DNA from: Acidimicrobiales bacterium
GTDB lineage: Bacteria; Actinomycetota; Acidimicrobiia; Acidimicrobiales; Palsa-688
NCBI GenBank assembly: GCA_036264135.1
Contig: DATARN010000008.1
Coordinates: 9,095 to 73,094 of the forward strand
Reading direction: 5' to 3'
Length of the DNA stretch: 64,000 nt
Position numbers and translations under genes: made by a program. The notes under the pieces are model-generated. The model was not told the DNA's origin, searched no databases, and saw only the letters and a program-made list of their open reading frames with translations. Shown here one piece after another: positions 1-64,000 of the stretch; within the stretch, counting starts at the first letter, position 1; each line of letters begins with the position of its first letter.

Positions 1-189
1 TGCCGGGATCTTGGACGTGTTGCCGGCGATGCCGCCGGCGGTGTCGAGGATGCGGTCGACGTTCCGCGAGGCGTCGTTGACGAACGCCATCAAGAGGGAC
101 AGCAGGACGATCACGACAAGACAGACCACCAGTCCCATGCCCAGCGTGATCCACCACATGGTGATGTGCTGTTGAGCCAATGCGAGCAT
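1..189 (-). CDS. small single-pass membrane protein, DUF948-like paralog (C-terminal part runs off the window edge)
   Basis: The reverse frame is open from nt 1 up to ATG at 189 (alternative ATG at 159): MLALAQQHITMWWITLGMGLVVCLVVIVLLSLLMAFVNDASRNVDRILDTAGGIAGNTSKIPA. It has an N-terminal TM helix followed by a helical segment with an I-x-G-N-T motif shared with its neighbours. The start lies 2 nt after the stop of the upstream paralog. It is absent from the ORF track because it is truncated. Confidence 0.45.
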   Translation of the reverse strand, partial: MLALAQQHITMWWITLGMGLVVCLVVIVLLSLLMAFVNDASRNVDRILDTAGGIAGNTSKIPA

Positions 190-191
190 TG

Positions 192-455
192 TCATCCGAA
201 TTTCGCCTCCAGTACGCCGCGAGCGGCAATGCAACATTCCGCGATGTCCTTCAATCCCGCGTTCACCTGAGGTACGTCACCGATGACGTTGGTGGCCAGC
301 CGGGTCAGCTCGAGTTGTTCGTCGATCGCCGCCGCCTGAACCGAAATCTGGCGAGCCAACTTCATGATCCACGAGACGAACACGACGACAACGCCGATGA
401 CCACGATCGCAAAGCCGAAGCCGACGTACCACCCAGTCAGTGCCACAGCGAGCAT
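192..455 (-). CDS. small single-pass membrane protein, DUF948-like paralog (87 aa)
   Basis: An internal ATG at 455 of ORF 192..512 is preceded by GAAGGAGGGGG (reverse complement of 462-472). The product is MLAVALTGWYVGFGFAIVVIGVVVVFVSWIMKLARQISVQAAAIDEQLELTRLATNVIGDVPQVN..., a TM helix plus an amphipathic helix. Confidence 0.6.
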   Translation of the reverse strand: MLAVALTGWYVGFGFAIVVIGVVVVFVSWIMKLARQISVQAAAIDEQLELTRLATNVIGDVPQVNAGLKDIAECCIAARGVLEAKFG

Positions 456-551
456 TGCTGACCCCCTCCTTCGAGTGTCTGTAACAATAGGCGCACAACA
501 CACCAAGGTCAACGAGAGGTTGGCCGTAAGTCGAGGTTCGGAGTACGCGGC

Positions 552-1319
552 ATGGCAGTAAACGGTTCGTCCGGGAACGAAGATCCGGAAGGCAAGGAAA
601 TTCCGGACGATGACGAGCTTGATGATGTCGATCGGCCACGATCAATCCCGGCGAATTCCGGGTCGAACGGCGCTCGTCGCCGTCTCCCGCTGATTCTCAT
701 AGGACTGGTCGTCATCGCTGCAATTGCGCTGGTCGTCGTCGTGCTCACCAACGGGTCGTCGTCCAAGTCGGCGGCCCCGCCAACCACGACCCAGACCACC
801 GATGCCAACGGTTGCACGACGCCTCCCGCCGCCCACGGCCCGGCGCTACCGACGGGGGGCCCGTTGGCCAACTTTCAGGACCAGCAGGCCAAATTCACCC
901 TCAGCTATCCCGCCGCCTGGAAGGAGGTCAAGTCCACCGATCCCAACGTGCCGCTACTGATCCACATCCGGTCGGACACCCTCGACACCGTCCTTGTCCG
1001 GGTCCTCCCCACGCAGGCGACGGTCGATACCACCAATGAGGCCAGCATCAAGTCCTTTACCGACGCGGTAATCAGCGGCACCAAGGTCAACGTCTTGAAG
1101 CAGCAGCCCATCACCATCAATGGACTGCTCGGGTACTACTACTTCTACGCCCTGCCGCCCAACCCGTGCTACCCCAACATCACCCTCGTGCACTCCCACT
1201 TCTTCCTGTTCCCACCGCACGAGATGCTGGACCTGGTGTTCCAGGCCACCGACACGGACTTCGCTCCCCTCGCCAGCAGCTTCGACCAGGTCATCAACAG
1301 CGTGCGGGCCACCGCCTAG
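552..1319 (+). CDS. membrane-anchored protein: acidic N-terminus, one TM helix, Thr/Pro linker, globular C-terminal domain of unknown function
   Basis: 255-aa ORF with GGAG 8 nt upstream of the ATG. The TM helix is LPLILIGLVVIAAIALVVVVL, followed by PPTTTQTTD and then a mixed alpha/beta-looking domain (FTLSYPAAWKEV...LLIHIRSD...). It is divergent from 192..455. Confidence 0.6.
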   Translation: MAVNGSSGNEDPEGKEIPDDDELDDVDRPRSIPANSGSNGARRRLPLILIGLVVIAAIALVVVVLTNGSSSKSAAPPTTTQTTDANGCTTPPAAHGPALPTGGPLANFQDQQAKFTLSYPAAWKEVKSTDPNVPLLIHIRSDTLDTVLVRVLPTQATVDTTNEASIKSFTDAVISGTKVNVLKQQPITINGLLGYYYFYALPPNPCYPNITLVHSHFFLFPPHEMLDLVFQATDTDFAPLASSFDQVINSVRATA

Positions 1320-1429
1320 GGCCACAAGAGGGACCGACCCTCAGCCCGGCACGAAACGTCGCTGGCTGCGCGGAAAGGCCCGTCGCCGATGGTCTCGACG
1401 ACGGGCCCTCCACTGCAACACTGCGGCGT

Positions 1430-1897
1430 CTAGTACCGCCGGCGATGAACCGGAGGCGGGGTCTGCGGCCCGCTTCGTGTCTCAGGCTCGGCAAAGGTCT
1501 GCGTCGCCTCACGCCGGGCGGGCCCCGCCGCCGGGGCGGGCGCCGGCGCCGCGGCGGCGGCCGCCCGAGCGGGTGCCGGGGCGGCGGCCGCCCGAGGGGG
1601 TGCCGGAGCGGCGGCCGCCCGAGTGGCGGCGGCGCGAGCCGGTGCCGGACCGCCGCTGGTCGCCAGGCTGATAAGGCCGTGCAACGCGCCCTGGATGGCC
1701 CCGACATCCCTGGCAATTGCGCCTACGACCTCGGGGGCGGGCTTCACCTGACCGGCGATGCCGGTGACCATCCCCAGGATGGTGTCGAGCTCCCCGGTGA
1801 TCTGCTGGAGACTCACCGCCATGGAGATCAGCCATACGGCGGTACCCAGGACGAGGATCGTCGCGATGGCGATTGTGCCGATTGCAGCCGATGCCAT
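1430..1897 (-). CDS. small single-pass membrane protein, DUF948-like paralog with an Ala/Pro-rich tail
   Basis: The ATG at 1897 is preceded by GAAGGAG. The product is MASAAIGTIAIATILVLGTAVWLISMAVSLQQITGELDTILGMVTGIAGQVKPAP..., followed by a low-complexity AAAPAP tail. The extent of the tail is uncertain. Confidence 0.55.
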   Translation of the reverse strand: MASAAIGTIAIATILVLGTAVWLISMAVSLQQITGELDTILGMVTGIAGQVKPAPEVVGAIARDVGAIQGALHGLISLATSGGPAPARAAATRAAAAPAPPRAAAAPAPARAAAAAAPAPAPAAGPARREATQTFAEPETRSGPQTPPPVHRRRY

Positions 1898-1942
1898 TAC
1901 CTCACTCCTTCTTGGATCTTTTGGTGACTGGACATGGCGGGA

Positions 1943-2188
1943 TCACAGCAACTCTGTGATCGCAGCGCCGTAGGCGCCGACGCCCTGGCGGGCCACGCCG
2001 ACCAGACGTTGCGTTTGCAGAAGCTTGGGAATGGCATCAAGATTCCGGCTCAGCGCCGTGCCGTGCTCGATGATGTCATTTGCGTGCATCCGGATCTCTC
2101 CGACCGGCTTCATGGACCGGAACTCGAAGACGAACAAGATGATCGTTACGACCGCCAAAACGAGGTTGCCGATCCACCAAAGACCCAC
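1943..2188 (-). CDS. small single-pass membrane protein, DUF948-like paralog (81 aa)
   Basis: The GTG start at 2188 is preceded by AAGGGGGG 8 nt upstream. The product is MGLWWIGNLVLAVVTIILFVFEFRSMKPVGEIRMHANDIIEHGTALSRNLDAIPKLL..., which matches my recollection of DUF948 architecture (N-terminal TM helix plus a helical domain). Confidence 0.6.
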   Translation of the reverse strand: MGLWWIGNLVLAVVTIILFVFEFRSMKPVGEIRMHANDIIEHGTALSRNLDAIPKLLQTQRLVGVARQGVGAYGAAITELL

Positions 2189-2250
2189 GGTCGAGACCCC
2201 CCTTGAAAGGCCGGTTTCTCACCGGCACCGCGAAGTGTATATGCAGCCAC

Positions 2251-2300
2251 CTGAAAAGAAAAGGGGCACGGTGGCGAACCACCGTGCCCCTTTCTTTTAC
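2251..2300. terminator. intrinsic terminator hairpin, bidirectional-looking, ending the 4368->2316 operon
   Basis: Perfect 14-bp stem AAGGGGCACGGTGG (2261-2274) with loop CGAA and CCACCGTGCCCCTT (2279-2292). It is flanked by an A-tract on the left (a T-tract on the minus strand) and TCTTTTAC on the right. It lies 24 nt downstream of the TAG at 2316. Confidence 0.7.
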
Positions 2301-2315
2301 TTCACTACTTCTTTC

Positions 2316-2984
2316 CTACGCCCCCGAACAGATCGGTCCGAGGACCGGGAGTACGGAGGCCACCTTGACCGGGTGATCGGCGCAGATGTCCTTCGCCTGC
2401 GTCAGGATCCCCCCGGCCAGGCCGGTGATGGTCCCGGTGTCGCCCTTGATGGCGACCACCAAGTTGTCGATGGTCGCTGCTTGGCCGTTGATCGTGGCGA
2501 TGATCGATCGGATCGTCGTCACGTCGGAGTTGACCCCGCTCAGACTGGCGTTGATGGAGTTGACCGAGGATCCGATCGTCCCAACCAGGCCTCCGATGGA
2601 GTGCACCGTCCCGTTGATCGACTGCGCGGTCTGCAGGATGCTCGTCACCGACGTGTTGATGCTTCCCACCGCGGTGAGGATCTGCCCAGCTTGAGCACTC
2701 AGCGGCTGGGCCGCATCGTTGATCTGCTTGGCAATGTTCTCCGTCTGGGTCAGTACCGGTAGTTCGGTGCTCGGGCAGTTGGCCAGGTTGTTCGGATCAC
2801 AGCCCGTCTGCAGGTGCTTGTTGGCACCCTGAACGGATCCCGTGATGTCGACAACCCGAGTCTGGATCTGCTGAGCCGCGGTCAGCGTTCGGGTCAACAT
2901 GATGACTGCGATGAGGGCCCAAACGATGACGATGGTCAGGATCACCCCCACCAGCCCTCTCTCGTCGTGGCTTCGTGGGGTCAT
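2316..2984 (-). CDS. type-II-like membrane protein with an extended Asn/Ser/Thr/Gly-rich heptad (coiled-coil) region and a 4-Cys cap (paralog A, 222 aa)
   Basis: The ATG at 2984 overlaps the stop of the upstream paralog (ATGA). The TM helix is LVGVILTIVIVWALIAVIML. Heptads run GSINTSV/TSILQTA/QSINGTV/HSIGGLV/GTIGSSV/NSINASL/SGVNSDV/TTIRSII/ATINGQA/ATIDNLV/VAIKGDT. Cys occur in GCDPNNLANC, DICADH and PICSGA. Confidence 0.7.
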   Translation of the reverse strand: MTPRSHDERGLVGVILTIVIVWALIAVIMLTRTLTAAQQIQTRVVDITGSVQGANKHLQTGCDPNNLANCPSTELPVLTQTENIAKQINDAAQPLSAQAGQILTAVGSINTSVTSILQTAQSINGTVHSIGGLVGTIGSSVNSINASLSGVNSDVTTIRSIIATINGQAATIDNLVVAIKGDTGTITGLAGGILTQAKDICADHPVKVASVLPVLGPICSGA

Positions 2985-3712
2985 GAGCAGCCCCTGTGCC
3001 CCTGGACGCCGGTGACGAGTGACGGGAGGTTGTCCACCAGGGTGACGACCGGGCCGTTGCAGATGCCCTTCAGCTGGACGTTGATGCCCGGCACCTGGCT
3101 GGATCCGACATTGTTGGTGTCGGCCCGGGCCGAGTTCAGGACGGTGTTGGCCGCCTCAACTCTCGGGAAGATGTTCTGGACACCGGTCTGGTTGGCACCG
3201 CACGCCCCCGGCGAGTTCGAGCACTGTCCGGCCGGGAGGTTGGCGGCGTTCAACGTGGCGTTGATGCTGCCGGCGGTGGACAACACGGTCTGGAGAACAC
3301 CCGAGGTGTTGACCAGTGACCCGGAGGTCACCACCAACGAGCTCGACGTGTCCTTCAGTGATGCGTCCACCGACACCAGGCTGGTGTTGATCGAGGTCAG
3401 GCCGCCGATGATGGCGGTGGCCTGACCGGGGATCGGCTTCAGGGCGGTATCGATGCTGGTCAGCGTGTCGCTCACGTTCTTGATCTGACCGGGGAGGGTC
3501 TGAACGTGGCCGCCGGCGCCCGACACTGCGGTGCTGGCGACGCCCAGGTTCTTGTTGATGTTGGCCAGGGAGTTGGTGATGAAGATCAGGTAGAAGACCA
3601 CCACCAGGACCACCACGGCGAGCAAGACGACCCACACCGTGAGCCACCGGCTCAGGTAGCGGGCTTGGTCGCGGTCGGCACTTTGGAGCCGGGTTGATGT
3701 TGCTGCAGCCAT
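2981..3712 (-). CDS. type-II-like membrane protein with an Asn/Ser/Thr-rich heptad region and a 4-Cys cap (paralog B, 243 aa)
   Basis: The ATG at 3712 is preceded by AGGAGG, which overlaps the upstream stop. The TM helix is WLTVWVVLLAVVVLVVVFYLIFI. Heptads run LTSINTS/LVSVDAS/LKDTSSS/LVVTSGS/LVNTSGV/LQTVLST/AGSINAT. Cys occur in GQCSNSPGACG, GICNG and RGCS. Confidence 0.7.
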   Translation of the reverse strand: MAAATSTRLQSADRDQARYLSRWLTVWVVLLAVVVLVVVFYLIFITNSLANINKNLGVASTAVSGAGGHVQTLPGQIKNVSDTLTSIDTALKPIPGQATAIIGGLTSINTSLVSVDASLKDTSSSLVVTSGSLVNTSGVLQTVLSTAGSINATLNAANLPAGQCSNSPGACGANQTGVQNIFPRVEAANTVLNSARADTNNVGSSQVPGINVQLKGICNGPVVTLVDNLPSLVTGVQGHRGCS

Positions 3713-3726
3713 TGCGCGCTCGCCTC

Positions 3727-4368
3727 CTAGCAGCCTGTACCGGCGGAGTTGCCGCCGAGGTCATGGTTGATGCATCCGCCGAACCTGAGCGCCGCGGTAA
3801 GGCCGGTGCTGCCACCGCCGACGATGACGCCGGTGTCACCCTTGATCTGCTGGGCCACGAGGACCGTCTTGTCCAGATCCTGGTTGATGATGACGACGCC
3901 ACTCTTGATCGAGTTGGCGACCGCCAGGATCGACGACGCCGTCGAGTTGATCCCGTTGGCGGTGCTGTTGATGGCACCGGCCGAGCCGTTGATCGTCTTG
4001 GCGGTTCCATCGATCGTGCTCGCCGAGCCGTTGATCGACTTGCCGAGATTGTCGATCGAGCCGGCCAAGTCGACGATCTGCGCCAGCTCACCCTGCAACG
4101 GCTTGGCCGTCGCCAGGATGGACGACGCCGTCTTGTTGGTCGCCGTCAACTGGAGGATCGAATCGGTGTTGTCATTGATGCCACGACCGGTCTTCTGGAT
4201 GGTCGCCGCCTTACCATTGATGGATTCTGCGGTCGATGCTGTCCTCTGGAGCAACACCACCGCGATCACCAGAACTACCAGGACGACAACCAGCAGTAAC
4301 CCGCTGCTTACCGCCTGACCAGTCTCGTCACGCCTGCGGCCTCTGGCCACCAAGCCCCCTTTCAACAT
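3727..4368 (-). CDS. type-II-like membrane protein with an Asn/Ser/Thr/Gly-rich heptad region and a 2-Cys cap (paralog C, 213 aa)
   Basis: The basic N-terminus ARGRRRDE is followed by the TM helix LLLVVVLVVLVIAVVLL. Heptads run SIDNLGK/SINGSAS/TIDGTAK/TINGSAG/AINSTAN/GINSTAS/SILAVAN/SIKSGVV. It shares an IKGDTG motif with paralog A. The true start may be GTG at 4350, which has AAAGGGGG upstream. Confidence 0.65.
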   Translation of the reverse strand: MLKGGLVARGRRRDETGQAVSSGLLLVVVLVVLVIAVVLLQRTASTAESINGKAATIQKTGRGINDNTDSILQLTATNKTASSILATAKPLQGELAQIVDLAGSIDNLGKSINGSASTIDGTAKTINGSAGAINSTANGINSTASSILAVANSIKSGVVIINQDLDKTVLVAQQIKGDTGVIVGGGSTGLTAALRFGGCINHDLGGNSAGTGC

Positions 4369-4506
4369 TGGGAAGAGTCGGGGAGGGCACGCAGGGCCTG
4401 CGGCCGTTTCCCCCTTGTAGTGCTTGTGCTGCTGGTACTCCGCTTCGTGGCTTTCCTACCTGGCATGGTGCTTGGAGATGAGAAGCCCGGATCGGTGTTC
4501 CGGCGC

Positions 4507-4536
4507 ACTGTATTCCAAGGGTGACATTTCAGGCAA
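4507..4536 (-). promoter_or_regulatory. candidate sigma-70-type promoter for the 4368->2316 operon
   Basis: On the minus strand: TTGCCT (reverse complement of 4531-4536), an 18-nt spacer, then TACAGT (reverse complement of 4507-4512). This fits the actinobacterial TANNNT -10 box. It rests on pattern match only. Confidence 0.2.
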
Positions 4537-4641
4537 GTATGACCCGATTCGTGCAGTTTGCGCCGGAAGACCCGCCGCAGAGCGAACCGTAAGACGTTTC
4601 CCCAGGTACAGCATCCCCCAAAAGGTGGAGCGCATGGGGGA

Positions 4642-4664
4642 TGACTAGTTACTTCTGACTAGTC
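4642..4664. promoter_or_regulatory. two copies of the palindromic AT-rich motif TGACTAGT, 14 bp apart (candidate operator)
   Basis: TGACTAGT occurs at 4642-4649 and again at 4656-4663. The second copy extends to the perfect 8-bp palindrome GACTAGTC. The motif stands out in GC-rich DNA, in the 413-bp gap between the hypE stop and the start of paralog C. Confidence 0.3.
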
Positions 4665-4781
4665 ACAGCCGTTTGCGACGAACCGGCCGAACGCGCACGG
4701 GCCCCGGGCGGCCCGGGCGCGACGAAACAACCGCGGCGCCAGCCCGATGCCGGCGCGGAGGACAGAAGTCCGGAAAAGGGG

Positions 4782-5903
4782 TCAGCAGATGCGCGGCAGC
4801 GGATCGCCGACGAGCATGTCGACGATGCGAGTGCCGCCGAACGGCGTGACCTGCACCACCAGGCCGGGGGGATCGGCGACCATCTCCCCCACCACCGCGG
4901 CGTCGGCGCCGAGCGGGTCGGCCCGCAGCGCGGCGACGGCGGCCGCCGCCTCGGCGGCGGGCACGATCGCCACGAACTTGCCTTCGTTGGCCACGTACAA
5001 CGGGTCGATACCCAGCATGTCGCACGCCCCGCCGACGACGGCCTTGATGGGCATGGCCACCTCGTCGAGGCGAACGGTGAGGTTGCAGTCCCGCGCCAGC
5101 TCGTTGCACACCGTGCCCAGGCCGCCTCGGGTGGCGTCACGCAACCACCGGGTGCCAGGGGCGGCGGCCAGTAAGACCTCGACCAGACCGCTGAGGGCGG
5201 CGGTGTCGCTCTCGACATAGGCATCGAGGGCCAGGTCGCCCCGGGCCAGCATCACCGCGGTGCCGTGGTCGCCGATGGAGCCCGACACGATCACGGCGTC
5301 TCCTGCCTGCACCCGCGTGGCGGTCAGATCCCGACCCGGCGGGATGAGCCCGACGCCGGCGGTGTTGATGTACACCCCGTCGGCGGCGCCGCGGTTGACG
5401 ACCTTGGTGTCGCCGGTGACGATCGACACCCCGGCGCGGAGTGCGGCCGCGGCCATATCGGCGACCACCTCGCGGAGCGACTCGATGGCGAATCCCTCTT
5501 CGATCACGAAGGCGGCCGAGAGAGCAAGGGGCCGGGCTCCCATCATGGCTAGGTCGTTGACTGTGCCGTTGACCGCCAGGTCGCCAATCGACCCACCGGG
5601 GAAATGCAGCGGCTTCACCACGAACGAGTCGGTCGAGAAGGCCAGCCGCTCACCGGTGGGCAGCGTCAGCACGGCGGCGTCGGTCTGCAGGCCCGAAGTC
5701 GAGTGGGCGAACGCCGGCAGGAACACCTGATCCAACAGCGCCGCCGACGCCTTGCCGCCCGCCCCGTGGGCCGAGGTGACGACCTCGTCGAGCAGCCGCG
5801 GCTTGCGCCGGCGGAAGGCCTCGATACGGTCGAAGACCGCTTCCTCCCGCTCCCGCTCCGGACCTTGGGCCGGCTCGGCGACCTCGTCGGTGACGTCGGT
5901 CAT
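4782..5903 (-). CDS. hypE: [NiFe]-hydrogenase maturation protein HypE
   Basis: It has an AIR-synthase-like fold signature (FSTDSFVVKPLHFPGGSIGDLAVNGTVNDLAMMGA) and the C-terminal PRIC motif. The start is set at the ATG at 5903 (MTDVTDE...), which overlaps the upstream stop by 4 nt. Confidence 0.9.
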   Translation of the reverse strand: MTDVTDEVAEPAQGPEREREEAVFDRIEAFRRRKPRLLDEVVTSAHGAGGKASAALLDQVFLPAFAHSTSGLQTDAAVLTLPTGERLAFSTDSFVVKPLHFPGGSIGDLAVNGTVNDLAMMGARPLALSAAFVIEEGFAIESLREVVADMAAAALRAGVSIVTGDTKVVNRGAADGVYINTAGVGLIPPGRDLTATRVQAGDAVIVSGSIGDHGTAVMLARGDLALDAYVESDTAALSGLVEVLLAAAPGTRWLRDATRGGLGTVCNELARDCNLTVRLDEVAMPIKAVVGGACDMLGIDPLYVANEGKFVAIVPAAEAAAAVAALRADPLGADAAVVGEMVADPPGLVVQVTPFGGTRIVDMLVGDPLPRIC

Positions 5904-6583
5904 TGGAAGCTCCCTTCGCGCCCGTTGGGCGTGGACTGGGCCATCAGGTTGCGCTGCACGACCGACCACAGCTCGAACACCAGCGCGTCCTGCGACTCTT
6001 GGATGCGGTGGACGCTGTCGGAGTGCACGACCAGGCAAAAGTCGACCGTGTCGTTGTTGGCCATGGCCCCGCCGGCGTACCCGGCCAGGCCGATGGTCAG
6101 CAGCCCACGGTGCTTGGCCTCGGCGAAGGCCTTCATGACGTTTTCCGAGTTGCCGCTGGTGGACAGGCCCATGGCCATGTCTCCTGACCGGGCGTGGGCG
6201 ATCAGCTGGCGGGAGAAGACCAGCTCGAAGCCCACATCGTTGGCCAGAGCGGTCAGCACCGCCCGGTCGTCAACCAGCGGCCACGCCGGCAGCGGCCGGC
6301 CGCCGATCGGGTGGCGGAACATTTGGGCCGTCATCTCGGCGTCGGTGGCACTGCCGCCGTTACCGAAGGTGTACAGCCGGCCGCCGGCGGCGAAGCGCGA
6401 GGCCATGTCGGCGCCGAGAGCGGCGATGACGGGCTCCCACTCCTTCAGGGTGGCCAGCTGGAGCCGGCGGCTCTGCGCCATCTTGGCCCGGGCCGACGCA
6501 GCCAGGTCGACGAGGAGCGACTCGGAGTCGCGCTCCTCGGAATCGATGAACGGGTAAAGGAAGTTGGTGGGTTCGGCGGTCAT
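5900..6583 (-). CDS. SIS-domain protein (GmhA/phosphoheptose-isomerase-like), hydrogenase-cluster associated
   Basis: Motifs YTFGNGGSATDAEM and LSTSGNSENV are present. The ATG at 6583 overlaps the upstream stop (ATGA). Confidence 0.8.
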   Translation of the reverse strand: MTAEPTNFLYPFIDSEERDSESLLVDLAASARAKMAQSRRLQLATLKEWEPVIAALGADMASRFAAGGRLYTFGNGGSATDAEMTAQMFRHPIGGRPLPAWPLVDDRAVLTALANDVGFELVFSRQLIAHARSGDMAMGLSTSGNSENVMKAFAEAKHRGLLTIGLAGYAGGAMANNDTVDFCLVVHSDSVHRIQESQDALVFELWSVVQRNLMAQSTPNGREGSFQ

Positions 6584-7329
6584 ACCCGGCCCTCCAGGGA
6601 GGAAATCGCGGTACCGGCATGGACCAGGAGAAGGTCGCCCGGGCCCGGCCTGCCGACCAGTGTCGTGTCGATGGTCTCCGCCTTGCCACCCGCCAGGACG
6701 ACCGCGGTGTCGTCTTCCAGTACCGAGACCACCTCGACCACCCGCCCCTCGTCGGAGCAGGTGATGCACACTTCGTCGGTGCACGCCGCCGGCTCGGCCA
6801 GCAGGCCGGGATGCTCGAACACCACGTGCACCAGCTCCCAGAGGAGGTGGTACAGCAGCACGTATCCGCCCGAGCTGCCGGCGATGTCGGAGTCGACACC
6901 GTCGACCCACAACAGGTGGTCTGCGGAGCTGGTGGGCGGGTGGGGGCCGGCGCCGATGCACACGCTGGTCAATCCCCAGGCGTCCGTCCGGCGCAGCAGC
7001 GACGCGATGGTCTCGTCGGAGGCGGGACCGAGGGCGACCACTATGTCGCCCGGTCGGGCCAGCAGGCGCAACGAGGCGAGCAGGTCGTCGTCGTCAACGA
7101 AGATGGCCGGCAGGGCCCGTTTTCCCATGATCACCGGATGGACGAACTCCACCGCCACATGGCGGCCGTGGGCCGGCCAGGACGGCGAGACACACCACAT
7201 GGTGGCCCCAGCGGCGAAACGCCGGGCCAGCGCCAAGGCGGCGGCCGCCAAGTTGTCCGAGACCGACTCGAGAGCGGAAAAGTCAATTGGCAGCTCCCGC
7301 TCTGCGGACACGACTGGATTGGGGACCAT
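6580..7329 (-). CDS. fusion protein: degenerate SIS-like N-domain plus HypC/HupF-like C-domain
   Basis: The N-terminal ~180 aa align by eye with the SIS paralog downstream (RRFAAGATMW..., LLYHLLWELVHVVFEH) but lack GNGGS. The C-terminal ~65 aa read CITCSDEGRVVEVVSVLEDDTAVVLAGGKAETIDTTLVGRPGPGDLLLVHAGTAI, which resembles HypC/HupF OB-fold chaperones. Confidence 0.6.
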   Translation of the reverse strand: MVPNPVVSAERELPIDFSALESVSDNLAAAALALARRFAAGATMWCVSPSWPAHGRHVAVEFVHPVIMGKRALPAIFVDDDDLLASLRLLARPGDIVVALGPASDETIASLLRRTDAWGLTSVCIGAGPHPPTSSADHLLWVDGVDSDIAGSSGGYVLLYHLLWELVHVVFEHPGLLAEPAACTDEVCITCSDEGRVVEVVSVLEDDTAVVLAGGKAETIDTTLVGRPGPGDLLLVHAGTAISSLEGRV

Positions 7330-7364
7330 GGCAAGTCCTTTCGACCCCACGGAACAGGCCTCTG

Positions 7365-9677
7365 TCACTGTACGTCCGGAGGGCCCGCTAGCACCGCCGA
7401 AGCCACGACTGCCTGGCCGAGGGCCAGGCCACCGTCGTTGGGCGGGACGATGCGGTGGCTCAACACGGTGAAGCCGCGGGCCTCGAGCTCCCGGCGGGCC
7501 AGCCGGAGCAATAACACGTTCTGGAACACCCCTCCCGAGAGGGCGGCCCGCCGGATGCCGCGCCGCTCCCCCGCCGCGGTGGCGAGCCGTCCGACCAGAT
7601 CGGCCACCGCCCGATGGAAACCGGCGGCGACGGCCCCCGCGGGCACGCCGGCCCGCAGGTCGGCGACGATCGCCCGGAGGACGGGAGCGGCCGGGATGAC
7701 ACCGTCGGCGACCACGAAGGAGTAGGGCCGAGCCTGGTCGAGAAAGCCAGCGGCCATGGTCTCCAGCTCGATGGCCGCCTGGGCCTCGTAGGAGACGCGG
7801 TGGCGTACCCCCAGCAGGGAGCTGACGGCGTCGAACAGACGGCCCATGCTCGAGGTGGGTACGCACTGGAAGTCCCGCTCCAGCTGGCGGCGCAGGGCCA
7901 CTCGTTCGGCGGCGTCGGTCGCCTGCACGGGGGCGAGATCGGGATCCCAGTCGATGCCCGCCGCCCACAGGTGGGCGAGGGCGGCTCGCGACGGGCGCTT
8001 GATGGTGGCGTCGCCGCCGGGCAGGGGAACGTAGCCGAGGTGGGCGACCCGGTCGTACGCCCGGTAGCCGGCGACCAGCACCTCCCCGCCCCAGATGGCG
8101 CCGTCGGGGCCGTATCCGGTGCCGTCGAAGGCGAACCCGATGACCTGCTCATCGGCGGCGACACCGTGTTCGGCCATCACCGCCGCCACATGGGCGTGGT
8201 GATGCTGGACAAGTGACAGCGCGCCGGTGGCGTGGTCCTCCGCCCAGTTTCGGGTGTGGTAGCCGGGATGCAGGTCGGCCGCCAGGTGATCGGGGGCGAT
8301 CCGGTAGATGGCCCGGAACTGAGCCGTGGACCGCTCGAATGCGGCCAGCGTGTCGGGGCTGCCCATGTCGCCGATGTGCTGGCTCATCCAGGCGTCGGTG
8401 CCCGACGCCAGGCAGAAGGTGTTCTTCAGCTCGCCGCCCACCGCGAGCACCGGCGCCACCGGGAACGGCAGCCGCAACGGCAGCGGGGCGTAGCCACGCG
8501 AGCGGCGCACCGGCAACTCGACACCGTCGACCATCTGCACCACCGAGTCGTCGCAGGGCACGTGGATCGGCCGGTCGTGCAGAAGCCAGCAGTCGGCCAG
8601 CGCGCCGAGCCGCCGGCGGGCGTCGTCGTCCTGGTAACAGATCGGTTCGTCGGTGATGTTGCCGCTGGTCATGACGAGGACGTCGGGCACGGGCGGGCCG
8701 GCGACGCCGGGCACGGGGTTGAACAGCAGGAAGTGCAGCGGCGCGTACGGGAGCATGATCCCGATCATGGGATTGCCGGGGGCCACGAGGGGCGACAGCG
8801 GCGAGCCGGGGCGCACGGCAAGAAGCACGATCGGGTGCTGGGGGGACAGCAGCAACGCCGCCTCGTCGTCGTCGATCACCGCCAGGCTGCGGGCCACGTC
8901 CAGGTCGCGGACCATGACGGCGAAGGGCTTGTCGGCCCGGCCCTTGCGCCGCCGCAGCAGGGCGACGGGTTCGTCTCGGCCGGCGTCACAGGCGATATGG
9001 AACCCGCCGAGCCCCTTGACCGCCACGATCTGGCCAGCGTGGAGGGCGTCCTGAGCGCCGGCCACGGCGGCGTCGGTGCCGTCGATGCGGCCCTCGGCCG
9101 ACTCCAGCCACAGCCGGGGTCCGCAGTCGGCGCAGGCGAGGGGCTGGGCGTGAAAGCGCCGGTCGGCGGGGTCATGATATTGGGCCGCGCAGGCCGGACA
9201 GAGGGTAAAGGAGGCCATTGTCGTATTGGGCCGGTCGTACGGCAATCGGATAGTGATGGTGAAGCGGGGGCCGCAGTTGGTGCAGGTGATGAAGGGATAC
9301 CGGAACCGTCGGTCCTGGGGATCGAACAACTCCCGGAGGCAGTCGTCGCACAACGCGGCGTCGGGCGCCACGAATGTCCGCACCGCCGTGCCGGTCCGGC
9401 TGTCCACGATCCGGAAGCCCGCTTCGCCGACCGTCGGAATCGACGTCGCCTGCACCGTGTCGACCCGCGCCAGCGGCGGCGCGTCACGACGGAGCCGTTC
9501 GGCGAACGCTTCGACCGCCGCCGGCGCCCCCTCCACCTCGACGAAGACACCGTCGGTGTCGTTGCCGACGTGGCCGGCCAGCCCCGACTCGGTGGCCAAG
9601 CGGTGAACGAACGGCCGGTACCCGACCCCCTGAACGACGCCGCTTACCCGTATCCGGGTGCGCGCCGATGTGGTCAT
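7365..9677 (-). CDS. hypF: carbamoyltransferase HypF
   Basis: It has an acylphosphatase N-terminus (RVSGVVQGVGYRPF), two Zn-finger pairs (CDDCLRELFDP...CTNCGPRF and CPACAAQYHDP...CADCGPR), and YrdC-like and Kae1-like regions. The start is set at the ATG at 9677. Confidence 0.92.
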   Translation of the reverse strand: MTTSARTRIRVSGVVQGVGYRPFVHRLATESGLAGHVGNDTDGVFVEVEGAPAAVEAFAERLRRDAPPLARVDTVQATSIPTVGEAGFRIVDSRTGTAVRTFVAPDAALCDDCLRELFDPQDRRFRYPFITCTNCGPRFTITIRLPYDRPNTTMASFTLCPACAAQYHDPADRRFHAQPLACADCGPRLWLESAEGRIDGTDAAVAGAQDALHAGQIVAVKGLGGFHIACDAGRDEPVALLRRRKGRADKPFAVMVRDLDVARSLAVIDDDEAALLLSPQHPIVLLAVRPGSPLSPLVAPGNPMIGIMLPYAPLHFLLFNPVPGVAGPPVPDVLVMTSGNITDEPICYQDDDARRRLGALADCWLLHDRPIHVPCDDSVVQMVDGVELPVRRSRGYAPLPLRLPFPVAPVLAVGGELKNTFCLASGTDAWMSQHIGDMGSPDTLAAFERSTAQFRAIYRIAPDHLAADLHPGYHTRNWAEDHATGALSLVQHHHAHVAAVMAEHGVAADEQVIGFAFDGTGYGPDGAIWGGEVLVAGYRAYDRVAHLGYVPLPGGDATIKRPSRAALAHLWAAGIDWDPDLAPVQATDAAERVALRRQLERDFQCVPTSSMGRLFDAVSSLLGVRHRVSYEAQAAIELETMAAGFLDQARPYSFVVADGVIPAAPVLRAIVADLRAGVPAGAVAAGFHRAVADLVGRLATAAGERRGIRRAALSGGVFQNVLLLRLARRELEARGFTVLSHRIVPPNDGGLALGQAVVASAVLAGPPDVQ

Positions 9678-9712
9678 GGGGGGAAGTCTACGAAGGCGAC
9701 TCCCGGAAAAGG

Positions 9713-10726
9713 CTAAACGGTTTCCAGTGCCCGGTCGTAGCGGCCGGTTGCCGCCTCGCTGTTGCACTTGCTGCGCAGCAACAGCACTTCTTGGGCCGGC
9801 TCGCGGTTGGTGGCCTCGCCACTCCAGGTGCGCAGGGCGTCGTCCTGCAGGGCCCGGCCGTAGGAGAAGGTGAGCGTCCAGGGATGGGGTCCCAACTTGA
9901 CCATGGCGTCAAGGTGCTCGGTGGCCACCACCGACGACTGGCCGCCGGAAAGGAAGGCGATGCCGGGAACGCTGGGGGGCACGCAGTCGCGCAGGCAGCG
10001 GACGGTCGCCTCGGCCACCTCCTGGACCGATGACCCCGGCCCCTTGGATCCGGAGATCACCATCGACGGCTTCAGGACCATGCCCTGGAGATCGATGCTC
10101 GCCTCGCCGAGGGCGTAGAACACCTCGCGCAACGTCTGGTGGGTCACGGCGTCGCTGCGGGCCAGATCGTGGTCGCCGTCCATCAGCACTTCCGGTTCCA
10201 CGATAGGGACCAGGCCGCCCTCTTGGCAAAGGGCGGCGTAGCGGGCCAGCGCCCGGGCGTTGGCCAAGATGGCGTAGCGGGTGGGAGTGGTCGCGCTGAT
10301 GGTGATGACGGCGCGCCACTTGGCGAAGCGGGCGCCGAGCTCGTAGTACTCCGCCACCCGCTCGCGTAGCCCGTCGAGACCCTCGGTGATGGTCTCCCCC
10401 GGGTGTCCCGCGAGGGGCTTGGCGCCGGTGTCCACCTTGATCCCCGGCAGGATCCCCTTGCCGGCCAGAACCTCCGGAAACGGGGTCCCCTCGGCGGTGG
10501 CCTGGCGGATCGTCTCGTCGTAGAGAATTACGCCGCTGATGTAGTTCTCGAGCCCGGGGGCGGTGAGCAACGTCTCGCGGTACTGGCGACGGAGCTCTTC
10601 CGTTGACGGGATTCCCAGCGCCGCGAAGCGCTTGGTGATGGTCCCCGAGCTTTCGTCTGCGGCCAGGATGCCCTTGCCCGGCGCCACCATGGCGGCGGCG
10701 TTGGCATGCAACGTTTCGTTCGTCAT
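9713..10726 (-). CDS. fba: fructose-bisphosphate aldolase, class I
   Basis: The N-terminal GKGILAADESSGTITKRF signature of class I aldolases is present. Length is 337 aa. Confidence 0.85.
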   Translation of the reverse strand: MTNETLHANAAAMVAPGKGILAADESSGTITKRFAALGIPSTEELRRQYRETLLTAPGLENYISGVILYDETIRQATAEGTPFPEVLAGKGILPGIKVDTGAKPLAGHPGETITEGLDGLRERVAEYYELGARFAKWRAVITISATTPTRYAILANARALARYAALCQEGGLVPIVEPEVLMDGDHDLARSDAVTHQTLREVFYALGEASIDLQGMVLKPSMVISGSKGPGSSVQEVAEATVRCLRDCVPPSVPGIAFLSGGQSSVVATEHLDAMVKLGPHPWTLTFSYGRALQDDALRTWSGEATNREPAQEVLLLRSKCNSEAATGRYDRALETV

Positions 10727-10750
10727 CGCGTGATCGTCGCGCGAAATCGC

Positions 10751-11722
10751 TTAGGGGGCAACCTGCAGATCGCGGCCCTGCGAGCGCCGCGCCAGCAGCA
10801 GGTGATAGAGGAAAATGAGCTGCACGACCGCCAGCGGTTCGCTGCGCGCGTCCCCCTCGATAACGCCGAGCGAGGCGGGCAGCTCGTCGCCGATGCCGAG
10901 CCCCGCCCAGATCGCCTCCTCGACCTGCCGGGTCTTCTCCCGGGAGGCGTAGGCGTGGACGTGGAGGGCGTCGACCGGCTTGCCGTCGTCGTCACGAGCC
11001 AGCTTGAGGTGGATGGCCTCGCGGCGGTCGGCGGTGAGCACACCGGACAGATCGGGATGGGGGGCGGTGGGACGCAGGAGGATGGTCGCGCTCAGGAGTT
11101 CAGCCTCGTCTTGCGGGCGCTCCTCGATCGGGCCGAATCGCACGACCACATCGGCCCAGGCGCGCTGCGGGCGGATAAATGCTGCCGACTCCGGCTCGCG
11201 ACGCTTCAGGTCCTCCCGAACCTGCTCCTCGGTATAACCCCGGTCCCGTGTGTCCCGCCGAATTTTCCAGCCATAACGGGTTTCCTCCGGCGGGTCGAGG
11301 TACACGCTCAGGTCGAAGCAGGCCCGTGAGAGCCGGCTGTAGAGCGGCAGTAGCCCTTCGACGATGACAAAGTCTCGCGGCTCGAACAGCACCGGGCGGT
11401 CCAGCGTGCCGGTGAGGTGGTTGTACACCGGCTTCAAGATGGGCTCGCCCATGGCCAACAGCTGGAGGTGCTGCTCCATCACCTCCATGTAATTGCACGC
11501 CGGGTTGAGCGGGGTGAACGGCAGACCCCTGCGTTCGTGGCGATCGTAGCGGTGATAGTCGTCGACGCAAATCGAGCTGATCCGGTCCGTCCCTATGGCC
11601 GCCAACAGGCCGCGGGTGAGCGTCGTCTTCCCGGCTGCGCTGTCGCCCGCGATGGCGATCATGACCGGCCGGTGGGCACTCGGTGGTCCCGCTCGCCGCA
11701 TCACGACCCGTTTGTGAGTCAC
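10751..11722 (-). CDS. prk: phosphoribulokinase
   Basis: P-loop IAIAGDSAAGKTTL is present, and the PRK/uridine-kinase family body includes DDYHRYDR and LKPVYNH. The start could be 11701 instead. Confidence 0.85.
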   Translation of the reverse strand: MTHKRVVMRRAGPPSAHRPVMIAIAGDSAAGKTTLTRGLLAAIGTDRISSICVDDYHRYDRHERRGLPFTPLNPACNYMEVMEQHLQLLAMGEPILKPVYNHLTGTLDRPVLFEPRDFVIVEGLLPLYSRLSRACFDLSVYLDPPEETRYGWKIRRDTRDRGYTEEQVREDLKRREPESAAFIRPQRAWADVVVRFGPIEERPQDEAELLSATILLRPTAPHPDLSGVLTADRREAIHLKLARDDDGKPVDALHVHAYASREKTRQVEEAIWAGLGIGDELPASLGVIEGDARSEPLAVVQLIFLYHLLLARRSQGRDLQVAP

Positions 11723-11807
11723 GGCGCGCTAGAAGCACACGACGGGGTCATGGGCGAACGGTATGGACCGGTCGTTGCGGTGCCATCCCCCTCCGGGGGG
11801 AGACGCC

Positions 11808-12518
11808 GTGGGAGGACATAGTCTTCATGCCGTGACTGACCAGACCCCGGCGGCCGAACCGCGGACCGGACCCATCCGGCTGCTGCTGGTCGACGACCAC
11901 CGAATGGTCCTCGACGGGCTCACCGCCATGCTGCGGCCCCACGCCGACGTGGCGACGGTCGTGGCCAGCACCACCGAACCGGCGGAGGCTCGGCGGCTGG
12001 CGGTCGACGCCCGCCCCGACGTGGCCCTGCTCGACGTGCGCATGCGGGCCGCCAGCGGGCTCGACCTGTGCGAGGAGCTGCTCCGCGTGGCGCCCGGCCT
12101 CAAGGTGGTGCTCCTCACCGTCTACGACGACGAGCAGTACCTGTTCCAGGGGCTTCGAGCCGGGGCGTCGGGGTACCTCACCAAGCAGGTCGTGGCCGAG
12201 GAGCTCGTGACGCACCTGCAGCGGGTGCTGCAGGGCGAAATTGTCATCGACGCGTCGCTGGCCGGACGGGTCGCGCTGTCGGCCGCCCGCCTGCACCGCG
12301 GCGAGTTCTGGCCGGGCGCTCATCTCGGGCTGTCGCAGCGGGAGAGCGAGGTCCTGGAACTGATGGTCCACGGCAACTCCAACCGGGCCATCGCCCACCG
12401 CCTGGTGCTCGGCGAGGAGACGGTGAAAACCCACGTGCGGTCGATCTTCCGCAAGCTGGACGTGACCGACCGGACCCAGGCGGTCGCCTTCGCCCTCCGT
12501 GAGGGCGTCTTCCTGTGA
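11808..12518 (+). CDS. NarL/LuxR-family response regulator
   Basis: The receiver domain reads IRLLLVDDHRMVLDGL...DVALLDVRM and the C-terminal HTH reads LSQRESEVLELMVHGNSNRAIAHRLVLGEETVKTHV. The start was chosen at GTG 11808 (GGGGGGAG 5 nt upstream). The ORF track start is 11763 and GTG at 11832 is also possible. Confidence 0.8.
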   Translation: MGGHSLHAVTDQTPAAEPRTGPIRLLLVDDHRMVLDGLTAMLRPHADVATVVASTTEPAEARRLAVDARPDVALLDVRMRAASGLDLCEELLRVAPGLKVVLLTVYDDEQYLFQGLRAGASGYLTKQVVAEELVTHLQRVLQGEIVIDASLAGRVALSAARLHRGEFWPGAHLGLSQRESEVLELMVHGNSNRAIAHRLVLGEETVKTHVRSIFRKLDVTDRTQAVAFALREGVFL

Positions 12519-13738
12519 CCGCCCCCGAACCGGGCGCCGACGAGCGCGCCTGGTCCGGCCTGCTGCGTCAAATCATCGAGCTGAGCACCGAGGAACGCAA
12601 TCTGCGCCAGGTGCTGCGCCGCGTTGCCGATTTCGTCGTGGCCACAACCGGCGCCGACGTGTGCTTCGTCCACGTCGTCGACCGCGAGGCGCGCGAGATC
12701 GTGCTGATGGGGGCCACTCCCGAGCAGTTCGACCAGCTGAGCGGCACCATCCGCCTCCGCATCGGCGAGGGGGTGGCCGGTTGGGTCGCGCAGTTCGCCA
12801 AGCCGGCGGTGGTCCGGGACAAGTGGAGCGACAAACGCTACGTCTACATCCCCGCCCTGAAAGGCGAGGAGTTCAACTCCATGCTGTCGGTGCCGCTCCT
12901 GCGCCCCGGCGGGGTGGTGGTCGGAGTCCTCAACGTTCACTCCCGCCAGGCCGACTACTTCTCGGCCGCCGACGCCGCCCGGCTGGACGAGGTGGCCAAC
13001 GTGCTGGCCGGCATCGTGGAAAACGCCGTGCTGTACGACCGGCTGGCCACGCGGGAGGCGGAACTGGCCCGTTTCGCCGCCCAGACGATCGAGATGCAGG
13101 AACTGGATCGTCGCCAGATCGCGGCCAACATCCACGACGGGATCAGCCAGCGACTGGTGAGTGCCTGGTATCACCTGCGCGCCGCCCGGTCGCTGGCCGC
13201 CGAGGCAGCGGGCCGGACATTGGCTGCCGATCAGTCGGTGCTCGGCGAGATCGATGCCACCGAGGTCTTGCTGTCCGACGCCTTAGAGGAGGCTCGAAAC
13301 GCCATCGTCGGGCTGCGCCCCGCCATTCTCGACGACCTCGGGCTCAACGCCGGCCTCACCAGCCTGGCCACGTCGCTCGGCGGCGACACCGAGATCGAGC
13401 TGGATCTCCAGGCCAGCCAGCTTCCCGCCCACATCGAGACGGCGCTGTATCGGATCTCCCAGGAGGCGTTGCAGAACGTCATGAAGCACGCCGACGCGCA
13501 GCATGTCCGCATCGCCCTGCACCACACCGTGGACGACCGGGTCATCCTCACCATCAGTGATGACGGCATCGGGTTTGACCCGGGGGCCGCCGGCGACTCG
13601 ATGACCTACGGCCTGCGAGGCATGCAGGAGCGGGCGGCGTTGATCGGCGCCCAGCTGGAACTGCGCTCCCGGCGGGGCGACGGCTCGACGGTCATCGTGA
13701 GCCTTGGAGGAGGAGGATCTGCACCCCCTCGGGGGTGA
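12515..13738 (+). CDS. GAF-domain sensor histidine kinase (HisKA_3 type)
   Basis: It has an N-terminal GAF-like region (FVHVVDREAREIVLMG...VAGWV), the H-box IAANIHDGISQRL and an HATPase region (ISDDGIGFD...GLRGMQERA). The GTGA overlap with the response regulator stop indicates coupling. Confidence 0.85.
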   Translation: MTAPEPGADERAWSGLLRQIIELSTEERNLRQVLRRVADFVVATTGADVCFVHVVDREAREIVLMGATPEQFDQLSGTIRLRIGEGVAGWVAQFAKPAVVRDKWSDKRYVYIPALKGEEFNSMLSVPLLRPGGVVVGVLNVHSRQADYFSAADAARLDEVANVLAGIVENAVLYDRLATREAELARFAAQTIEMQELDRRQIAANIHDGISQRLVSAWYHLRAARSLAAEAAGRTLAADQSVLGEIDATEVLLSDALEEARNAIVGLRPAILDDLGLNAGLTSLATSLGGDTEIELDLQASQLPAHIETALYRISQEALQNVMKHADAQHVRIALHHTVDDRVILTISDDGIGFDPGAAGDSMTYGLRGMQERAALIGAQLELRSRRGDGSTVIVSLGGGGSAPPRG

Positions 13739-14615
13739 GGTCGAAGTGGTCCGGCACCCCGGTGATCGACCGGACCAGCAGCAGGGCAGTGGGGGTCAGG
13801 TCGCCCGACGCGTGGGCCACCAGATGCCAGGGCCGGTCGAGCGGCGTCCCGGGGCAGGGCCACACCGCCACCGACCCGCTGATGATGCGGTCGGCCACGG
13901 CGTCCAGGGAGATGAGGGCGATGCCGAGGCCGGCGACGACCGCCTGCTCGACGGCGCCGTTGGACCCAAGCAACATGGTCCGAGGCTGGATGCCGAGATC
14001 GGCCAGCAGCGCGTCGGCGGCGTTGCGGGTGCCGGACCCCGCCTCGCGCATCAGCCACGTCTGATGGGCCAGGGCGGCGACGGGGACGGGACCATCGGCG
14101 CGGGGCGGCCCGACGAGGACCAGTTGGTTGGGCGCGGTGGCCAGCACGACGACCGGGGCCGCGGCCGGCGGTCGGCCGGCGATCACCAGATCGGCGCTGT
14201 GGTCGCGCAGCGCTTCCCAGACCAGGCTGCGGTTGCCGACCTGCACCGCCACGTCGGCGCTCGGGTGCTGTTGGCGGAACACCGCCAGCAGCGGCGGCAG
14301 CAGCCGCTCCGCCGCCGTCGTGACCGTCACCAGCTGGACGATTCCCTGGTCGGGCGCCTCGAGGCTACGGGCGCTACGAACGGCCAGGTCCAGCAGGCCC
14401 AGGCTCTGGCGGACCTGGTCGGCGAAGGCGGCGCCGGCCGGGGTGACGCGTAGGCCCCGCCCCTGGCGGACGACGAGGGAGATGCCCAATTCGCGTTCAA
14501 GGCTCGAGACCGCCGCCGACACCGACGGCTGGGAGACCACCAACCGCTCGGCGGCGGAGCGGACCGACGCCGTCTCGGCCACCGCCAGGAAGGTCCGCAA
14601 CTGGGTCAGGGTCAC
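13692..14615 (-). CDS. LysR-family transcriptional regulator
   Basis: The N-terminal HTH reads MTLTQLRTFLAVAETASVRSAAERLVVSQPSVSAAVSSLE. It converges on the kinase with a 47-nt overlap of the 3' ends. A CbbR-like role is only inferred from context. Confidence 0.8.
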   Translation of the reverse strand: MTLTQLRTFLAVAETASVRSAAERLVVSQPSVSAAVSSLERELGISLVVRQGRGLRVTPAGAAFADQVRQSLGLLDLAVRSARSLEAPDQGIVQLVTVTTAAERLLPPLLAVFRQQHPSADVAVQVGNRSLVWEALRDHSADLVIAGRPPAAAPVVVLATAPNQLVLVGPPRADGPVPVAALAHQTWLMREAGSGTRNAADALLADLGIQPRTMLLGSNGAVEQAVVAGLGIALISLDAVADRIISGSVAVWPCPGTPLDRPWHLVAHASGDLTPTALLLVRSITGVPDHFDLTPEGVQILLLQGSR

Positions 14616-14699
14616 CGGCCGAAACCTACCCTCGTTGGCCGGCCGGAGCCCCGAAGGGGTGGTCGGTTACCATGGCCGCGCCTCCCTCATGGACCGGTC

Positions 14700-15851
14700 A
14701 TGACCACCCCCACCACCACTGATCAGCCCGCCGAGGCGGGACCTGATCTGCTCGACGCGGTGGTCGAGGCCCTGCCCCTCGCGGTGGTCGCGGTCGCCGA
14801 CGACGGGCGCATCGCGGCCGTGAACGGCCGCGCCGAGTCGCTGTTCGGCTACCGGCGCGACGACCTGCTCGGCTCGTCCGTCGAGCTGCTCGTGCCGTTC
14901 GGCCGGTTGATCGGTCGTGACGAGGTGCTCAGCGAGTACATCCATGACCGCCACGCCCTGGTCACCGAGTGTGTGGCCCGGCGTAACGACGGGGCCCAGA
15001 TCTGGGTCGAGGTGACCCTCAACACCTTGGCCCTCGAGCGCGGGGGCGGATCGCTGCTGACGGTCCGACCGGCCGGCGAACACCAACTCATCAGCGAACG
15101 CCTGGCCATCCTGGAAGCCTTCGTCGAGACCTCTGAGGACGCGGTCTTCAGCCAGGACGTCGACGGCCGGGTCACCGGTTGGAACCGCAGTGCGGAGCGG
15201 ATCTTCGGCTATCCGAAGGACGAAATCATCGGTCAGCCGACGATCATGCTGTTCCCCGAACACCTGAAGAGCGAGACCCAGCGGGTATTCGACACGGTGA
15301 GCGCAGGCGACCGGGTGGACCGCTACGAAAGCGAGATCAGGCGCAAAGACGGGATGCCGATCCCGATCTCGCTGTCCCTGTGCCCGCTCTTCCACACGAG
15401 CGGGCGTCTCATGGCGGCGGTGCTCATCGCGCGCGACGTGACCGAGCAACGACTGGCGCAGGCGACACTCGCCGAGATCGAGACGCGTATCCGCGAGGGT
15501 GAGGCGCTGGCCCACGTGGGCAGCTGGCTCTGGGATGTACGCACCGGCACGGTGCAGTGGACCGACGAGCTGCACCGCATCCACGGCGTCGACCCGCTCG
15601 ATTTCGAAGGCACGCTCGACGCCCACCTCGAGCGGATCCACCCCGAAGACCAGGCCCGGGTATGGCGAGGGCTGACCGCCGCGGTGGCGTCGGGACGATC
15701 CTTCGAGGACGAGTACCGCATCGTCCGGTCGAGCGGCGAGTTGCGCTGGGTCTTCGCCCGGGCGGAACCGACCGTCGGGTCGGCCGGCGACGTGGTCGGC
15801 CTGCGGGGCATCAGCCAGGACGTGACCGAGCGCCGCCGGGCGCAACGCTAG
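14700..15851 (+). CDS. stand-alone triple PAS/PAC sensor protein (no recognisable output domain)
   Basis: There are three repeats of PAS-like sequence (AVNGRAESLFGYRRDDLLG; GWNRSAERIFGYPKDEIIG; VQWTDELHRIHGVDP). Length is 383 aa. It is divergent from the LysR gene. Confidence 0.75.
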   Translation: MTTPTTTDQPAEAGPDLLDAVVEALPLAVVAVADDGRIAAVNGRAESLFGYRRDDLLGSSVELLVPFGRLIGRDEVLSEYIHDRHALVTECVARRNDGAQIWVEVTLNTLALERGGGSLLTVRPAGEHQLISERLAILEAFVETSEDAVFSQDVDGRVTGWNRSAERIFGYPKDEIIGQPTIMLFPEHLKSETQRVFDTVSAGDRVDRYESEIRRKDGMPIPISLSLCPLFHTSGRLMAAVLIARDVTEQRLAQATLAEIETRIREGEALAHVGSWLWDVRTGTVQWTDELHRIHGVDPLDFEGTLDAHLERIHPEDQARVWRGLTAAVASGRSFEDEYRIVRSSGELRWVFARAEPTVGSAGDVVGLRGISQDVTERRRAQR

Positions 15852-15898
15852 CCGTTGACCAGGTCTCGTACGCGGGTCACTTGATCCCCTCTCGGGAC

Positions 15899-17017
15899 TT
15901 AGTCGTCCCGTTCGGCTTCGACGTGAAGGTTCACGCGTACGTCGGGGTAAATCCGCAACATCAGCACCGTGGGTGACGGCAAGTGGAAGTCTCGGGCGTC
16001 AAGGGCGTGGTCGCCCGTGACGACCAGCTTCCTGTCCGAGAGCAACTTCAGCCCCACCGTGTCCCGCAAGGTCCGGGTAACGCCATGGAAGGTCATGTCC
16101 GCACCCAACCGGTAGCGGTCACCGGTGCCGACGGCCCAGCATTCGCGGAGGCGCAGTGAAACGTGGGGGAATCGTCGGGCGTCGATCCGGCGCAACAACT
16201 CGGCGTCATAGAGCGCGTTGCCGGAGCGCAACTGGTCCACCGCGATATCGAGCCGGGCCGCGGGGTCGGACTCCAGGCTTACCTTGCCGTCCTTCATGTC
16301 CAGCTCGATCTCGCCGCTCAGACCCATGGCGCCGAAACGGATGGGGCCGACCGTCGAACGGGCCTCGATGAGCACGACGGAACGGTCGGGCACGACGCAG
16401 AAATGGGCCCGCCGCACCGGCGCCGGTGCGGATGCCGCTTCGGGCGGCGTCGATTGCCGCGAGGTGAGGCCCACGACCGGTGAGGAGATGCGGGTGTGCG
16501 CGAGCAGGCCGGTGGGCGCGCCGGCGGCGTCGCTCACGGCACGGCGCCGGCCCGCCGCGCAGGTGGACGACACCGATGACCAGGCATGACCGAGCGCTTC
16601 ATTCCACGCCCCCTCGACCTGGGCCAGGGCGGCGTCGGCCGTCCCCGTCGCCTGGTAGCGATGCAGCACATTGTCGAGGCAGTCACGCTCTTCCTTAACC
16701 ACGCCCATCCAGGCCCGCAGGACCCGGGCACCACTTTCGGTGACGCCGTAGACCTTCCGGGCCTGGCCGGCTTTGGCCGGCTCGTCCCACACCTTGACCA
16801 GGCCGTCCTGCTCCAGTTGGGCCAAGGCCCGGTACACGGCGGGGCGCTCGACCGCGCCGAACCGAAAGTCCTGGAGATCCTTGACGAGGCTGTACCCGTA
16901 CCCCGGTTTCTCCGAGAGCAAAAGAAGAATCGCAGGGAGTAGGAAATGGCGAGGGGGCGAGAACTCAAAGCGGGACTGGCGTGCCGACCAATCCGTCGTT
17001 ATGGCCTCATTGTCCAT
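15899..17017 (-). CDS. PadR-family winged-helix regulator fused to a C-terminal YceI-like domain
   Basis: The N-terminus reads LLPAILLLLSEKPGYGYSLVKDL...RKVYGVTESG (PadR). The C-terminal ~170 aa read DPAARLDIAVDQLRSGNALYDAELLRRIDARRFPHVSL...MTFHGVTR, which resembles the YceI polyisoprenoid-binding fold. Confidence 0.6.
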   Translation of the reverse strand: MDNEAITTDWSARQSRFEFSPPRHFLLPAILLLLSEKPGYGYSLVKDLQDFRFGAVERPAVYRALAQLEQDGLVKVWDEPAKAGQARKVYGVTESGARVLRAWMGVVKEERDCLDNVLHRYQATGTADAALAQVEGAWNEALGHAWSSVSSTCAAGRRRAVSDAAGAPTGLLAHTRISSPVVGLTSRQSTPPEAASAPAPVRRAHFCVVPDRSVVLIEARSTVGPIRFGAMGLSGEIELDMKDGKVSLESDPAARLDIAVDQLRSGNALYDAELLRRIDARRFPHVSLRLRECWAVGTGDRYRLGADMTFHGVTRTLRDTVGLKLLSDRKLVVTGDHALDARDFHLPSPTVLMLRIYPDVRVNLHVEAERDD

Positions 17018-17097
17018 GGCCGCGTTGGTGCTCCCACTTCACCACCCTTGCTAGCTGCTCACCGCGGGGGTGTCAAGTAGCGCCGCGTCGGAGGCGG

Positions 17098-18162
17098 TCA
17101 CGTCTCCCAGCTGGGCTCGGCCGCCGGGTCGTCTCCGGTGGAGTTCGTCTTGGTCGCCTCGTCGGCATCGAACACCCGGCTCTGGAGGATGTCCTCGGCC
17201 TCGATGCGCATCAAGTCGCCCTTGTTCAGTTTTTGGCTCGGGTTGGCCACGATGCGCGCCGCCTGGCGAAGCCGGGACCGCTCCAGGGCGTTGCGGACGC
17301 TACGGGCGTTGGCGAAGCGGGGCTGCTGCATCCGGCGCTCCAGGTAGTCGCGGAAGGCCTTTTCGGCATCGGGCGAGAACTCGTAGCGTTGCTCCTCCAG
17401 CATGAGCAGGGCGATCTGCAGCAACTCGTCAAGGGAGTAGTCCGGGAAGTTGATGTGGTGGGCGATCCGGGAGCCCATGCCGGGGTTGGACTGGAAGAAC
17501 TGGTCCATCCGGTCCTTGTAGCCGGCCAGGATCACCACCAGGTTCTCCCGCTCGTTCTCCATGATCTGCAGGAGGATCTCGATGGTCTCCTGGCCGTAGT
17601 CCCGCTCGTTCTCCTGGCGGTACAGGTAGTAGGCCTCATCGATGAACAGCACACCGCCCATGGCCCGCTTTAGGACCTCTTTGGTCTTGGGGGCGGTATG
17701 GCCGATGTACTGGCCCACCAGGTCGTCGCGGGTCACGCTCACCAGGTGCCCCTTGCGCAAGTAGCCCAGGCGGTGGAGCAGCTCGGCCATTCGCAGGGCC
17801 ACGGTGGTCTTGCCCGTCCCGGGGCTGCCGGTGAAGGACATGTGCAGGGTGGGTCGGGTCGACTCGATGCCGAAGCGGCGGCGCAGCCGGTCGACGAGCA
17901 GCAGGTCGCCGATCTCCCGGATCCGCTGCTTGACCGGCACCAGCCCGACCAGTTCACGGTCGAGGCGGTCGAGCACCTCTTTGGTGTGGACGGCCGCTTC
18001 CTCCGACTGGACGTCCACCTGGGCGTCGTCGGGAAGCAACTCGTCGCCGAAATCGGTTGTTTCCTTCCCGCCGTCCGCGCCGTTTTCTTCCGCCGCCGGC
18101 GCGGGCGCCGACCCGGAGCGGATGGAGAACCCCCGCCCCGAGCCGGAACCTGCGTCAGTCAC
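17098..18162 (-). CDS. cbbX: CbbX, AAA+ red-type RuBisCO activase
   Basis: Walker [12 protein letters not shown] and the motifs [14 protein letters not shown] and [11 protein letters not shown] are present. The GTG start overlaps the cbbS stop (GTGA). A ~45-aa Gly/Ser/Ala-rich N-terminal extension is present. Confidence 0.88.
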
Positions 18163-18608
18163 TTCGACCCGTTGCCCTTCGACCCGTTGGCCTGATACCG
18201 CTCGCCGTGCGGCTTGTCCACGGCGTAGGCATGCACGGTGTAGGCGATGTGGCGGTCGTTCAACTCGGTGCGGTCCAAGCGGAACCCGGGCTCCTCGGCC
18301 GGCCGGTTGACGATGAAGTCCAAGCCGGTGGTCTGGCGGTGGGGGCTCGGGTCATACCCCACCACCTTGATGTAGTGGTTGGGGTAGGCCTCGCGGCACT
18401 TGTTCATCTCGAAGACGACCGCCGAGGCGTCCTTGATGTCGAACATCGGCAGGTCCCACATCTCCCACAGCGGATTGCGGGGATGGGGGTCGTCGGTGAA
18501 CTCGATGGCCATCGCCCAGCCCAACTCGATGCAGTATTGGACTTGGAGGCGGATCTCGTCGTCGGTCAGTTCGGGAAGGAAGGAAAAGCATCCCTGGGTA
18601 ACTTTCAT
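18159..18608 (-). CDS. cbbS: RuBisCO small subunit
   Basis: The sequence [31 protein letters not shown]...DDPHPRN..WEMW..PMFD is typical of the red-type small subunit. Confidence 0.9.
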
Positions 18609-18619
18609 AATCGCTCCTC

Positions 18620-20185
<1,566 letters not shown>

Positions 20186-20193
20186 CTAGCTAT

Positions 20194-20207
20194 CCATAGG
20201 CATATGG
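20194..20207. promoter_or_regulatory. palindrome CCATAGGCATATGG in the AT-enriched cbbL upstream region
   Basis: CCATA-N4-TATGG lies about 100-112 nt upstream of the cbbL ATG, inside the 267-bp gap between 20363 and 20095. It is a candidate binding site for a LysR-type or other regulator. Confidence 0.25.
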
Positions 20208-20362
20208 CTAACTGTGACCGGCAAGGCGGACAGAACGGACGCGAAGCGGCCTGATCGGCGGTCGTCCTCCGATCAGGCCACAGGCAACGTCATCGACAAC
20301 TCAGGTGGTGCTGTCCTTCTCCCCCGGCAGGAGCGACGGGGGCCGCAAACGGTCGAACCGAG

Positions 20363-20623
20363 TCAGCGACCGGGGGCCCGCAGGGGGCGAACCCGACTGG
20401 CCGCGGGCGGCGGAGCCGACGACGAATCCGGGACGGTTGCCGCCACCCCGCCGGCGCTGGCACCGCCGCCGGCACCGGCACCTACACCGGATGCCTTCAG
20501 CGCCTCGGCTACCGCGTTGTTGATCACCTTCTGCACCGTCGCCTGCACCTCTGACACCAAGCCGCCGACCATCTTCAGCGCCGGTTCGGCCATTCCAATG
20601 ACAGTCTCGAAGATGTCGGCCAT
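20363..20623 (-). CDS. small Gly/Ala-rich protein of unknown function
   Basis: The ATG at 20623 has GGGAGAG upstream, directly after the preceding stop. The product is MADIFETVIGMAEPALKMVGGLVSEVQATVQKVINNAVAEALKASG... followed by a poly-Gly/Ala tail. Confidence 0.5.
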   Translation of the reverse strand: MADIFETVIGMAEPALKMVGGLVSEVQATVQKVINNAVAEALKASGVGAGAGGGASAGGVAATVPDSSSAPPPAASRVRPLRAPGR

Positions 20624-20645
20624 TTCCGCTCTCCCTCGCCTTCCG

Positions 20646-20990
20646 TCAGATAACCAGCCGGAGCCCGTTGCCCCGTTGCTGTGAAACGAGATCCTTGCCC
20701 CGCCCGATCAGATCGAAGACCAACCCCTGGGCCGTCGCCAGCCCGGTGGTCACGATGCCCTTGACCTCCTCCGAGGAGGCCATATCGGTAATGGCGCTCT
20801 TCACTGATCCGCCGCCGCTGAAGAGCCCGCTGAACAGCCCCTCCGCCTGAGCCATTCCCCCGGAAATCACCGATCGGATCTCATCGGCGTCGGCGACGGA
20901 CCCGAAGGCATCCTTCAGGACCGACACACTTTGGCCACCGGCCTCGCTGCCGAGGAGATACCCCAGCACAAACCCTGCCAGAACTTCCAC
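20646..20990 (-). CDS. small YtxH-like glycine-zipper protein of unknown function
   Basis: The likely GTG start at 20990 has GGAGAGGAG upstream (the ORF track start is 21008). The product is VEVLAGFVLGYLLGSEAGG... with repeated amphipathic segments (GLFSGLFSGGG). Confidence 0.5.
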   Translation of the reverse strand: MEVLAGFVLGYLLGSEAGGQSVSVLKDAFGSVADADEIRSVISGGMAQAEGLFSGLFSGGGSVKSAITDMASSEEVKGIVTTGLATAQGLVFDLIGRGKDLVSQQRGNGLRLVI

Positions 20991-21039
20991 GTTCCTGCTC
21001 CTCTCCATCGTGCGGGTAGGTGCTCCCGCCGGCTGGCCC

Positions 21040-21282
21040 CTACGCCGCCGGCTCGAGCTGTCGGGAGCGAGCGTCGATGTCGGGGGTGTCGAGCTTCTGG
21101 GCCAACGCCTTGCGACCGCTCGACAGGAACTCCCCGACGAGTGCGAACAGCCCTCCGAGCATGTCCCGGAACGCCTGGGATGTGGTGATCGTGTGCCACG
21201 ATTCGGTGAGCTCCCTGTGCCCCTTGTCCCCGGCTCGGGTGCCCAGCACGTAGCCGATGACCAGCCCCACTATCGCTGCCAT
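21040..21282 (-). CDS. small YtxH-like glycine-zipper protein of unknown function
   Basis: MAAIVGLVIGYVLGTRAGDKGHRELTES... has the same N-terminal G-x3-G-x3-G helix as the 20646..20990 product. It overlaps the hypC 3' end by 13 nt. Confidence 0.5.
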   Translation of the reverse strand: MAAIVGLVIGYVLGTRAGDKGHRELTESWHTITTSQAFRDMLGGLFALVGEFLSSGRKALAQKLDTPDIDARSRQLEPAA

Positions 21283-21569
21283 GCCTCTCCTCCTGTATTG
21301 GTCGTGACACTCGATGACGACATCGCCGTCATCTCGTCGGTGTATGCCTCGCCCATCATTGCCAGCGCGGCCATCGCCTGTTCCGCTTCTTCTTCGTCAA
21401 TCTTGGACATGGCAAAGCCCACGTGGATGAGGACCCAGTCGCCGGGGACGATCTTCTCGTCCTCCAGCAACCCAATATTTATGACCCGGCCGACACCGGC
21501 GACGTCAACGCGGGCCAGATGCTCGTGATCGAGTAACTCAGTGACCTGACCGGGTATCCCTAGGCACAT
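21270..21569 (-). CDS. hypC: hydrogenase assembly chaperone HypC/HupF family
   Basis: The canonical N-terminus MCLGIPGQV is present, along with GDWVLIHVGFAMSKIDEEEA. Confidence 0.88.
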   Translation of the reverse strand: MCLGIPGQVTELLDHEHLARVDVAGVGRVINIGLLEDEKIVPGDWVLIHVGFAMSKIDEEEAEQAMAALAMMGEAYTDEMTAMSSSSVTTNTGGEAWQR

Positions 21570-21578
21570 GACGATCCG

Positions 21579-21683
21579 TCACATCTCCCGGATCTTGAGG
21601 TACCGAGCGATGTCGGGCAGCGACTTCACGACCACGGCCGCGAGCACCGCGAACAACAACGACAAGAACACACGCTGAATCAT
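21579..21683 (-). CDS. 34-aa hydrophobic micro-protein (not in the ORF track)
   Basis: My own translation is ATG ATT CAG ... ATG TGA = MIQRVFLSLLFAVLAAVVVKSLPDIARYLKIREM. The ATG overlaps the protease stop (ATGA) and the ORF ends 9 nt before the hypC ATG. The C-terminal motif P-D-I-x-R-Y-L-K-I-R-x-M resembles, from memory, a small-protein family annotated next to actinobacterial hydrogenase proteases. Confidence 0.55.
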   Translation of the reverse strand: MIQRVFLSLLFAVLAAVVVKSLPDIARYLKIREM

Positions 21684-22219
21684 GTTGATCTGGTCTCCCT
21701 TCCAGCAGGTTGGCATGCATCGGTGAGCAGGTCGCCCACCAGTTCAGTGAGCAGCTCGCTCACCATCTCTACCGCTCGGTCGACGGCCGAAGCCACCGGT
21801 TCCGAGAGGCCCATCCCTTCCTCGGTAGTCGCCGGCTGGCATCCGACGACCAGAACCCGGTCGACGGAACCACCGAGGTTGGCCAGCGTGCCCAGCACCA
21901 CAAGCGGGCTCATGGTGTGGGCGTCCATCACCGGAACAGGGTCACCGTCGACCTCGGATCGTGGCGGCGGCGCGTCCGGCTCGAGAACGACGACCGTGCC
22001 CGGCGGCTCTTCACCAATCGACATGGCATCGATGATCACCAGTGCGTCGAACCCCTCCATCAGGTCGTACGCCAGGTGCACGCCACGAATGCCATAGTCC
22101 TCGACTCGCACACCGTCGGGCAGCGGCACCCGGGTCAACCGATTGGCCACCTCGACGCCGAAGCCGTCATCGCGGAAAAACACATTCCCGATCCCGGCGC
22201 ACATGATTCGGGGCCTCAT
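21680..22219 (-). CDS. [NiFe]-hydrogenase maturation endopeptidase (HybD/HupD family)
   Basis: GIGNVFFRDDGFG is present, along with DYGIRGVHLAYDL and VIIDA. The ATG overlaps the upstream stop. Confidence 0.88.
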   Translation of the reverse strand: MRPRIMCAGIGNVFFRDDGFGVEVANRLTRVPLPDGVRVEDYGIRGVHLAYDLMEGFDALVIIDAMSIGEEPPGTVVVLEPDAPPPRSEVDGDPVPVMDAHTMSPLVVLGTLANLGGSVDRVLVVGCQPATTEEGMGLSEPVASAVDRAVEMVSELLTELVGDLLTDACQPAGRETRST

Positions 22220-23808
22220 GGGGAAACCTCGCCGCCACGGGCGGCCGGGGTGCCACCCGGCCCCCTTTCCCCTCCGCCGGCGCCGTCCCCCACGATGGTC
22301 GGGAACTCGACGTCCCAGCCCCGCTCGGCCAGCCGGGCGGCGTCCACCTGGCGCCCGGCACTGGCGATCTGCTCGGCCTGCCCGAGGGCGTTGGCTTCCT
22401 CCGGCGACAGTGGCTCGATCTCGTCGGGATGGAAGTAATAGAACCGGCCCTGAAACTCGTAGATCTCCGTGGCCGGGTCGCCGTCGACGGTCACCGCCAC
22501 GTGGAAGCCACCGTCCACGTCGTGGAAGATGCCCGCCACCGTCGCCGTCATGCCGGCCAGGAAGATGTCGTGGACATCCGCCCGGTGGCTGGGCCGCAAT
22601 CGCACTCGCGACCCCTTGCCCACTTCCACGCCCTGGATGAACTCAGTGTCGTTCCAGGGATCGAAGGTGGCATCGATCACCGGGTCCAGCCATGGCACCG
22701 GCTCGGGATCGGTCGGGTCGATGCGGTCACCCTGCGGCTCGAGGCTGCGGATATCGCGCATGGTGCCGTGCAGCTTGTCCCAAGCTCCCGCGGCCATGTT
22801 GTCGCAGCGGTCGATGATGGCCCGGGAGCGGGGATCGGTGCCTCGGGCCTCGGCCTTCTCCTCCTCGGTCAAGGTGAGGACCCGCAGCGCCAGGATCTCG
22901 TCGATCTCGCAGCCGTCGTGGAAGTCGCCGTCGCTCTCCGGGGCGATGGCCGGGTAGTCGTACAGGATGATCGGCGACGCCAGCACCAGGTCGGTGGCCC
23001 CCGGCTGGCCCACCAGCACGGCGTACGACGCGATGCTCTGGCATCCCGCCACCGCCTCGGCGGCGTGTTCGGGCGGGTCGAAGAGCGAGCAGAACGCCCC
23101 CTCCTCCAAAGCGGCCAGCGTATTCACCGCGATAAGGGAGCGGCGCATGGCCTCCTCGCGGCCCCCGCTCAACGTCCAGGGTGTGGTGTTCTCCACCTCG
23201 ATGCGGACCTTCAGCAACACGCCAGGCCCGGCGGCCCACTCGGTCGTCACCCGGGCGACGGCGCTGACATGTTCGCTGCGGCGCACGATGCGGCCCCGCA
23301 CCGGGCTGCTGGCATCGCCGGCCACCTCGGTGACGATCTCGGTCTCTTCGCGGGCGGCGAACTCCAGGGTGACCGTGCTGGCGGCCTGGGCAACCGGCAG
23401 CAGGGCCAGGAGCGGCACGTCGACCTCCCGCTCGATGGCCTCATCCCACTCCATCCACATCCGGTCCCCAACCACCAGCTTGTCGGTCCGGGTGAACTCG
23501 CCGTCGGCACCGGCGGCCTCCAGGGCCCGGTGCTGCAGCTGCAGGAACCGCAGGCGCACGGCCAGGCGGGGCTCGTCGCCGGGGTCGACGACGAGCTCGG
23601 TGCGCATCAGGGCGCGCTCACAGGAGTCGACGGCCAGCCACGCCGGCGGCACCAGCACGCCCCACTGGAAACGGACACCGCCACTGTTCTTGCCGTTGGT
23701 GGCGTGGTACGGGTAGAGGATGTACCCCTCGTAGAGCACCGCGTCAGCCACCCCGCCGGCGGTGGCGAACCGCCGTGCCATCTCCTCCGTCACGGCGCTG
23801 CTGCTCAT
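22216..23808 (-). CDS. conserved hypothetical protein (530 aa) of the hydrogenase operon
   Basis: The start is set at the ATG at 23808, overlapping the upstream stop. I recognise no catalytic motif. Translational coupling on both sides supports it as a real gene. Confidence 0.6.
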   Translation of the reverse strand: MSSSAVTEEMARRFATAGGVADAVLYEGYILYPYHATNGKNSGGVRFQWGVLVPPAWLAVDSCERALMRTELVVDPGDEPRLAVRLRFLQLQHRALEAAGADGEFTRTDKLVVGDRMWMEWDEAIEREVDVPLLALLPVAQAASTVTLEFAAREETEIVTEVAGDASSPVRGRIVRRSEHVSAVARVTTEWAAGPGVLLKVRIEVENTTPWTLSGGREEAMRRSLIAVNTLAALEEGAFCSLFDPPEHAAEAVAGCQSIASYAVLVGQPGATDLVLASPIILYDYPAIAPESDGDFHDGCEIDEILALRVLTLTEEEKAEARGTDPRSRAIIDRCDNMAAGAWDKLHGTMRDIRSLEPQGDRIDPTDPEPVPWLDPVIDATFDPWNDTEFIQGVEVGKGSRVRLRPSHRADVHDIFLAGMTATVAGIFHDVDGGFHVAVTVDGDPATEIYEFQGRFYYFHPDEIEPLSPEEANALGQAEQIASAGRQVDAARLAERGWDVEFPTIVGDGAGGGERGPGGTPAARGGEVSP

Positions 23809-24443
23809 ACGTCCTCCCCGGCCTGCTTCAGGAGGGACTCGATGGTGTCCTCCCACGTCGGGAGGGCGTTCTTCACCTTGTACCTGGTCAGCAAATCAAT
23901 TGTTTCCCGGTGCGCCCGGATCCAACCGCTATTCGGGAAGTACATGTCCATGGCGTCGTGCCAAATCTTGGCCGGCATCTTGAACGCCCGGTCCTTGTTC
24001 CACCCGATGGGCTCGGCGGCAAACCCGTTGTCCCCGCTGGTGAAGAACGTCCCGGCGAACAGGAACTGCAGCGGGATGTCTCCGTCGCGAACGTTGTGGA
24101 GATACTTGTTGCCCGCCACTTCGAAGTCGTAGGTGCACATCATCGGCAATTCGATCTCGGTCGTGCCCTCAAAGCGCGGAACGACGATGCCGGTGTGCGT
24201 CCAGAGGAACGGCTTCAGCGTGTCCCCCCAGCGCTTCGGGTCGTCGAACAGCTCGTAGAGCCGGTCGTGCTCGTCGGCGCGGTAATTGCGCTTCTGCGGC
24301 TCGATCATGATCTGGGCTCGCAGGGCGCAGGCGTGGACATAGGCGCCCGACGCCTCGGTGACCCGGATCGTGAATATGATGGTGGGAACGGCGGCGTAGT
24401 TCTGGGCGTGGGCGGCGAGAACCTCGAAATCCAACGAACTCAT
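23805..24443 (-). CDS. conserved hypothetical protein (212 aa; recalled as a DUF6084-like partner of group 1h hydrogenases)
   Basis: The product begins MSSLDFEVLAAHAQNYAAVPTIIFTIRVTE... . Its start overlaps the upstream stop by 1 nt (TGATG). The DUF assignment is from memory only. Confidence 0.6.
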   Translation of the reverse strand: MSSLDFEVLAAHAQNYAAVPTIIFTIRVTEASGAYVHACALRAQIMIEPQKRNYRADEHDRLYELFDDPKRWGDTLKPFLWTHTGIVVPRFEGTTEIELPMMCTYDFEVAGNKYLHNVRDGDIPLQFLFAGTFFTSGDNGFAAEPIGWNKDRAFKMPAKIWHDAMDMYFPNSGWIRAHRETIDLLTRYKVKNALPTWEDTIESLLKQAGEDV

Positions 24444-25093
24444 CAGGGTCGCTTGGCCTTCGCCCGGACTCGGTGGAAGAAGGCGTCCATCGCCTCGTTC
24501 GCTTCCTTGCCGCCGTCGAAGCCCCGCCACAGCCGGCGCATCTCCCCGACCAACTCATAGCAGGCGTCAATGGGCACGAGGAAGCACTGCGGGTTCTGGC
24601 CGGCCCGGTCCTTGTGCACCAAGAAGGCCTCCACGTCGGGCAGGATCGTGGCCAGTTCCGGATTGGCGTCGACGACGTCCTGCCAGGTGTCGAGGGACAG
24701 CAGCGACTCTGTGGCCCCCGCCGGGCTCGGATAGAACGCCGCCACCCGATCGAGTTCGGAGTTCACGAAGAAAAAGGCCGTGCTCACCGGGATCTGCAGT
24801 GAGTCCCACTGCGCCGCCGACAGCGAGAAGTCCTCGAAGTACAGAAAGCGGTCGGGAACCGCCTGGTAGTGGCTGCCGCCCGCCCCCTTGGCCTGGAACA
24901 GGAGGTAGCAGGGGCGGCAGGCGCACAGCAGGTTGCGGGACTTCAGATCGGCGAGGTGGCCATGCTCGTCGGGAATGGGCTCCCCGCACAGCTCGCAGAC
25001 CTCACCGGGGCGGGGCCGGCGGGCAACGGTGCGCTCCCGGATGCGTTCCAGCACCTTCAGGGGCTCGCGGGGATACTCGTTGGTGTCACTCAT
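24443..25093 (-). CDS. conserved hypothetical Cys-motif protein (216 aa; recalled as DUF5947-like)
   Basis: CELCGEPIPDEHGHL...LLCACRPCYLLF gives a C-x2-C...C-x-C-x2-C arrangement that suggests metal binding. It lies directly downstream of the NifU-like gene. Confidence 0.6.
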   Translation of the reverse strand: MSDTNEYPREPLKVLERIRERTVARRPRPGEVCELCGEPIPDEHGHLADLKSRNLLCACRPCYLLFQAKGAGGSHYQAVPDRFLYFEDFSLSAAQWDSLQIPVSTAFFFVNSELDRVAAFYPSPAGATESLLSLDTWQDVVDANPELATILPDVEAFLVHKDRAGQNPQCFLVPIDACYELVGEMRRLWRGFDGGKEANEAMDAFFHRVRAKAKRP

Positions 25094-25103
25094 CGCCGGT
25101 TGC

Positions 25104-25697
25104 TCACCGCGGCGCCAACTCCGGCACGAGTTCCGCCGGGCATTCTTCGTAGCTCGCCGTTTTCGTCCCGAGCGTGATGGGGACGGCGGAACCGGGCGCC
25201 GCCACCTCTTCGTGGGGCTGCTCGACGTCGATGATGACGATCTCGGGGGCCGCCTCGGCGATCGCCGTCTCTACCGCCAAGCGCAGTGTCACCGTTGACG
25301 ATGGGCAGCCGTGGCAGCTTCCGAGCAGGTTGAGGTGCACGGCCCCGGCTTGAACATCGATATCGAGCAACTCGACGTCGCCCCCGTGGCTGGCCAGCAT
25401 CGGCCGGACGCCCTCAAGGGCCCGGCCCACCCGGGTCGCCAGGTCCTCGGGGTGCAGCCCGTGCACGAGCAGCAGGCTCGACACGAGCTCATCGCCGGCG
25501 AGCCGGTCCAGCATTGCCGGGTCCTCCTCCCCCACAATTTCCGCAATCCGGGCCAAGCCACCGCCATACAAATCGGTGACCAGGCCCAACATCTCTTCAG
25601 CCTGGCCGTATATGCGCGGATCAGCGGCTGCTCGCAACTCGTCGAGCAGCTGCTCGATCCGATCACCAACGGCCCGGAGGTTCTTCTTCTCGGCCAT
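25104..25697 (-). CDS. NifU-domain Fe-S protein (HhyE-like)
   Basis: The C-terminal NifU motif reads HGGDVELLDID...LLGSCHGCPSSTVTLR. The start is set at the ATG at 25697 (MAEKKNL...). Confidence 0.75.
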   Translation of the reverse strand: MAEKKNLRAVGDRIEQLLDELRAAADPRIYGQAEEMLGLVTDLYGGGLARIAEIVGEEDPAMLDRLAGDELVSSLLLVHGLHPEDLATRVGRALEGVRPMLASHGGDVELLDIDVQAGAVHLNLLGSCHGCPSSTVTLRLAVETAIAEAAPEIVIIDVEQPHEEVAAPGSAVPITLGTKTASYEECPAELVPELAPR

Positions 25698-25797
25698 GGG
25701 CCCCCCTCCGGGGTCAAAAGTTCGTCGCACCAACCGCGTACAGAACATGCCGGGTTCCCGGCGCAGGACACGCCGGGAACCCCGATGCTACTTCTCG

Positions 25798-27585
25798 TTA
25801 CCCCACTTGGAGGCTGCAGTCCTCGGCGACCGCCGAGGGCGAGTGCGACCGCTTCAGCACCTTGCCCTTGCCGAGGTACATGTGGACGCCGCACGGCAAG
25901 CAGGGATCGAACGACCGGACCGCACGCATGATGTCGATGCCCTTGAAGTTCTCCAAGCTGTTCTCCTCGAAGATGGGGGTGTTCATGACCGCATCCTCGT
26001 AGGGTCCAGGAGTGCCGTAGCTGTCGCGCGGGTTGGCGTTCCAGGGGGTCGGCGGGTACGGGTGGTAGTTGGCGATCTTGCCGCCCCGGATGACCATGTG
26101 GTGGGAGAGCACGCCGCGGACCGCCTCGATGAACCCGCAGCCGATGGCCTCGTCGGGAACCGTGAACGGAGACCACGTCTTGGTGTGGCCGGCGCGTACC
26201 TCGGCCAGCGCCTTGTCCATGAAGTGCAGGGCGCTGCAGCAGGCGTACAGCTGGAAGTACGAACGGGCTCGGTCACGCTCGATGGCGTTCGACCACTTCG
26301 GAACCTCCCACACGAAGTCCTGTGCCGGCTTCAGTGCCGTGCGCGGCAGGTGGAACTCGATGCTGTGGCCGGTCGCCTTGATGTAGCCGATGTCCACCAG
26401 ACCCGAGAGGGCGACGGCGAACAGACGAGCCAGCGGGCCGCCGCCGGTGTCGAGGGCCAGGTGGTCCCGGCCGTCGAACCACCGAGGCGACATGACCCAG
26501 CTGTAATTGCCGTCGAAGTCGCGCTTCTGGGGCTGGGGAATGGTGTGCTGGTTCCACGGGTGCCGGCGATCGACCGGGTTGCCCAAAGGATCCTTGGTGA
26601 CGTACATCTCCTGGCCTTCCCAGTCGTCGTAGAACGAGTGGCCGAGAAGGATGCGGATACCGAGGTTGATGTCCACCAGGTCGTTGGTCACCAGCTTGCC
26701 GTCGACGACGATGCCGGGCGTGACGAACATGGCCCGGCCCCACTCGGTCATGTTGCGGTAGTTGAAGTCGCACACATCGGGGTCCTGGAACGAGCCCCAG
26801 CAACCGGTCAGGATGCGGCGACGACCCACCTCTTCGTAGCCGGGCATGGCCTCGTAGAAGAACAGGAAGAGGTCTTCGTGCATGGGCACGACCCGCTTCA
26901 TGAACTCGGCATAACGCATCAGCCGGGCGTAGTAGTCGGTGAAGAGCTGAATGGTCGCGGTGGTGCCGTTACCGCCCGGGTAGAGGGTCGAGGGGTGAAC
27001 GTGGCGACCTTCCATAAGGCAGAACATTTCACGGGTCCACCGGCTGACCGCCAGCGCCTCCCGGTAGAACTCGCCCGAGAACGGGTTGAGGGAGCGCATG
27101 ATGTCGCCGATGTACTGGTAGCCGTGGTGCTCGGCGTTGGGTGCCGGCGTCCGGTTGGCCAGGTCGAGGACACCCGGGTTGGTCTCGGCGACCATCTTCT
27201 CGCAGAAGTCGACACCCACCAGGTTCTCCTGGAAGATGTTGTGGTCGAACATGTACTCGGCGGCCTCGCCGAGGTTTGACACCCACTCGCCCAGGTGCGG
27301 AGGAACGACGCCGTACGCCATGTTCTGCGTCCACGTCGACACTTCGCAGTGATTGTCGCCGCAGATGCCGCAAATGCGGCTGGTGATGAAGTGGGCGTCG
27401 CGCGGGTCCTTGCCCTTCATGAAGATGCTGTAGCCGCGGAAGATCGACGATGTCGAGTGGCAATCGACGACACGCCCGCGACCGAAGTCGATCTTGGTGT
27501 AAATCCCCAGGCTGCCGACGATGCGGGTAATGGGATCCCACGCCATCTCGACCAGCCCGGTGGCCTGTTGTGTCCTAGTAGGCAT
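25798..27585 (-). CDS. hhyL: [NiFe]-hydrogenase large subunit, group 1h (high-affinity, actinobacterial type)
   Basis: The N-terminal Ni-binding motif is TSRICGICGDNHC and the C-terminal motif is SFDPCLPCGVHMY. GGAGG precedes the ATG. Confidence 0.92.
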   Translation of the reverse strand: MPTRTQQATGLVEMAWDPITRIVGSLGIYTKIDFGRGRVVDCHSTSSIFRGYSIFMKGKDPRDAHFITSRICGICGDNHCEVSTWTQNMAYGVVPPHLGEWVSNLGEAAEYMFDHNIFQENLVGVDFCEKMVAETNPGVLDLANRTPAPNAEHHGYQYIGDIMRSLNPFSGEFYREALAVSRWTREMFCLMEGRHVHPSTLYPGGNGTTATIQLFTDYYARLMRYAEFMKRVVPMHEDLFLFFYEAMPGYEEVGRRRILTGCWGSFQDPDVCDFNYRNMTEWGRAMFVTPGIVVDGKLVTNDLVDINLGIRILLGHSFYDDWEGQEMYVTKDPLGNPVDRRHPWNQHTIPQPQKRDFDGNYSWVMSPRWFDGRDHLALDTGGGPLARLFAVALSGLVDIGYIKATGHSIEFHLPRTALKPAQDFVWEVPKWSNAIERDRARSYFQLYACCSALHFMDKALAEVRAGHTKTWSPFTVPDEAIGCGFIEAVRGVLSHHMVIRGGKIANYHPYPPTPWNANPRDSYGTPGPYEDAVMNTPIFEENSLENFKGIDIMRAVRSFDPCLPCGVHMYLGKGKVLKRSHSPSAVAEDCSLQVG

Positions 27586-27591
27586 GCTTGA

Positions 27592-28638
27592 TTACCTCCA
27601 CTCGCCCTTGTAGCCGGTAAGGAGCTTCTTGCCGGGCGTACGCCATTTCGGCTCCTCGTCCACGGTCTTCCCGGTGATCCGCCGCAAACCGCGGATGGCA
27701 CCGCCATACACGCCGCTGGCCGCGGTCGAGACCCTGGCACCGGGGGGTTCGTCCATGAACGGCATGAACTTGTCCGGGAAGCCGGGCATCGTGCAGCCGA
27801 TGCAGATACCACCGACGTTGGGGCATCCGCCCACACCGTTCGTCCAGCCCCGCTTGGGGACGTTGCACTTGACCACCGGTCCCCAGCAGCCGAGCTTGAC
27901 GATGCACTTGGGCGAGCCGTACTCGTCGGCGAAGTCGCCCTGCTCGTAGTAACCGGCCCGATCGCAACCCTCGTGCACGGTGTTGCCGAACAGCCACAGC
28001 GGCCGGAGGGCGTCGTCGAGGGGGATCATGGGCGCCTGGCCGGTGGCCTGGTAGAGCAGATAGAGGATCGTCTCCGCCAGGTTGTCGGGGTGGATCGGGC
28101 AGCCCGGCACGTTCACGATCGGCAGGCCGGCCTTGGACTTCCAGCCCCATCCCAGATAGTCGGCCACGCCCATGGCCCCGGTGGGATTGCCCGACATGGC
28201 GTGGATGCCGCCGTAGGTGGCGCAGGTGCCGACGGCCAGCACGGCCGTCGCCTTCGGGGCCAGGCGGTCAAGCCACTCGCTCGTCGTCATGGGCTGATCG
28301 GTGGCCGGGTTGTTCCCGAACCCGCACCAGTAACCCTCCTTCTTGATGGCCTCGTTGGGGATGGACCCCTCAATGACCAGCACGAAGGGCTCCAACTCGC
28401 CTCGCTCCGCCATAAAGAACCACTCGATGAAGTCGTCCGCCCCACCGACGGGTCCGCACTCGAAGTCGATGAGCGGCCAGTGAACTGCGATCTTCGGCAG
28501 CCCCGGCAGAGCTCCTAGTGCAATTTCTTCAATGCTGGGCTGGGTCGCCGAGGTGAGGGCGACCGAGTCGCCGTCACAGCTGAGCCCTGCATTGATCCAC
28601 AAGATGTGGATCACCGTCTCGTCCAGCGCAGATGCCAT
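27592..28638 (-). CDS. hhyS: [NiFe]-hydrogenase small subunit, no twin-arginine signal
   Basis: Cys clusters include LSCDGDS, GTCATYGG, PGCPIHPDN and CIGCTMPGFPD. The N-terminus MASALDETVIHILW lacks an RRxF Tat motif, consistent with group 1h. Confidence 0.92.
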   Translation of the reverse strand: MASALDETVIHILWINAGLSCDGDSVALTSATQPSIEEIALGALPGLPKIAVHWPLIDFECGPVGGADDFIEWFFMAERGELEPFVLVIEGSIPNEAIKKEGYWCGFGNNPATDQPMTTSEWLDRLAPKATAVLAVGTCATYGGIHAMSGNPTGAMGVADYLGWGWKSKAGLPIVNVPGCPIHPDNLAETILYLLYQATGQAPMIPLDDALRPLWLFGNTVHEGCDRAGYYEQGDFADEYGSPKCIVKLGCWGPVVKCNVPKRGWTNGVGGCPNVGGICIGCTMPGFPDKFMPFMDEPPGARVSTAASGVYGGAIRGLRRITGKTVDEEPKWRTPGKKLLTGYKGEWR

Positions 28639-28668
28639 ACCGCATTGCCTCCCGCGGTTTTAGTGGAC

Positions 28669-28739
28669 GGCGCATGGTGCGCCACGGGGTTGTCTAGGGG
28701 ATCGGCGCCACCCTGTAAATGGGTGTCTTTCACACCCAT
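28669..28739. promoter_or_regulatory. two palindromes in the divergent hhyS / PilZ-gene promoter region
   Basis: GGCGCA-TGG-TGCGCC lies at 28669-28683 and ATGGGTGT-CTTTC-ACACCCAT at 28719-28739, within the 128-bp gap between start codons 28638 (-) and 28767 (+). Confidence 0.3.
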
Positions 28740-28766
28740 ATACAGAACCTGGCCATAATTGCACCC

Positions 28767-29513
28767 ATGAGCGATCTGCCGGCCGAAGTCTTCCCCGAGC
28801 GGGTGGAGCTCGAGGTCCAGGACAGCGACCCTCCGGTGACGTTGATGTGCCGCATGTCGTCCTTCAGCGAACGGGGCGTGATCCTCGTGGCCGAGACGGG
28901 GGCCGCCGACGCGTTCCCGGCCGGCACCAGGGTGCGGGCCAGCTACGGCGACCATTCGGGGTTCTGCCAATTCGTCAGCGAAGTGGTTTCGGCGGTGCCG
29001 GCGCCGTGGGCGACGGAAGGCGGGGAAAACGTTGCCGTTCTCGTGCGGGTCCTGGCGCCGACCCGGGTCTCGACGACCCAACGCCGCCGTTACGTCCGCT
29101 CCGACGTCGAAGTCGAGATCGCCTGCGCCCTGCTCGACCGCCCGGCCATGACCTTCCGCGCCGCCCCCGGCGAGGTGCGCAACCTGGGCGGCGGCGGGCT
29201 GATGATGGTCATCGCCGCCCACCCCTCACTGGTGGTGGGCGCCGAACTGGCCCTGGCCATCCCCGCCCCCGGCGGCGACCCCGTCCTGGCGCTCGGCCGG
29301 GTGGTGCAGGCGCTCCCCCAGCCCGAAGGGCCGGTCCAGCTCCGCATGGCATTCACGTCCATCGACGCCGTCGGTCGGGACCGCATCGAGCGGTTCGTGT
29401 ACCGCCGGCTGGGCGGCAGCGCCCCCGCCAAGCTGTGGTCATCGGGCAAGATCACCCAAACCCGGGATGTAAGACTGCCAGCGACGGAGGCGAGCACCCA
29501 TCACCACACGTAG
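28767..29513 (+). CDS. PilZ-domain protein (putative c-di-GMP receptor)
   Basis: QRRRYVRSDVEV followed by GEVRNLGGGGLMMV matches the RxxxR...D/NxSxxG PilZ signature. The start is set at the ATG at 28767 (the ORF track start is 28719). Confidence 0.6.
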   Translation: MSDLPAEVFPERVELEVQDSDPPVTLMCRMSSFSERGVILVAETGAADAFPAGTRVRASYGDHSGFCQFVSEVVSAVPAPWATEGGENVAVLVRVLAPTRVSTTQRRRYVRSDVEVEIACALLDRPAMTFRAAPGEVRNLGGGGLMMVIAAHPSLVVGAELALAIPAPGGDPVLALGRVVQALPQPEGPVQLRMAFTSIDAVGRDRIERFVYRRLGGSAPAKLWSSGKITQTRDVRLPATEASTHHHT

Positions 29514-29598
29514 CGGCACGCACGAGGAGCAGGCCACCCGGGAAGCCGAGCTGGCCGCCGCCCAGGCGGAAAAAGAGGAGCTGGCCATTCTCCTCAAG

Positions 29599-30027
29599 GT
29601 GCGGGCCCTGCTGGCGACGGCGGAAGGCAGCGAGTTCGAGGAGGAGTCGCGGCTCTTCTACGACAAGGCGATGACGCTGGCCACCCGATACGAAATGGAG
29701 CCGGCGCTGCTGGCCTACCCCCGCGAGGACCTGAAGGTCGCGGTCGTCATGGCCGAGCTCGGCCGCCTACGCGAGATCATCGAGTGGTACACCGACCAGG
29801 ACGAGACCTGGGAGACCAAGACGGCCGAGTGGTCAGCCGTCCTCGACGAGTACGACGGGGCGCTGGAAGTGGCCTGCGACATCCTGTGCCTGCCGTTGAA
29901 GCGGCTGCCCTTCGGTTGCCGGCGCCATTTCCGCCCCCACGACCGCGCCAAGATCGAGAACCTCATCTGGGACCGGGTTACCTCGGGAAAACACGACGAC
30001 TCCCCTACCGCCGCAGAGATGCTCTGA
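29599..30027 (+). CDS. hypothetical protein (N-terminus DUF2786-like)
   Basis: The GTG-start ORF begins RALLATAEGSEFEEESRLFYDKAMTLATRY, which resembles the DUF2786 helix pair. The in-frame upstream helical sequence has no canonical start codon. Confidence 0.4.
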   Translation: MRALLATAEGSEFEEESRLFYDKAMTLATRYEMEPALLAYPREDLKVAVVMAELGRLREIIEWYTDQDETWETKTAEWSAVLDEYDGALEVACDILCLPLKRLPFGCRRHFRPHDRAKIENLIWDRVTSGKHDDSPTAAEML

Positions 30028-30099
30028 GGCGCCATCGCAGAGATGCTGCGAGGCGCCGGAATGGCGGCCGCTCGGCCCGCCGGAAAGCGAGGTGCACGC

Positions 30100-30471
30100 A
30101 TGCTGGTCGTAGTCACCATCACCAAGGACGTTGACGACCCCGAAGCGCCGTCGTGGGTCCCCATCGACCAACTGGTCGGTCCCGTCACCGAGGGGGCGGA
30201 AGCCATGGTCATCGAGGGGTACACCGGCGACGTAGCCGACGGCACGATCGCCGAGATCGACGACGCCGGCCGGCGGGTCCGGGTCGACGTCGACTGGTCG
30301 ACGCAACGAACCATCCTGGAGGAGCCCTACGACTCCGAGGGCCGCGGCGGCTCGGATTTCGAGTCGAGCGCCGAGCGCTTCGGCGGCAAGGCCATGGGCC
30401 CCGGCGGCGTCCGCTGGGGATTCAGCCGGCCGGCGCCGCTCAAGAAGACGCCGGCGCCACCCGCCGGCTGA
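30100..30471 (+). CDS. hypothetical acidic protein (123 aa)
   Basis: The ATG at 30100 has GAGG 7 nt upstream. The product begins MLVVVTITKDVDDPEAPSWVPIDQL... . No family recognised. Confidence 0.4.
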   Translation: MLVVVTITKDVDDPEAPSWVPIDQLVGPVTEGAEAMVIEGYTGDVADGTIAEIDDAGRRVRVDVDWSTQRTILEEPYDSEGRGGSDFESSAERFGGKAMGPGGVRWGFSRPAPLKKTPAPPAG

Positions 30472-30479
30472 GGCGCTCG

Positions 30480-31463
30480 CTATTCCGGGACGTTGGCGCC
30501 GATGCGCAGCAGACCCTGGTCTCGGGTAATGAGCACGCTCTGCACGTGGAAACCGTCGGGTGTCACGGTGACGCCGGGGAGGGCCGTCGACCCGGTCACC
30601 CCGCTGGCCACGAAGATGCCGTCGTCGGACTCGGAGAGATCGTCCAGGGCGAATACCCGGCCGAGCTCGCCCGCCGCCTCGACCATCTGGCGCTCTTCCT
30701 CGCTCTGGGGCGCCGGCGTGCCCTGCATGTCGCCGCCGAGCAGCCGCACCGCGCACGCCGTGATCACGCCCTCCGGCGCCCCGCCGATCCCTGCCGACAG
30801 GTCGATGCCGCCCCCCGGCACCAGCGACGCCAAGCCCGCCATCACGTCACCGTCGGGAATCTCCACCACGCCGGCGCCGGTGGCGCGGATGCGGGCGATG
30901 AGTTCGACGTGGCGAGGCTTGGCCAGGACCGCGACCTTCAGTGACGGCACCCGCACGCCGAGGGCGGCCGCGACCGAGGTCAGGTTGTCCTCGATCGGCG
31001 CCTCGATGTCGATGGCCCCATGCGCCCTCGGACCGACGACCAGCTTGTCCATGTAGAAGCCCACGATGGGCGCAAAGGTGTGGCGAGGGGCGGCCGCTAA
31101 CACGGTGATGGCCCCCGGCCACCCCCGGGCGCAGAGGTTGGTGCCCTCCAGCGGATCCACGGCCAGGTCGAACTCGGGCCCGCGACCGCAGCCGATTTCC
31201 TCGCCGGCGAACAGCATCGGGGCGTCGTCCTTTTCCCCCTCGCCGATGACCACGACGCCGTGGCCAGGCACGGTGGACAGGTGGGCCCGCATGGCCTCCA
31301 CCGCCGCATGGTCGGCGGCGTTCTTGTCGCCCCGTCCGATCCACGCGTGGCAGCGCGCCGCGGCAACGGTGGCCGCGTCGAGGAGAGGGAGGGCCAGCGA
31401 GGCCATCCGGTCGGACCAGGCGGCGTCCTCATCCTCGGGTGTGGGTCCAGCATCGGTGAGCAT
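30480..31463 (-). CDS. glpX: fructose-1,6-bisphosphatase class II (GlpX; possible dual FBPase/SBPase)
   Basis: Motifs DKNAADHAAVEAM, VIGEGEKDDAPML, AVDPLEGT and IPDGDV are present. The start is set at the ATG at 31463. Confidence 0.85.
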   Translation of the reverse strand: MLTDAGPTPEDEDAAWSDRMASLALPLLDAATVAAARCHAWIGRGDKNAADHAAVEAMRAHLSTVPGHGVVVIGEGEKDDAPMLFAGEEIGCGRGPEFDLAVDPLEGTNLCARGWPGAITVLAAAPRHTFAPIVGFYMDKLVVGPRAHGAIDIEAPIEDNLTSVAAALGVRVPSLKVAVLAKPRHVELIARIRATGAGVVEIPDGDVMAGLASLVPGGGIDLSAGIGGAPEGVITACAVRLLGGDMQGTPAPQSEEERQMVEAAGELGRVFALDDLSESDDGIFVASGVTGSTALPGVTVTPDGFHVQSVLITRDQGLLRIGANVPE

Positions 31464-31587
31464 CCGGCAAAGGCTAGGGAGCGCCGCTGCGGCCCACCTC
31501 CCCCGGGTTGGTGACGCACGGGAAGGTCTCGAGGTACCCCGAGAACGCGTGGACTTCGGGGCCGAGACGCCATGCTTAGATCGTTCC

Positions 31588-32607
31588 ATGCGTATCGCAG
31601 TCATCGCCCCCCCGTGGGCTCCCATCCCACCCAAGCTGTACGGCGGGATCGAGCTCGTCGTCGACGAACTGGCAACCGGCTTCCAACAGGCGGGTCACGA
31701 GGTCGTGCTCTTCGCCACCGGCGACTCCGCCTCGGCCGTCACCACCCGGTGGGTCCTCGAGCAAGCCGAAGGACACCGCATCGGGGCCGCTGTCCCCGAA
31801 CTTCGTCATGTCATGAACGCCTACGACGCGGTCGGAGACTTCGACGTCGTCCACGACCACACCATCATTGGGCCGGTCTACTCCGAGCGGTACCCCGATG
31901 TACGAGTCGTCACCACCGTCCACGGGCCGTTCAACGAGGAGTTGGCCGACATCTACCGCCGGATCGCCGAGCGGGTACCGATCATCGCCATCTCCCACGC
32001 CCAGCGCCGCCACGTCGCCGACCTCCGGATCGCCCGGGTCATCCATCACGGCGTCGATCCCCACATGTTCCCCGTCGGCGCCGGCGACGGCGGCTATTTC
32101 CTGTTCCTCGGCCGCATGGCACCCGAGAAAGGGGCGCATCGCGCCGTCGAGGCGGCGCGCAAAGCCGGCGTCCCGCTCCTGGTCGCCGCCAAGATGCGGG
32201 AGTCGCGCGAGGTCGAGTACTTCGACACGCTCGTCAAGCCGTCGCTCAACGAGGACGTCGTGTATCTGGGCGAGGTGGAGCACGAGGAAAAAGTGCGCCT
32301 GCTGGCGGGCGCCCGGGCCTTGCTCAACCCCATCCGTTGGGCCGAACCGTTCGGACTGGTCATGGTCGAGTCGCTCGCCTGTGGCACACCGGTCCTGGCC
32401 TTCCCGGAGGGTGCCGCCCCCGAAATCGTGGAGGACGGCCGGACCGGCTTCTTGTGCCACGACGAAGTCGACATGGCAGAGCGGATCGGCCAGGTCGACC
32501 AGCTCGACCGCACCGCCTGCCGGGCCTCGGTCACCGAGTACTTCAATACGACCCGTATGGTCAACGAGCACCTGGCCCTGTTCGAAGATCTGATCTGCGC
32601 CCACTGA
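31588..32607 (+). CDS. GT4-family (GT-B fold) glycosyltransferase
   Basis: The sequence reads MRIAVIAPPWAPIPPKLYGGIELVV... with EPFGLVMVESLACGTPV (E-x7-E region). It is the internal ATG of the longer ORF 31066..32607, whose 5' part is antisense to glpX. Confidence 0.8.
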   Translation: MRIAVIAPPWAPIPPKLYGGIELVVDELATGFQQAGHEVVLFATGDSASAVTTRWVLEQAEGHRIGAAVPELRHVMNAYDAVGDFDVVHDHTIIGPVYSERYPDVRVVTTVHGPFNEELADIYRRIAERVPIIAISHAQRRHVADLRIARVIHHGVDPHMFPVGAGDGGYFLFLGRMAPEKGAHRAVEAARKAGVPLLVAAKMRESREVEYFDTLVKPSLNEDVVYLGEVEHEEKVRLLAGARALLNPIRWAEPFGLVMVESLACGTPVLAFPEGAAPEIVEDGRTGFLCHDEVDMAERIGQVDQLDRTACRASVTEYFNTTRMVNEHLALFEDLICAH

Positions 32608-32633
32608 ACGCTTTGCCCGTTGCTCCGGCTACC

Positions 32634-33065
32634 GTGACAAGGGTGGAGGAGGGCGAGGAGCGGCGCATCGTCGAGGTCGACGGCATGGAGCTGCATCTCG
32701 ACCCGGCGGCCGACGCCGATGGCGAGGTCCATACCGCCCTTCCGCCCCGAGTCGAGTCGTGGCGCCGGCGCAGCGTGGCCGGGGCCATCCTGACCGGCAT
32801 CGGCCTCGGGCTGAAACAGGTACTGGAACCGCAGCGCGAGGAAGCGGCCATCATCGTCCAGTCCTCCGGCGAGCCGCCCGCTGACCTGCCGGTCGAGGCG
32901 GACCTCGGCGGCATCCACCCCTCCGCCAACGTGGTCCGGATCCGCCCGTGGCTCATGTCGCCGGCGTCGGTTTCCCCACCGGCCTCCTCTCCCCGGACCG
33001 CCTCCGCCCCCGAGTCGGGCCAGGATGCCCCAACGCCGGAGGGCCCCGGCCCCGACGCGCCGTGA
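32634..33065 (+). CDS. hypothetical protein
   Basis: This is the tail of the frame-0 ORF. Possible starts are GTG 32634, GTG 32643 or ATG 32685. It ends in a GTGA overlap with the next gene. Composition is coding-like but no family is recognised. Confidence 0.3.
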   Translation: MTRVEEGEERRIVEVDGMELHLDPAADADGEVHTALPPRVESWRRRSVAGAILTGIGLGLKQVLEPQREEAAIIVQSSGEPPADLPVEADLGGIHPSANVVRIRPWLMSPASVSPPASSPRTASAPESGQDAPTPEGPGPDAP

Positions 33066-33616
33066 GCGATTCCGATCAAGACCGGGATCAGGCCGAGGAC
33101 TCCGAATCGATCGAGCCGAAGCCCACCCAGATGCTGCGCCTCGAGCAGCAGGTGGGTTACGTGCTCGCCGGCGTGGCCGCCGCGGGGTCGGTGTCGGCCG
33201 CCACCATCGGCCATCAGCCGATTGTCGGCCTCATCGGCTTGGTGACCACTGCCGTTCTCACCCTGGCGGTCCGCAAGGGTCATCGGATCCTGGCCGCCGC
33301 CGGCGCCTTCCTGACCGGCTTCACCGTGGCCAACAATTTCGTGCCCTTCGAGATTGTCCTGCTCATCTACGGCGGCTTCTTGATGATGCGGACGAGCAGC
33401 GCGCAGGGCAAGGCCCGACGGGCCCAGGCGCCGATGACCGCAGCGCAGCGTCGGGAGGCGGCGACCGCTCGTGCCGCCGCCCGGGCCCAACGCCGGCGGG
33501 GCGGTGTCGCCACGCCGGCGGCCGCAGTTAAAACCCCGCCTCCGAACCGGCGCTACACCCCGCCGAAACCCAAGGCCCGACCCCGGCCGCCGGCGCCTCC
33601 CGAAACGACCCGCTGA
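33062..33616 (+). CDS. integral membrane protein with an Arg/Pro-rich tail
   Basis: The GTG at 33062 overlaps the upstream stop. There are three or four hydrophobic helices (VGYVLAGVAAAGSV, IVGLIGLVTTAVLTLAV, AAAGAFLTGFTV, FEIVLLIYGGFLMM). Confidence 0.5.
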   Translation: MSDSDQDRDQAEDSESIEPKPTQMLRLEQQVGYVLAGVAAAGSVSAATIGHQPIVGLIGLVTTAVLTLAVRKGHRILAAAGAFLTGFTVANNFVPFEIVLLIYGGFLMMRTSSAQGKARRAQAPMTAAQRREAATARAAARAQRRRGGVATPAAAVKTPPPNRRYTPPKPKARPRPPAPPETTR

Positions 33617-33700
33617 CCCTCCCAGCCGCCCATCGCCGGCAGCCGGCGGCGGGGGCGGGCAGCCGGCGGGCGGGCGGCGGCGGCGTGCGGCCGGCGCTGG

Positions 33701-33963
33701 CCGGCGCCCCCGACCTTGTGGCGACAACGTGCGCCGCCGGGCAGCACAACTCACCACAAGGTCGCCCTACGGCCCCGCCTTCCCGGCGCCACCCCCGACC
33801 TCGTGGCAACAACGTGCGCCGCCCGACGGCACAACTCGCCACAAGGTCGCCCTACGGCGCCGCCTTCCCGGCGCCACTCCGACCTCGTGGCAACAACGTG
33901 CGCCGCCCGACGGCACAACTCGCCACAAGGTCGCCCCACGGCCCCGCCGGCACCCCGCCTTCG
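33701..33963. repeat. intergenic tandem repeat, about 3 copies of an 82-85-bp unit, each with a 13-nt inverted repeat
   Basis: Units start at 33701, 33783 and 33868. The consensus is CCGGCGCC..CCGACCT(T/C)GTGGC(G/A)ACAACGTGCGCCGCC..GCACAACTC(A/G)CCACAAGGTCGCCC(T/C)ACGGC.CCGCCTTC. Copy 1 has arms GACCTTGTGGCGA (33712-33724) and TCACCACAAGGTC (33751-33763). The repeat lies between convergent genes. Confidence 0.85.
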
Positions 33964-34045
33964 CCGCCGGCGGCCCCACGGCGTCGGCCGCCACCCCGCC
34001 TTCCCCGCCGGTCGCCGACCGCCGGGGCGCCGCCGCCGGCCCCGG

Positions 34046-34639
34046 TTACTCCGCCACCAGGGCGGAACGGAGGAACGACAGCAGCTCCCGCCGGCGCCGC
34101 ACCAGCGACCGGGCCGTCGGCTCGTACCCGAGGGCGCGCAGCACTTCGACCTCGGTGGCCACGCCGATGACCGCCGAGTACGCCGCCAGGAGCAGCAACC
34201 GGGGGTCGTGCCGGCGCATGGACCCGGCGTCCATCTCGGCCTCGAGGAACGACGCCGCTCGATCGATAAGCGGGCCGAGGGCGGCGGTGAGCCGGGTGGC
34301 GGCGGGGGGACCGAGCCGGCTGGCTTCCCGCAGCAGGCCGAGCAGCTCGGGCCGGCGGGCCGCCAGTCGGAACACGGACCGCACGACCGCCTCGATCCGC
34401 GCCCACCCACTGCCCGCCCCGGCCAGTGCCTCCTCGAGAACGACGGACAGCTCCGCCGCCGCCCGATCGATGGCGGCGTCGAGCAACGCCTCCTTGGACG
34501 GACAGTAATAAAGGATGGTCTGCTTGCGGACGCCGAGCTCCGCAGCCAGGGCATCGAGGCTGGTGGCGTCGTAGCCTCGGGAGCCGAAGGCGACCACGGC
34601 GGCGTCAACCACACGGTCACGAGTGCTGGCGCCAGTCAT
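34046..34639 (-). CDS. TetR-family transcriptional regulator
   Basis: The HTH reads RDRVVDAAVVAFGSRGYDATSLDALAAELGVRKQTILYYCPSKEALL. Confidence 0.85.
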   Translation of the reverse strand: MTGASTRDRVVDAAVVAFGSRGYDATSLDALAAELGVRKQTILYYCPSKEALLDAAIDRAAAELSVVLEEALAGAGSGWARIEAVVRSVFRLAARRPELLGLLREASRLGPPAATRLTAALGPLIDRAASFLEAEMDAGSMRRHDPRLLLLAAYSAVIGVATEVEVLRALGYEPTARSLVRRRRELLSFLRSALVAE

Positions 34640-34653
34640 CTACCAAATGGTAG
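34640..34653. promoter_or_regulatory. perfect palindrome CTACCAAATGGTAG (candidate TetR operator)
   Basis: It sits in the 23-bp gap between divergent start codons 34639 (-) and 34663 (+). Confidence 0.5.
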
Positions 34654-34662
34654 ATACTAAGG

Positions 34663-37023
34663 ATGATCCGTGAAGAACTCGCCGGGCGACGCATCGCCAT
34701 CACGGGCGCGACCGGCTTTCTCGGCACGGCGCTGGTGGAGCGTTTGCTGCGCCAGGTCCCGGACTGCGAGCTGGTTCTCCTGGTTCGTCCGGGGCGGCGC
34801 GGGGTGGCGGAACGGGTCCGCCGGGAGATTCTGCGCAACGACTGCTTCGACCGGCTGCGCTCGGAACTCGGGGCGGAGTTCGACGCCGTCACCGCGCGGC
34901 GTGTCATCCCCGTGGTCGGCGACGTCGGGACCGACGGCCTCGGCCTGGACGCCGAGGGTGAGGCCATCCTGGCCAGCTGCTCGACGGTGGTGCATTCGGC
35001 GGCGGCAGTCAGCTTCGATGCCCCGCTCGACAGCGCGGTCGAGGTCAACCTGCTCGGCGCCAGCCGGGTGGCCGAGGTGCTCAACCGTCTCCGGGCCGGG
35101 CGATCCGGGGGAGGCGAGGGCCCGCCGGCGCCCCACCTGATCGCGGTGTCCACGGCCTACGTCGCCGGTACCCGCCGGGGCCGGGCACCGGAGGCCCTGC
35201 TGCCCGATACCCCCTTTGCGACCGAGGTGGAGTGGCGCCCCGAGGTGGAGGCGGCTCGCCGGGTGCGGGCCGACAGCGACGCCGAGAGCCGCCAGCCCGA
35301 GCTGCTGAAGCGCTTTGCCAAGGCGGCCCGGGCCGAGCTGGGCGCGGCCGGCACGCCGGTCCTTTCCGCCAAGGCGGAGAAGCTTCGCCAGGAGTGGGTC
35401 AAGGACCGGCTGATCATCGCCGGCAAGGCCCGGGCGCGGGCCCTTGGCTGGCCGGACGCCTACGCCTATACCAAGGCCTTGGGCGAGCGGGCCCTGATGG
35501 AGTCCCGGGGCGACCTGCGGGTCTCAATCGTCCGCCCGTCGATCATCGAGTCGGCGCTGGCGGAGCCGGTGGCGGGATGGATTCGCGGTTTCCGCATGGC
35601 CGAGCCGGTCATCATCAGCCTGGGCCGGGGCCTGCTGAAGGAGTTTCCGGGACTGCCCGAGGGGGTGGTCGACGTGATCCCGGTCGACCTGGTCGTGGCG
35701 GCCATCATCGCCGTGGCCGCAGTCGGCGGGCCGGCCGCGGGTGAGCCTCCGGAGGTGTTCCAGGTGGCGTCCGGCGGCCGCAACCCGTTGCGCTACCGCC
35801 AGTTGGTCGAGTTGGTGCGCAACTGGTTCGGCGAGCATCCCCTGGCCGACTCCAACGGCCAGCCCATCGTGGTGCCCGAGTGGTCGTACCCGGGACGTGG
35901 CCGGGTGCAGCGACAGCTGGCCCGGGCGACCAAAGCGCTGTCGGCGGCCGAGCACGGGCTCCAGTCGCTGCCATTACGGGGTCGCCAGGCCGACCTGTCG
36001 GCCCGGCTGGAGGAGAAGCGCAGCGAAGCCGAACGGGCCCTTGGCTATGTCGAGCTGTATGGCGCCTACACGGAAACCGAAGCGGTGTTCCAGGTCGACC
36101 ACCTGCTGGAGCTCTGGGCCCGGCTGCCCGAGGCGGACCGGGGGGACTTCCTCTTCGACCCGGCCGGCATTTCGTGGCCCATGTATGTGCGCGACACCCA
36201 TATGCCGTCGGTGGTCGCCCATGCCCGGGTGCGCATGGCCGGCCCCTCCCGGCGCACGGCGCCGGCGCCGAGCCGCGAGGAGCGGGGACGCCGATCGATT
36301 TTGGCGCCGGAACGACAACTGGCGGTGTTCGACCTGGAAAACACCCTGATCGCCTCGAACGTGGTCGACTCCTACGCCTGGCTGGCCACCCGCCGGATGG
36401 CCGAGGAGGACCGTGTCCGTCTAGTGCTGCGCACCATCCGGGAAGCGCCCCGCCTGCTGGCCCTCGACCGTCAGGACCGCGGCGACTTTCTCCGCCACTT
36501 TTACCGCCGGTACGAAGGGGCGCCGGTCGAAAGGCTCCGCCACGACTCCTGGGAGTTGTGGAGCGACCTGTTGCTGGCCAAGGCCTTCCCCGCCGGCATC
36601 CGTCGGGTGCGCGAACATCGGCGCCTCGGCCATCGCACGCTGCTCATCACCGGGGCCTTGGATGTGGCGATCGAGCCGCTGCGACCACTGTTCGACGACG
36701 TGATGTGTGCCACCCTCGGTGTCACGAACGGGCGGTACACCGGAGAGCTCGAAGAGGGCCCCCCGACGGGGGAGGCTCGAGCCATGCTCATGGCCGACTA
36801 CGCCGCCCAATGGGGCATCGACCTGGGCGAGTCGGTCGCGTATGCCGACTCCGCCAGCGACCTGCCCATGCTGGAGGCGGTTGGTCATCCGGTGGCGGTG
36901 AACCCCGAAACCAAACTGGCCGCCATCGCCCGCAAACGAGGCTGGCACGTCGAGCAGTGGCCGCGCTCCCCCGGGGGACCTCGGCCTCTGCTGCCCATCG
37001 CCCGGGTCGGAGCCAACTCGTGA
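34663..37023 (+). CDS. fusion: fatty acyl-CoA/ACP reductase (extended SDR, male-sterility type) plus HAD-IB (SerB-like) phosphatase domain
   Basis: The N-terminus reads IAITGATGFLGTALVERLL...YAYTKALGE. The C-terminus reads AVFDLENTLIASNVVDSY...LITGALDVAIEPL...YADSASDLPMLEAVGHPVAVNP. Confidence 0.75.
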   Translation: MIREELAGRRIAITGATGFLGTALVERLLRQVPDCELVLLVRPGRRGVAERVRREILRNDCFDRLRSELGAEFDAVTARRVIPVVGDVGTDGLGLDAEGEAILASCSTVVHSAAAVSFDAPLDSAVEVNLLGASRVAEVLNRLRAGRSGGGEGPPAPHLIAVSTAYVAGTRRGRAPEALLPDTPFATEVEWRPEVEAARRVRADSDAESRQPELLKRFAKAARAELGAAGTPVLSAKAEKLRQEWVKDRLIIAGKARARALGWPDAYAYTKALGERALMESRGDLRVSIVRPSIIESALAEPVAGWIRGFRMAEPVIISLGRGLLKEFPGLPEGVVDVIPVDLVVAAIIAVAAVGGPAAGEPPEVFQVASGGRNPLRYRQLVELVRNWFGEHPLADSNGQPIVVPEWSYPGRGRVQRQLARATKALSAAEHGLQSLPLRGRQADLSARLEEKRSEAERALGYVELYGAYTETEAVFQVDHLLELWARLPEADRGDFLFDPAGISWPMYVRDTHMPSVVAHARVRMAGPSRRTAPAPSREERGRRSILAPERQLAVFDLENTLIASNVVDSYAWLATRRMAEEDRVRLVLRTIREAPRLLALDRQDRGDFLRHFYRRYEGAPVERLRHDSWELWSDLLLAKAFPAGIRRVREHRRLGHRTLLITGALDVAIEPLRPLFDDVMCATLGVTNGRYTGELEEGPPTGEARAMLMADYAAQWGIDLGESVAYADSASDLPMLEAVGHPVAVNPETKLAAIARKRGWHVEQWPRSPGGPRPLLPIARVGANS

Positions 37024-38246
37024 AGGCGCTGCTGTTCGAGCGGTCCCTTCCGAAGTTCGCCGCCGCCCGGGTGGCGTCGGGATGGCGCAGCGGCAGCGGG
37101 GCGCGCGTCGGCCCACTGCGCCTGGCCGACGTGGAGGAACCCGAGCTCCCCGACTCCACCTGGCACCGGGTGCGGCCCCAGCTCTCCGGGATCTGCGGGA
37201 GTGACCTGGCAACCATCGACGGCCGGTCGTCGCGGTACTTCGAGCCGCTGGTCAGCTTCCCCTTCATCCCCGGCCACGAAGTCGTCGGCCGGCTCGACGA
37301 CGACGCCCGGGTCGTGCTGGAGCCGGTCCTGCGATGTGCCGCCCGAGGTATCGACCCACCCTGCCCGTCCTGCGCCGAGGGTCGGACCAACCTGTGTCGC
37401 AACGTGGCGTTCGGCCATCTCAAGCCGGGCCTGCAGACGGGGTTCTGCGAACCGACGGGAGGGGGGTGGGGCGGCGCACTGGTCGCCCATGAGAGCCAGT
37501 TGCACCGCGTGCCCGACGCCATGAGCGACCGGGCGGCGGTCATGGTGGAGCCCGCGGCGTGTGCCCTGCACGGCGCGCTTCTCGGCGCCGGCCGCTCATG
37601 CGTGGGCCACGAGACGGCGGTGATTATCGGGGCGGGCACCCTCGGGCTGTGCACCGCCGCCGCTGTGAGCCGCCGGCGCCCAGACATCGAAACCCTCGTC
37701 GTTGTGGCCAAGCACCAGGAGCAGCGCCGACTGGCTCGTGAGCTGGCCGACTGTACGGTCGTCGAACCGGCGGAGCTGGCCCGGGCGGTGCGCCGGCGGA
37801 CGGGATCGCTCATGCTCGACTCGGGACAACTGACCGGAGGGGCCAGCCTGGTCTTCGACTGCGTCGGTTCCAGCCAGTCGTTGCAGTCCGCCCTCTCGGT
37901 CGTGGAACCGGGCGGGACCATCGTGATGCTGGGAATGCCGGGCGAGGTGAAGGTCGACCTGACCGGGCTGTGGCAGCGCGAGGTGACCGTCACCGGGGCC
38001 TACGCCTACGGCGTCGAGCGGCTGGGGCCAGACGAGACGGCCGGCGCCCGCCGCACCTTCGACCTGTCGTTCGAGCTGGTGGCCGATGCCGGCCTCGAGC
38101 GGCTGGTTTCCGCCCTCTATCCTCTCGACCGCTACCGCGAGGCGATCGAGCACGCCGCCGACGCCGGCCACCGGGGCGCCACCAAGGTCGCGTTCGACCT
38201 GCGCCGCCGGGGGCCCCGACGATCCAGCAAGGAGATACCAGCCTGA
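37020..38246 (+). CDS. zinc-dependent alcohol dehydrogenase (MDR family)
   Basis: The GTG at 37020 overlaps the upstream stop (GTGA). Motifs SGICGSDLATI, PGHEVVG and GAGTLGL (Rossmann) are present. Confidence 0.8.
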   Translation: MKALLFERSLPKFAAARVASGWRSGSGARVGPLRLADVEEPELPDSTWHRVRPQLSGICGSDLATIDGRSSRYFEPLVSFPFIPGHEVVGRLDDDARVVLEPVLRCAARGIDPPCPSCAEGRTNLCRNVAFGHLKPGLQTGFCEPTGGGWGGALVAHESQLHRVPDAMSDRAAVMVEPAACALHGALLGAGRSCVGHETAVIIGAGTLGLCTAAAVSRRRPDIETLVVVAKHQEQRRLARELADCTVVEPAELARAVRRRTGSLMLDSGQLTGGASLVFDCVGSSQSLQSALSVVEPGGTIVMLGMPGEVKVDLTGLWQREVTVTGAYAYGVERLGPDETAGARRTFDLSFELVADAGLERLVSALYPLDRYREAIEHAADAGHRGATKVAFDLRRRGPRRSSKEIPA

Positions 38247-39832
38247 TGCCCCGCCCCGGCTTCGTCCTCGAGGTCGACCGCTCCACCCCTGCCACCTTGT
38301 GCTGGCACGGCGAGGGGTTCCGCCTCCTCAAGCTCCCCGAGGGCAGCCGCATTCTCTACCCGCCCGAGCCCGTGGCCGCCCTCAAGGACCCCGACGAGGC
38401 CATCCGCCACGCCCTCTTGCATCCCGCCGGGGACACGGCCCCGTTGCCCGCACTGCTGAAGCCGGGCATGAAGCTGACGATCGCCTTCGACGACATCTCC
38501 CTGCCGCTGCCTCCAATGGAGCGGCCCGACAACCGGCAACGGGTCATCGAAGCCGTCCTCGACATGGCGGCCGAGGCCGGCGTCGACGACGTGGTGCTCA
38601 TCTGCGCGCTGGCGCTGCACCGGCGGATGACGCCTGCCGAGCTCCGCCACGCCCTCGGGGACCGTATCTATGACGCCTTCGCCCCGCACGGCCTGCTGAA
38701 GCAGCACGACGCCGAGAACCCGGCGGAGCTGGTCCACCTGGGCCTCACCGATCATGGCGAGGACGTCGAGATCAGCCGCCGGGCGGCGGAGTCGGACCTG
38801 TTGGTGTACGTCAACATCAACCTGGTCGCCATGGACGGCGGCCACAAGAGCGTGGCCACCGGGTTGGCGTCGTACAAGAGCCTCCGCCACCACCACAACG
38901 TGCGCACCATGCAGCACAGCCGCAGCTTCATGGACCAGACCCGTTCCGAGCTGCACTCGTCGAACTGGCGGATGGGCCGCCTGATCGCCGCCAGCGGGGT
39001 CAAGATCTTCCAGATCGAGACCACCCTGAACACCGACACCTTCCCCCCTGCCTTCGGGTTCCTGCAGAAGCGGGAATGGGAGTGGGGCGCCAAGGACCGG
39101 GCCAGCTACCTGGCCGTCAGCAAGAGCCTGGACCGGACGCCGGACCGCCTGGCCCGCACGATCTTCCAATCCATCAAGGCGCCCCACAAGATGGCGAGCG
39201 TGCAGGCCGGCGAGGTGGAAGCCGTCCACGCCCTCACCACCGAACACGTCTACCGCCAGCAACTCGTCGAGGTCGATGGGCAAAGCGACGTGGTGATCTT
39301 CGGATTGCCCTACATCTGCCCGTACAACGTCAACTCGATCATGAACCCGATCCTCGTGATGTGCCTGGGCCTCGGGTATTTCTTCAACCTCTACCGGGGG
39401 AAGCCTCTCGTCCGTCCCGGTGGGGTGGTAATCCTCAGCCACCCCACGCCGTGGGCGTTCAACACCATCCACCACCCGTCGTACATCGACTTTTTCGAGG
39501 AGGTGCTGGCGGACACGACCGACCCCATCGAGATCGAAAAGACCTACGAGGAGCGGTTCGCGACCGACGACTGGTACCGCCACCTGTACCGGACGAGTTA
39601 CGCCTACCACGGCGTCCACCCGTTCTACATGTGGTACTGGGGCGCCCATGCCATGGACCACGCCGGTGGGGTGATCATCGTTGGCGGTGACGCCAAGGCG
39701 GTGCGCCGCATGGGGTTCAAGCGGGCATCCACCATGCGCGACGCTCTGGAAATGGCCGAGGACGTCGTCGGCCGCGACCCCAGCATCACCCACTTCCACT
39801 GCCCGCCGATGATGATTGCTGATGTCCATTAG
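38246..39832 (+). CDS. LarA-like protein (lactate-racemase N-terminal domain / DUF2088 family)
   Basis: The ATG overlaps the upstream stop by 1 nt (TGATG). Sequences KLTIAFDDISLPLPP, LICALALHRRMTPAEL and NLVAMDGGHKS resemble the LarA core. Substrate unknown. Confidence 0.6.
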   Translation: MPRPGFVLEVDRSTPATLCWHGEGFRLLKLPEGSRILYPPEPVAALKDPDEAIRHALLHPAGDTAPLPALLKPGMKLTIAFDDISLPLPPMERPDNRQRVIEAVLDMAAEAGVDDVVLICALALHRRMTPAELRHALGDRIYDAFAPHGLLKQHDAENPAELVHLGLTDHGEDVEISRRAAESDLLVYVNINLVAMDGGHKSVATGLASYKSLRHHHNVRTMQHSRSFMDQTRSELHSSNWRMGRLIAASGVKIFQIETTLNTDTFPPAFGFLQKREWEWGAKDRASYLAVSKSLDRTPDRLARTIFQSIKAPHKMASVQAGEVEAVHALTTEHVYRQQLVEVDGQSDVVIFGLPYICPYNVNSIMNPILVMCLGLGYFFNLYRGKPLVRPGGVVILSHPTPWAFNTIHHPSYIDFFEEVLADTTDPIEIEKTYEERFATDDWYRHLYRTSYAYHGVHPFYMWYWGAHAMDHAGGVIIVGGDAKAVRRMGFKRASTMRDALEMAEDVVGRDPSITHFHCPPMMIADVH

Positions 39833-40739
39833 GTCGACCGTGGCCAGGGCCACGTTCCCCTGGTCGGCACCGACGTGGCCCGGCGGGATCGAACGGCCTC
39901 CGGCGAAGCGAACGCTCGGGGTCGACTACGAGACGGCCTGGGCCCGCCGGTACGGCGCCCGGCTGGCAAGGGTGGTCGTCACCGAGACCATGACCAGGCC
40001 GCTCGCCCACCTGCTGGCGGCGCCGAAGGTGGACGGGCTGGACCGCCTCGAGCAACTCGACGAGCCGGTGATCTTCGCCGCCAATCACGCCAGCCATATC
40101 GACACCCCGCTCCTTCTCAGTGTCCTTCCCGACCGGTGGCGCCACCGCACCGTGGTGGCGGCGGGCGCCGACTACTTCTTCGACCGGCGGTGGAAGGCGG
40201 CGTTCTTCGCCTTCGTGATCAACGCCATCCCGATCGAGCGGCGCCGGGTCGACCGGAAGTCGGCGGGCCACGCCGCCTCCCTCCTGAACGACGGCTGGAG
40301 CCTGCTCATCTTCCCCGAAGGCGGCCGGACCCCCGACGGCTGGGGGCAGGGGCACCAGCCAGGGGCGGCCTGGTTGGCGGTGCGTACCAATCGGACCGTC
40401 GTCCCCATCTACGTCGAGGGGACGAGGCGGGTGCTTCCCCGCCATGGCAGCCGGGTGCACCTGGCCACGACGCGGGTGAGCTTCGGCTCCCCTATCCGGC
40501 CCGACCCAGGGAGCGACGCCCGCGACCTTGCCGTCCGCATCGAAAAGACGTTGGAGGTGCTCGCCGACGAGCAGCAGTCGGACTGGTGGACGGCGCGGCG
40601 GCGGGCGGCGGCCGGTCGAACGCCGGCCCTCACCGGGCCGGTGGGGGCCAAATGGCGCCGTTCATGGGCCCTGACGAGCGGGAACCGCACGGGCCGCGGC
40701 GCCACCAAGACGACCGATCCCCCCTGGCCCCGCCTCTAG
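39822..40739 (+). CDS. 1-acyl-sn-glycerol-3-phosphate acyltransferase family (PlsC)
   Basis: Motifs FAANHASHIDTPLL (H-x4-D) and LIFPEGGRT are present. The ATG at 39822 overlaps the LarA-like 3' end by 11 nt. Confidence 0.8.
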   Translation: MSIRSTVARATFPWSAPTWPGGIERPPAKRTLGVDYETAWARRYGARLARVVVTETMTRPLAHLLAAPKVDGLDRLEQLDEPVIFAANHASHIDTPLLLSVLPDRWRHRTVVAAGADYFFDRRWKAAFFAFVINAIPIERRRVDRKSAGHAASLLNDGWSLLIFPEGGRTPDGWGQGHQPGAAWLAVRTNRTVVPIYVEGTRRVLPRHGSRVHLATTRVSFGSPIRPDPGSDARDLAVRIEKTLEVLADEQQSDWWTARRRAAAGRTPALTGPVGAKWRRSWALTSGNRTGRGATKTTDPPWPRL

Positions 40740-40791
40740 CGCCCGGGAACGCCCGCCGCCACGGGTTCGCGGTGGCCCGCCGCCTGGGAGG

Positions 40792-41829
40792 TCATTTCGT
40801 CCGTAGCGCCCACCACCCTGCCACCGCCGCCACGAGCGCCGCGGCCAGGGCGTCCAACAGGTTGCCAAACTTGATACCGCCAGGTTGATGGCTGATGGTC
40901 AACGCGGTAATGGCCCGGATGAGCGCGGCCACCGCCACGACCGCCGCGACGACGCCGGCGCTCATACGAACCAGCGACGGCGTAAGGCCGCCCGGCGCGA
41001 CCGCTGGGCCGATGGGCACCGTGGAGGCCTCCGGCGACGCCGGTGCGCGGGGCGCCAGGCCGACCAACACGATGGCCAGGGTGATCACCGCCGCGACGGC
41101 CACGTCGGCCGGTGAAAGGAACTGTAGGAGCCGCTCGTTCCCCGGCGTTCCGGCCGGCTGACCCAGCGCCGCGAACAGATTGGCGATGAACAACAGGACC
41201 ACGGCGATGCTGATCGCCATGGACGCCAGCAGCGCCGGCGCGACCGCCGCCAGGTTCAACCCGGGCCGGGCCGGCCGAGGGGCTCCCGCCGCCGCGCCCC
41301 AGGAGCCCGGGGGCCCGTACCCGGGCCCCGCCGGCGCCCCGTAGCCGCCCCCCGTCGGCGGGCCATATCCCGCCCCTTCCGGCGGCCCATACCCCGACCC
41401 CCCGGCCGGCGGGCCATACCCGGAACCGGACGGTGCGCCATATCCCGCCCCCGCCGGCGGGCCATATCCGGAACCGGACGGTGCGCCATAGCCGGCCCCC
41501 GCCGGCGGATAGCCGGCCGCCCCGGGCGGGTACCCGGGCGCCGCCGCCGGGGCGGGGGGCCATCCGGCGGGGGGTTGGTCGGGTGGCGGCGCCGGAGCCC
41601 AGACCGACCCGGGCGGCGACGCCGCCGGCGGCGGAGGCGGAACCCATGGTCCCGGCGCTCCTGTGCCGGGGATGGCTTGGGTGGCGCCGGCGCCACCCGG
41701 ACCGGGCGCCGAACCGGCGCCGGGAGGCGGGGGTGGAACCGGCCGGCGGGGATATCCCGGCGGGGCCTGTCCCGACTCGGCCGGGTCGGCCGGTTGCTCG
41801 GGTGGGACGGTAGTGCCGCTGTCAGTCAT
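40792..41829 (-). CDS. membrane protein with a Pro/Gly/Tyr-rich disordered N-terminal half
   Basis: The start is set at the ATG at 41829 (MTDSGTTVPPEQ...). The first ~180 aa are PGYPP/GYGPP repeats, followed by four hydrophobic helices. Confidence 0.6.
   Translation of the reverse strand: MTDSGTTVPPEQPADPAESGQAPPGYPRRPVPPPPPGAGSAPGPGGAGATQAIPGTGAPGPWVPPPPPAASPPGSVWAPAPPPDQPPAGWPPAPAAAPGYPPGAAGYPPAGAGYGAPSGSGYGPPAGAGYGAPSGSGYGPPAGGSGYGPPEGAGYGPPTGGGYGAPAGPGYGPPGSWGAAAGAPRPARPGLNLAAVAPALLASMAISIAVVLLFIANLFAALGQPAGTPGNERLLQFLSPADVAVAAVITLAIVLVGLAPRAPASPEASTVPIGPAVAPGGLTPSLVRMSAGVVAAVVAVAALIRAITALTISHQPGGIKFGNLLDALAAALVAAVAGWWALRTK
41302..41538 (-). repeat. in-frame tandem coding repeat (GYG-P/A-P-x-G-x-G units)
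   Basis: The encoded peptide is PGYPPGAAGYPPAGAGYGAPSGSGYGPPAGAGYGAPSGSGYGPPAGGSGYGPPEGAGYGPPTGGGYGAPAGPGYGPP. The DNA shows near-identical ~36-nt duplications. Confidence 0.7.
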
Positions 41830-41985
41830 CAGACCTCCCAGTGCCGCAACTGGCGAAAACGCTACTGGGTGCTTGCTACATTGGTCGGGTTCCCAAGACC
41901 GGGATGGGTGGCAGCGCAGCCTCCCCTTCAACGGGGAAGCCCCGGTCAGGCGGAGAATCCCCCTGAAGCGTAGGAGCCACCCACC

Positions 41986-46470
<4,485 letters not shown>

Positions 46471-46500
46471 CCGCCCCCCAGCCGCGGCGGCCGTCCCCGG

Positions 46501-47916
46501 CTACGAGGGCGGCTTGGCCTGCCGCAGCTCCTCCGCCGACGGTTGGTGGGCCTGGCGTGCCTCGGGCGGCAACTGGGCGGCGATGGCGTCCATGATCCGG
46601 GCGGTGTCGGCGGCGGCATCCCCGGTAAGACCCCGCACCGGCGGCCCGACCCGGATGCGGATCAACGGTGGGTGAAGCACGTTCGTCACGTTGGGCACCC
46701 GGGAGGAACGGGGCCACACCTTCTCGGTCCCCCACATGCCGACCGGGATCACCGGCGCCCCGGTCGCCGTCGCCAGCCGGGCGGCTCCCGTCCTGCCTTC
46801 CAGCTTCGGCGAGAAAAACGCCTCACCCCGGGGAATGGTGCCCTGGGGCAGGATCACGACCACCTCGCCGCCGTTGATGGCTCGCACGGCGCTGGCCAAC
46901 GCCTCGCGTCCTGCTGGCCCAGCCGCCCCCGCCGCGCCGGCGTCGTGTCGGTCGACCTCGATCTGGCCCAACACCCGAGCGATCAGGCCGAGAACGGGGG
47001 CGTCGAAGATCTCCTTCTTGGCCAGCGCCCGCGGCAGCCGGCCGGCGCCCGTCACGGTCAATCCGAGGGCGACGGCGTCGAAGTAGCTGCGGTGATTGGC
47101 CACCACGATCGCCGGGCCTCGGGCCGGGATGTTGTCGGTGCCCGCGATGTCGAAGCGGGCGTAGGGGATGGACTCGGGCCGCACGACGGCCTTCACCAGG
47201 TCGAACGGCTCGAAGCCGACGAGTTTGGGCACTCCCGCCGGGGCGTCGAAATGCCGTTGGGGCCAGCGCCGCAGCGTGGCCACCACGGCCAGGCGGGGGT
47301 CGGCGTTGACGGCCACCGGGTGGCCGACCGACGACAGGAGCGGGACGTCGTAGACGCTGTCGGAGTAGGCCCAGCTGTCGGCCATCTCGATGCCGTGCTG
47401 GGCGGCCCACCACCGCACCGCCGTCAACTTGCCGGCGGCCCATACGAAGGCGCCGTCGAGGCCGCCGGTGTACCGCTCGTCGCCGTCGTCGGCGGTGGCC
47501 ACCTGGTAGCGGGTGGCGACCATGTCATCGAGACCCAGTCGGCGGGCGAGCGGCTCGACGAGATCCCGCGGCGTGGTGGTGGCCAGCACGACCGGACGTC
47601 CCGCATCGTGGTGCTCCTCCAGCGCGGCGACGGCGTAGGGGGCGACCAGGTCCATGAGGTCGTCGGTAGCGGCGGCCGCCGCGGCCAGCACCTTGGCCCG
47701 GCTGCGGCCCCGGAGGGCGGCGGCGGCGGCCCGGGCCAGCGCCATGCCTGTCAGCGACTCCCCGAAGGTGTCGAACGCCTTGTACAACAAGCCCTGACCG
47801 GGCAGCGACCGGGTGGGCACGACGCCGGCCCGCTGCAACGCCTCGGTGAGGATGGGTCCGCTGGCGCCGCGCAGAAGCGTCCGGTCGAGGTCGAAGAAGG
47901 CGGCGGCGGTACCCAT
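46501..47916 (-). CDS. fusion: HAD-IB phosphatase-like domain plus PlsC-type acyltransferase domain
   Basis: The N-terminus reads AAFFDLDRTLLRGASGP...YSDSVYDVPLLSSVGHPVAVNAD. The C-terminus reads VVANHRSYFDAVAL (H-x4-D) and ILPQGTIPRG. Confidence 0.75.
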   Translation of the reverse strand: MGTAAAFFDLDRTLLRGASGPILTEALQRAGVVPTRSLPGQGLLYKAFDTFGESLTGMALARAAAAALRGRSRAKVLAAAAAATDDLMDLVAPYAVAALEEHHDAGRPVVLATTTPRDLVEPLARRLGLDDMVATRYQVATADDGDERYTGGLDGAFVWAAGKLTAVRWWAAQHGIEMADSWAYSDSVYDVPLLSSVGHPVAVNADPRLAVVATLRRWPQRHFDAPAGVPKLVGFEPFDLVKAVVRPESIPYARFDIAGTDNIPARGPAIVVANHRSYFDAVALGLTVTGAGRLPRALAKKEIFDAPVLGLIARVLGQIEVDRHDAGAAGAAGPAGREALASAVRAINGGEVVVILPQGTIPRGEAFFSPKLEGRTGAARLATATGAPVIPVGMWGTEKVWPRSSRVPNVTNVLHPPLIRIRVGPPVRGLTGDAAADTARIMDAIAAQLPPEARQAHQPSAEELRQAKPPS

Positions 47917-48001
47917 CGCCCACGACGCTACCCCGGGGCAGAGACGGGAAAAGGAGGCCGGGGCGGGCTCCGGCGGCGGCGCCGGGTTCCCGGGCGGTGG
48001 G

Positions 48002-50788
<2,787 letters not shown>

Positions 50789-50851
50789 GGCGATCCACCA
50801 CCCTGTGTGCTCTCTGAAAGGTCGATCATACGGCCCGTATGCTGCGCGCCT

Positions 50852-51514
50852 GTGGAGCTCACCGCGGAAGAACAGCGGGTCCTCGGCTGCCTGCTGGAGA
50901 AGGCGGCGACGACGCCGGAGAACTACCCGCTGACCCTGAACGCCCTCGTCAACGCCTGCAACCAAACCAGTAACCGGGATCCGGTTGTGACCTACCGAGA
51001 GGACACGGTCAACGCCGCGCTCACCTCGCTGCGGGAGCAGAAGCTGATCCGGATCGTCTACCCGGCCCACGCCCGGGCGACCAAGTTCCGTCACGTGCTC
51101 GACGAGGCCTGGGCGCTATCTGGTCCCGAGTTGGCGGTCATCGCGGTGCTGCTGCTGCGAGGCGCCCAGACCGAGGCCGAGCTCGTCACCAGGACGGAGC
51201 GCTACGGCGACCTGAGCGACTTCGGTGGCGTGCCGGGTGTCCTCGACCGTCTGGCCCGGCGGCCCGAACCACTGGTACAGCTGGTAGAGCGCCGGGCCGG
51301 CCAGCGGGAAGACCGCTACGTCCACCTCCTCGGACCGAGCGAGGTATCGGACCATCCGGACCCCCCCGCGGGCCGATCGAGTTCGACGGCCGAACGTATC
51401 CTGGCGCTGGAGGTCGAGACTGCTACTCTTCGCAACGAGCTCACCCGCCTGCGGGAGTGGCTCGAAGATCTGCTGGGAGGACCGGAATCACCACCGAAGT
51501 CGGCCAATGACTAA
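50852..51514 (+). CDS. YceH/DUF480-family protein
   Basis: The sequence reads [43 protein letters not shown]... . The GTG at 50852 is in-frame within ORF 50156..51514, whose 5' part is antisense to acnA. Confidence 0.7.
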
Positions 51515-51701
51515 GGTGTGGCTTTCGGCTGGGAAGCGCGTACAATACCCGAGACTTTGTCAGGACGGTCAATGCGGACAAGCCGCCCATGAGGGTGGGA
51601 AGAAGCAAGGCAGTACGCCGTAGGTGTGAGGCGAGTCACACTCGGGAAGTGATGGTCCGGTTGTTCCCCGAGACACGGGAAACTGAGGGAGGCTGCAGCA
51701 C

Positions 51702-53513
51702 ATGATCCGATTTCGCCGGCGAGGGCTAGCGCTTTTAGGTACGGCGGTCCTAACCGCGGCGACGGTAGGGGCGGTTCCGGCCGCCACCGCCACTGCCGCG
51801 TCGGCCGCGCCCCGCGCTCTCGCCGCCCAGGGGACGCCATTCGGCAGCGCCGGATTCGCCGAGTTCGGCACCGGTTCTGAGTTGTCTCTCAGCGCCTTGA
51901 ACACCGGGTCCACCCAACTGGCCCGCGTCGACCAGGCGTTCTCCGCCACCGTGGGCGCGGGCGGTGGCCTTGGCCCCGCCCTCATCGACCCGCAGACCGG
52001 GGCTGTGGTCCAGCCCGCGGTGAGCGGCGCCAACGCTACCGCCAGGGGCTCGGGCGCCGAGGTCGGCCTCGGCCTGACGCCGGCCCAGGCCAACCAGATC
52101 CAGCTGGGCATCGCCCAGGCCAAGGCCCCGCCGCCGCAGACCGTGGGCACCATTGCCGGCCCCGAGGTCAGCGCCATCCCGCTGCAGATCCCCGGGGTCA
52201 TCCAGACCGGTGTCCTTCACGGCTTCGCGTCGGCCAACTACTCCCCCACCTTCTGCCCGGTGGGTGAGCCGATCGGCTACGGCCTCGGCAGCGCGGCGGC
52301 CCCAACCACCGTGCTCAGCACGGTTGTGGCCAGCCCGGGCGCGGCGGCGTCGTCCACCCGCTCCGACTTGTTCGCCAACACCGACGGCACCTTCGGCCTG
52401 CAGACCCGGGTGAGCGAGACCATCGCCCCGCTCGTGGTCACCCTGGCTGGGGCGGGCACGGCCACGCCGACCACCCTGGCGGTCACCGTCCAGGGCACCA
52501 GTGCCTCCACTCCGGTGACGCTCACCGCCATCACCGACGGTGAGGGCCACTCGACCATGGTGCTCGGCAATGCCGATCCCACCGTGAGCGTCGTGCTGAC
52601 CCTCGCCGGCGTGCCCCTTCCGGCCATCACGGCGTCGCTCGGTTCGCTGGCGCCGCTGCTCAACGGCCTCGTCGGGCCCACCTCGGCGCTGCACACCCTG
52701 CTCAACGGGCTGGGCTTGAACCTGTCGGTCACCCTCGGTGACGGCCATACCGTGGCCAGCCCGCTGCGTGACGCCAACGGAGCGGTGGTGTTCGCCAACG
52801 CCACCAACGCCATCTCGGGTTCCTACGACCTGCTGGCCCTGCACTTGTCGCTCGGCAGCACGGTCGTCACCGACCTGCGGCTCGGCCACATGGAGGCGTA
52901 CGCCGCCCTGCCCAACGGATCCATCGCCTGCACCGTGCCCGTGGCCAAGGTGGCCAGCGTTCCCAACGTGACCGCCGGCAACACGTTCACCTGGTCGATC
53001 TCGGTCCCTTCCAGCGCCACCGCCCTGGCCGACTCGGCCTGCGACCTGACCAACATCGTCGTCACCGACAAGATCAAGGTGAACTCGGGAAGCCCGTCGT
53101 TCACCGTCGGGGCAATCAGCAACGGTGGGACGTACAACACCTCGACAGGCACCGTCACCTGGCCCAACCTGGGCACCTACCACCCCGGTGATCCGCCCAT
53201 TGTGCTGACCGTATCGGTCAGTATCCCGTCCAACTCACCGGCCGGGGTGCTGCAGGACACGGCCAACGTGACCGCCGGCCTGGGCAACTGCACCGGTGGC
53301 GTCACCGGCATCACCACGCTCATCGGCAACGTCAGCAACGTCGTCCTCGGGGGTTCGATCACCCTCATCGCCCCGACCGTCTCGGCCGCTGGCGTGGGAG
53401 CGGGCCTGGCCACGACCGGTACCGGACCGTTGCTGCCGTGGATCGCCGCCGGGCTCCTGGCGATGGCCTACGCCACCCGCCGCGTGGTGCGGAGAACCCG
53501 CCGAGTCCAGTAG
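51702..53513 (+). CDS. secreted, sortase-anchored surface protein (LAxTG type)
   Basis: The signal peptide reads MIRFRRRGLALLGTAVLTAATVGAVPAATATAASA. The protein is Thr/Gly/Ala/Val-rich and beta-looking. The C-terminus LATTG plus a hydrophobic helix plus RRVVRRTRRVQ forms a sorting signal. Confidence 0.75.
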   Translation: MIRFRRRGLALLGTAVLTAATVGAVPAATATAASAAPRALAAQGTPFGSAGFAEFGTGSELSLSALNTGSTQLARVDQAFSATVGAGGGLGPALIDPQTGAVVQPAVSGANATARGSGAEVGLGLTPAQANQIQLGIAQAKAPPPQTVGTIAGPEVSAIPLQIPGVIQTGVLHGFASANYSPTFCPVGEPIGYGLGSAAAPTTVLSTVVASPGAAASSTRSDLFANTDGTFGLQTRVSETIAPLVVTLAGAGTATPTTLAVTVQGTSASTPVTLTAITDGEGHSTMVLGNADPTVSVVLTLAGVPLPAITASLGSLAPLLNGLVGPTSALHTLLNGLGLNLSVTLGDGHTVASPLRDANGAVVFANATNAISGSYDLLALHLSLGSTVVTDLRLGHMEAYAALPNGSIACTVPVAKVASVPNVTAGNTFTWSISVPSSATALADSACDLTNIVVTDKIKVNSGSPSFTVGAISNGGTYNTSTGTVTWPNLGTYHPGDPPIVLTVSVSIPSNSPAGVLQDTANVTAGLGNCTGGVTGITTLIGNVSNVVLGGSITLIAPTVSAAGVGAGLATTGTGPLLPWIAAGLLAMAYATRRVVRRTRRVQ

Positions 53514-53537
53514 TCCGGTAGCAGTTGATGCACGACA

Positions 53538-53568
53538 GAAGGCCCCCGCTCCGGCGGGGGCCTTCTTC
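53538..53568 (+). terminator. stem-loop downstream of the surface-protein gene
   Basis: Perfect 12-bp stem GAAGGCCCCCGC (53538-53549) with loop TCCG and GCGGGGGCCTTC (53554-53565). The trailing T-tract is weak (TTC). Confidence 0.55.
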
Positions 53569-53570
53569 GC

Positions 53571-55388
53571 GTGCCCTGTAGCCTCGCAGCCACTGTGAGC
53601 TACTACGACGTCCACGCCGGCGAGGTCAGCGAATCCCACGTCGGCCATCGACTCCGCCTGGCCGGCTGGGTGGCGGCCAAGCGCGACCACGGCGGGTTGC
53701 TCTTCGTCGACCTGCGCGACGCCACCGGCGTGATGCAGCTGGTGTCCCATCCCGATCGCCCCAGCTTTGACGTCTTGACCCGACTGCGGGTGGAGAGCGT
53801 GATCTCCGTCGCCGGCGAGGTCGTGGCCCGGGAGGAGAAGGACTACAACCCCAAGCTGGCCACGGGAACGGTGGAACTGGCCGTGGACGCCGTCGAGGTG
53901 TTGTCCACCGCCGACGTCCTGCCCTTCCCCGTCGACCCGAGCGCTGATGTCTCCGAGGAAGCGCGGCTGCGCTACCGCTACCTCGACCTGCGCCGCGGGC
54001 CAGTGATGCAGCGCTTGAAGGCCCGCGCCCGCTTCGCCCAGCTGGTCCGCACCCACTTGGCGGCTCGCGGCTTCCTGGAGGTCACCACCCCAATCCTGAC
54101 GGCCAGCAGCCCTGAGGGAGCTCGGGACTTCCTGGTCCCAAGCCGCCTCTACCCCGGGGAGTTCTACGCCCTCCCCCAGGCCCCCCAGCAGTTCAAGCAG
54201 CTGTTGATGGTGGGGGGCGTGGAGCGCTACTTCCAGATCGCGCCCTGCTTCCGCGACGAGGCGTCGCGAGCCGACCGCAGCCCCGGCGAGTTCTACCAGA
54301 TCGACCTGGAGATGGCCTTCGCCACCCAGGAGGACGTCTTTGACGAGGTGGAGCAGCTCATGACCCACGTGGTGGCCGAGCTGCCCGCCGGCGACGTGGC
54401 CCCGGTGAAGCGGGCCAAGGCTCCCTTCCCCCGTCTCAGCTACGCCCATTCCCTGGCCCGCTTCGGCACGGACAAGCCTGATCTCCGCTTCGACCTCCCC
54501 ATCGCCGATGTCACCGCCGCCCTCGGGGGGGCCACCGATCTGCCCATGTTCCAGCAGGCCCCGGAAATGGGCCACGCCATTCGCGCCTGGCGGGTCCCGG
54601 GCGGCGCGCCGCGGCCGCGGCGGTGGTTCGACGCCTTCGCCGACGCGGCCAACAAGGCGGCCGTCATCGGCAGCTGGCTCCAGGTTCCCGACGACGGCGA
54701 GGTCAAAGGCCCCCTCGCCCGCAAGCTCACCGCGGACGAGATCGCCGTCCTGACCGACGCGGTCGGCGCTGAGGCGGGCGATGCCGTCTTGACCGCGGTG
54801 GGACCGGCCACGGCCGCCAGTCGGGTCCTCGGGTCACAGCGGGCGGCAGTGGGCGCCGACCTTGGCCTGGCCGACCCCGACGACCTGGCGTTCTGCTGGA
54901 TCACCGACTTCCCGATGTACGAGTGGAACGACGAGACCGGCGGGTGGGACTTCTCCCACAACCCCTTCTCCATGCCCCAAGGCGGCCTGGAGGCGCTGCA
55001 GTCTAAGGACCCCGGGGAGATCCTCGCCTACCAGTACGACCTGGTCTGCAACGGCCTGGAGCTGTCCTCAGGGGCGGTTCGCAACCACCGCCCCGACATC
55101 ATGCAAGCCGCCTTCGCCATAGCCGGCTACGGCCCCGAGCGGGTCGAGCAGTCGTTCCCCGCCCTCTGGCAGGCGTTTCACTACGGCGCACCACCCCACG
55201 CGGGAATCGCCCCGGGCTTCGACCGCACCCTCATGCTCCTCCTCGACCAGGCCAATCTCCGCGAAGTCATCGCCTTCCCCCTGAATCAGGCCGCCCGGGA
55301 CCTCCTCATGGGGGCCCCCAGCCCGGTCAGCGCCCAGCAGTTGCAGGAACTCCACCTCCAAGTCGTCCTCCCGAAGCCCCCGGGCTGA
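53571..55388 (+). CDS. aspS: aspartate--tRNA ligase
   Basis: Sequences RLAGWVAAKRDHGGLLFVDLRD, FYALPQAPQQFKQLLM, FQIAPCFRDE and GLELSSGAVRNH are present. The start is either GTG 53571 or GTG 53595. Confidence 0.92.
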   Translation: MPCSLAATVSYYDVHAGEVSESHVGHRLRLAGWVAAKRDHGGLLFVDLRDATGVMQLVSHPDRPSFDVLTRLRVESVISVAGEVVAREEKDYNPKLATGTVELAVDAVEVLSTADVLPFPVDPSADVSEEARLRYRYLDLRRGPVMQRLKARARFAQLVRTHLAARGFLEVTTPILTASSPEGARDFLVPSRLYPGEFYALPQAPQQFKQLLMVGGVERYFQIAPCFRDEASRADRSPGEFYQIDLEMAFATQEDVFDEVEQLMTHVVAELPAGDVAPVKRAKAPFPRLSYAHSLARFGTDKPDLRFDLPIADVTAALGGATDLPMFQQAPEMGHAIRAWRVPGGAPRPRRWFDAFADAANKAAVIGSWLQVPDDGEVKGPLARKLTADEIAVLTDAVGAEAGDAVLTAVGPATAASRVLGSQRAAVGADLGLADPDDLAFCWITDFPMYEWNDETGGWDFSHNPFSMPQGGLEALQSKDPGEILAYQYDLVCNGLELSSGAVRNHRPDIMQAAFAIAGYGPERVEQSFPALWQAFHYGAPPHAGIAPGFDRTLMLLLDQANLREVIAFPLNQAARDLLMGAPSPVSAQQLQELHLQVVLPKPPG

Positions 55389-55420
55389 CACCGGCGCCGG
55401 TCGGCGGCATAGGAGAGGAT

Positions 55421-56263
55421 GTGACAAGCACCCTCACCGACACCTTGACCCGGCTGGCCCAGAGCATGGAATCGCTGCAGCCAGCCGGCGCCCAACCGGC
55501 GTGGGCCGAGATCATCGGCCCGCTGGAGAGTCCCGACCACGTCCGGTGGCATCCCGACCTGGAAACCATGGTCGGCTTCACCGCCCCGCCGCCCTGCCAG
55601 GCGCTGGCCTCGGTGGGCTACGGCTGGGCCCACCCGATGGACGACGACTGCCCGCTCCTCCAGCCGGGCGAGCGGCGACGGACCCGGGTGGTCTGCCTGC
55701 TGAGCCGCGCCGGCGACATGGCCGGGTATCTGCGGGACAGCACGTCGGTCCTCATCCGCGAACCTCCGACCGTCGGCCGGGTCCCGGACCTCATGCGACG
55801 GTGCTTCGGATTGCCGACCCCGCCGCCGGACCAGTCCAGCCACGCCGTGCTGGGCGCCATCTGGCTGAATCACATCGGCGCGCGCGGCGATACCGCCGAT
55901 CGGGCGCTCACGTGGCGGGAAGTGGCCGAGCTGCACCCCGTCATCGCCGTGGCCTCGGCAGGCGGCGTCGAGGTGCCAGCCGCCCAGTTCGCCCGCATCA
56001 TCGAACTAGGCGCCGAGGTGTGGAACTGGAGCCACCTGCTTTCCCAGGCCTCCACACCGGGCTGCTGGGTCGCCGACCTGTTGCCCGACGGCGCGCCGGG
56101 CTGGATGGACGAGGGCATCTTCTCGCGATGGCTGGTCGACGTTCTGGGCCACCCCGCCCGCCTGTTGCCCCGTGTCGTTCCCTACCTGGAGGCGGCGGCG
56201 GCCAAGCGGCTCCGCTCGACCCTGACCCGGCAGGGCGTGCTGAGGCTACCTTTGAAGAGATGA
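55421..56263 (+). CDS. hypothetical protein (280 aa)
   Basis: The GTG-start ORF has coding-like composition, and its stop overlaps the next start (ATGA). No motif recognised. Confidence 0.45.
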   Translation: MTSTLTDTLTRLAQSMESLQPAGAQPAWAEIIGPLESPDHVRWHPDLETMVGFTAPPPCQALASVGYGWAHPMDDDCPLLQPGERRRTRVVCLLSRAGDMAGYLRDSTSVLIREPPTVGRVPDLMRRCFGLPTPPPDQSSHAVLGAIWLNHIGARGDTADRALTWREVAELHPVIAVASAGGVEVPAAQFARIIELGAEVWNWSHLLSQASTPGCWVADLLPDGAPGWMDEGIFSRWLVDVLGHPARLLPRVVPYLEAAAAKRLRSTLTRQGVLRLPLKR

Positions 56264-56808
56264 ACGAGACTCCTCACTGGCGGGGTATCAACCATCTCGC
56301 CCTCATCACCGCCGACATGGACGCGACCGTTCGCTTCTACCACGGAGTCCTCGGCGCCCGCCTGGTCGCCACCCTCGCCACCCCGGCCTTCCGCCACTAC
56401 TTCTTCGAAATCGGCCCCCAGAACACCCTGGCCTTCTTCGAGTACCACGGAGTGGAGCTGGAAACCTTCGCCAAGCCGGCCGGCGTGCCCGACCCCCGGG
56501 CGACCCAGTTCGATCACCTGTCCCTGAACCTGCCGGACGAGGACGCCCTGCTCGACCTGCGCCGGCGGCTGAAGGAGGCGGGGTGCGAGGTGACCGACGT
56601 GGTCGACCACCACATTTTCCGCTCGGTGTACTTCACCGATCCGAACGGCATCGCCCTGGAAGCGACATGGTGGGTCACCGACGCCACCGGGCGGGCCGCC
56701 GACTACGCCGACGAGCACCTCTTCGCCGACCCCGACCCCGTGCCCGCGGTCGTCGAGCTTCGCCGGGACGGGGCAGTGGCCACCGTGCCCCACACCCGGC
56801 TGGCCTAA
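56260..56808 (+). CDS. VOC (glyoxalase/bleomycin-resistance/dioxygenase) family protein
   Basis: The sequence reads INHLALITADMDATVRFYHGVLG...FDHLSLNLPDEDAL...SVYFTDPNGIALE. Confidence 0.75.
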   Translation: MNETPHWRGINHLALITADMDATVRFYHGVLGARLVATLATPAFRHYFFEIGPQNTLAFFEYHGVELETFAKPAGVPDPRATQFDHLSLNLPDEDALLDLRRRLKEAGCEVTDVVDHHIFRSVYFTDPNGIALEATWWVTDATGRAADYADEHLFADPDPVPAVVELRRDGAVATVPHTRLA

Positions 56809-57977
56809 CCCGCTAACTCCCGCTCCAGGGGGGTCCGAAAGCGGGGTGTGACCCGTATGTCGCCGATAATCCGCCGCAGCCGGTCGGCCGCGGCGTCGAT
56901 GGCAACCCGGCCGTCACGGCCGACGTCGCCGAGCAGGCGCACGGCAATCGACCCGTCCTTGCGTTGCGCCCAGGCCCCGACGACGCGGCCGTCGCACCAC
57001 ACCGTCGGGCCGACGTTGCCTGACCGGTCGAAATGCTGGGCCTGCTGCAACCCAAGGAACCAGGTCCGGTCGGCCCAGCCCATAACCGTCGAGTCCAGCG
57101 CGGGGAGCAGGGCGACCCAGCCTTCGCGGGCTGGTGACACGGGCTCCTCGTCGCCGGGAAGCACCAGACCGGTCGCACCGTTCTCCAACTCGACCTCGAC
57201 GGGACCCACGCCCGCCAGGGCCTTCCGGGTGTCGCCCAGCGTCCAGCCCGTCCACCATTTCAGGTCGGCGACCGTCGCCGGCCCGTAACCGGCCAGCCAG
57301 CGGCGGGCCAGCTCGACCCGGGCGAGGGCGAGGGGCGGCTCGGCGGCGCCGTGGCGCCAGTGCGGCCCGGCAACCCAGCGATGCTGGCTGCTGATCCACG
57401 ATCCGCGCGGCCGGCCGCGCACCATCCGGCCCTCGGCGGCCATCACCGAAAGGATGCGGGTGGTCAGGGCCACCGGGCCGCCCCACGACTTGGTGCCGTC
57501 GCCGTAGGTGATGGTGGTGCGCAGCGCCGGCACGTCGCGGCTCAGCTCCTGGCCCAAGGCCTCGCCCCGCCGGTCCAGCGCGGCCAGCGTGTCGTCTTCG
57601 ACGCGTGCCAACCAGGCGGCGCCATCGGTCGCCACCCCGCCAGCCTCGATCGCCTGTATGAGCTTTCGCCGCTCCTGGGCGGCGATGGCACGGGTGCAGG
57701 CGGCGTGCACAACCGGGGCCAGCTCGGCGGGGACGACAAAGACGGTGCGGCGCATCCCCAGCATGCGCACCAGGCTGCGCTCCCGGTACAACGCCTCCTC
57801 GATGGCCGCCACGGATCCGGCCGTGATTCGAGCCAGCAAGCCGAGGGTCGCCGACGCCGGATCGGTGGCGTGGACGGCGACCAGGGAGCGAGTGGCGGCC
57901 ACGGGATCCGGGGCCGACGCATCGGGAGCAAGATGATGACGGCGGGCCAGGCGGAGCCGCCGCTCCCGGTCGTCCAT
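56805..57977 (-). CDS. winged-helix DNA-binding protein, AlkZ/YcaQ (DUF1006)-like
   Basis: The start is set at the ATG at 57977 (MDDRERRLRLARRHHL...). Length and the N-terminal RRL..R..L pattern resemble the crosslink-repair glycosylase family. The assignment is from memory. Confidence 0.5.
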   Translation of the reverse strand: MDDRERRLRLARRHHLAPDASAPDPVAATRSLVAVHATDPASATLGLLARITAGSVAAIEEALYRERSLVRMLGMRRTVFVVPAELAPVVHAACTRAIAAQERRKLIQAIEAGGVATDGAAWLARVEDDTLAALDRRGEALGQELSRDVPALRTTITYGDGTKSWGGPVALTTRILSVMAAEGRMVRGRPRGSWISSQHRWVAGPHWRHGAAEPPLALARVELARRWLAGYGPATVADLKWWTGWTLGDTRKALAGVGPVEVELENGATGLVLPGDEEPVSPAREGWVALLPALDSTVMGWADRTWFLGLQQAQHFDRSGNVGPTVWCDGRVVGAWAQRKDGSIAVRLLGDVGRDGRVAIDAAADRLRRIIGDIRVTPRFRTPLERELAG

Positions 57978-58002
57978 TCGAAGCACGGCGAGGGGGCGCC
58001 CG

Positions 58003-60282
58003 CTACCGCCGGCCGAGCTCGTCCTGGGCGCGGCGCAGCCGATCCTCCGCTTCCTGCAAACGATGGTCCGTGGCCTCAAGCTCGCGCTGCAGGGCCTTGA
58101 ACCGGGTGATATCGGTGGCGGTATACACGATCCCTCGCACCAGCGGGTCGTCCAGCATGTTGTTGGCGACCACCCGCAGCCACACCCACGATCCGTCGGC
58201 GTGACGGACGCGGCATTCATACGGCTCGCCGGGGCCGGGGTGGGTCAGGGCGTCGTGGAAGGCGGCGTTGGTGACGGGAACGTCGTCGGGGTGCACGTAG
58301 TGGCTCCCGGCCTGACCCCGTTCCGCTCCCGGGCGGTATCCGAGACTGGAGATGGGCAGGAACTCGTCGAGGATGGTGCGGTCGGTGCCGACCACGATGA
58401 TCATCACGTCCGCCGTCTCCGCCAAGGCCCGGAATCGCCGGCCCTCGTTGTGGCGTTCGAGTTCGGCCCGGTGCCGCTCGGTGACGTCGATGCCGCCGCG
58501 GACGTAGCCGGCGAAGACCCCCGACTCGTAGACGGGGCTGGCGCGGTCGAGTATCCACCCGTAGGTGCCGTCGAAGCGCCGGAGGCGGTATTCCATCTCG
58601 TACGGCTCCCGCCGTTCCAGCGCCACGAGGTAGGTGCTGAGGCACCGGCTCTGGTCGTCGGGATGGATCATGTCGAGCCAACCGTCGCCATAGGCGTCCT
58701 CGGCCGGTCGTCCCGTGTACTCCTGCCACCGCCGGTTCACGAACGTGCACGCCGCGGTGCGGCCGCCCGCCCATACGAACGACGGCAGGGAGTCGGCCAG
58801 CATGCGATAGCGCTCCTCCGAGCGGGCCAGGGCGGCTGCCGCCGCCGACCGTTCGAAGACCCGTCCCAACTGGGCGCCGACGGCGGCCATCACGGTGAGG
58901 AAGGATTCATCGGGCGCGATGGGTCGGGTGTCGTAGAACTCCAGGACGCCCACCACCGTGGAGCCGGCCAACACCGGGAAGGCCACCGCCGAGGCGAGTC
59001 CAGCCTCGGTGGCGGCTTCCTGATCGGCCCAGTTTCCCTCGGCCGCCAGTTCCGCCGTCCACGCCGGATGGCCACTTCGCCACACGCCGCCGGCCAATCC
59101 CTCGCCGATCCCCAGGGGCCGACCCTCTCGCTGCTTGCGGAAGCGCCCCATGGGCTCGGGGCCGCTGACGTGCCAGACGCCACTGGGTTCCAGACGGGTG
59201 CCGCCGGCGGCCACGACCCAGAGGTGGCCGCCCCGCCAACCGGTGTGGGCCGTCACCCGTTGCAGCACGATGGCCGAGGCTTCCTCGAGCGAAGGGGACT
59301 CGTTGGCCGCCAGGGCGGCGCCCTCCAGCAACATTACATAGGCCAGCCGCTCGGGAACCGATTCAGTGACGCGGTCCTGGCCGGAGCGGGCGGTGTTCTC
59401 GCCGGCGTCGTACCACCGCCCCTGGTCGCCCCCGGCCTCCTTGGCCGCGCCGACCGCGGCCGCGGCATGGGCGAGCCGCTCGTCGAGGTCGTACGACATG
59501 TCGACCGGCGCCATCCCGACACTGGCGGTGATGACCAGCGCTCGCCCCTTCACCAGAACGGGGACGCGGATGGCGTCAAGAAGACGCCGGGTAAACAGGT
59601 CGGCACCCCCGCCGCCATCGTCGACGAGCACCACGAATCGGTCGCCGGCAAGCCGGGCGACGGGCCAGGCCTCGGTGACCTTGGCCAGCCGTCCCGCCAA
59701 CTCGGCCAGCACGCGGTCGCCGTAGATGAAGCCGAGGTCGCGATTGACGGCGCCAAAGTTGTCGATATCGAGCACCAGCAGTGCCAACCGGCGGCCGGTT
59801 TGCGCGGCGCTGGCCGCCAGGCCCTGGGCCCGATCCCGGAAAAGGGCGAGTGTCGGAAATCCGGTCAACGAGTCGTAGAAGGCGCTGCGGAGCAGGTCGT
59901 CGCCCTCACCCCGAGGAAATGGCGGCGACGGGGATGACGCCGCCTGGCTGGTGGCGTCGCGGTCGCGGTTGAACTCCTCGGGCGTCACGACCTCGCTGCG
60001 GTGCAGCGGCCAGGGCGACAGGCCGAGCCGGCGCAGGGCTTCGCTCCAGCGGGCGGTGGCGGAAAACAACGCCTCCGCGGGCGATGCCGAGGCCACCCGT
60101 AACTGAATGGCGTAGCGGTTTGGGTTCTGAAGGGCGAGAATCTGCTCGCACGCCATCGCGGCAACCAGCTGACGGAGGGTGTCGGAGTCAATCGGGGTGC
60201 CAAGCGGGTCGCCCGCCGCCTCAAGCAGGACGATCCAGGTTTCGTCTTCCAACACACCCCCACCGGTCAGCGACGTTGCCAA
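58003..60282 (-). CDS. multidomain sensor: unknown N-domain, degenerate GGDEF domain, GAF, two PAS domains, C-terminal coiled coil
   Basis: The GGDEF-domain body reads DSLTGFPTLALF...LALLVLDIDNFGAVNRDLGFIYGDRVL...ARLAGDRFVVLV, with AGDRF in place of GGDEF. It is followed by a GAF-like region, then PAS regions (FVNRRWQEYTGRPAEDAYG; PDDVPVTNAAF). Confidence 0.7.
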   Translation of the reverse strand: MATSLTGGGVLEDETWIVLLEAAGDPLGTPIDSDTLRQLVAAMACEQILALQNPNRYAIQLRVASASPAEALFSATARWSEALRRLGLSPWPLHRSEVVTPEEFNRDRDATSQAASSPSPPFPRGEGDDLLRSAFYDSLTGFPTLALFRDRAQGLAASAAQTGRRLALLVLDIDNFGAVNRDLGFIYGDRVLAELAGRLAKVTEAWPVARLAGDRFVVLVDDGGGGADLFTRRLLDAIRVPVLVKGRALVITASVGMAPVDMSYDLDERLAHAAAAVGAAKEAGGDQGRWYDAGENTARSGQDRVTESVPERLAYVMLLEGAALAANESPSLEEASAIVLQRVTAHTGWRGGHLWVVAAGGTRLEPSGVWHVSGPEPMGRFRKQREGRPLGIGEGLAGGVWRSGHPAWTAELAAEGNWADQEAATEAGLASAVAFPVLAGSTVVGVLEFYDTRPIAPDESFLTVMAAVGAQLGRVFERSAAAAALARSEERYRMLADSLPSFVWAGGRTAACTFVNRRWQEYTGRPAEDAYGDGWLDMIHPDDQSRCLSTYLVALERREPYEMEYRLRRFDGTYGWILDRASPVYESGVFAGYVRGGIDVTERHRAELERHNEGRRFRALAETADVMIIVVGTDRTILDEFLPISSLGYRPGAERGQAGSHYVHPDDVPVTNAAFHDALTHPGPGEPYECRVRHADGSWVWLRVVANNMLDDPLVRGIVYTATDITRFKALQRELEATDHRLQEAEDRLRRAQDELGRR

Positions 60283-60329
60283 GAATTATATTGCCACCAG
60301 GGACCCGGTCGAAGCGGTTGCGAAATTGC

Positions 60330-61061
60330 TCAGCCAATGAGCGGGACTCCGGGCGTCGGCAGGCCCGCCACGGCGCCGATCGTCGCCGCGCTGTGGACGA
60401 ACATGGCTTCGGTGTCCAAGACGCCGCCCGCAAAATGGCCGAAGAGCTCGAGGCTGATGGCTCCCATGACTTGGATCCAGGCCATCACCGCCCGGGGGGC
60501 GACATCGCCCGAAACGCCAGGCAGCAGCTCGTCGCGAATCGGCTGGAGGCCAGCGGCTAGGCGCGCCGACACAGGTGGCCCCACGGATTGGGGCTCGAGT
60601 TGGCCCCGCTCCGCGGCGTCGCGGAAGACCCGCACGAGAGCCCGCGTGACGCGCATCGCCGGTTCGACGGTCTCGGCCGGTGCCCGGTAACCGGGAACCG
60701 GCGACCCGTACAGCAATGCCCACTCGTTGGGATGGGCCCGGCCCCACGCCCGGATTGCGGCCGTGACCGCCAGCCACCGGCCCATCAGGTCGTGGTCCGG
60801 GCGGCCGGCGTCGGCGTCCTCGGCGGCGGCGCCGACCGCCATGTAGGCGTCGGTAATCAGCGCCGTCAGCAGGTGGTCACGGCTGGCAAAGTAGCGGTAA
60901 AGCGCCGAGGGCACCATGTCCAGCGACCGGGCGACCGCCCGCAGGGACAGGGATGCTGCCCCCTTTTCGGCCAGCTGCCGTCGGGCCGCCGCCTTGATCT
61001 CGACGGTCAGTACGGCCCGGGCATGGGCCCGGACGGTGCGGGTGGTACGGGATGGACTCAT
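60330..61061 (-). CDS. TetR-family transcriptional regulator
   Basis: The HTH reads ILTVEIKAAARRQLAEKGAASLSLRAVARSLDMVPSALYRYFASRDHLL. The start is set at the ATG at 61061. Confidence 0.85.
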   Translation of the reverse strand: MSPSRTTRTVRAHARAVLTVEIKAAARRQLAEKGAASLSLRAVARSLDMVPSALYRYFASRDHLLTALITDAYMAVGAAAEDADAGRPDHDLMGRWLAVTAAIRAWGRAHPNEWALLYGSPVPGYRAPAETVEPAMRVTRALVRVFRDAAERGQLEPQSVGPPVSARLAAGLQPIRDELLPGVSGDVAPRAVMAWIQVMGAISLELFGHFAGGVLDTEAMFVHSAATIGAVAGLPTPGVPLIG

Positions 61062-61102
61062 GTGATCAAAGCATGCCAGCTCGCCGTCGTGAACACTAGT
61101 CC

Positions 61103-61131
61103 TTGACGAGAACACCGTTCTCGCTTATGGT
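61103..61131 (+). promoter_or_regulatory. candidate promoter with an embedded palindromic operator for the reductase gene
   Basis: TTGACG (61103-61108), a 17-nt spacer and TATGGT (61126-61131). The spacer contains the palindrome GAGAAC-ACC-GTTCTC (61108-61122). The -10 box ends 7 nt before the ATG at 61139, implying a leaderless or near-leaderless mRNA. Confidence 0.4.
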
Positions 61132-61138
61132 GAGAACC

Positions 61139-61591
61139 ATGACATATCAGGAACCGGGATGGTTCACCCGCAACGTTTTCAACCGTGCCGTCGCCGGCCT
61201 CACCCGAGCGGGCATCAGCGTGGTCGGCTCTCGAGTTCTCGAGACCAGGGGGCGCACGACGGGCGAGCCCCGCCGTACTCCGGTAAACCTCCTGACCCTC
61301 GACGGTCGCGACTACCTGGTCGCCGCCCGAGGCGAGACGCAGTGGGTGCGCAACGTGCGCGCCGACGCTGGCCGTCTGACGCTGATAAAAGGCCGGCGGC
61401 GCCAACCTCGGATCGGCCAGCAGCTCAACGCCGACGAGGCAATTCCCGTCCTAAGGGCCTATCTGAAGCGCTGGAAGTTCGAAGTCGGGGTCTTCTTCGA
61501 CGGGGTCAGCGCCGATTCCACGGACGACGAACTCCGGCAGGCGGCGACCCAACACCCGGTTTTCGCCCTGAGCGATACGTCGAAGATGTAG
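61139..61591 (+). CDS. deazaflavin (F420)-dependent nitroreductase-family protein (DUF385/Ddn-like)
   Basis: The sequence reads FNRAVAGLTRAGISVVGSRVLETRGRTTGEPRRTPVNLLTLDGRDYLVAARGETQWVRNVRA, the typical family core. Confidence 0.7.
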   Translation: MTYQEPGWFTRNVFNRAVAGLTRAGISVVGSRVLETRGRTTGEPRRTPVNLLTLDGRDYLVAARGETQWVRNVRADAGRLTLIKGRRRQPRIGQQLNADEAIPVLRAYLKRWKFEVGVFFDGVSADSTDDELRQAATQHPVFALSDTSKM

Positions 61592-61675
61592 TTCCGCCGT
61601 CTTTCATTGACTCACTCAAGCCGCCATCTGACACGGCCGGGTTTCCACAGGTCTCGCACAGGGAAAAAATAAGTT

Positions 61676-61921
61676 GTGGAGGTGCCCAACCCGCTCGATC
61701 CCAACCTCACCGGTGACCCGAAACTTCCATGGTGGCTCCCCGGCGCCATAATCGCCGCCTTCACCTTTTTCGTTTTCGGCGTTGGCATCAGCGACCATCA
61801 CGCGGCCGGTGCAGCTGCGGTTGCGGTCTTCCTCTCGGCGATCGCATTTTTCCTGCTGTGGACCGGTTGGACACGTGGCCGTGGAACTGAGCCAAGCAGG
61901 GCAACGGCACGAGATCGTTAA
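61676..61921 (+). CDS. possible small two-TM membrane protein
   Basis: The GTG-start ORF has hydrophobic helices WWLPGAIIAAFTFFVFGVGI and AAAVAVFLSAIAFFLLW. The ribosome-binding site is weak. Confidence 0.35.
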   Translation: MEVPNPLDPNLTGDPKLPWWLPGAIIAAFTFFVFGVGISDHHAAGAAAVAVFLSAIAFFLLWTGWTRGRGTEPSRATARDR

Positions 61922-62229
61922 CGCATTTGGCAGGCTAATTCCGGCTACACCTGGTTTCTCATCCCGTTCCTTGGAGGGTTGCTGCTGACAGGAACGGGGA
62001 AACCCCGCGGGAGATAGGTGACGCAGCACGAGCCTGTCCGCTGGGGCGACACGCGGGGAGTGTCGCGGTGAGCGTGATGAGCGGTCGTCACCTGATACGG
62101 GTGATTTCGGCCGCCGGTGCCGTCGGCTAAATCCGGCCGTCGTGGCGTAAAGCGCCGCGACCGACAGGGTCCCCGATCGGCGCGCGACGAAGCACAACTA
62201 AGATCGACGCATGGTGAAGAGCGGGCCAA

Positions 62230-63114
62230 ATGCTCTCCTCTGACGGGACCACGAAATTCGCCGTCGGCGGAACGACGGCAATTCGCCGTCTCGGCTTCGG
62301 GGCGATGCGGATCACGGGCACAGGTACCTGGGGGCCGCCCGCTGACCCGGAGGCGGCAGTGGCACTGCTGCGCCGGGCGGTCGAGCTCGGCGTTCAGTTG
62401 ATCGATACTGCCGATACCTATGGCCCCAACGTCTCTGAGGAATTGATCGCCGAAGCGCTGCACCCTTATGACGGGCTCCTGATCGCGACGAAGGGAGGCT
62501 GGGAGCGGACGGGTCCAAGCGGCCGGACAAAGGAAGGCGAGCTGGTTGGGTGGTCGCACAGAGGCCGACCTGAGCAGCTCAAAGCAGCGTGTGAGGGCTC
62601 ACTGCGCCGGCTGAAGGTGGACCGCATCGACCTCTACCAGCTGCACTGGCCCGATCCCGACGTCCGCTTGGAGGAGTCGATCGGGGCCCTGCGAGACCTG
62701 CAGCATGAAGGCAAGGTGCTCCACGTCGGGGTCTGCAACGTCACGATGGCGCAACTCGTTCTCTGTCGTTCGATCGTCGAGATCGCCACGGTGCAGAGCC
62801 CGTTCAACCTGGTGGACACCAGCCGGGCGGACCTGGTAACCGAGTGCGAGTCCCACGGGATAGGTTTCATGCCCTATCGCCCGCTGGAAGGCGGAAAGCT
62901 GGCAGAGCCCGGAGGGCCGGTCGCCGCAGCGGCCGAGCGCCACGCTGTGACCCCCGGGCAGGTCGCACTGGCCTGGCTCCTCGCGCGCTCGCCGGTAATC
63001 CTGCCCATCCCGGGAACCACATCGGTTGCCCACCTCGAAGAGAACGTCCCCGCCGCGTCATTGCAGCTCGACGACGAAGAGGTACAAGAGATCGGCCGCG
63101 CCGCGGGTCAGTAG
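62230..63114 (+). CDS. aldo/keto reductase
   Basis: Sequences LGFGAMRITG, IDTADTYG, RIDLYQLHWPD and IPGTTSVAHLEEN are present. Confidence 0.88.
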   Translation: MLSSDGTTKFAVGGTTAIRRLGFGAMRITGTGTWGPPADPEAAVALLRRAVELGVQLIDTADTYGPNVSEELIAEALHPYDGLLIATKGGWERTGPSGRTKEGELVGWSHRGRPEQLKAACEGSLRRLKVDRIDLYQLHWPDPDVRLEESIGALRDLQHEGKVLHVGVCNVTMAQLVLCRSIVEIATVQSPFNLVDTSRADLVTECESHGIGFMPYRPLEGGKLAEPGGPVAAAAERHAVTPGQVALAWLLARSPVILPIPGTTSVAHLEENVPAASLQLDDEEVQEIGRAAGQ

Positions 63115-63531
63115 TCTCTCGCTGACTAGGCAGAAATAGTCATTCCGGGCCATAGACCGGTGAGCGCCTCCCCCGGACAATGAGCTCCGTTGCTGTCATG
63201 ACTCCGCGTGGAGGACGATGGAAAATCGCACCGGCGCCTCTGCGCGCGTCAGAATCAGCATGGCTGGAGCGGCGCTCCTTCTCGTGGCGGTGGCCGTGGG
63301 AGGAATCGCCCAGGCGCGTGGCAACGGAGACGGTCAAAGACGGCTGATCATGGCCAATGCAACCACGACGGCCTCGGGCCCGTCGCCAACGCTGGCGTTG
63401 GGATCGGACCCCGCCCCCGCGAGTTATAACCAGAACTTGTGGATCGACCATCTGATCTGGGACGCGACGTACCTTCCTCACTGACCAATCGAGGAACGTC
63501 GGGGCGCCAACCCCGGCGAGGAAGGAACGTC

Positions 63532-64000
63532 ATGTTGAGAATAGTTGCTGACGAACGCTCGGGCGCGGAGTTGCGCTCAAGCCTGGACGAGATCGTGCGT
63601 GAGGGTGCCCGGAGGATGTTGGCCGCCGCCCTCGAGGCCGAGGTTGACGCCTACGTGTCGGCCCTGGCCGATGAGCTGGATGAGAACGGGAAACGCCTCG
63701 TGGTCCGCAACGGTCACGCGGAGCCCCGCCAGGTCACCACCGGGGCGGGGGCGATCGAGATTCAGGCGCCGAGAGTGAACGACCGCCGCGTGGATGAGGC
63801 GACCGGTGAGCGCCGCCGGTTCCGCAGCTCGATCATTCCGCCGTGGGCCCGCAAGAGCCCCAAGGTGGCCGAGGTGCTGCCGTTGATGTATCTGCACGGG
63901 ATGAGCAGCGGTGACTTCGCCCCGGCGTTGGAGGAGTTCTTTGGCTCGTCCGCGGGGTTGTCGGCGTCGGTGGTCACCCGGCTGACCAAGCAGTGGCAGG
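63532..64000 (+). mobile_element. IS256-family (mutator-type) transposase gene, N-terminal 156 codons, continuing past the window end
   Basis: My own translation from the ATG at 63532 (GAAGGAA upstream) is MLRIVADERSGAELRSSLDEIVREGARRMLAAALEAEVDAYVSALADELDENGKRLVVRNGHAEPRQVTTGAGAIEIQAPRVNDRR...FRSSIIPPWARKSPKVAEVLPLMYLHGMSSGDFAPALEEFFGSSAGLSASVVTRLTKQWQ. This matches the conserved IS256-family N-terminus. It is absent from the ORF track because no stop occurs inside the window. The terminal inverted repeat was not located. Confidence 0.8.

Follow-up and report, generated by a model that had tools for sequence, protein, structure and literature searches.

Within the window (i.e., the whole 64,000-nt stretch of DNA analyzed in this work), three consecutive genes, here called A, B, and C, are the first of nine genes in a conserved block, which also comprises five small single-pass paralogs and a membrane-anchored PsbP-like protein, F. 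Apart from the borderline PsbP-like F, none of the nine genes belongs to a curated family, and the new findings include the conserved block and its association with trace-gas genes. On balance, we favor the explanation that the trio encodes an extracytoplasmic, heteromeric coiled-coil stalk about 20–25 nm long, which would be a part of an undescribed, trace-gas-linked envelope module.

Gene structure, neighborhood, and distribution of the block

Genes A (3727–4368, 213 aa), B (2981–3712, 243 aa), and C (2316–2984, 222 aa) are located on the minus strand, with 14 nt between A and B and an ATGA overlap between B and C. The same open reading frames and junctions were given in the initial annotation, and its proposal of translational coupling agrees with the median gaps found across related loci (12 nt for A→B and −1 nt for B→C). 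The start of A is more likely GTG at position 4350 (giving 207 aa), because an AAGGGGG Shine-Dalgarno sequence is placed 4 nt upstream of it and homologs begin with MARGRRR. Since hundreds of metagenomic homologs are conserved, A, B, and C are not chance ORFs. The earlier description of the genes as three paralogs holds for all of them in hhalign comparisons (A–C 100%, B–C 98.8%, A–B 97.1%), and C is a clear paralog of A also by BLASTP (E 8e-19), but B is only a distant one (BLASTP E 0.05 versus A and 3e-6 versus C).

On the 3' side of gene C, the minus-strand hairpin 2260–2293 (AAAGGGGCACGGTG-N6-CACCGTGCCCCTTT) has a stem of 14–15 bp, scores 15 pairs, and is flanked by an A-run and a T-run, which makes it terminator-like in either direction and bears out the perfect 14-bp terminator hairpin previously said to end the unit. 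Upstream of A, the non-coding region 4490–4668 (minus strand) is conserved among close relatives, including those in which a gene other than hypE precedes A (locus L001). This region contains a promoter-like pair (−35 TTGCCT at 4536–4531 and −10 TACAGT at 4512–4507, with a spacer of 18 nt), a CCCCC/GGGGG hairpin, and two copies of the palindrome (T)GACTAGTCA at 4642–4665. All three copies of ACTAGTCA found in the window lie within it (0.21 expected), and the palindromes TGACTAGTCA upstream of A are putative regulator-binding sites. A promoter and a terminator of its own, as had been suggested for the unit, are matched by candidate elements on both sides. The ACTAGT operator motif is limited to the closest clade and is not family-wide. 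The Rfam scan of the window gave no match.

The initial annotation treated the trio alone as the unit; the nine-gene block extends beyond 2316–4368 and past the left end of the window. Gene D (1943–2188, minus strand, 81 aa) encodes a TM segment and approximately 55 helical residues resembling the TM-proximal part of A, whereas the product of gene E (1430–1897, minus strand, 155 aa), composed of a TM segment, a short helix, and a Pro/Ala/Arg-rich tail, resembles B. In the product of gene F (552–1319, plus strand, 255 aa), an acidic N-terminal tail and an RRR motif precede the TM segment, and a Pro/Thr/Ser linker joins this segment to a PsbP-like domain. Further to the left lie gene G (192–455, minus strand, 87 aa; TM segment and helix), with a promoter-like site at 512–484, and gene H (1–189, minus strand, 90 aa), only the first 63 codons of which are inside the window. 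Beyond the left edge come gene I (85 aa) and then hypA; this extension was read from L005, an identical JGI contig (window coordinate = 9153 − L005 coordinate). By hhalign, the small paralogs tie to A or B at 89–98% (A–D 89%, D–H 97.9%, B–E 95%, E–I 94.6%). In the case of F, the protein encoded in the window reaches 22.9 bits against the PsbP-like families (PF01789, PF18933), with a cutoff of 23.5, while among 25 orthologs 18 match Pfam PsbP (best E 7e-7) and seven match PsbP_2; the best PDB profile match is the cyanobacterial PsbP 2xb3 (E 0.003). Foreign origin of the block, whose G+C content is 0.60–0.65 versus about 0.70, was rejected: its GC3 (0.84–0.89) is like that of the neighboring genes, and the G+C dip therefore comes from amino-acid composition. 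The neighbors of the block here are hyp, hhy, and cbb genes.

The block was found in 80 loci of metagenome-assembled genomes (MAGs) representing at least four classes of Actinomycetota. In nearly all of these loci, the trio is contiguous (order ABC, BCA, or CAB; tables built from tblastn frames), which answers positively whether the three genes travel together in relatives. By tblastn, D was located in the vicinity of the trio in some 40 of the 80 loci, and F is within 10 kb of it in about 55. Carriers of the block are uncultured soil Actinomycetota, the family coming from soil and desert MAGs, and no isolate carries it among the loci found. No homolog was present in the plasmid collection. 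The representatives library contained 564 homolog clusters, all without names; a strong match in this library to a 2727-aa midge NACHT protein was dismissed as a repeat artefact.

It should be stressed that 45 of 81 loci are placed within 10 kb of genes for hydrogenase/hyp, form-I CO dehydrogenase, or RuBisCO, these neighborhoods being arranged in at least eight ways, while about 45% of loci have no trace-gas genes within this distance. In multi-copy genomes, each copy lineage adjoins a different module, so that lineages track context and not genome. The link to the hydrogenase, previously called speculative, is recurrent and paralog-specific, and it includes the CO dehydrogenase and RuBisCO clusters. 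Insertions of the block within hyp/hhy, cox, and cbb clusters, or beside them, were seen in several classes of Actinomycetota.

Sequence features of the A, B, and C proteins

Each of the three proteins has one 19-residue hydrophobic segment near the N-terminus (mean hydropathy 3.1–3.4), in line with the single TM helix proposed before. Protein A is composed of an Arg-rich N-terminal tail, the TM segment (22–40), a predicted hinge (~61–72), a helix (70–183), and a C-terminal loop C199...C213. In the AF2 model, residues 70–183 of A make up one continuous helix, and for about 70 of them (~100–170) pLDDT is >90. Protein B has its TM segment at 28–46 and two AF2-predicted helices, 97–158 and 178–218, with a C-x6-C loop between them; its C-terminal pair C218...C242 is invariant across the B family. 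Protein C comprises the TM segment (11–29), a C-x7-C loop (63–71), a rod (~78–200), and a C-terminal pair C201...C219, as well as the IKGDTG motif, which, as reported earlier, is present in both A and C. Both AF2 models have a low pTM (0.32–0.35), as expected for isolated rods.

The hydrophobic periodicity of the proteins is 3.45–3.5 residues (peak power 100–128 versus 40–46, sd 10–11, in shuffles), and the register runs unbroken for ~14 heptads in A, ~16 in B, and ~13 in C, passing in B through Pro-containing breaks, which supports the uninterrupted heptads noticed at first sight. A beta-roll or beta-solenoid, which the I-N-G-S/T-A heptads might bring to mind by analogy with the 'Hep_Hag' repeats of YadA heads, was rejected in view of the continuous high-confidence AF2 helix and the periodicity of 3.5. 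Asn, Ser, Thr, and Gly together constitute 35–39% of the trio and charged residues 9–14%; the near-absence of charge claimed in the initial annotation is somewhat overstated for A.

The families keep distinct cores: position a is Ala (68%) and d is Ile (77%) in A, a is Ser/Asp/Asn and d is Leu (87%) in B, while in C a is Val/Ala and d is Ile (88%). Considering its core, with Ser/Asp/Asn at a, B alone would pack poorly. The number of repeats varies among homologs by seven-residue steps, and the ectodomain lengths covary over 63 loci (Spearman: A–B 0.67, A–C 0.73, B–C 0.43), these figures being confounded by shared ancestry and weaker for B–C. Matched A/B/C sets range from short (about 148/183/173 residues) to long (263/269/255); in Pseudonocardia, C exceeds A and B by ~70 residues.

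The proteins encoded in the window contain two (A), four (B), and four (C) cysteines, and the even numbers given previously (4, 4, and 2) are right in coordinate order. Parity is kept in all 189 homologs (69/69 A, 66/66 B, and 54/54 C): A has two cysteines in 61 of 69 and none in the remaining eight, whereas C has four in 47 of 54 and an odd number in none. As pairs are also gained and lost together, the cysteines fit disulfides, not ligands. In terms of the positive-inside rule, an N-in orientation is predicted for the B family (K+R 2.4 versus 0.8; 57 sequences versus 2) and for the C family (37 sequences versus 5), and it is favored for F, the Pro/Thr linker and PsbP-type domain of which also suggest that this domain is located outside. 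The signal of A is weak (3.1 versus 2.75), and D, G, and H show the opposite one, with K/R after the TM segment; therefore, the block may in part be oriented toward the cytoplasm. After each TM segment there are small residues (STA/E, SLA/N), which makes signal-peptide cleavage possible instead of anchoring.

Taken together, the N-in orientation of B and C, the even cysteines, the covarying lengths, and the complementary cores give new, indirect support to a heteromeric extracytoplasmic stalk; it is the retention of its own core by each family, with complementary sizes, and the covariation of lengths that point to a heteromer.

Comparison with known families and alternative explanations

Searches of Pfam, NCBIfam, PHROGs, and PADLOC with all nine proteins returned nothing above threshold, the match of F to PsbP being near-threshold, and with the PDB included no above-threshold match was obtained for A–C, which is consistent with the earlier statement that they belong to no characterized family. 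No PHROGs match was found for any of the nine proteins, the neighbors being hyp, hhy, and cbb genes and not a prophage, and PADLOC indicated only the coiled-coil tail of ZorA for A (16.9 bits). All matches from sequence and profile searches of the PDB were to coiled coils and driven by composition, whereas Foldseek searches of the PDB with both AF2 models gave no match with E <6, isolated long helices carrying little fold information. MCPsignal (PF00015) was matched by C alone (E 0.39, 11 bits versus 34.6). In JGI records, 'MCP' names on homologs are automatic; some homologs are named 'YoxC' there and some B homologs 'MlaD'. No confident profile match was seen to MCP, Mce-associated, or phage tail fibre proteins, which are among the families named as possible refutations in the initial annotation. 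In the literature searched, which covered DUF948, the combination of group 1h hydrogenase and PsbP, and hhyL gene clusters, no description of the genes of the block was found.

In the case of trimeric autotransporter adhesins, no YadA-type Pfam match was found, and PDB sequence matches to SadA fragments (2wpr, 2yo2) were weak. Their stalks share polar-core, Asn-rich heptads with the trio, but the latter has no YadA anchor or head, carries N-terminal TM anchors, and occurs in monoderm or actinobacterial hosts. C homologs bear weak Laminin_II (PF06009) marks. In laminin-type and designed ABC heterotrimers, three chains also differ in core size and only the mixed assembly packs well; however, they are non-homologous, eukaryotic or synthetic, and choose partners mostly through charge, of which the trio has almost none.

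Among the alternatives, a higher-order alpha-helical barrel or tube (e.g., A2B2C2), acting as an Mce/PqiB/LetB-like wall conduit for a hydrophobic molecule or a gas, is in our opinion unlikely. In PDB profile searches, the A family matched designed alpha-helical barrels best (sc-apCC-6 (8qae, E 1.6e-6), CC-Type2-IL-Sg (6g68, 6g69), and CC-Hex3), in parts of A the positions a, d, e, and g are small or hydrophobic, and the block is tied to enzymes with gaseous substrates; the Mce1C needle helix (8fed_C, E 0.0026) and the ZorA tail are weakly matched, and there are the 'MlaD' names. All these matches are under family thresholds and due to heptad composition, though, and the lumen would be polar, Asn being dominant at e and Ser/Thr at g. 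Moreover, Foldseek gave no structural match, the block holds no MCE domain, permease, or ATPase, and neither a Pfam match to MCE/MlaD (PF02470) nor YrbE/MceG neighbors among the conserved clusters were found. The trio resembles the Mce/PqiB/LetB needles (Mce1A-F, 8fed) in that adjacent paralogs would give parallel helices to a long heteromeric envelope-spanning bundle, but it has three chains instead of six, polar surfaces, and neither MCE domain, YrbE, nor MceG. Still less probable is that each protein acts alone or as a homo-oligomer, being a stress or desiccation protectant or a DUF948/YoxC-like division protein, with the clustering due to tandem duplication. This would suit the highly polar, uncharged surface, the origin of the family in soil and desert MAGs, the 'YoxC' names, and the weak DUF948 (PF06103) matches of A and C (E about 1e-3 to 2e-3), which amount to 19.0 and 18.5 bits against a gathering threshold of 37.2, with no match for B and D–I. 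DUF948 proteins (e.g., YoxC, S. aureus FacZ) likewise have an N-terminal TM segment and then a helical one, but they are about 90–150 aa long, encoded by single genes, and mostly from Firmicutes. The distinct cores, the fixed gene order, and the overlapping stops and starts kept across classes, together with the covarying lengths and a B core ill-suited to self-association, argue against independent action.

It is very unlikely that the rods are cytoplasmic and serve as a membrane tether or scaffold for the Tat-less hydrogenase or CO dehydrogenase, a role for which HucM of the mycobacterial Huc, a membrane-associated coiled-coil stalk encoded with an atmospheric-H2 hydrogenase (PMC10017518), would be a precedent. 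By the positive-inside rule, the B and C rods are predicted to be extracytoplasmic, as is the PsbP-like domain of F, cysteines are always even and lost in pairs, F has a Pro/Thr linker before its PsbP-like domain, and RuBisCO requires no membrane tether. In favor of such a tether are the paralog-specific embedding of the block in hyp/hhy and cox clusters, the HhyS N-terminus without a twin-arginine signal, and the K/R residues after the TM segments of D, G, and H. Compared by description, HucM is cytoplasmic, homotetrameric, and a part of the enzyme, whereas the trio appears outward-facing. In the least probable of the alternatives, the trio would be to an S-layer or sheath what SlaB is to SlaA in Sulfolobus, a membrane anchor or stalk, and the gene for the lattice protein would be located elsewhere. 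SlaB (8qox; NF040788) is the best named family match of C (E 4e-8; 8qox_B of the S. acidocaldarius S-layer, E 0.022) and also forms a membrane-anchored, Ser/Thr/Asn-rich extracellular coiled-coil rod. However, the score is 32.6 bits versus a cutoff of 700, the alignment is confined to the coiled-coil part (model positions 308–390 only), and the block holds no lattice-protein candidate. SlaB is, furthermore, an archaeal homotrimer with a C-terminal anchor and beta-sandwich domains, whereas the chains of the trio are of three kinds, are anchored at the N-terminus, and lack globular domains.

Proposed stalk and its relation to trace-gas metabolism

In the favored explanation, i.e., the heteromeric envelope stalk, A, B, and C would be single-pass membrane proteins with their C-terminal 170–200 residues outside the cytoplasmic membrane, and they would assemble in register into a parallel heteromeric coiled-coil rod, probably in a 1:1:1 ratio. 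The base would be a membrane-proximal helix of about 20–28 residues followed by a hinge, the rod would comprise about 115–120 residues (roughly 17 nm), and the tip would carry a small disulfide-closed loop at each C-terminus, with a predicted total reach on the scale of the actinobacterial wall. In the almost uncharged rod, contacts of Asn, Ser, and Thr would replace the salt bridges of ordinary coiled coils, and partner choice seems to be set by core size (Ala/Ser/Val at a) and Asn–Thr contacts. The trio would presumably work with the five short paralogs (TM segment and membrane-proximal helix) and the membrane-anchored PsbP-like protein, all nine proteins coming from one conserved block with its own putative promoter and operator. 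If so, the rod would be a naturally occurring coiled coil that is nearly free of charge and built from three different chains, with its length shifting by heptads in step across them. The role is most likely structural (envelope stalk, spacer, or scaffold), and the stalk may be deployed with hydrogenase, CO-dehydrogenase, and CBB modules, separately for each of them in some genomes.

Soil Actinomycetota that oxidize atmospheric H2 and CO constitute a sink of global importance, and the oxidation is also a survival strategy in deserts and other starved soils. The enzymes of trace-gas oxidation are known structurally, but little is known of what else the cell needs for using them. A further, rather doubtful proposal is that the block serves atmospheric trace-gas metabolism as an envelope accessory dedicated to it, i.e., a wall-spanning uncharged coiled coil present in anciently duplicated copies, one per module. 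Such an accessory might be a conduit for gas or hydrophobic molecules, or an outward-facing organizer above enzyme docking sites on the membrane. If this were true, aerobic H2 and CO scavenging would have a component that had not been seen before, and the modules served would be the high-affinity hydrogenase, form-I CO dehydrogenase, and CBB/RuBisCO, each with a separate copy. The separate copies beside different modules make this testable, as an envelope component that would co-evolve with the trace-gas enzymes.

Genes, relationships, and architecture of the trio

The three minus-strand genes (A, 3727-4368; B, 2981-3712; and C, 2316-2984, as called from the ORFs) lie where the initial annotation had placed them, and the signals claimed for them were also found, i.e., the 14-nt A/B spacing, the ATGA overlap joining B and C, and, 3' of gene C, the terminator hairpin, a stem-loop (AAAGGGGCACGGTG-gttcgc-CACCGTGCCCCTTT) at 2260-2293. 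The start of gene A is very probably the GTG at 4350, six codons downstream of the ORF start, since a conserved AAGGGGG is located just 5' of it and the homologues begin with MARGRRR. The 430 nt that separate hypE from A contain a stretch common to close relatives, a non-coding block on the minus strand (4490-4668), which is kept even in contig L001 despite its unrelated upstream gene. Within this block there are a C5/G5 hairpin, a promoter-like pair (-35 TTGCCT and -10 TACAGT, 18-nt spacer), and two TGACTAGTCA-type palindromes (4642-4665), of a type occurring only in the closest clade and nowhere else in the 64-kb window. The trio would thus have its own regulation by a putative promoter/operator, in line with the earlier proposal of a separate promoter.

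A and C are clear paralogues by BLASTP (E-value 8e-19, 31% identity over the full length). B gave BLASTP E-values of 3e-6 against C and 0.05 against A, and profile-profile comparison of alignments from related loci (A-C 100%, B-C 98.8%, A-B 97.1%) places it as a distant paralogue of both, in agreement with the paralogy initially proposed. Judged by database searches, the trio is outside every described family, as had been supposed: the scans of curated families remained below cutoff for DUF948 (19 bits vs. a cutoff of 37) and MCPsignal (E-value 0.39) in Pfam, for the SlaB family (32.6 bits vs. 700), and for the ZorA tail (17 bits, PADLOC), while the PHROGs scan gave zero matches. In the PDB, all matches were long coiled coils (the Mce1C needle, SlaB (8qox), SadA fragments, and chemoreceptors), to which the A profile added de novo alpha-helical barrels. 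An exhaustive profile search among 1.84 billion representatives gathered 564 clusters at 50% identity; the ten that were looked up were metagenomic and unnamed, save one. This was P0427, from the midge Chironomus riparius, a NACHT-domain protein of 2727 aa whose sequence is matched by the A-family profile in ten stretches, almost certainly as an artefact of repeat composition and not through homology.

The predicted layout is common to all three proteins: a TM segment (the single, very hydrophobic N-terminal segment, as had been claimed), a helix of about 20-28 residues, a break, a rod of about 115-122 residues, and a C-terminal C-x13-23-C loop. The uninterrupted heptads described earlier were recovered as a hydrophobic periodicity of 3.45-3.5 residues, with a peak power of 100-128 vs. 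40-46 (sd about 10-11) in shuffled sequences, and Asn, Ser, Thr, and Gly account for 35-39% of residues. AlphaFold2, supplied with alignments of 66-69 sequences, modelled A as a single helix (residues 70-183, with pLDDT >90 across about 70 residues) and B as helices at residues 97-158 and 178-218; Foldseek found no match for these two models. Whole-heptad insertions separate homologues of both A and B.

Family-wide, position a is Ala (68%) in A, Ser/Asp/Asn in B, and Val (49%) or Ala (31%) in C, position d is Ile (77%), Leu (87%), and Ile (88%), respectively, position e is Asn in A (42%) and C (40%), and position g of B is Thr/Ile/Val. According to general coiled-coil packing rules, three unlike, complementary a-layers would be the pattern of an obligate hetero-oligomer, and B would self-associate poorly because its a-position is polar. 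Moreover, the TM-to-stop lengths covary across 63 loci (Spearman 0.67 for A-B, 0.73 for A-C, and 0.43 for B-C), which is supportive but not decisive, as such correlations are inflated by shared ancestry. Matched short and matched long sets of A, B, and C were found in different lineages.

Counts of Lys and Arg favour an N-in/C-out orientation in B (57 sequences vs. 2) and C (37 vs. 5); the signal for A is weak. The even cysteine numbers noted earlier were confirmed (A 2, B 4, and C 4), and evenness extends to 189 of the 189 homologues examined, in which gain and loss are pairwise. This parity fits disulfides and hence an extracytoplasmic location. The small residues C-terminal to the hydrophobic segment (in STA/E and SLA/N) may be sites of signal-type cleavage, and the rod would lie outside whether that segment is cleaved or kept as an anchor.

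The nine-gene block and its distribution

The conserved unit is larger than the trio first described. Contigs with close homologues, including a JGI contig (L005) that is identical to the window and extends beyond its left end, carry the same nine genes, i.e., A, B, C, D (81 aa; 1943-2188, minus), E (about 140-155 aa; 1430-1897, minus), F (about 235-255 aa; on the opposite strand, 552-1319, plus), and the 85-105-aa G (192-455, minus), H (first 63 codons at 1-189, minus), and I. D, E, G, H, and I each consist of a TM segment and 50-60 helical residues, and profile-profile comparisons (D-H 97.9%, G-H 94%, E-I 94.6%, B-E 95%, B-I 95%, A-D 89%) connect the five with each other and with those parts of A or B that adjoin the TM segment. 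In D, G, and H, the Lys/Arg residues follow the TM segment, and their orientation may be opposite to that of the trio. The C-terminal half of E is a low-complexity Pro/Ala/Arg-rich tail (PAPARAAATRAAAAPAPPRAAAAPAPARAAAAAAPAPAPAAGPARRE...), and its length among relatives ranges from about 115 to 155 aa. F comprises an N-terminal tail, a TM segment (N-in/C-out by the same counts), a Pro/Thr/Ser linker, and a PsbP-like domain, with Pfam PsbP matched by 18 of 25 orthologues.

With one genome surveyed for each GTDB species, 108 relatives were found, and the best 80 of these loci were analysed. All of the 80 are from MAGs of Actinomycetota (Acidimicrobiales, Mycobacteriales, Pseudonocardia, Propionibacteriales, Solirubrobacterales, Thermoleophilaceae, Nitriliruptorales, and Egibacteraceae). 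In nearly all of them A, B, and C are neighbours, so the trio does recur as a block (median gaps of 12 nt for A-B and -1 nt for B-C; orders ABC, BCA, and CAB). About 55 loci have F within 10 kb, and about 40 have the small proteins. The order of the remaining genes varies (D/E before or after the trio, G-H-I on either strand), and the gene set is kept.

Placement beside hydrogenase, CO dehydrogenase, and CBB genes

The window contains a [NiFe] hydrogenase cluster (22216-28638, minus) encoding a small subunit (348 aa, without a twin-arginine signal) and a large subunit (595 aa). The genes that come next encode NifU-like, DUF5947, and DUF6084 proteins, which we take to be typical neighbours of group 1h hydrogenase; a 546-aa ORF behind the hydrogenase genes had no Pfam match at E ≤ 1e-5. 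CBB genes, together with a triple-PAS protein and a PadR-YceI fusion, occupy 9713-20095 and include form-I RuBisCO large subunit (18620-20095), a CbbX-type AAA protein, phosphoribulokinase (PRK), and class-I aldolase. With CBB genes beside the hydrogenase, the window is a chemolithoautotrophy island. The hyp maturation cluster (4782-9767, minus) has the order hypF, HupF/HypC-family gene (249 aa, hypC-like; 6580-7329, minus), SIS_2-domain gene (5900-6583, minus), and hypE, with no hypD between hypF and hypE. The nine-gene block is inserted between hypE and hypA, and hypA and hypB appear only beyond it (L002 and L005). Two lipid-related fusions, of fatty-acyl reductase (NAD_binding_4/Sterile) with HAD and of HAD with acyltransferase, were noted at 34663-37023 and 46501-47916 and may indicate a metabolism of storage lipids or wax esters.

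Among 81 non-redundant loci, hydrogenase, hyp, or HoxF-like genes occurred within 10 kb in 31, CoxL/D/E/F in 11 (the CoxL representative has the form-I AYRCSFR motif), and CBB genes in 12; at least one of these sets was present in 45 of 81, and in 27 of the 43 loci of at least 15 kb. About 45% of loci are without such neighbours (e.g., L015, which adjoins atpC and murA). By a rough estimate, these genes with 10-kb flanks make up about 2-3% of a genome, which makes the enrichment large, with the reservation that related genomes share synteny. The block lies in the hypE/hypA or the hhySL/hypCD interval, upstream of hhySL, or beside coxLFDE, cbbLSX, or a HoxF-like gene. Six MAGs carry two or three trio copies (L032/L040/L085, L034/L057, L049/L052, L044/L048, L036/L069, and L014/L077), whose grouping follows context (hyp, cox, cbb, or other) rather than genome. 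The BP_132 copies, for example, are L032 (next to hyp), L040 (next to cox), and L085 (elsewhere), those of Bin 95 are L034 (hyp) and L057 (cox), and those of Bin 132 are L052 (hhy) and L049 (cbb). Trees of A and of B are concordant, as is the C tree where C was recovered. The duplications are therefore old, each lineage staying with one module, and the differing arrangements and the grouping by context argue against mere inherited synteny. The hydrogenase link, initially regarded as speculative, is thus strengthened by recurrent, context-specific placement.

In one Acidimicrobiales clade (L013-L027), the order is D-E-A-B-C and the block follows a NuoF/HoxF-like flavoprotein gene (e.g., L019, 6745-8322; Complex1_51K and NADH_4Fe-4S domains), often near a CooC/ParA-like NTPase. 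In L001, the one close relative with the block outside a hyp cluster, a 621-aa gene just upstream (7604-9469) has a weak Cas12f/TnpB-type domain match, which hints that mobile DNA can relocate the block.

A candidate envelope stalk

The best-supported model, which we hold with somewhat more belief than doubt, is that A, B, and C form a heteromeric coiled-coil stalk, anchored by its N-termini and facing outward, in a nine-gene envelope module; in kind it resembles known membrane-anchored coiled-coil stalks. A barrel-like conduit, a shape present among the PDB matches of the A profile, is unlikely. Still more doubtful are independent DUF948/LEA-like stress proteins; the DUF948 score is below its cutoff, and the a-layers and lengths of the three proteins speak for a joint assembly. 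We regard a cytoplasmic enzyme tether, as HucM, as improbable: the frequent hydrogenase neighbours speak for it, but the charge counts of B and C and the cysteine parity favour the outside. An S-layer anchor is the least probable; SlaB is among the coiled coils retrieved from PDB, but its family score is far under the cutoff.

At 0.15 nm per helical residue, a simple calculation gives the preferred heteromeric stalk a length of about 20-25 nm. Its tips would be closed by disulfides, and it would act inside the envelope module that includes the PsbP-like protein. That the block lies repeatedly, and in a paralogue-specific manner, by hydrogenase, CO-dehydrogenase, and CBB clusters makes a role in connection with these pathways plausible. 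The trio is real, its context adds interest beyond the initial sequence-only view, and there is a moderate, less than even, chance that the block is a new component of trace-gas metabolism.
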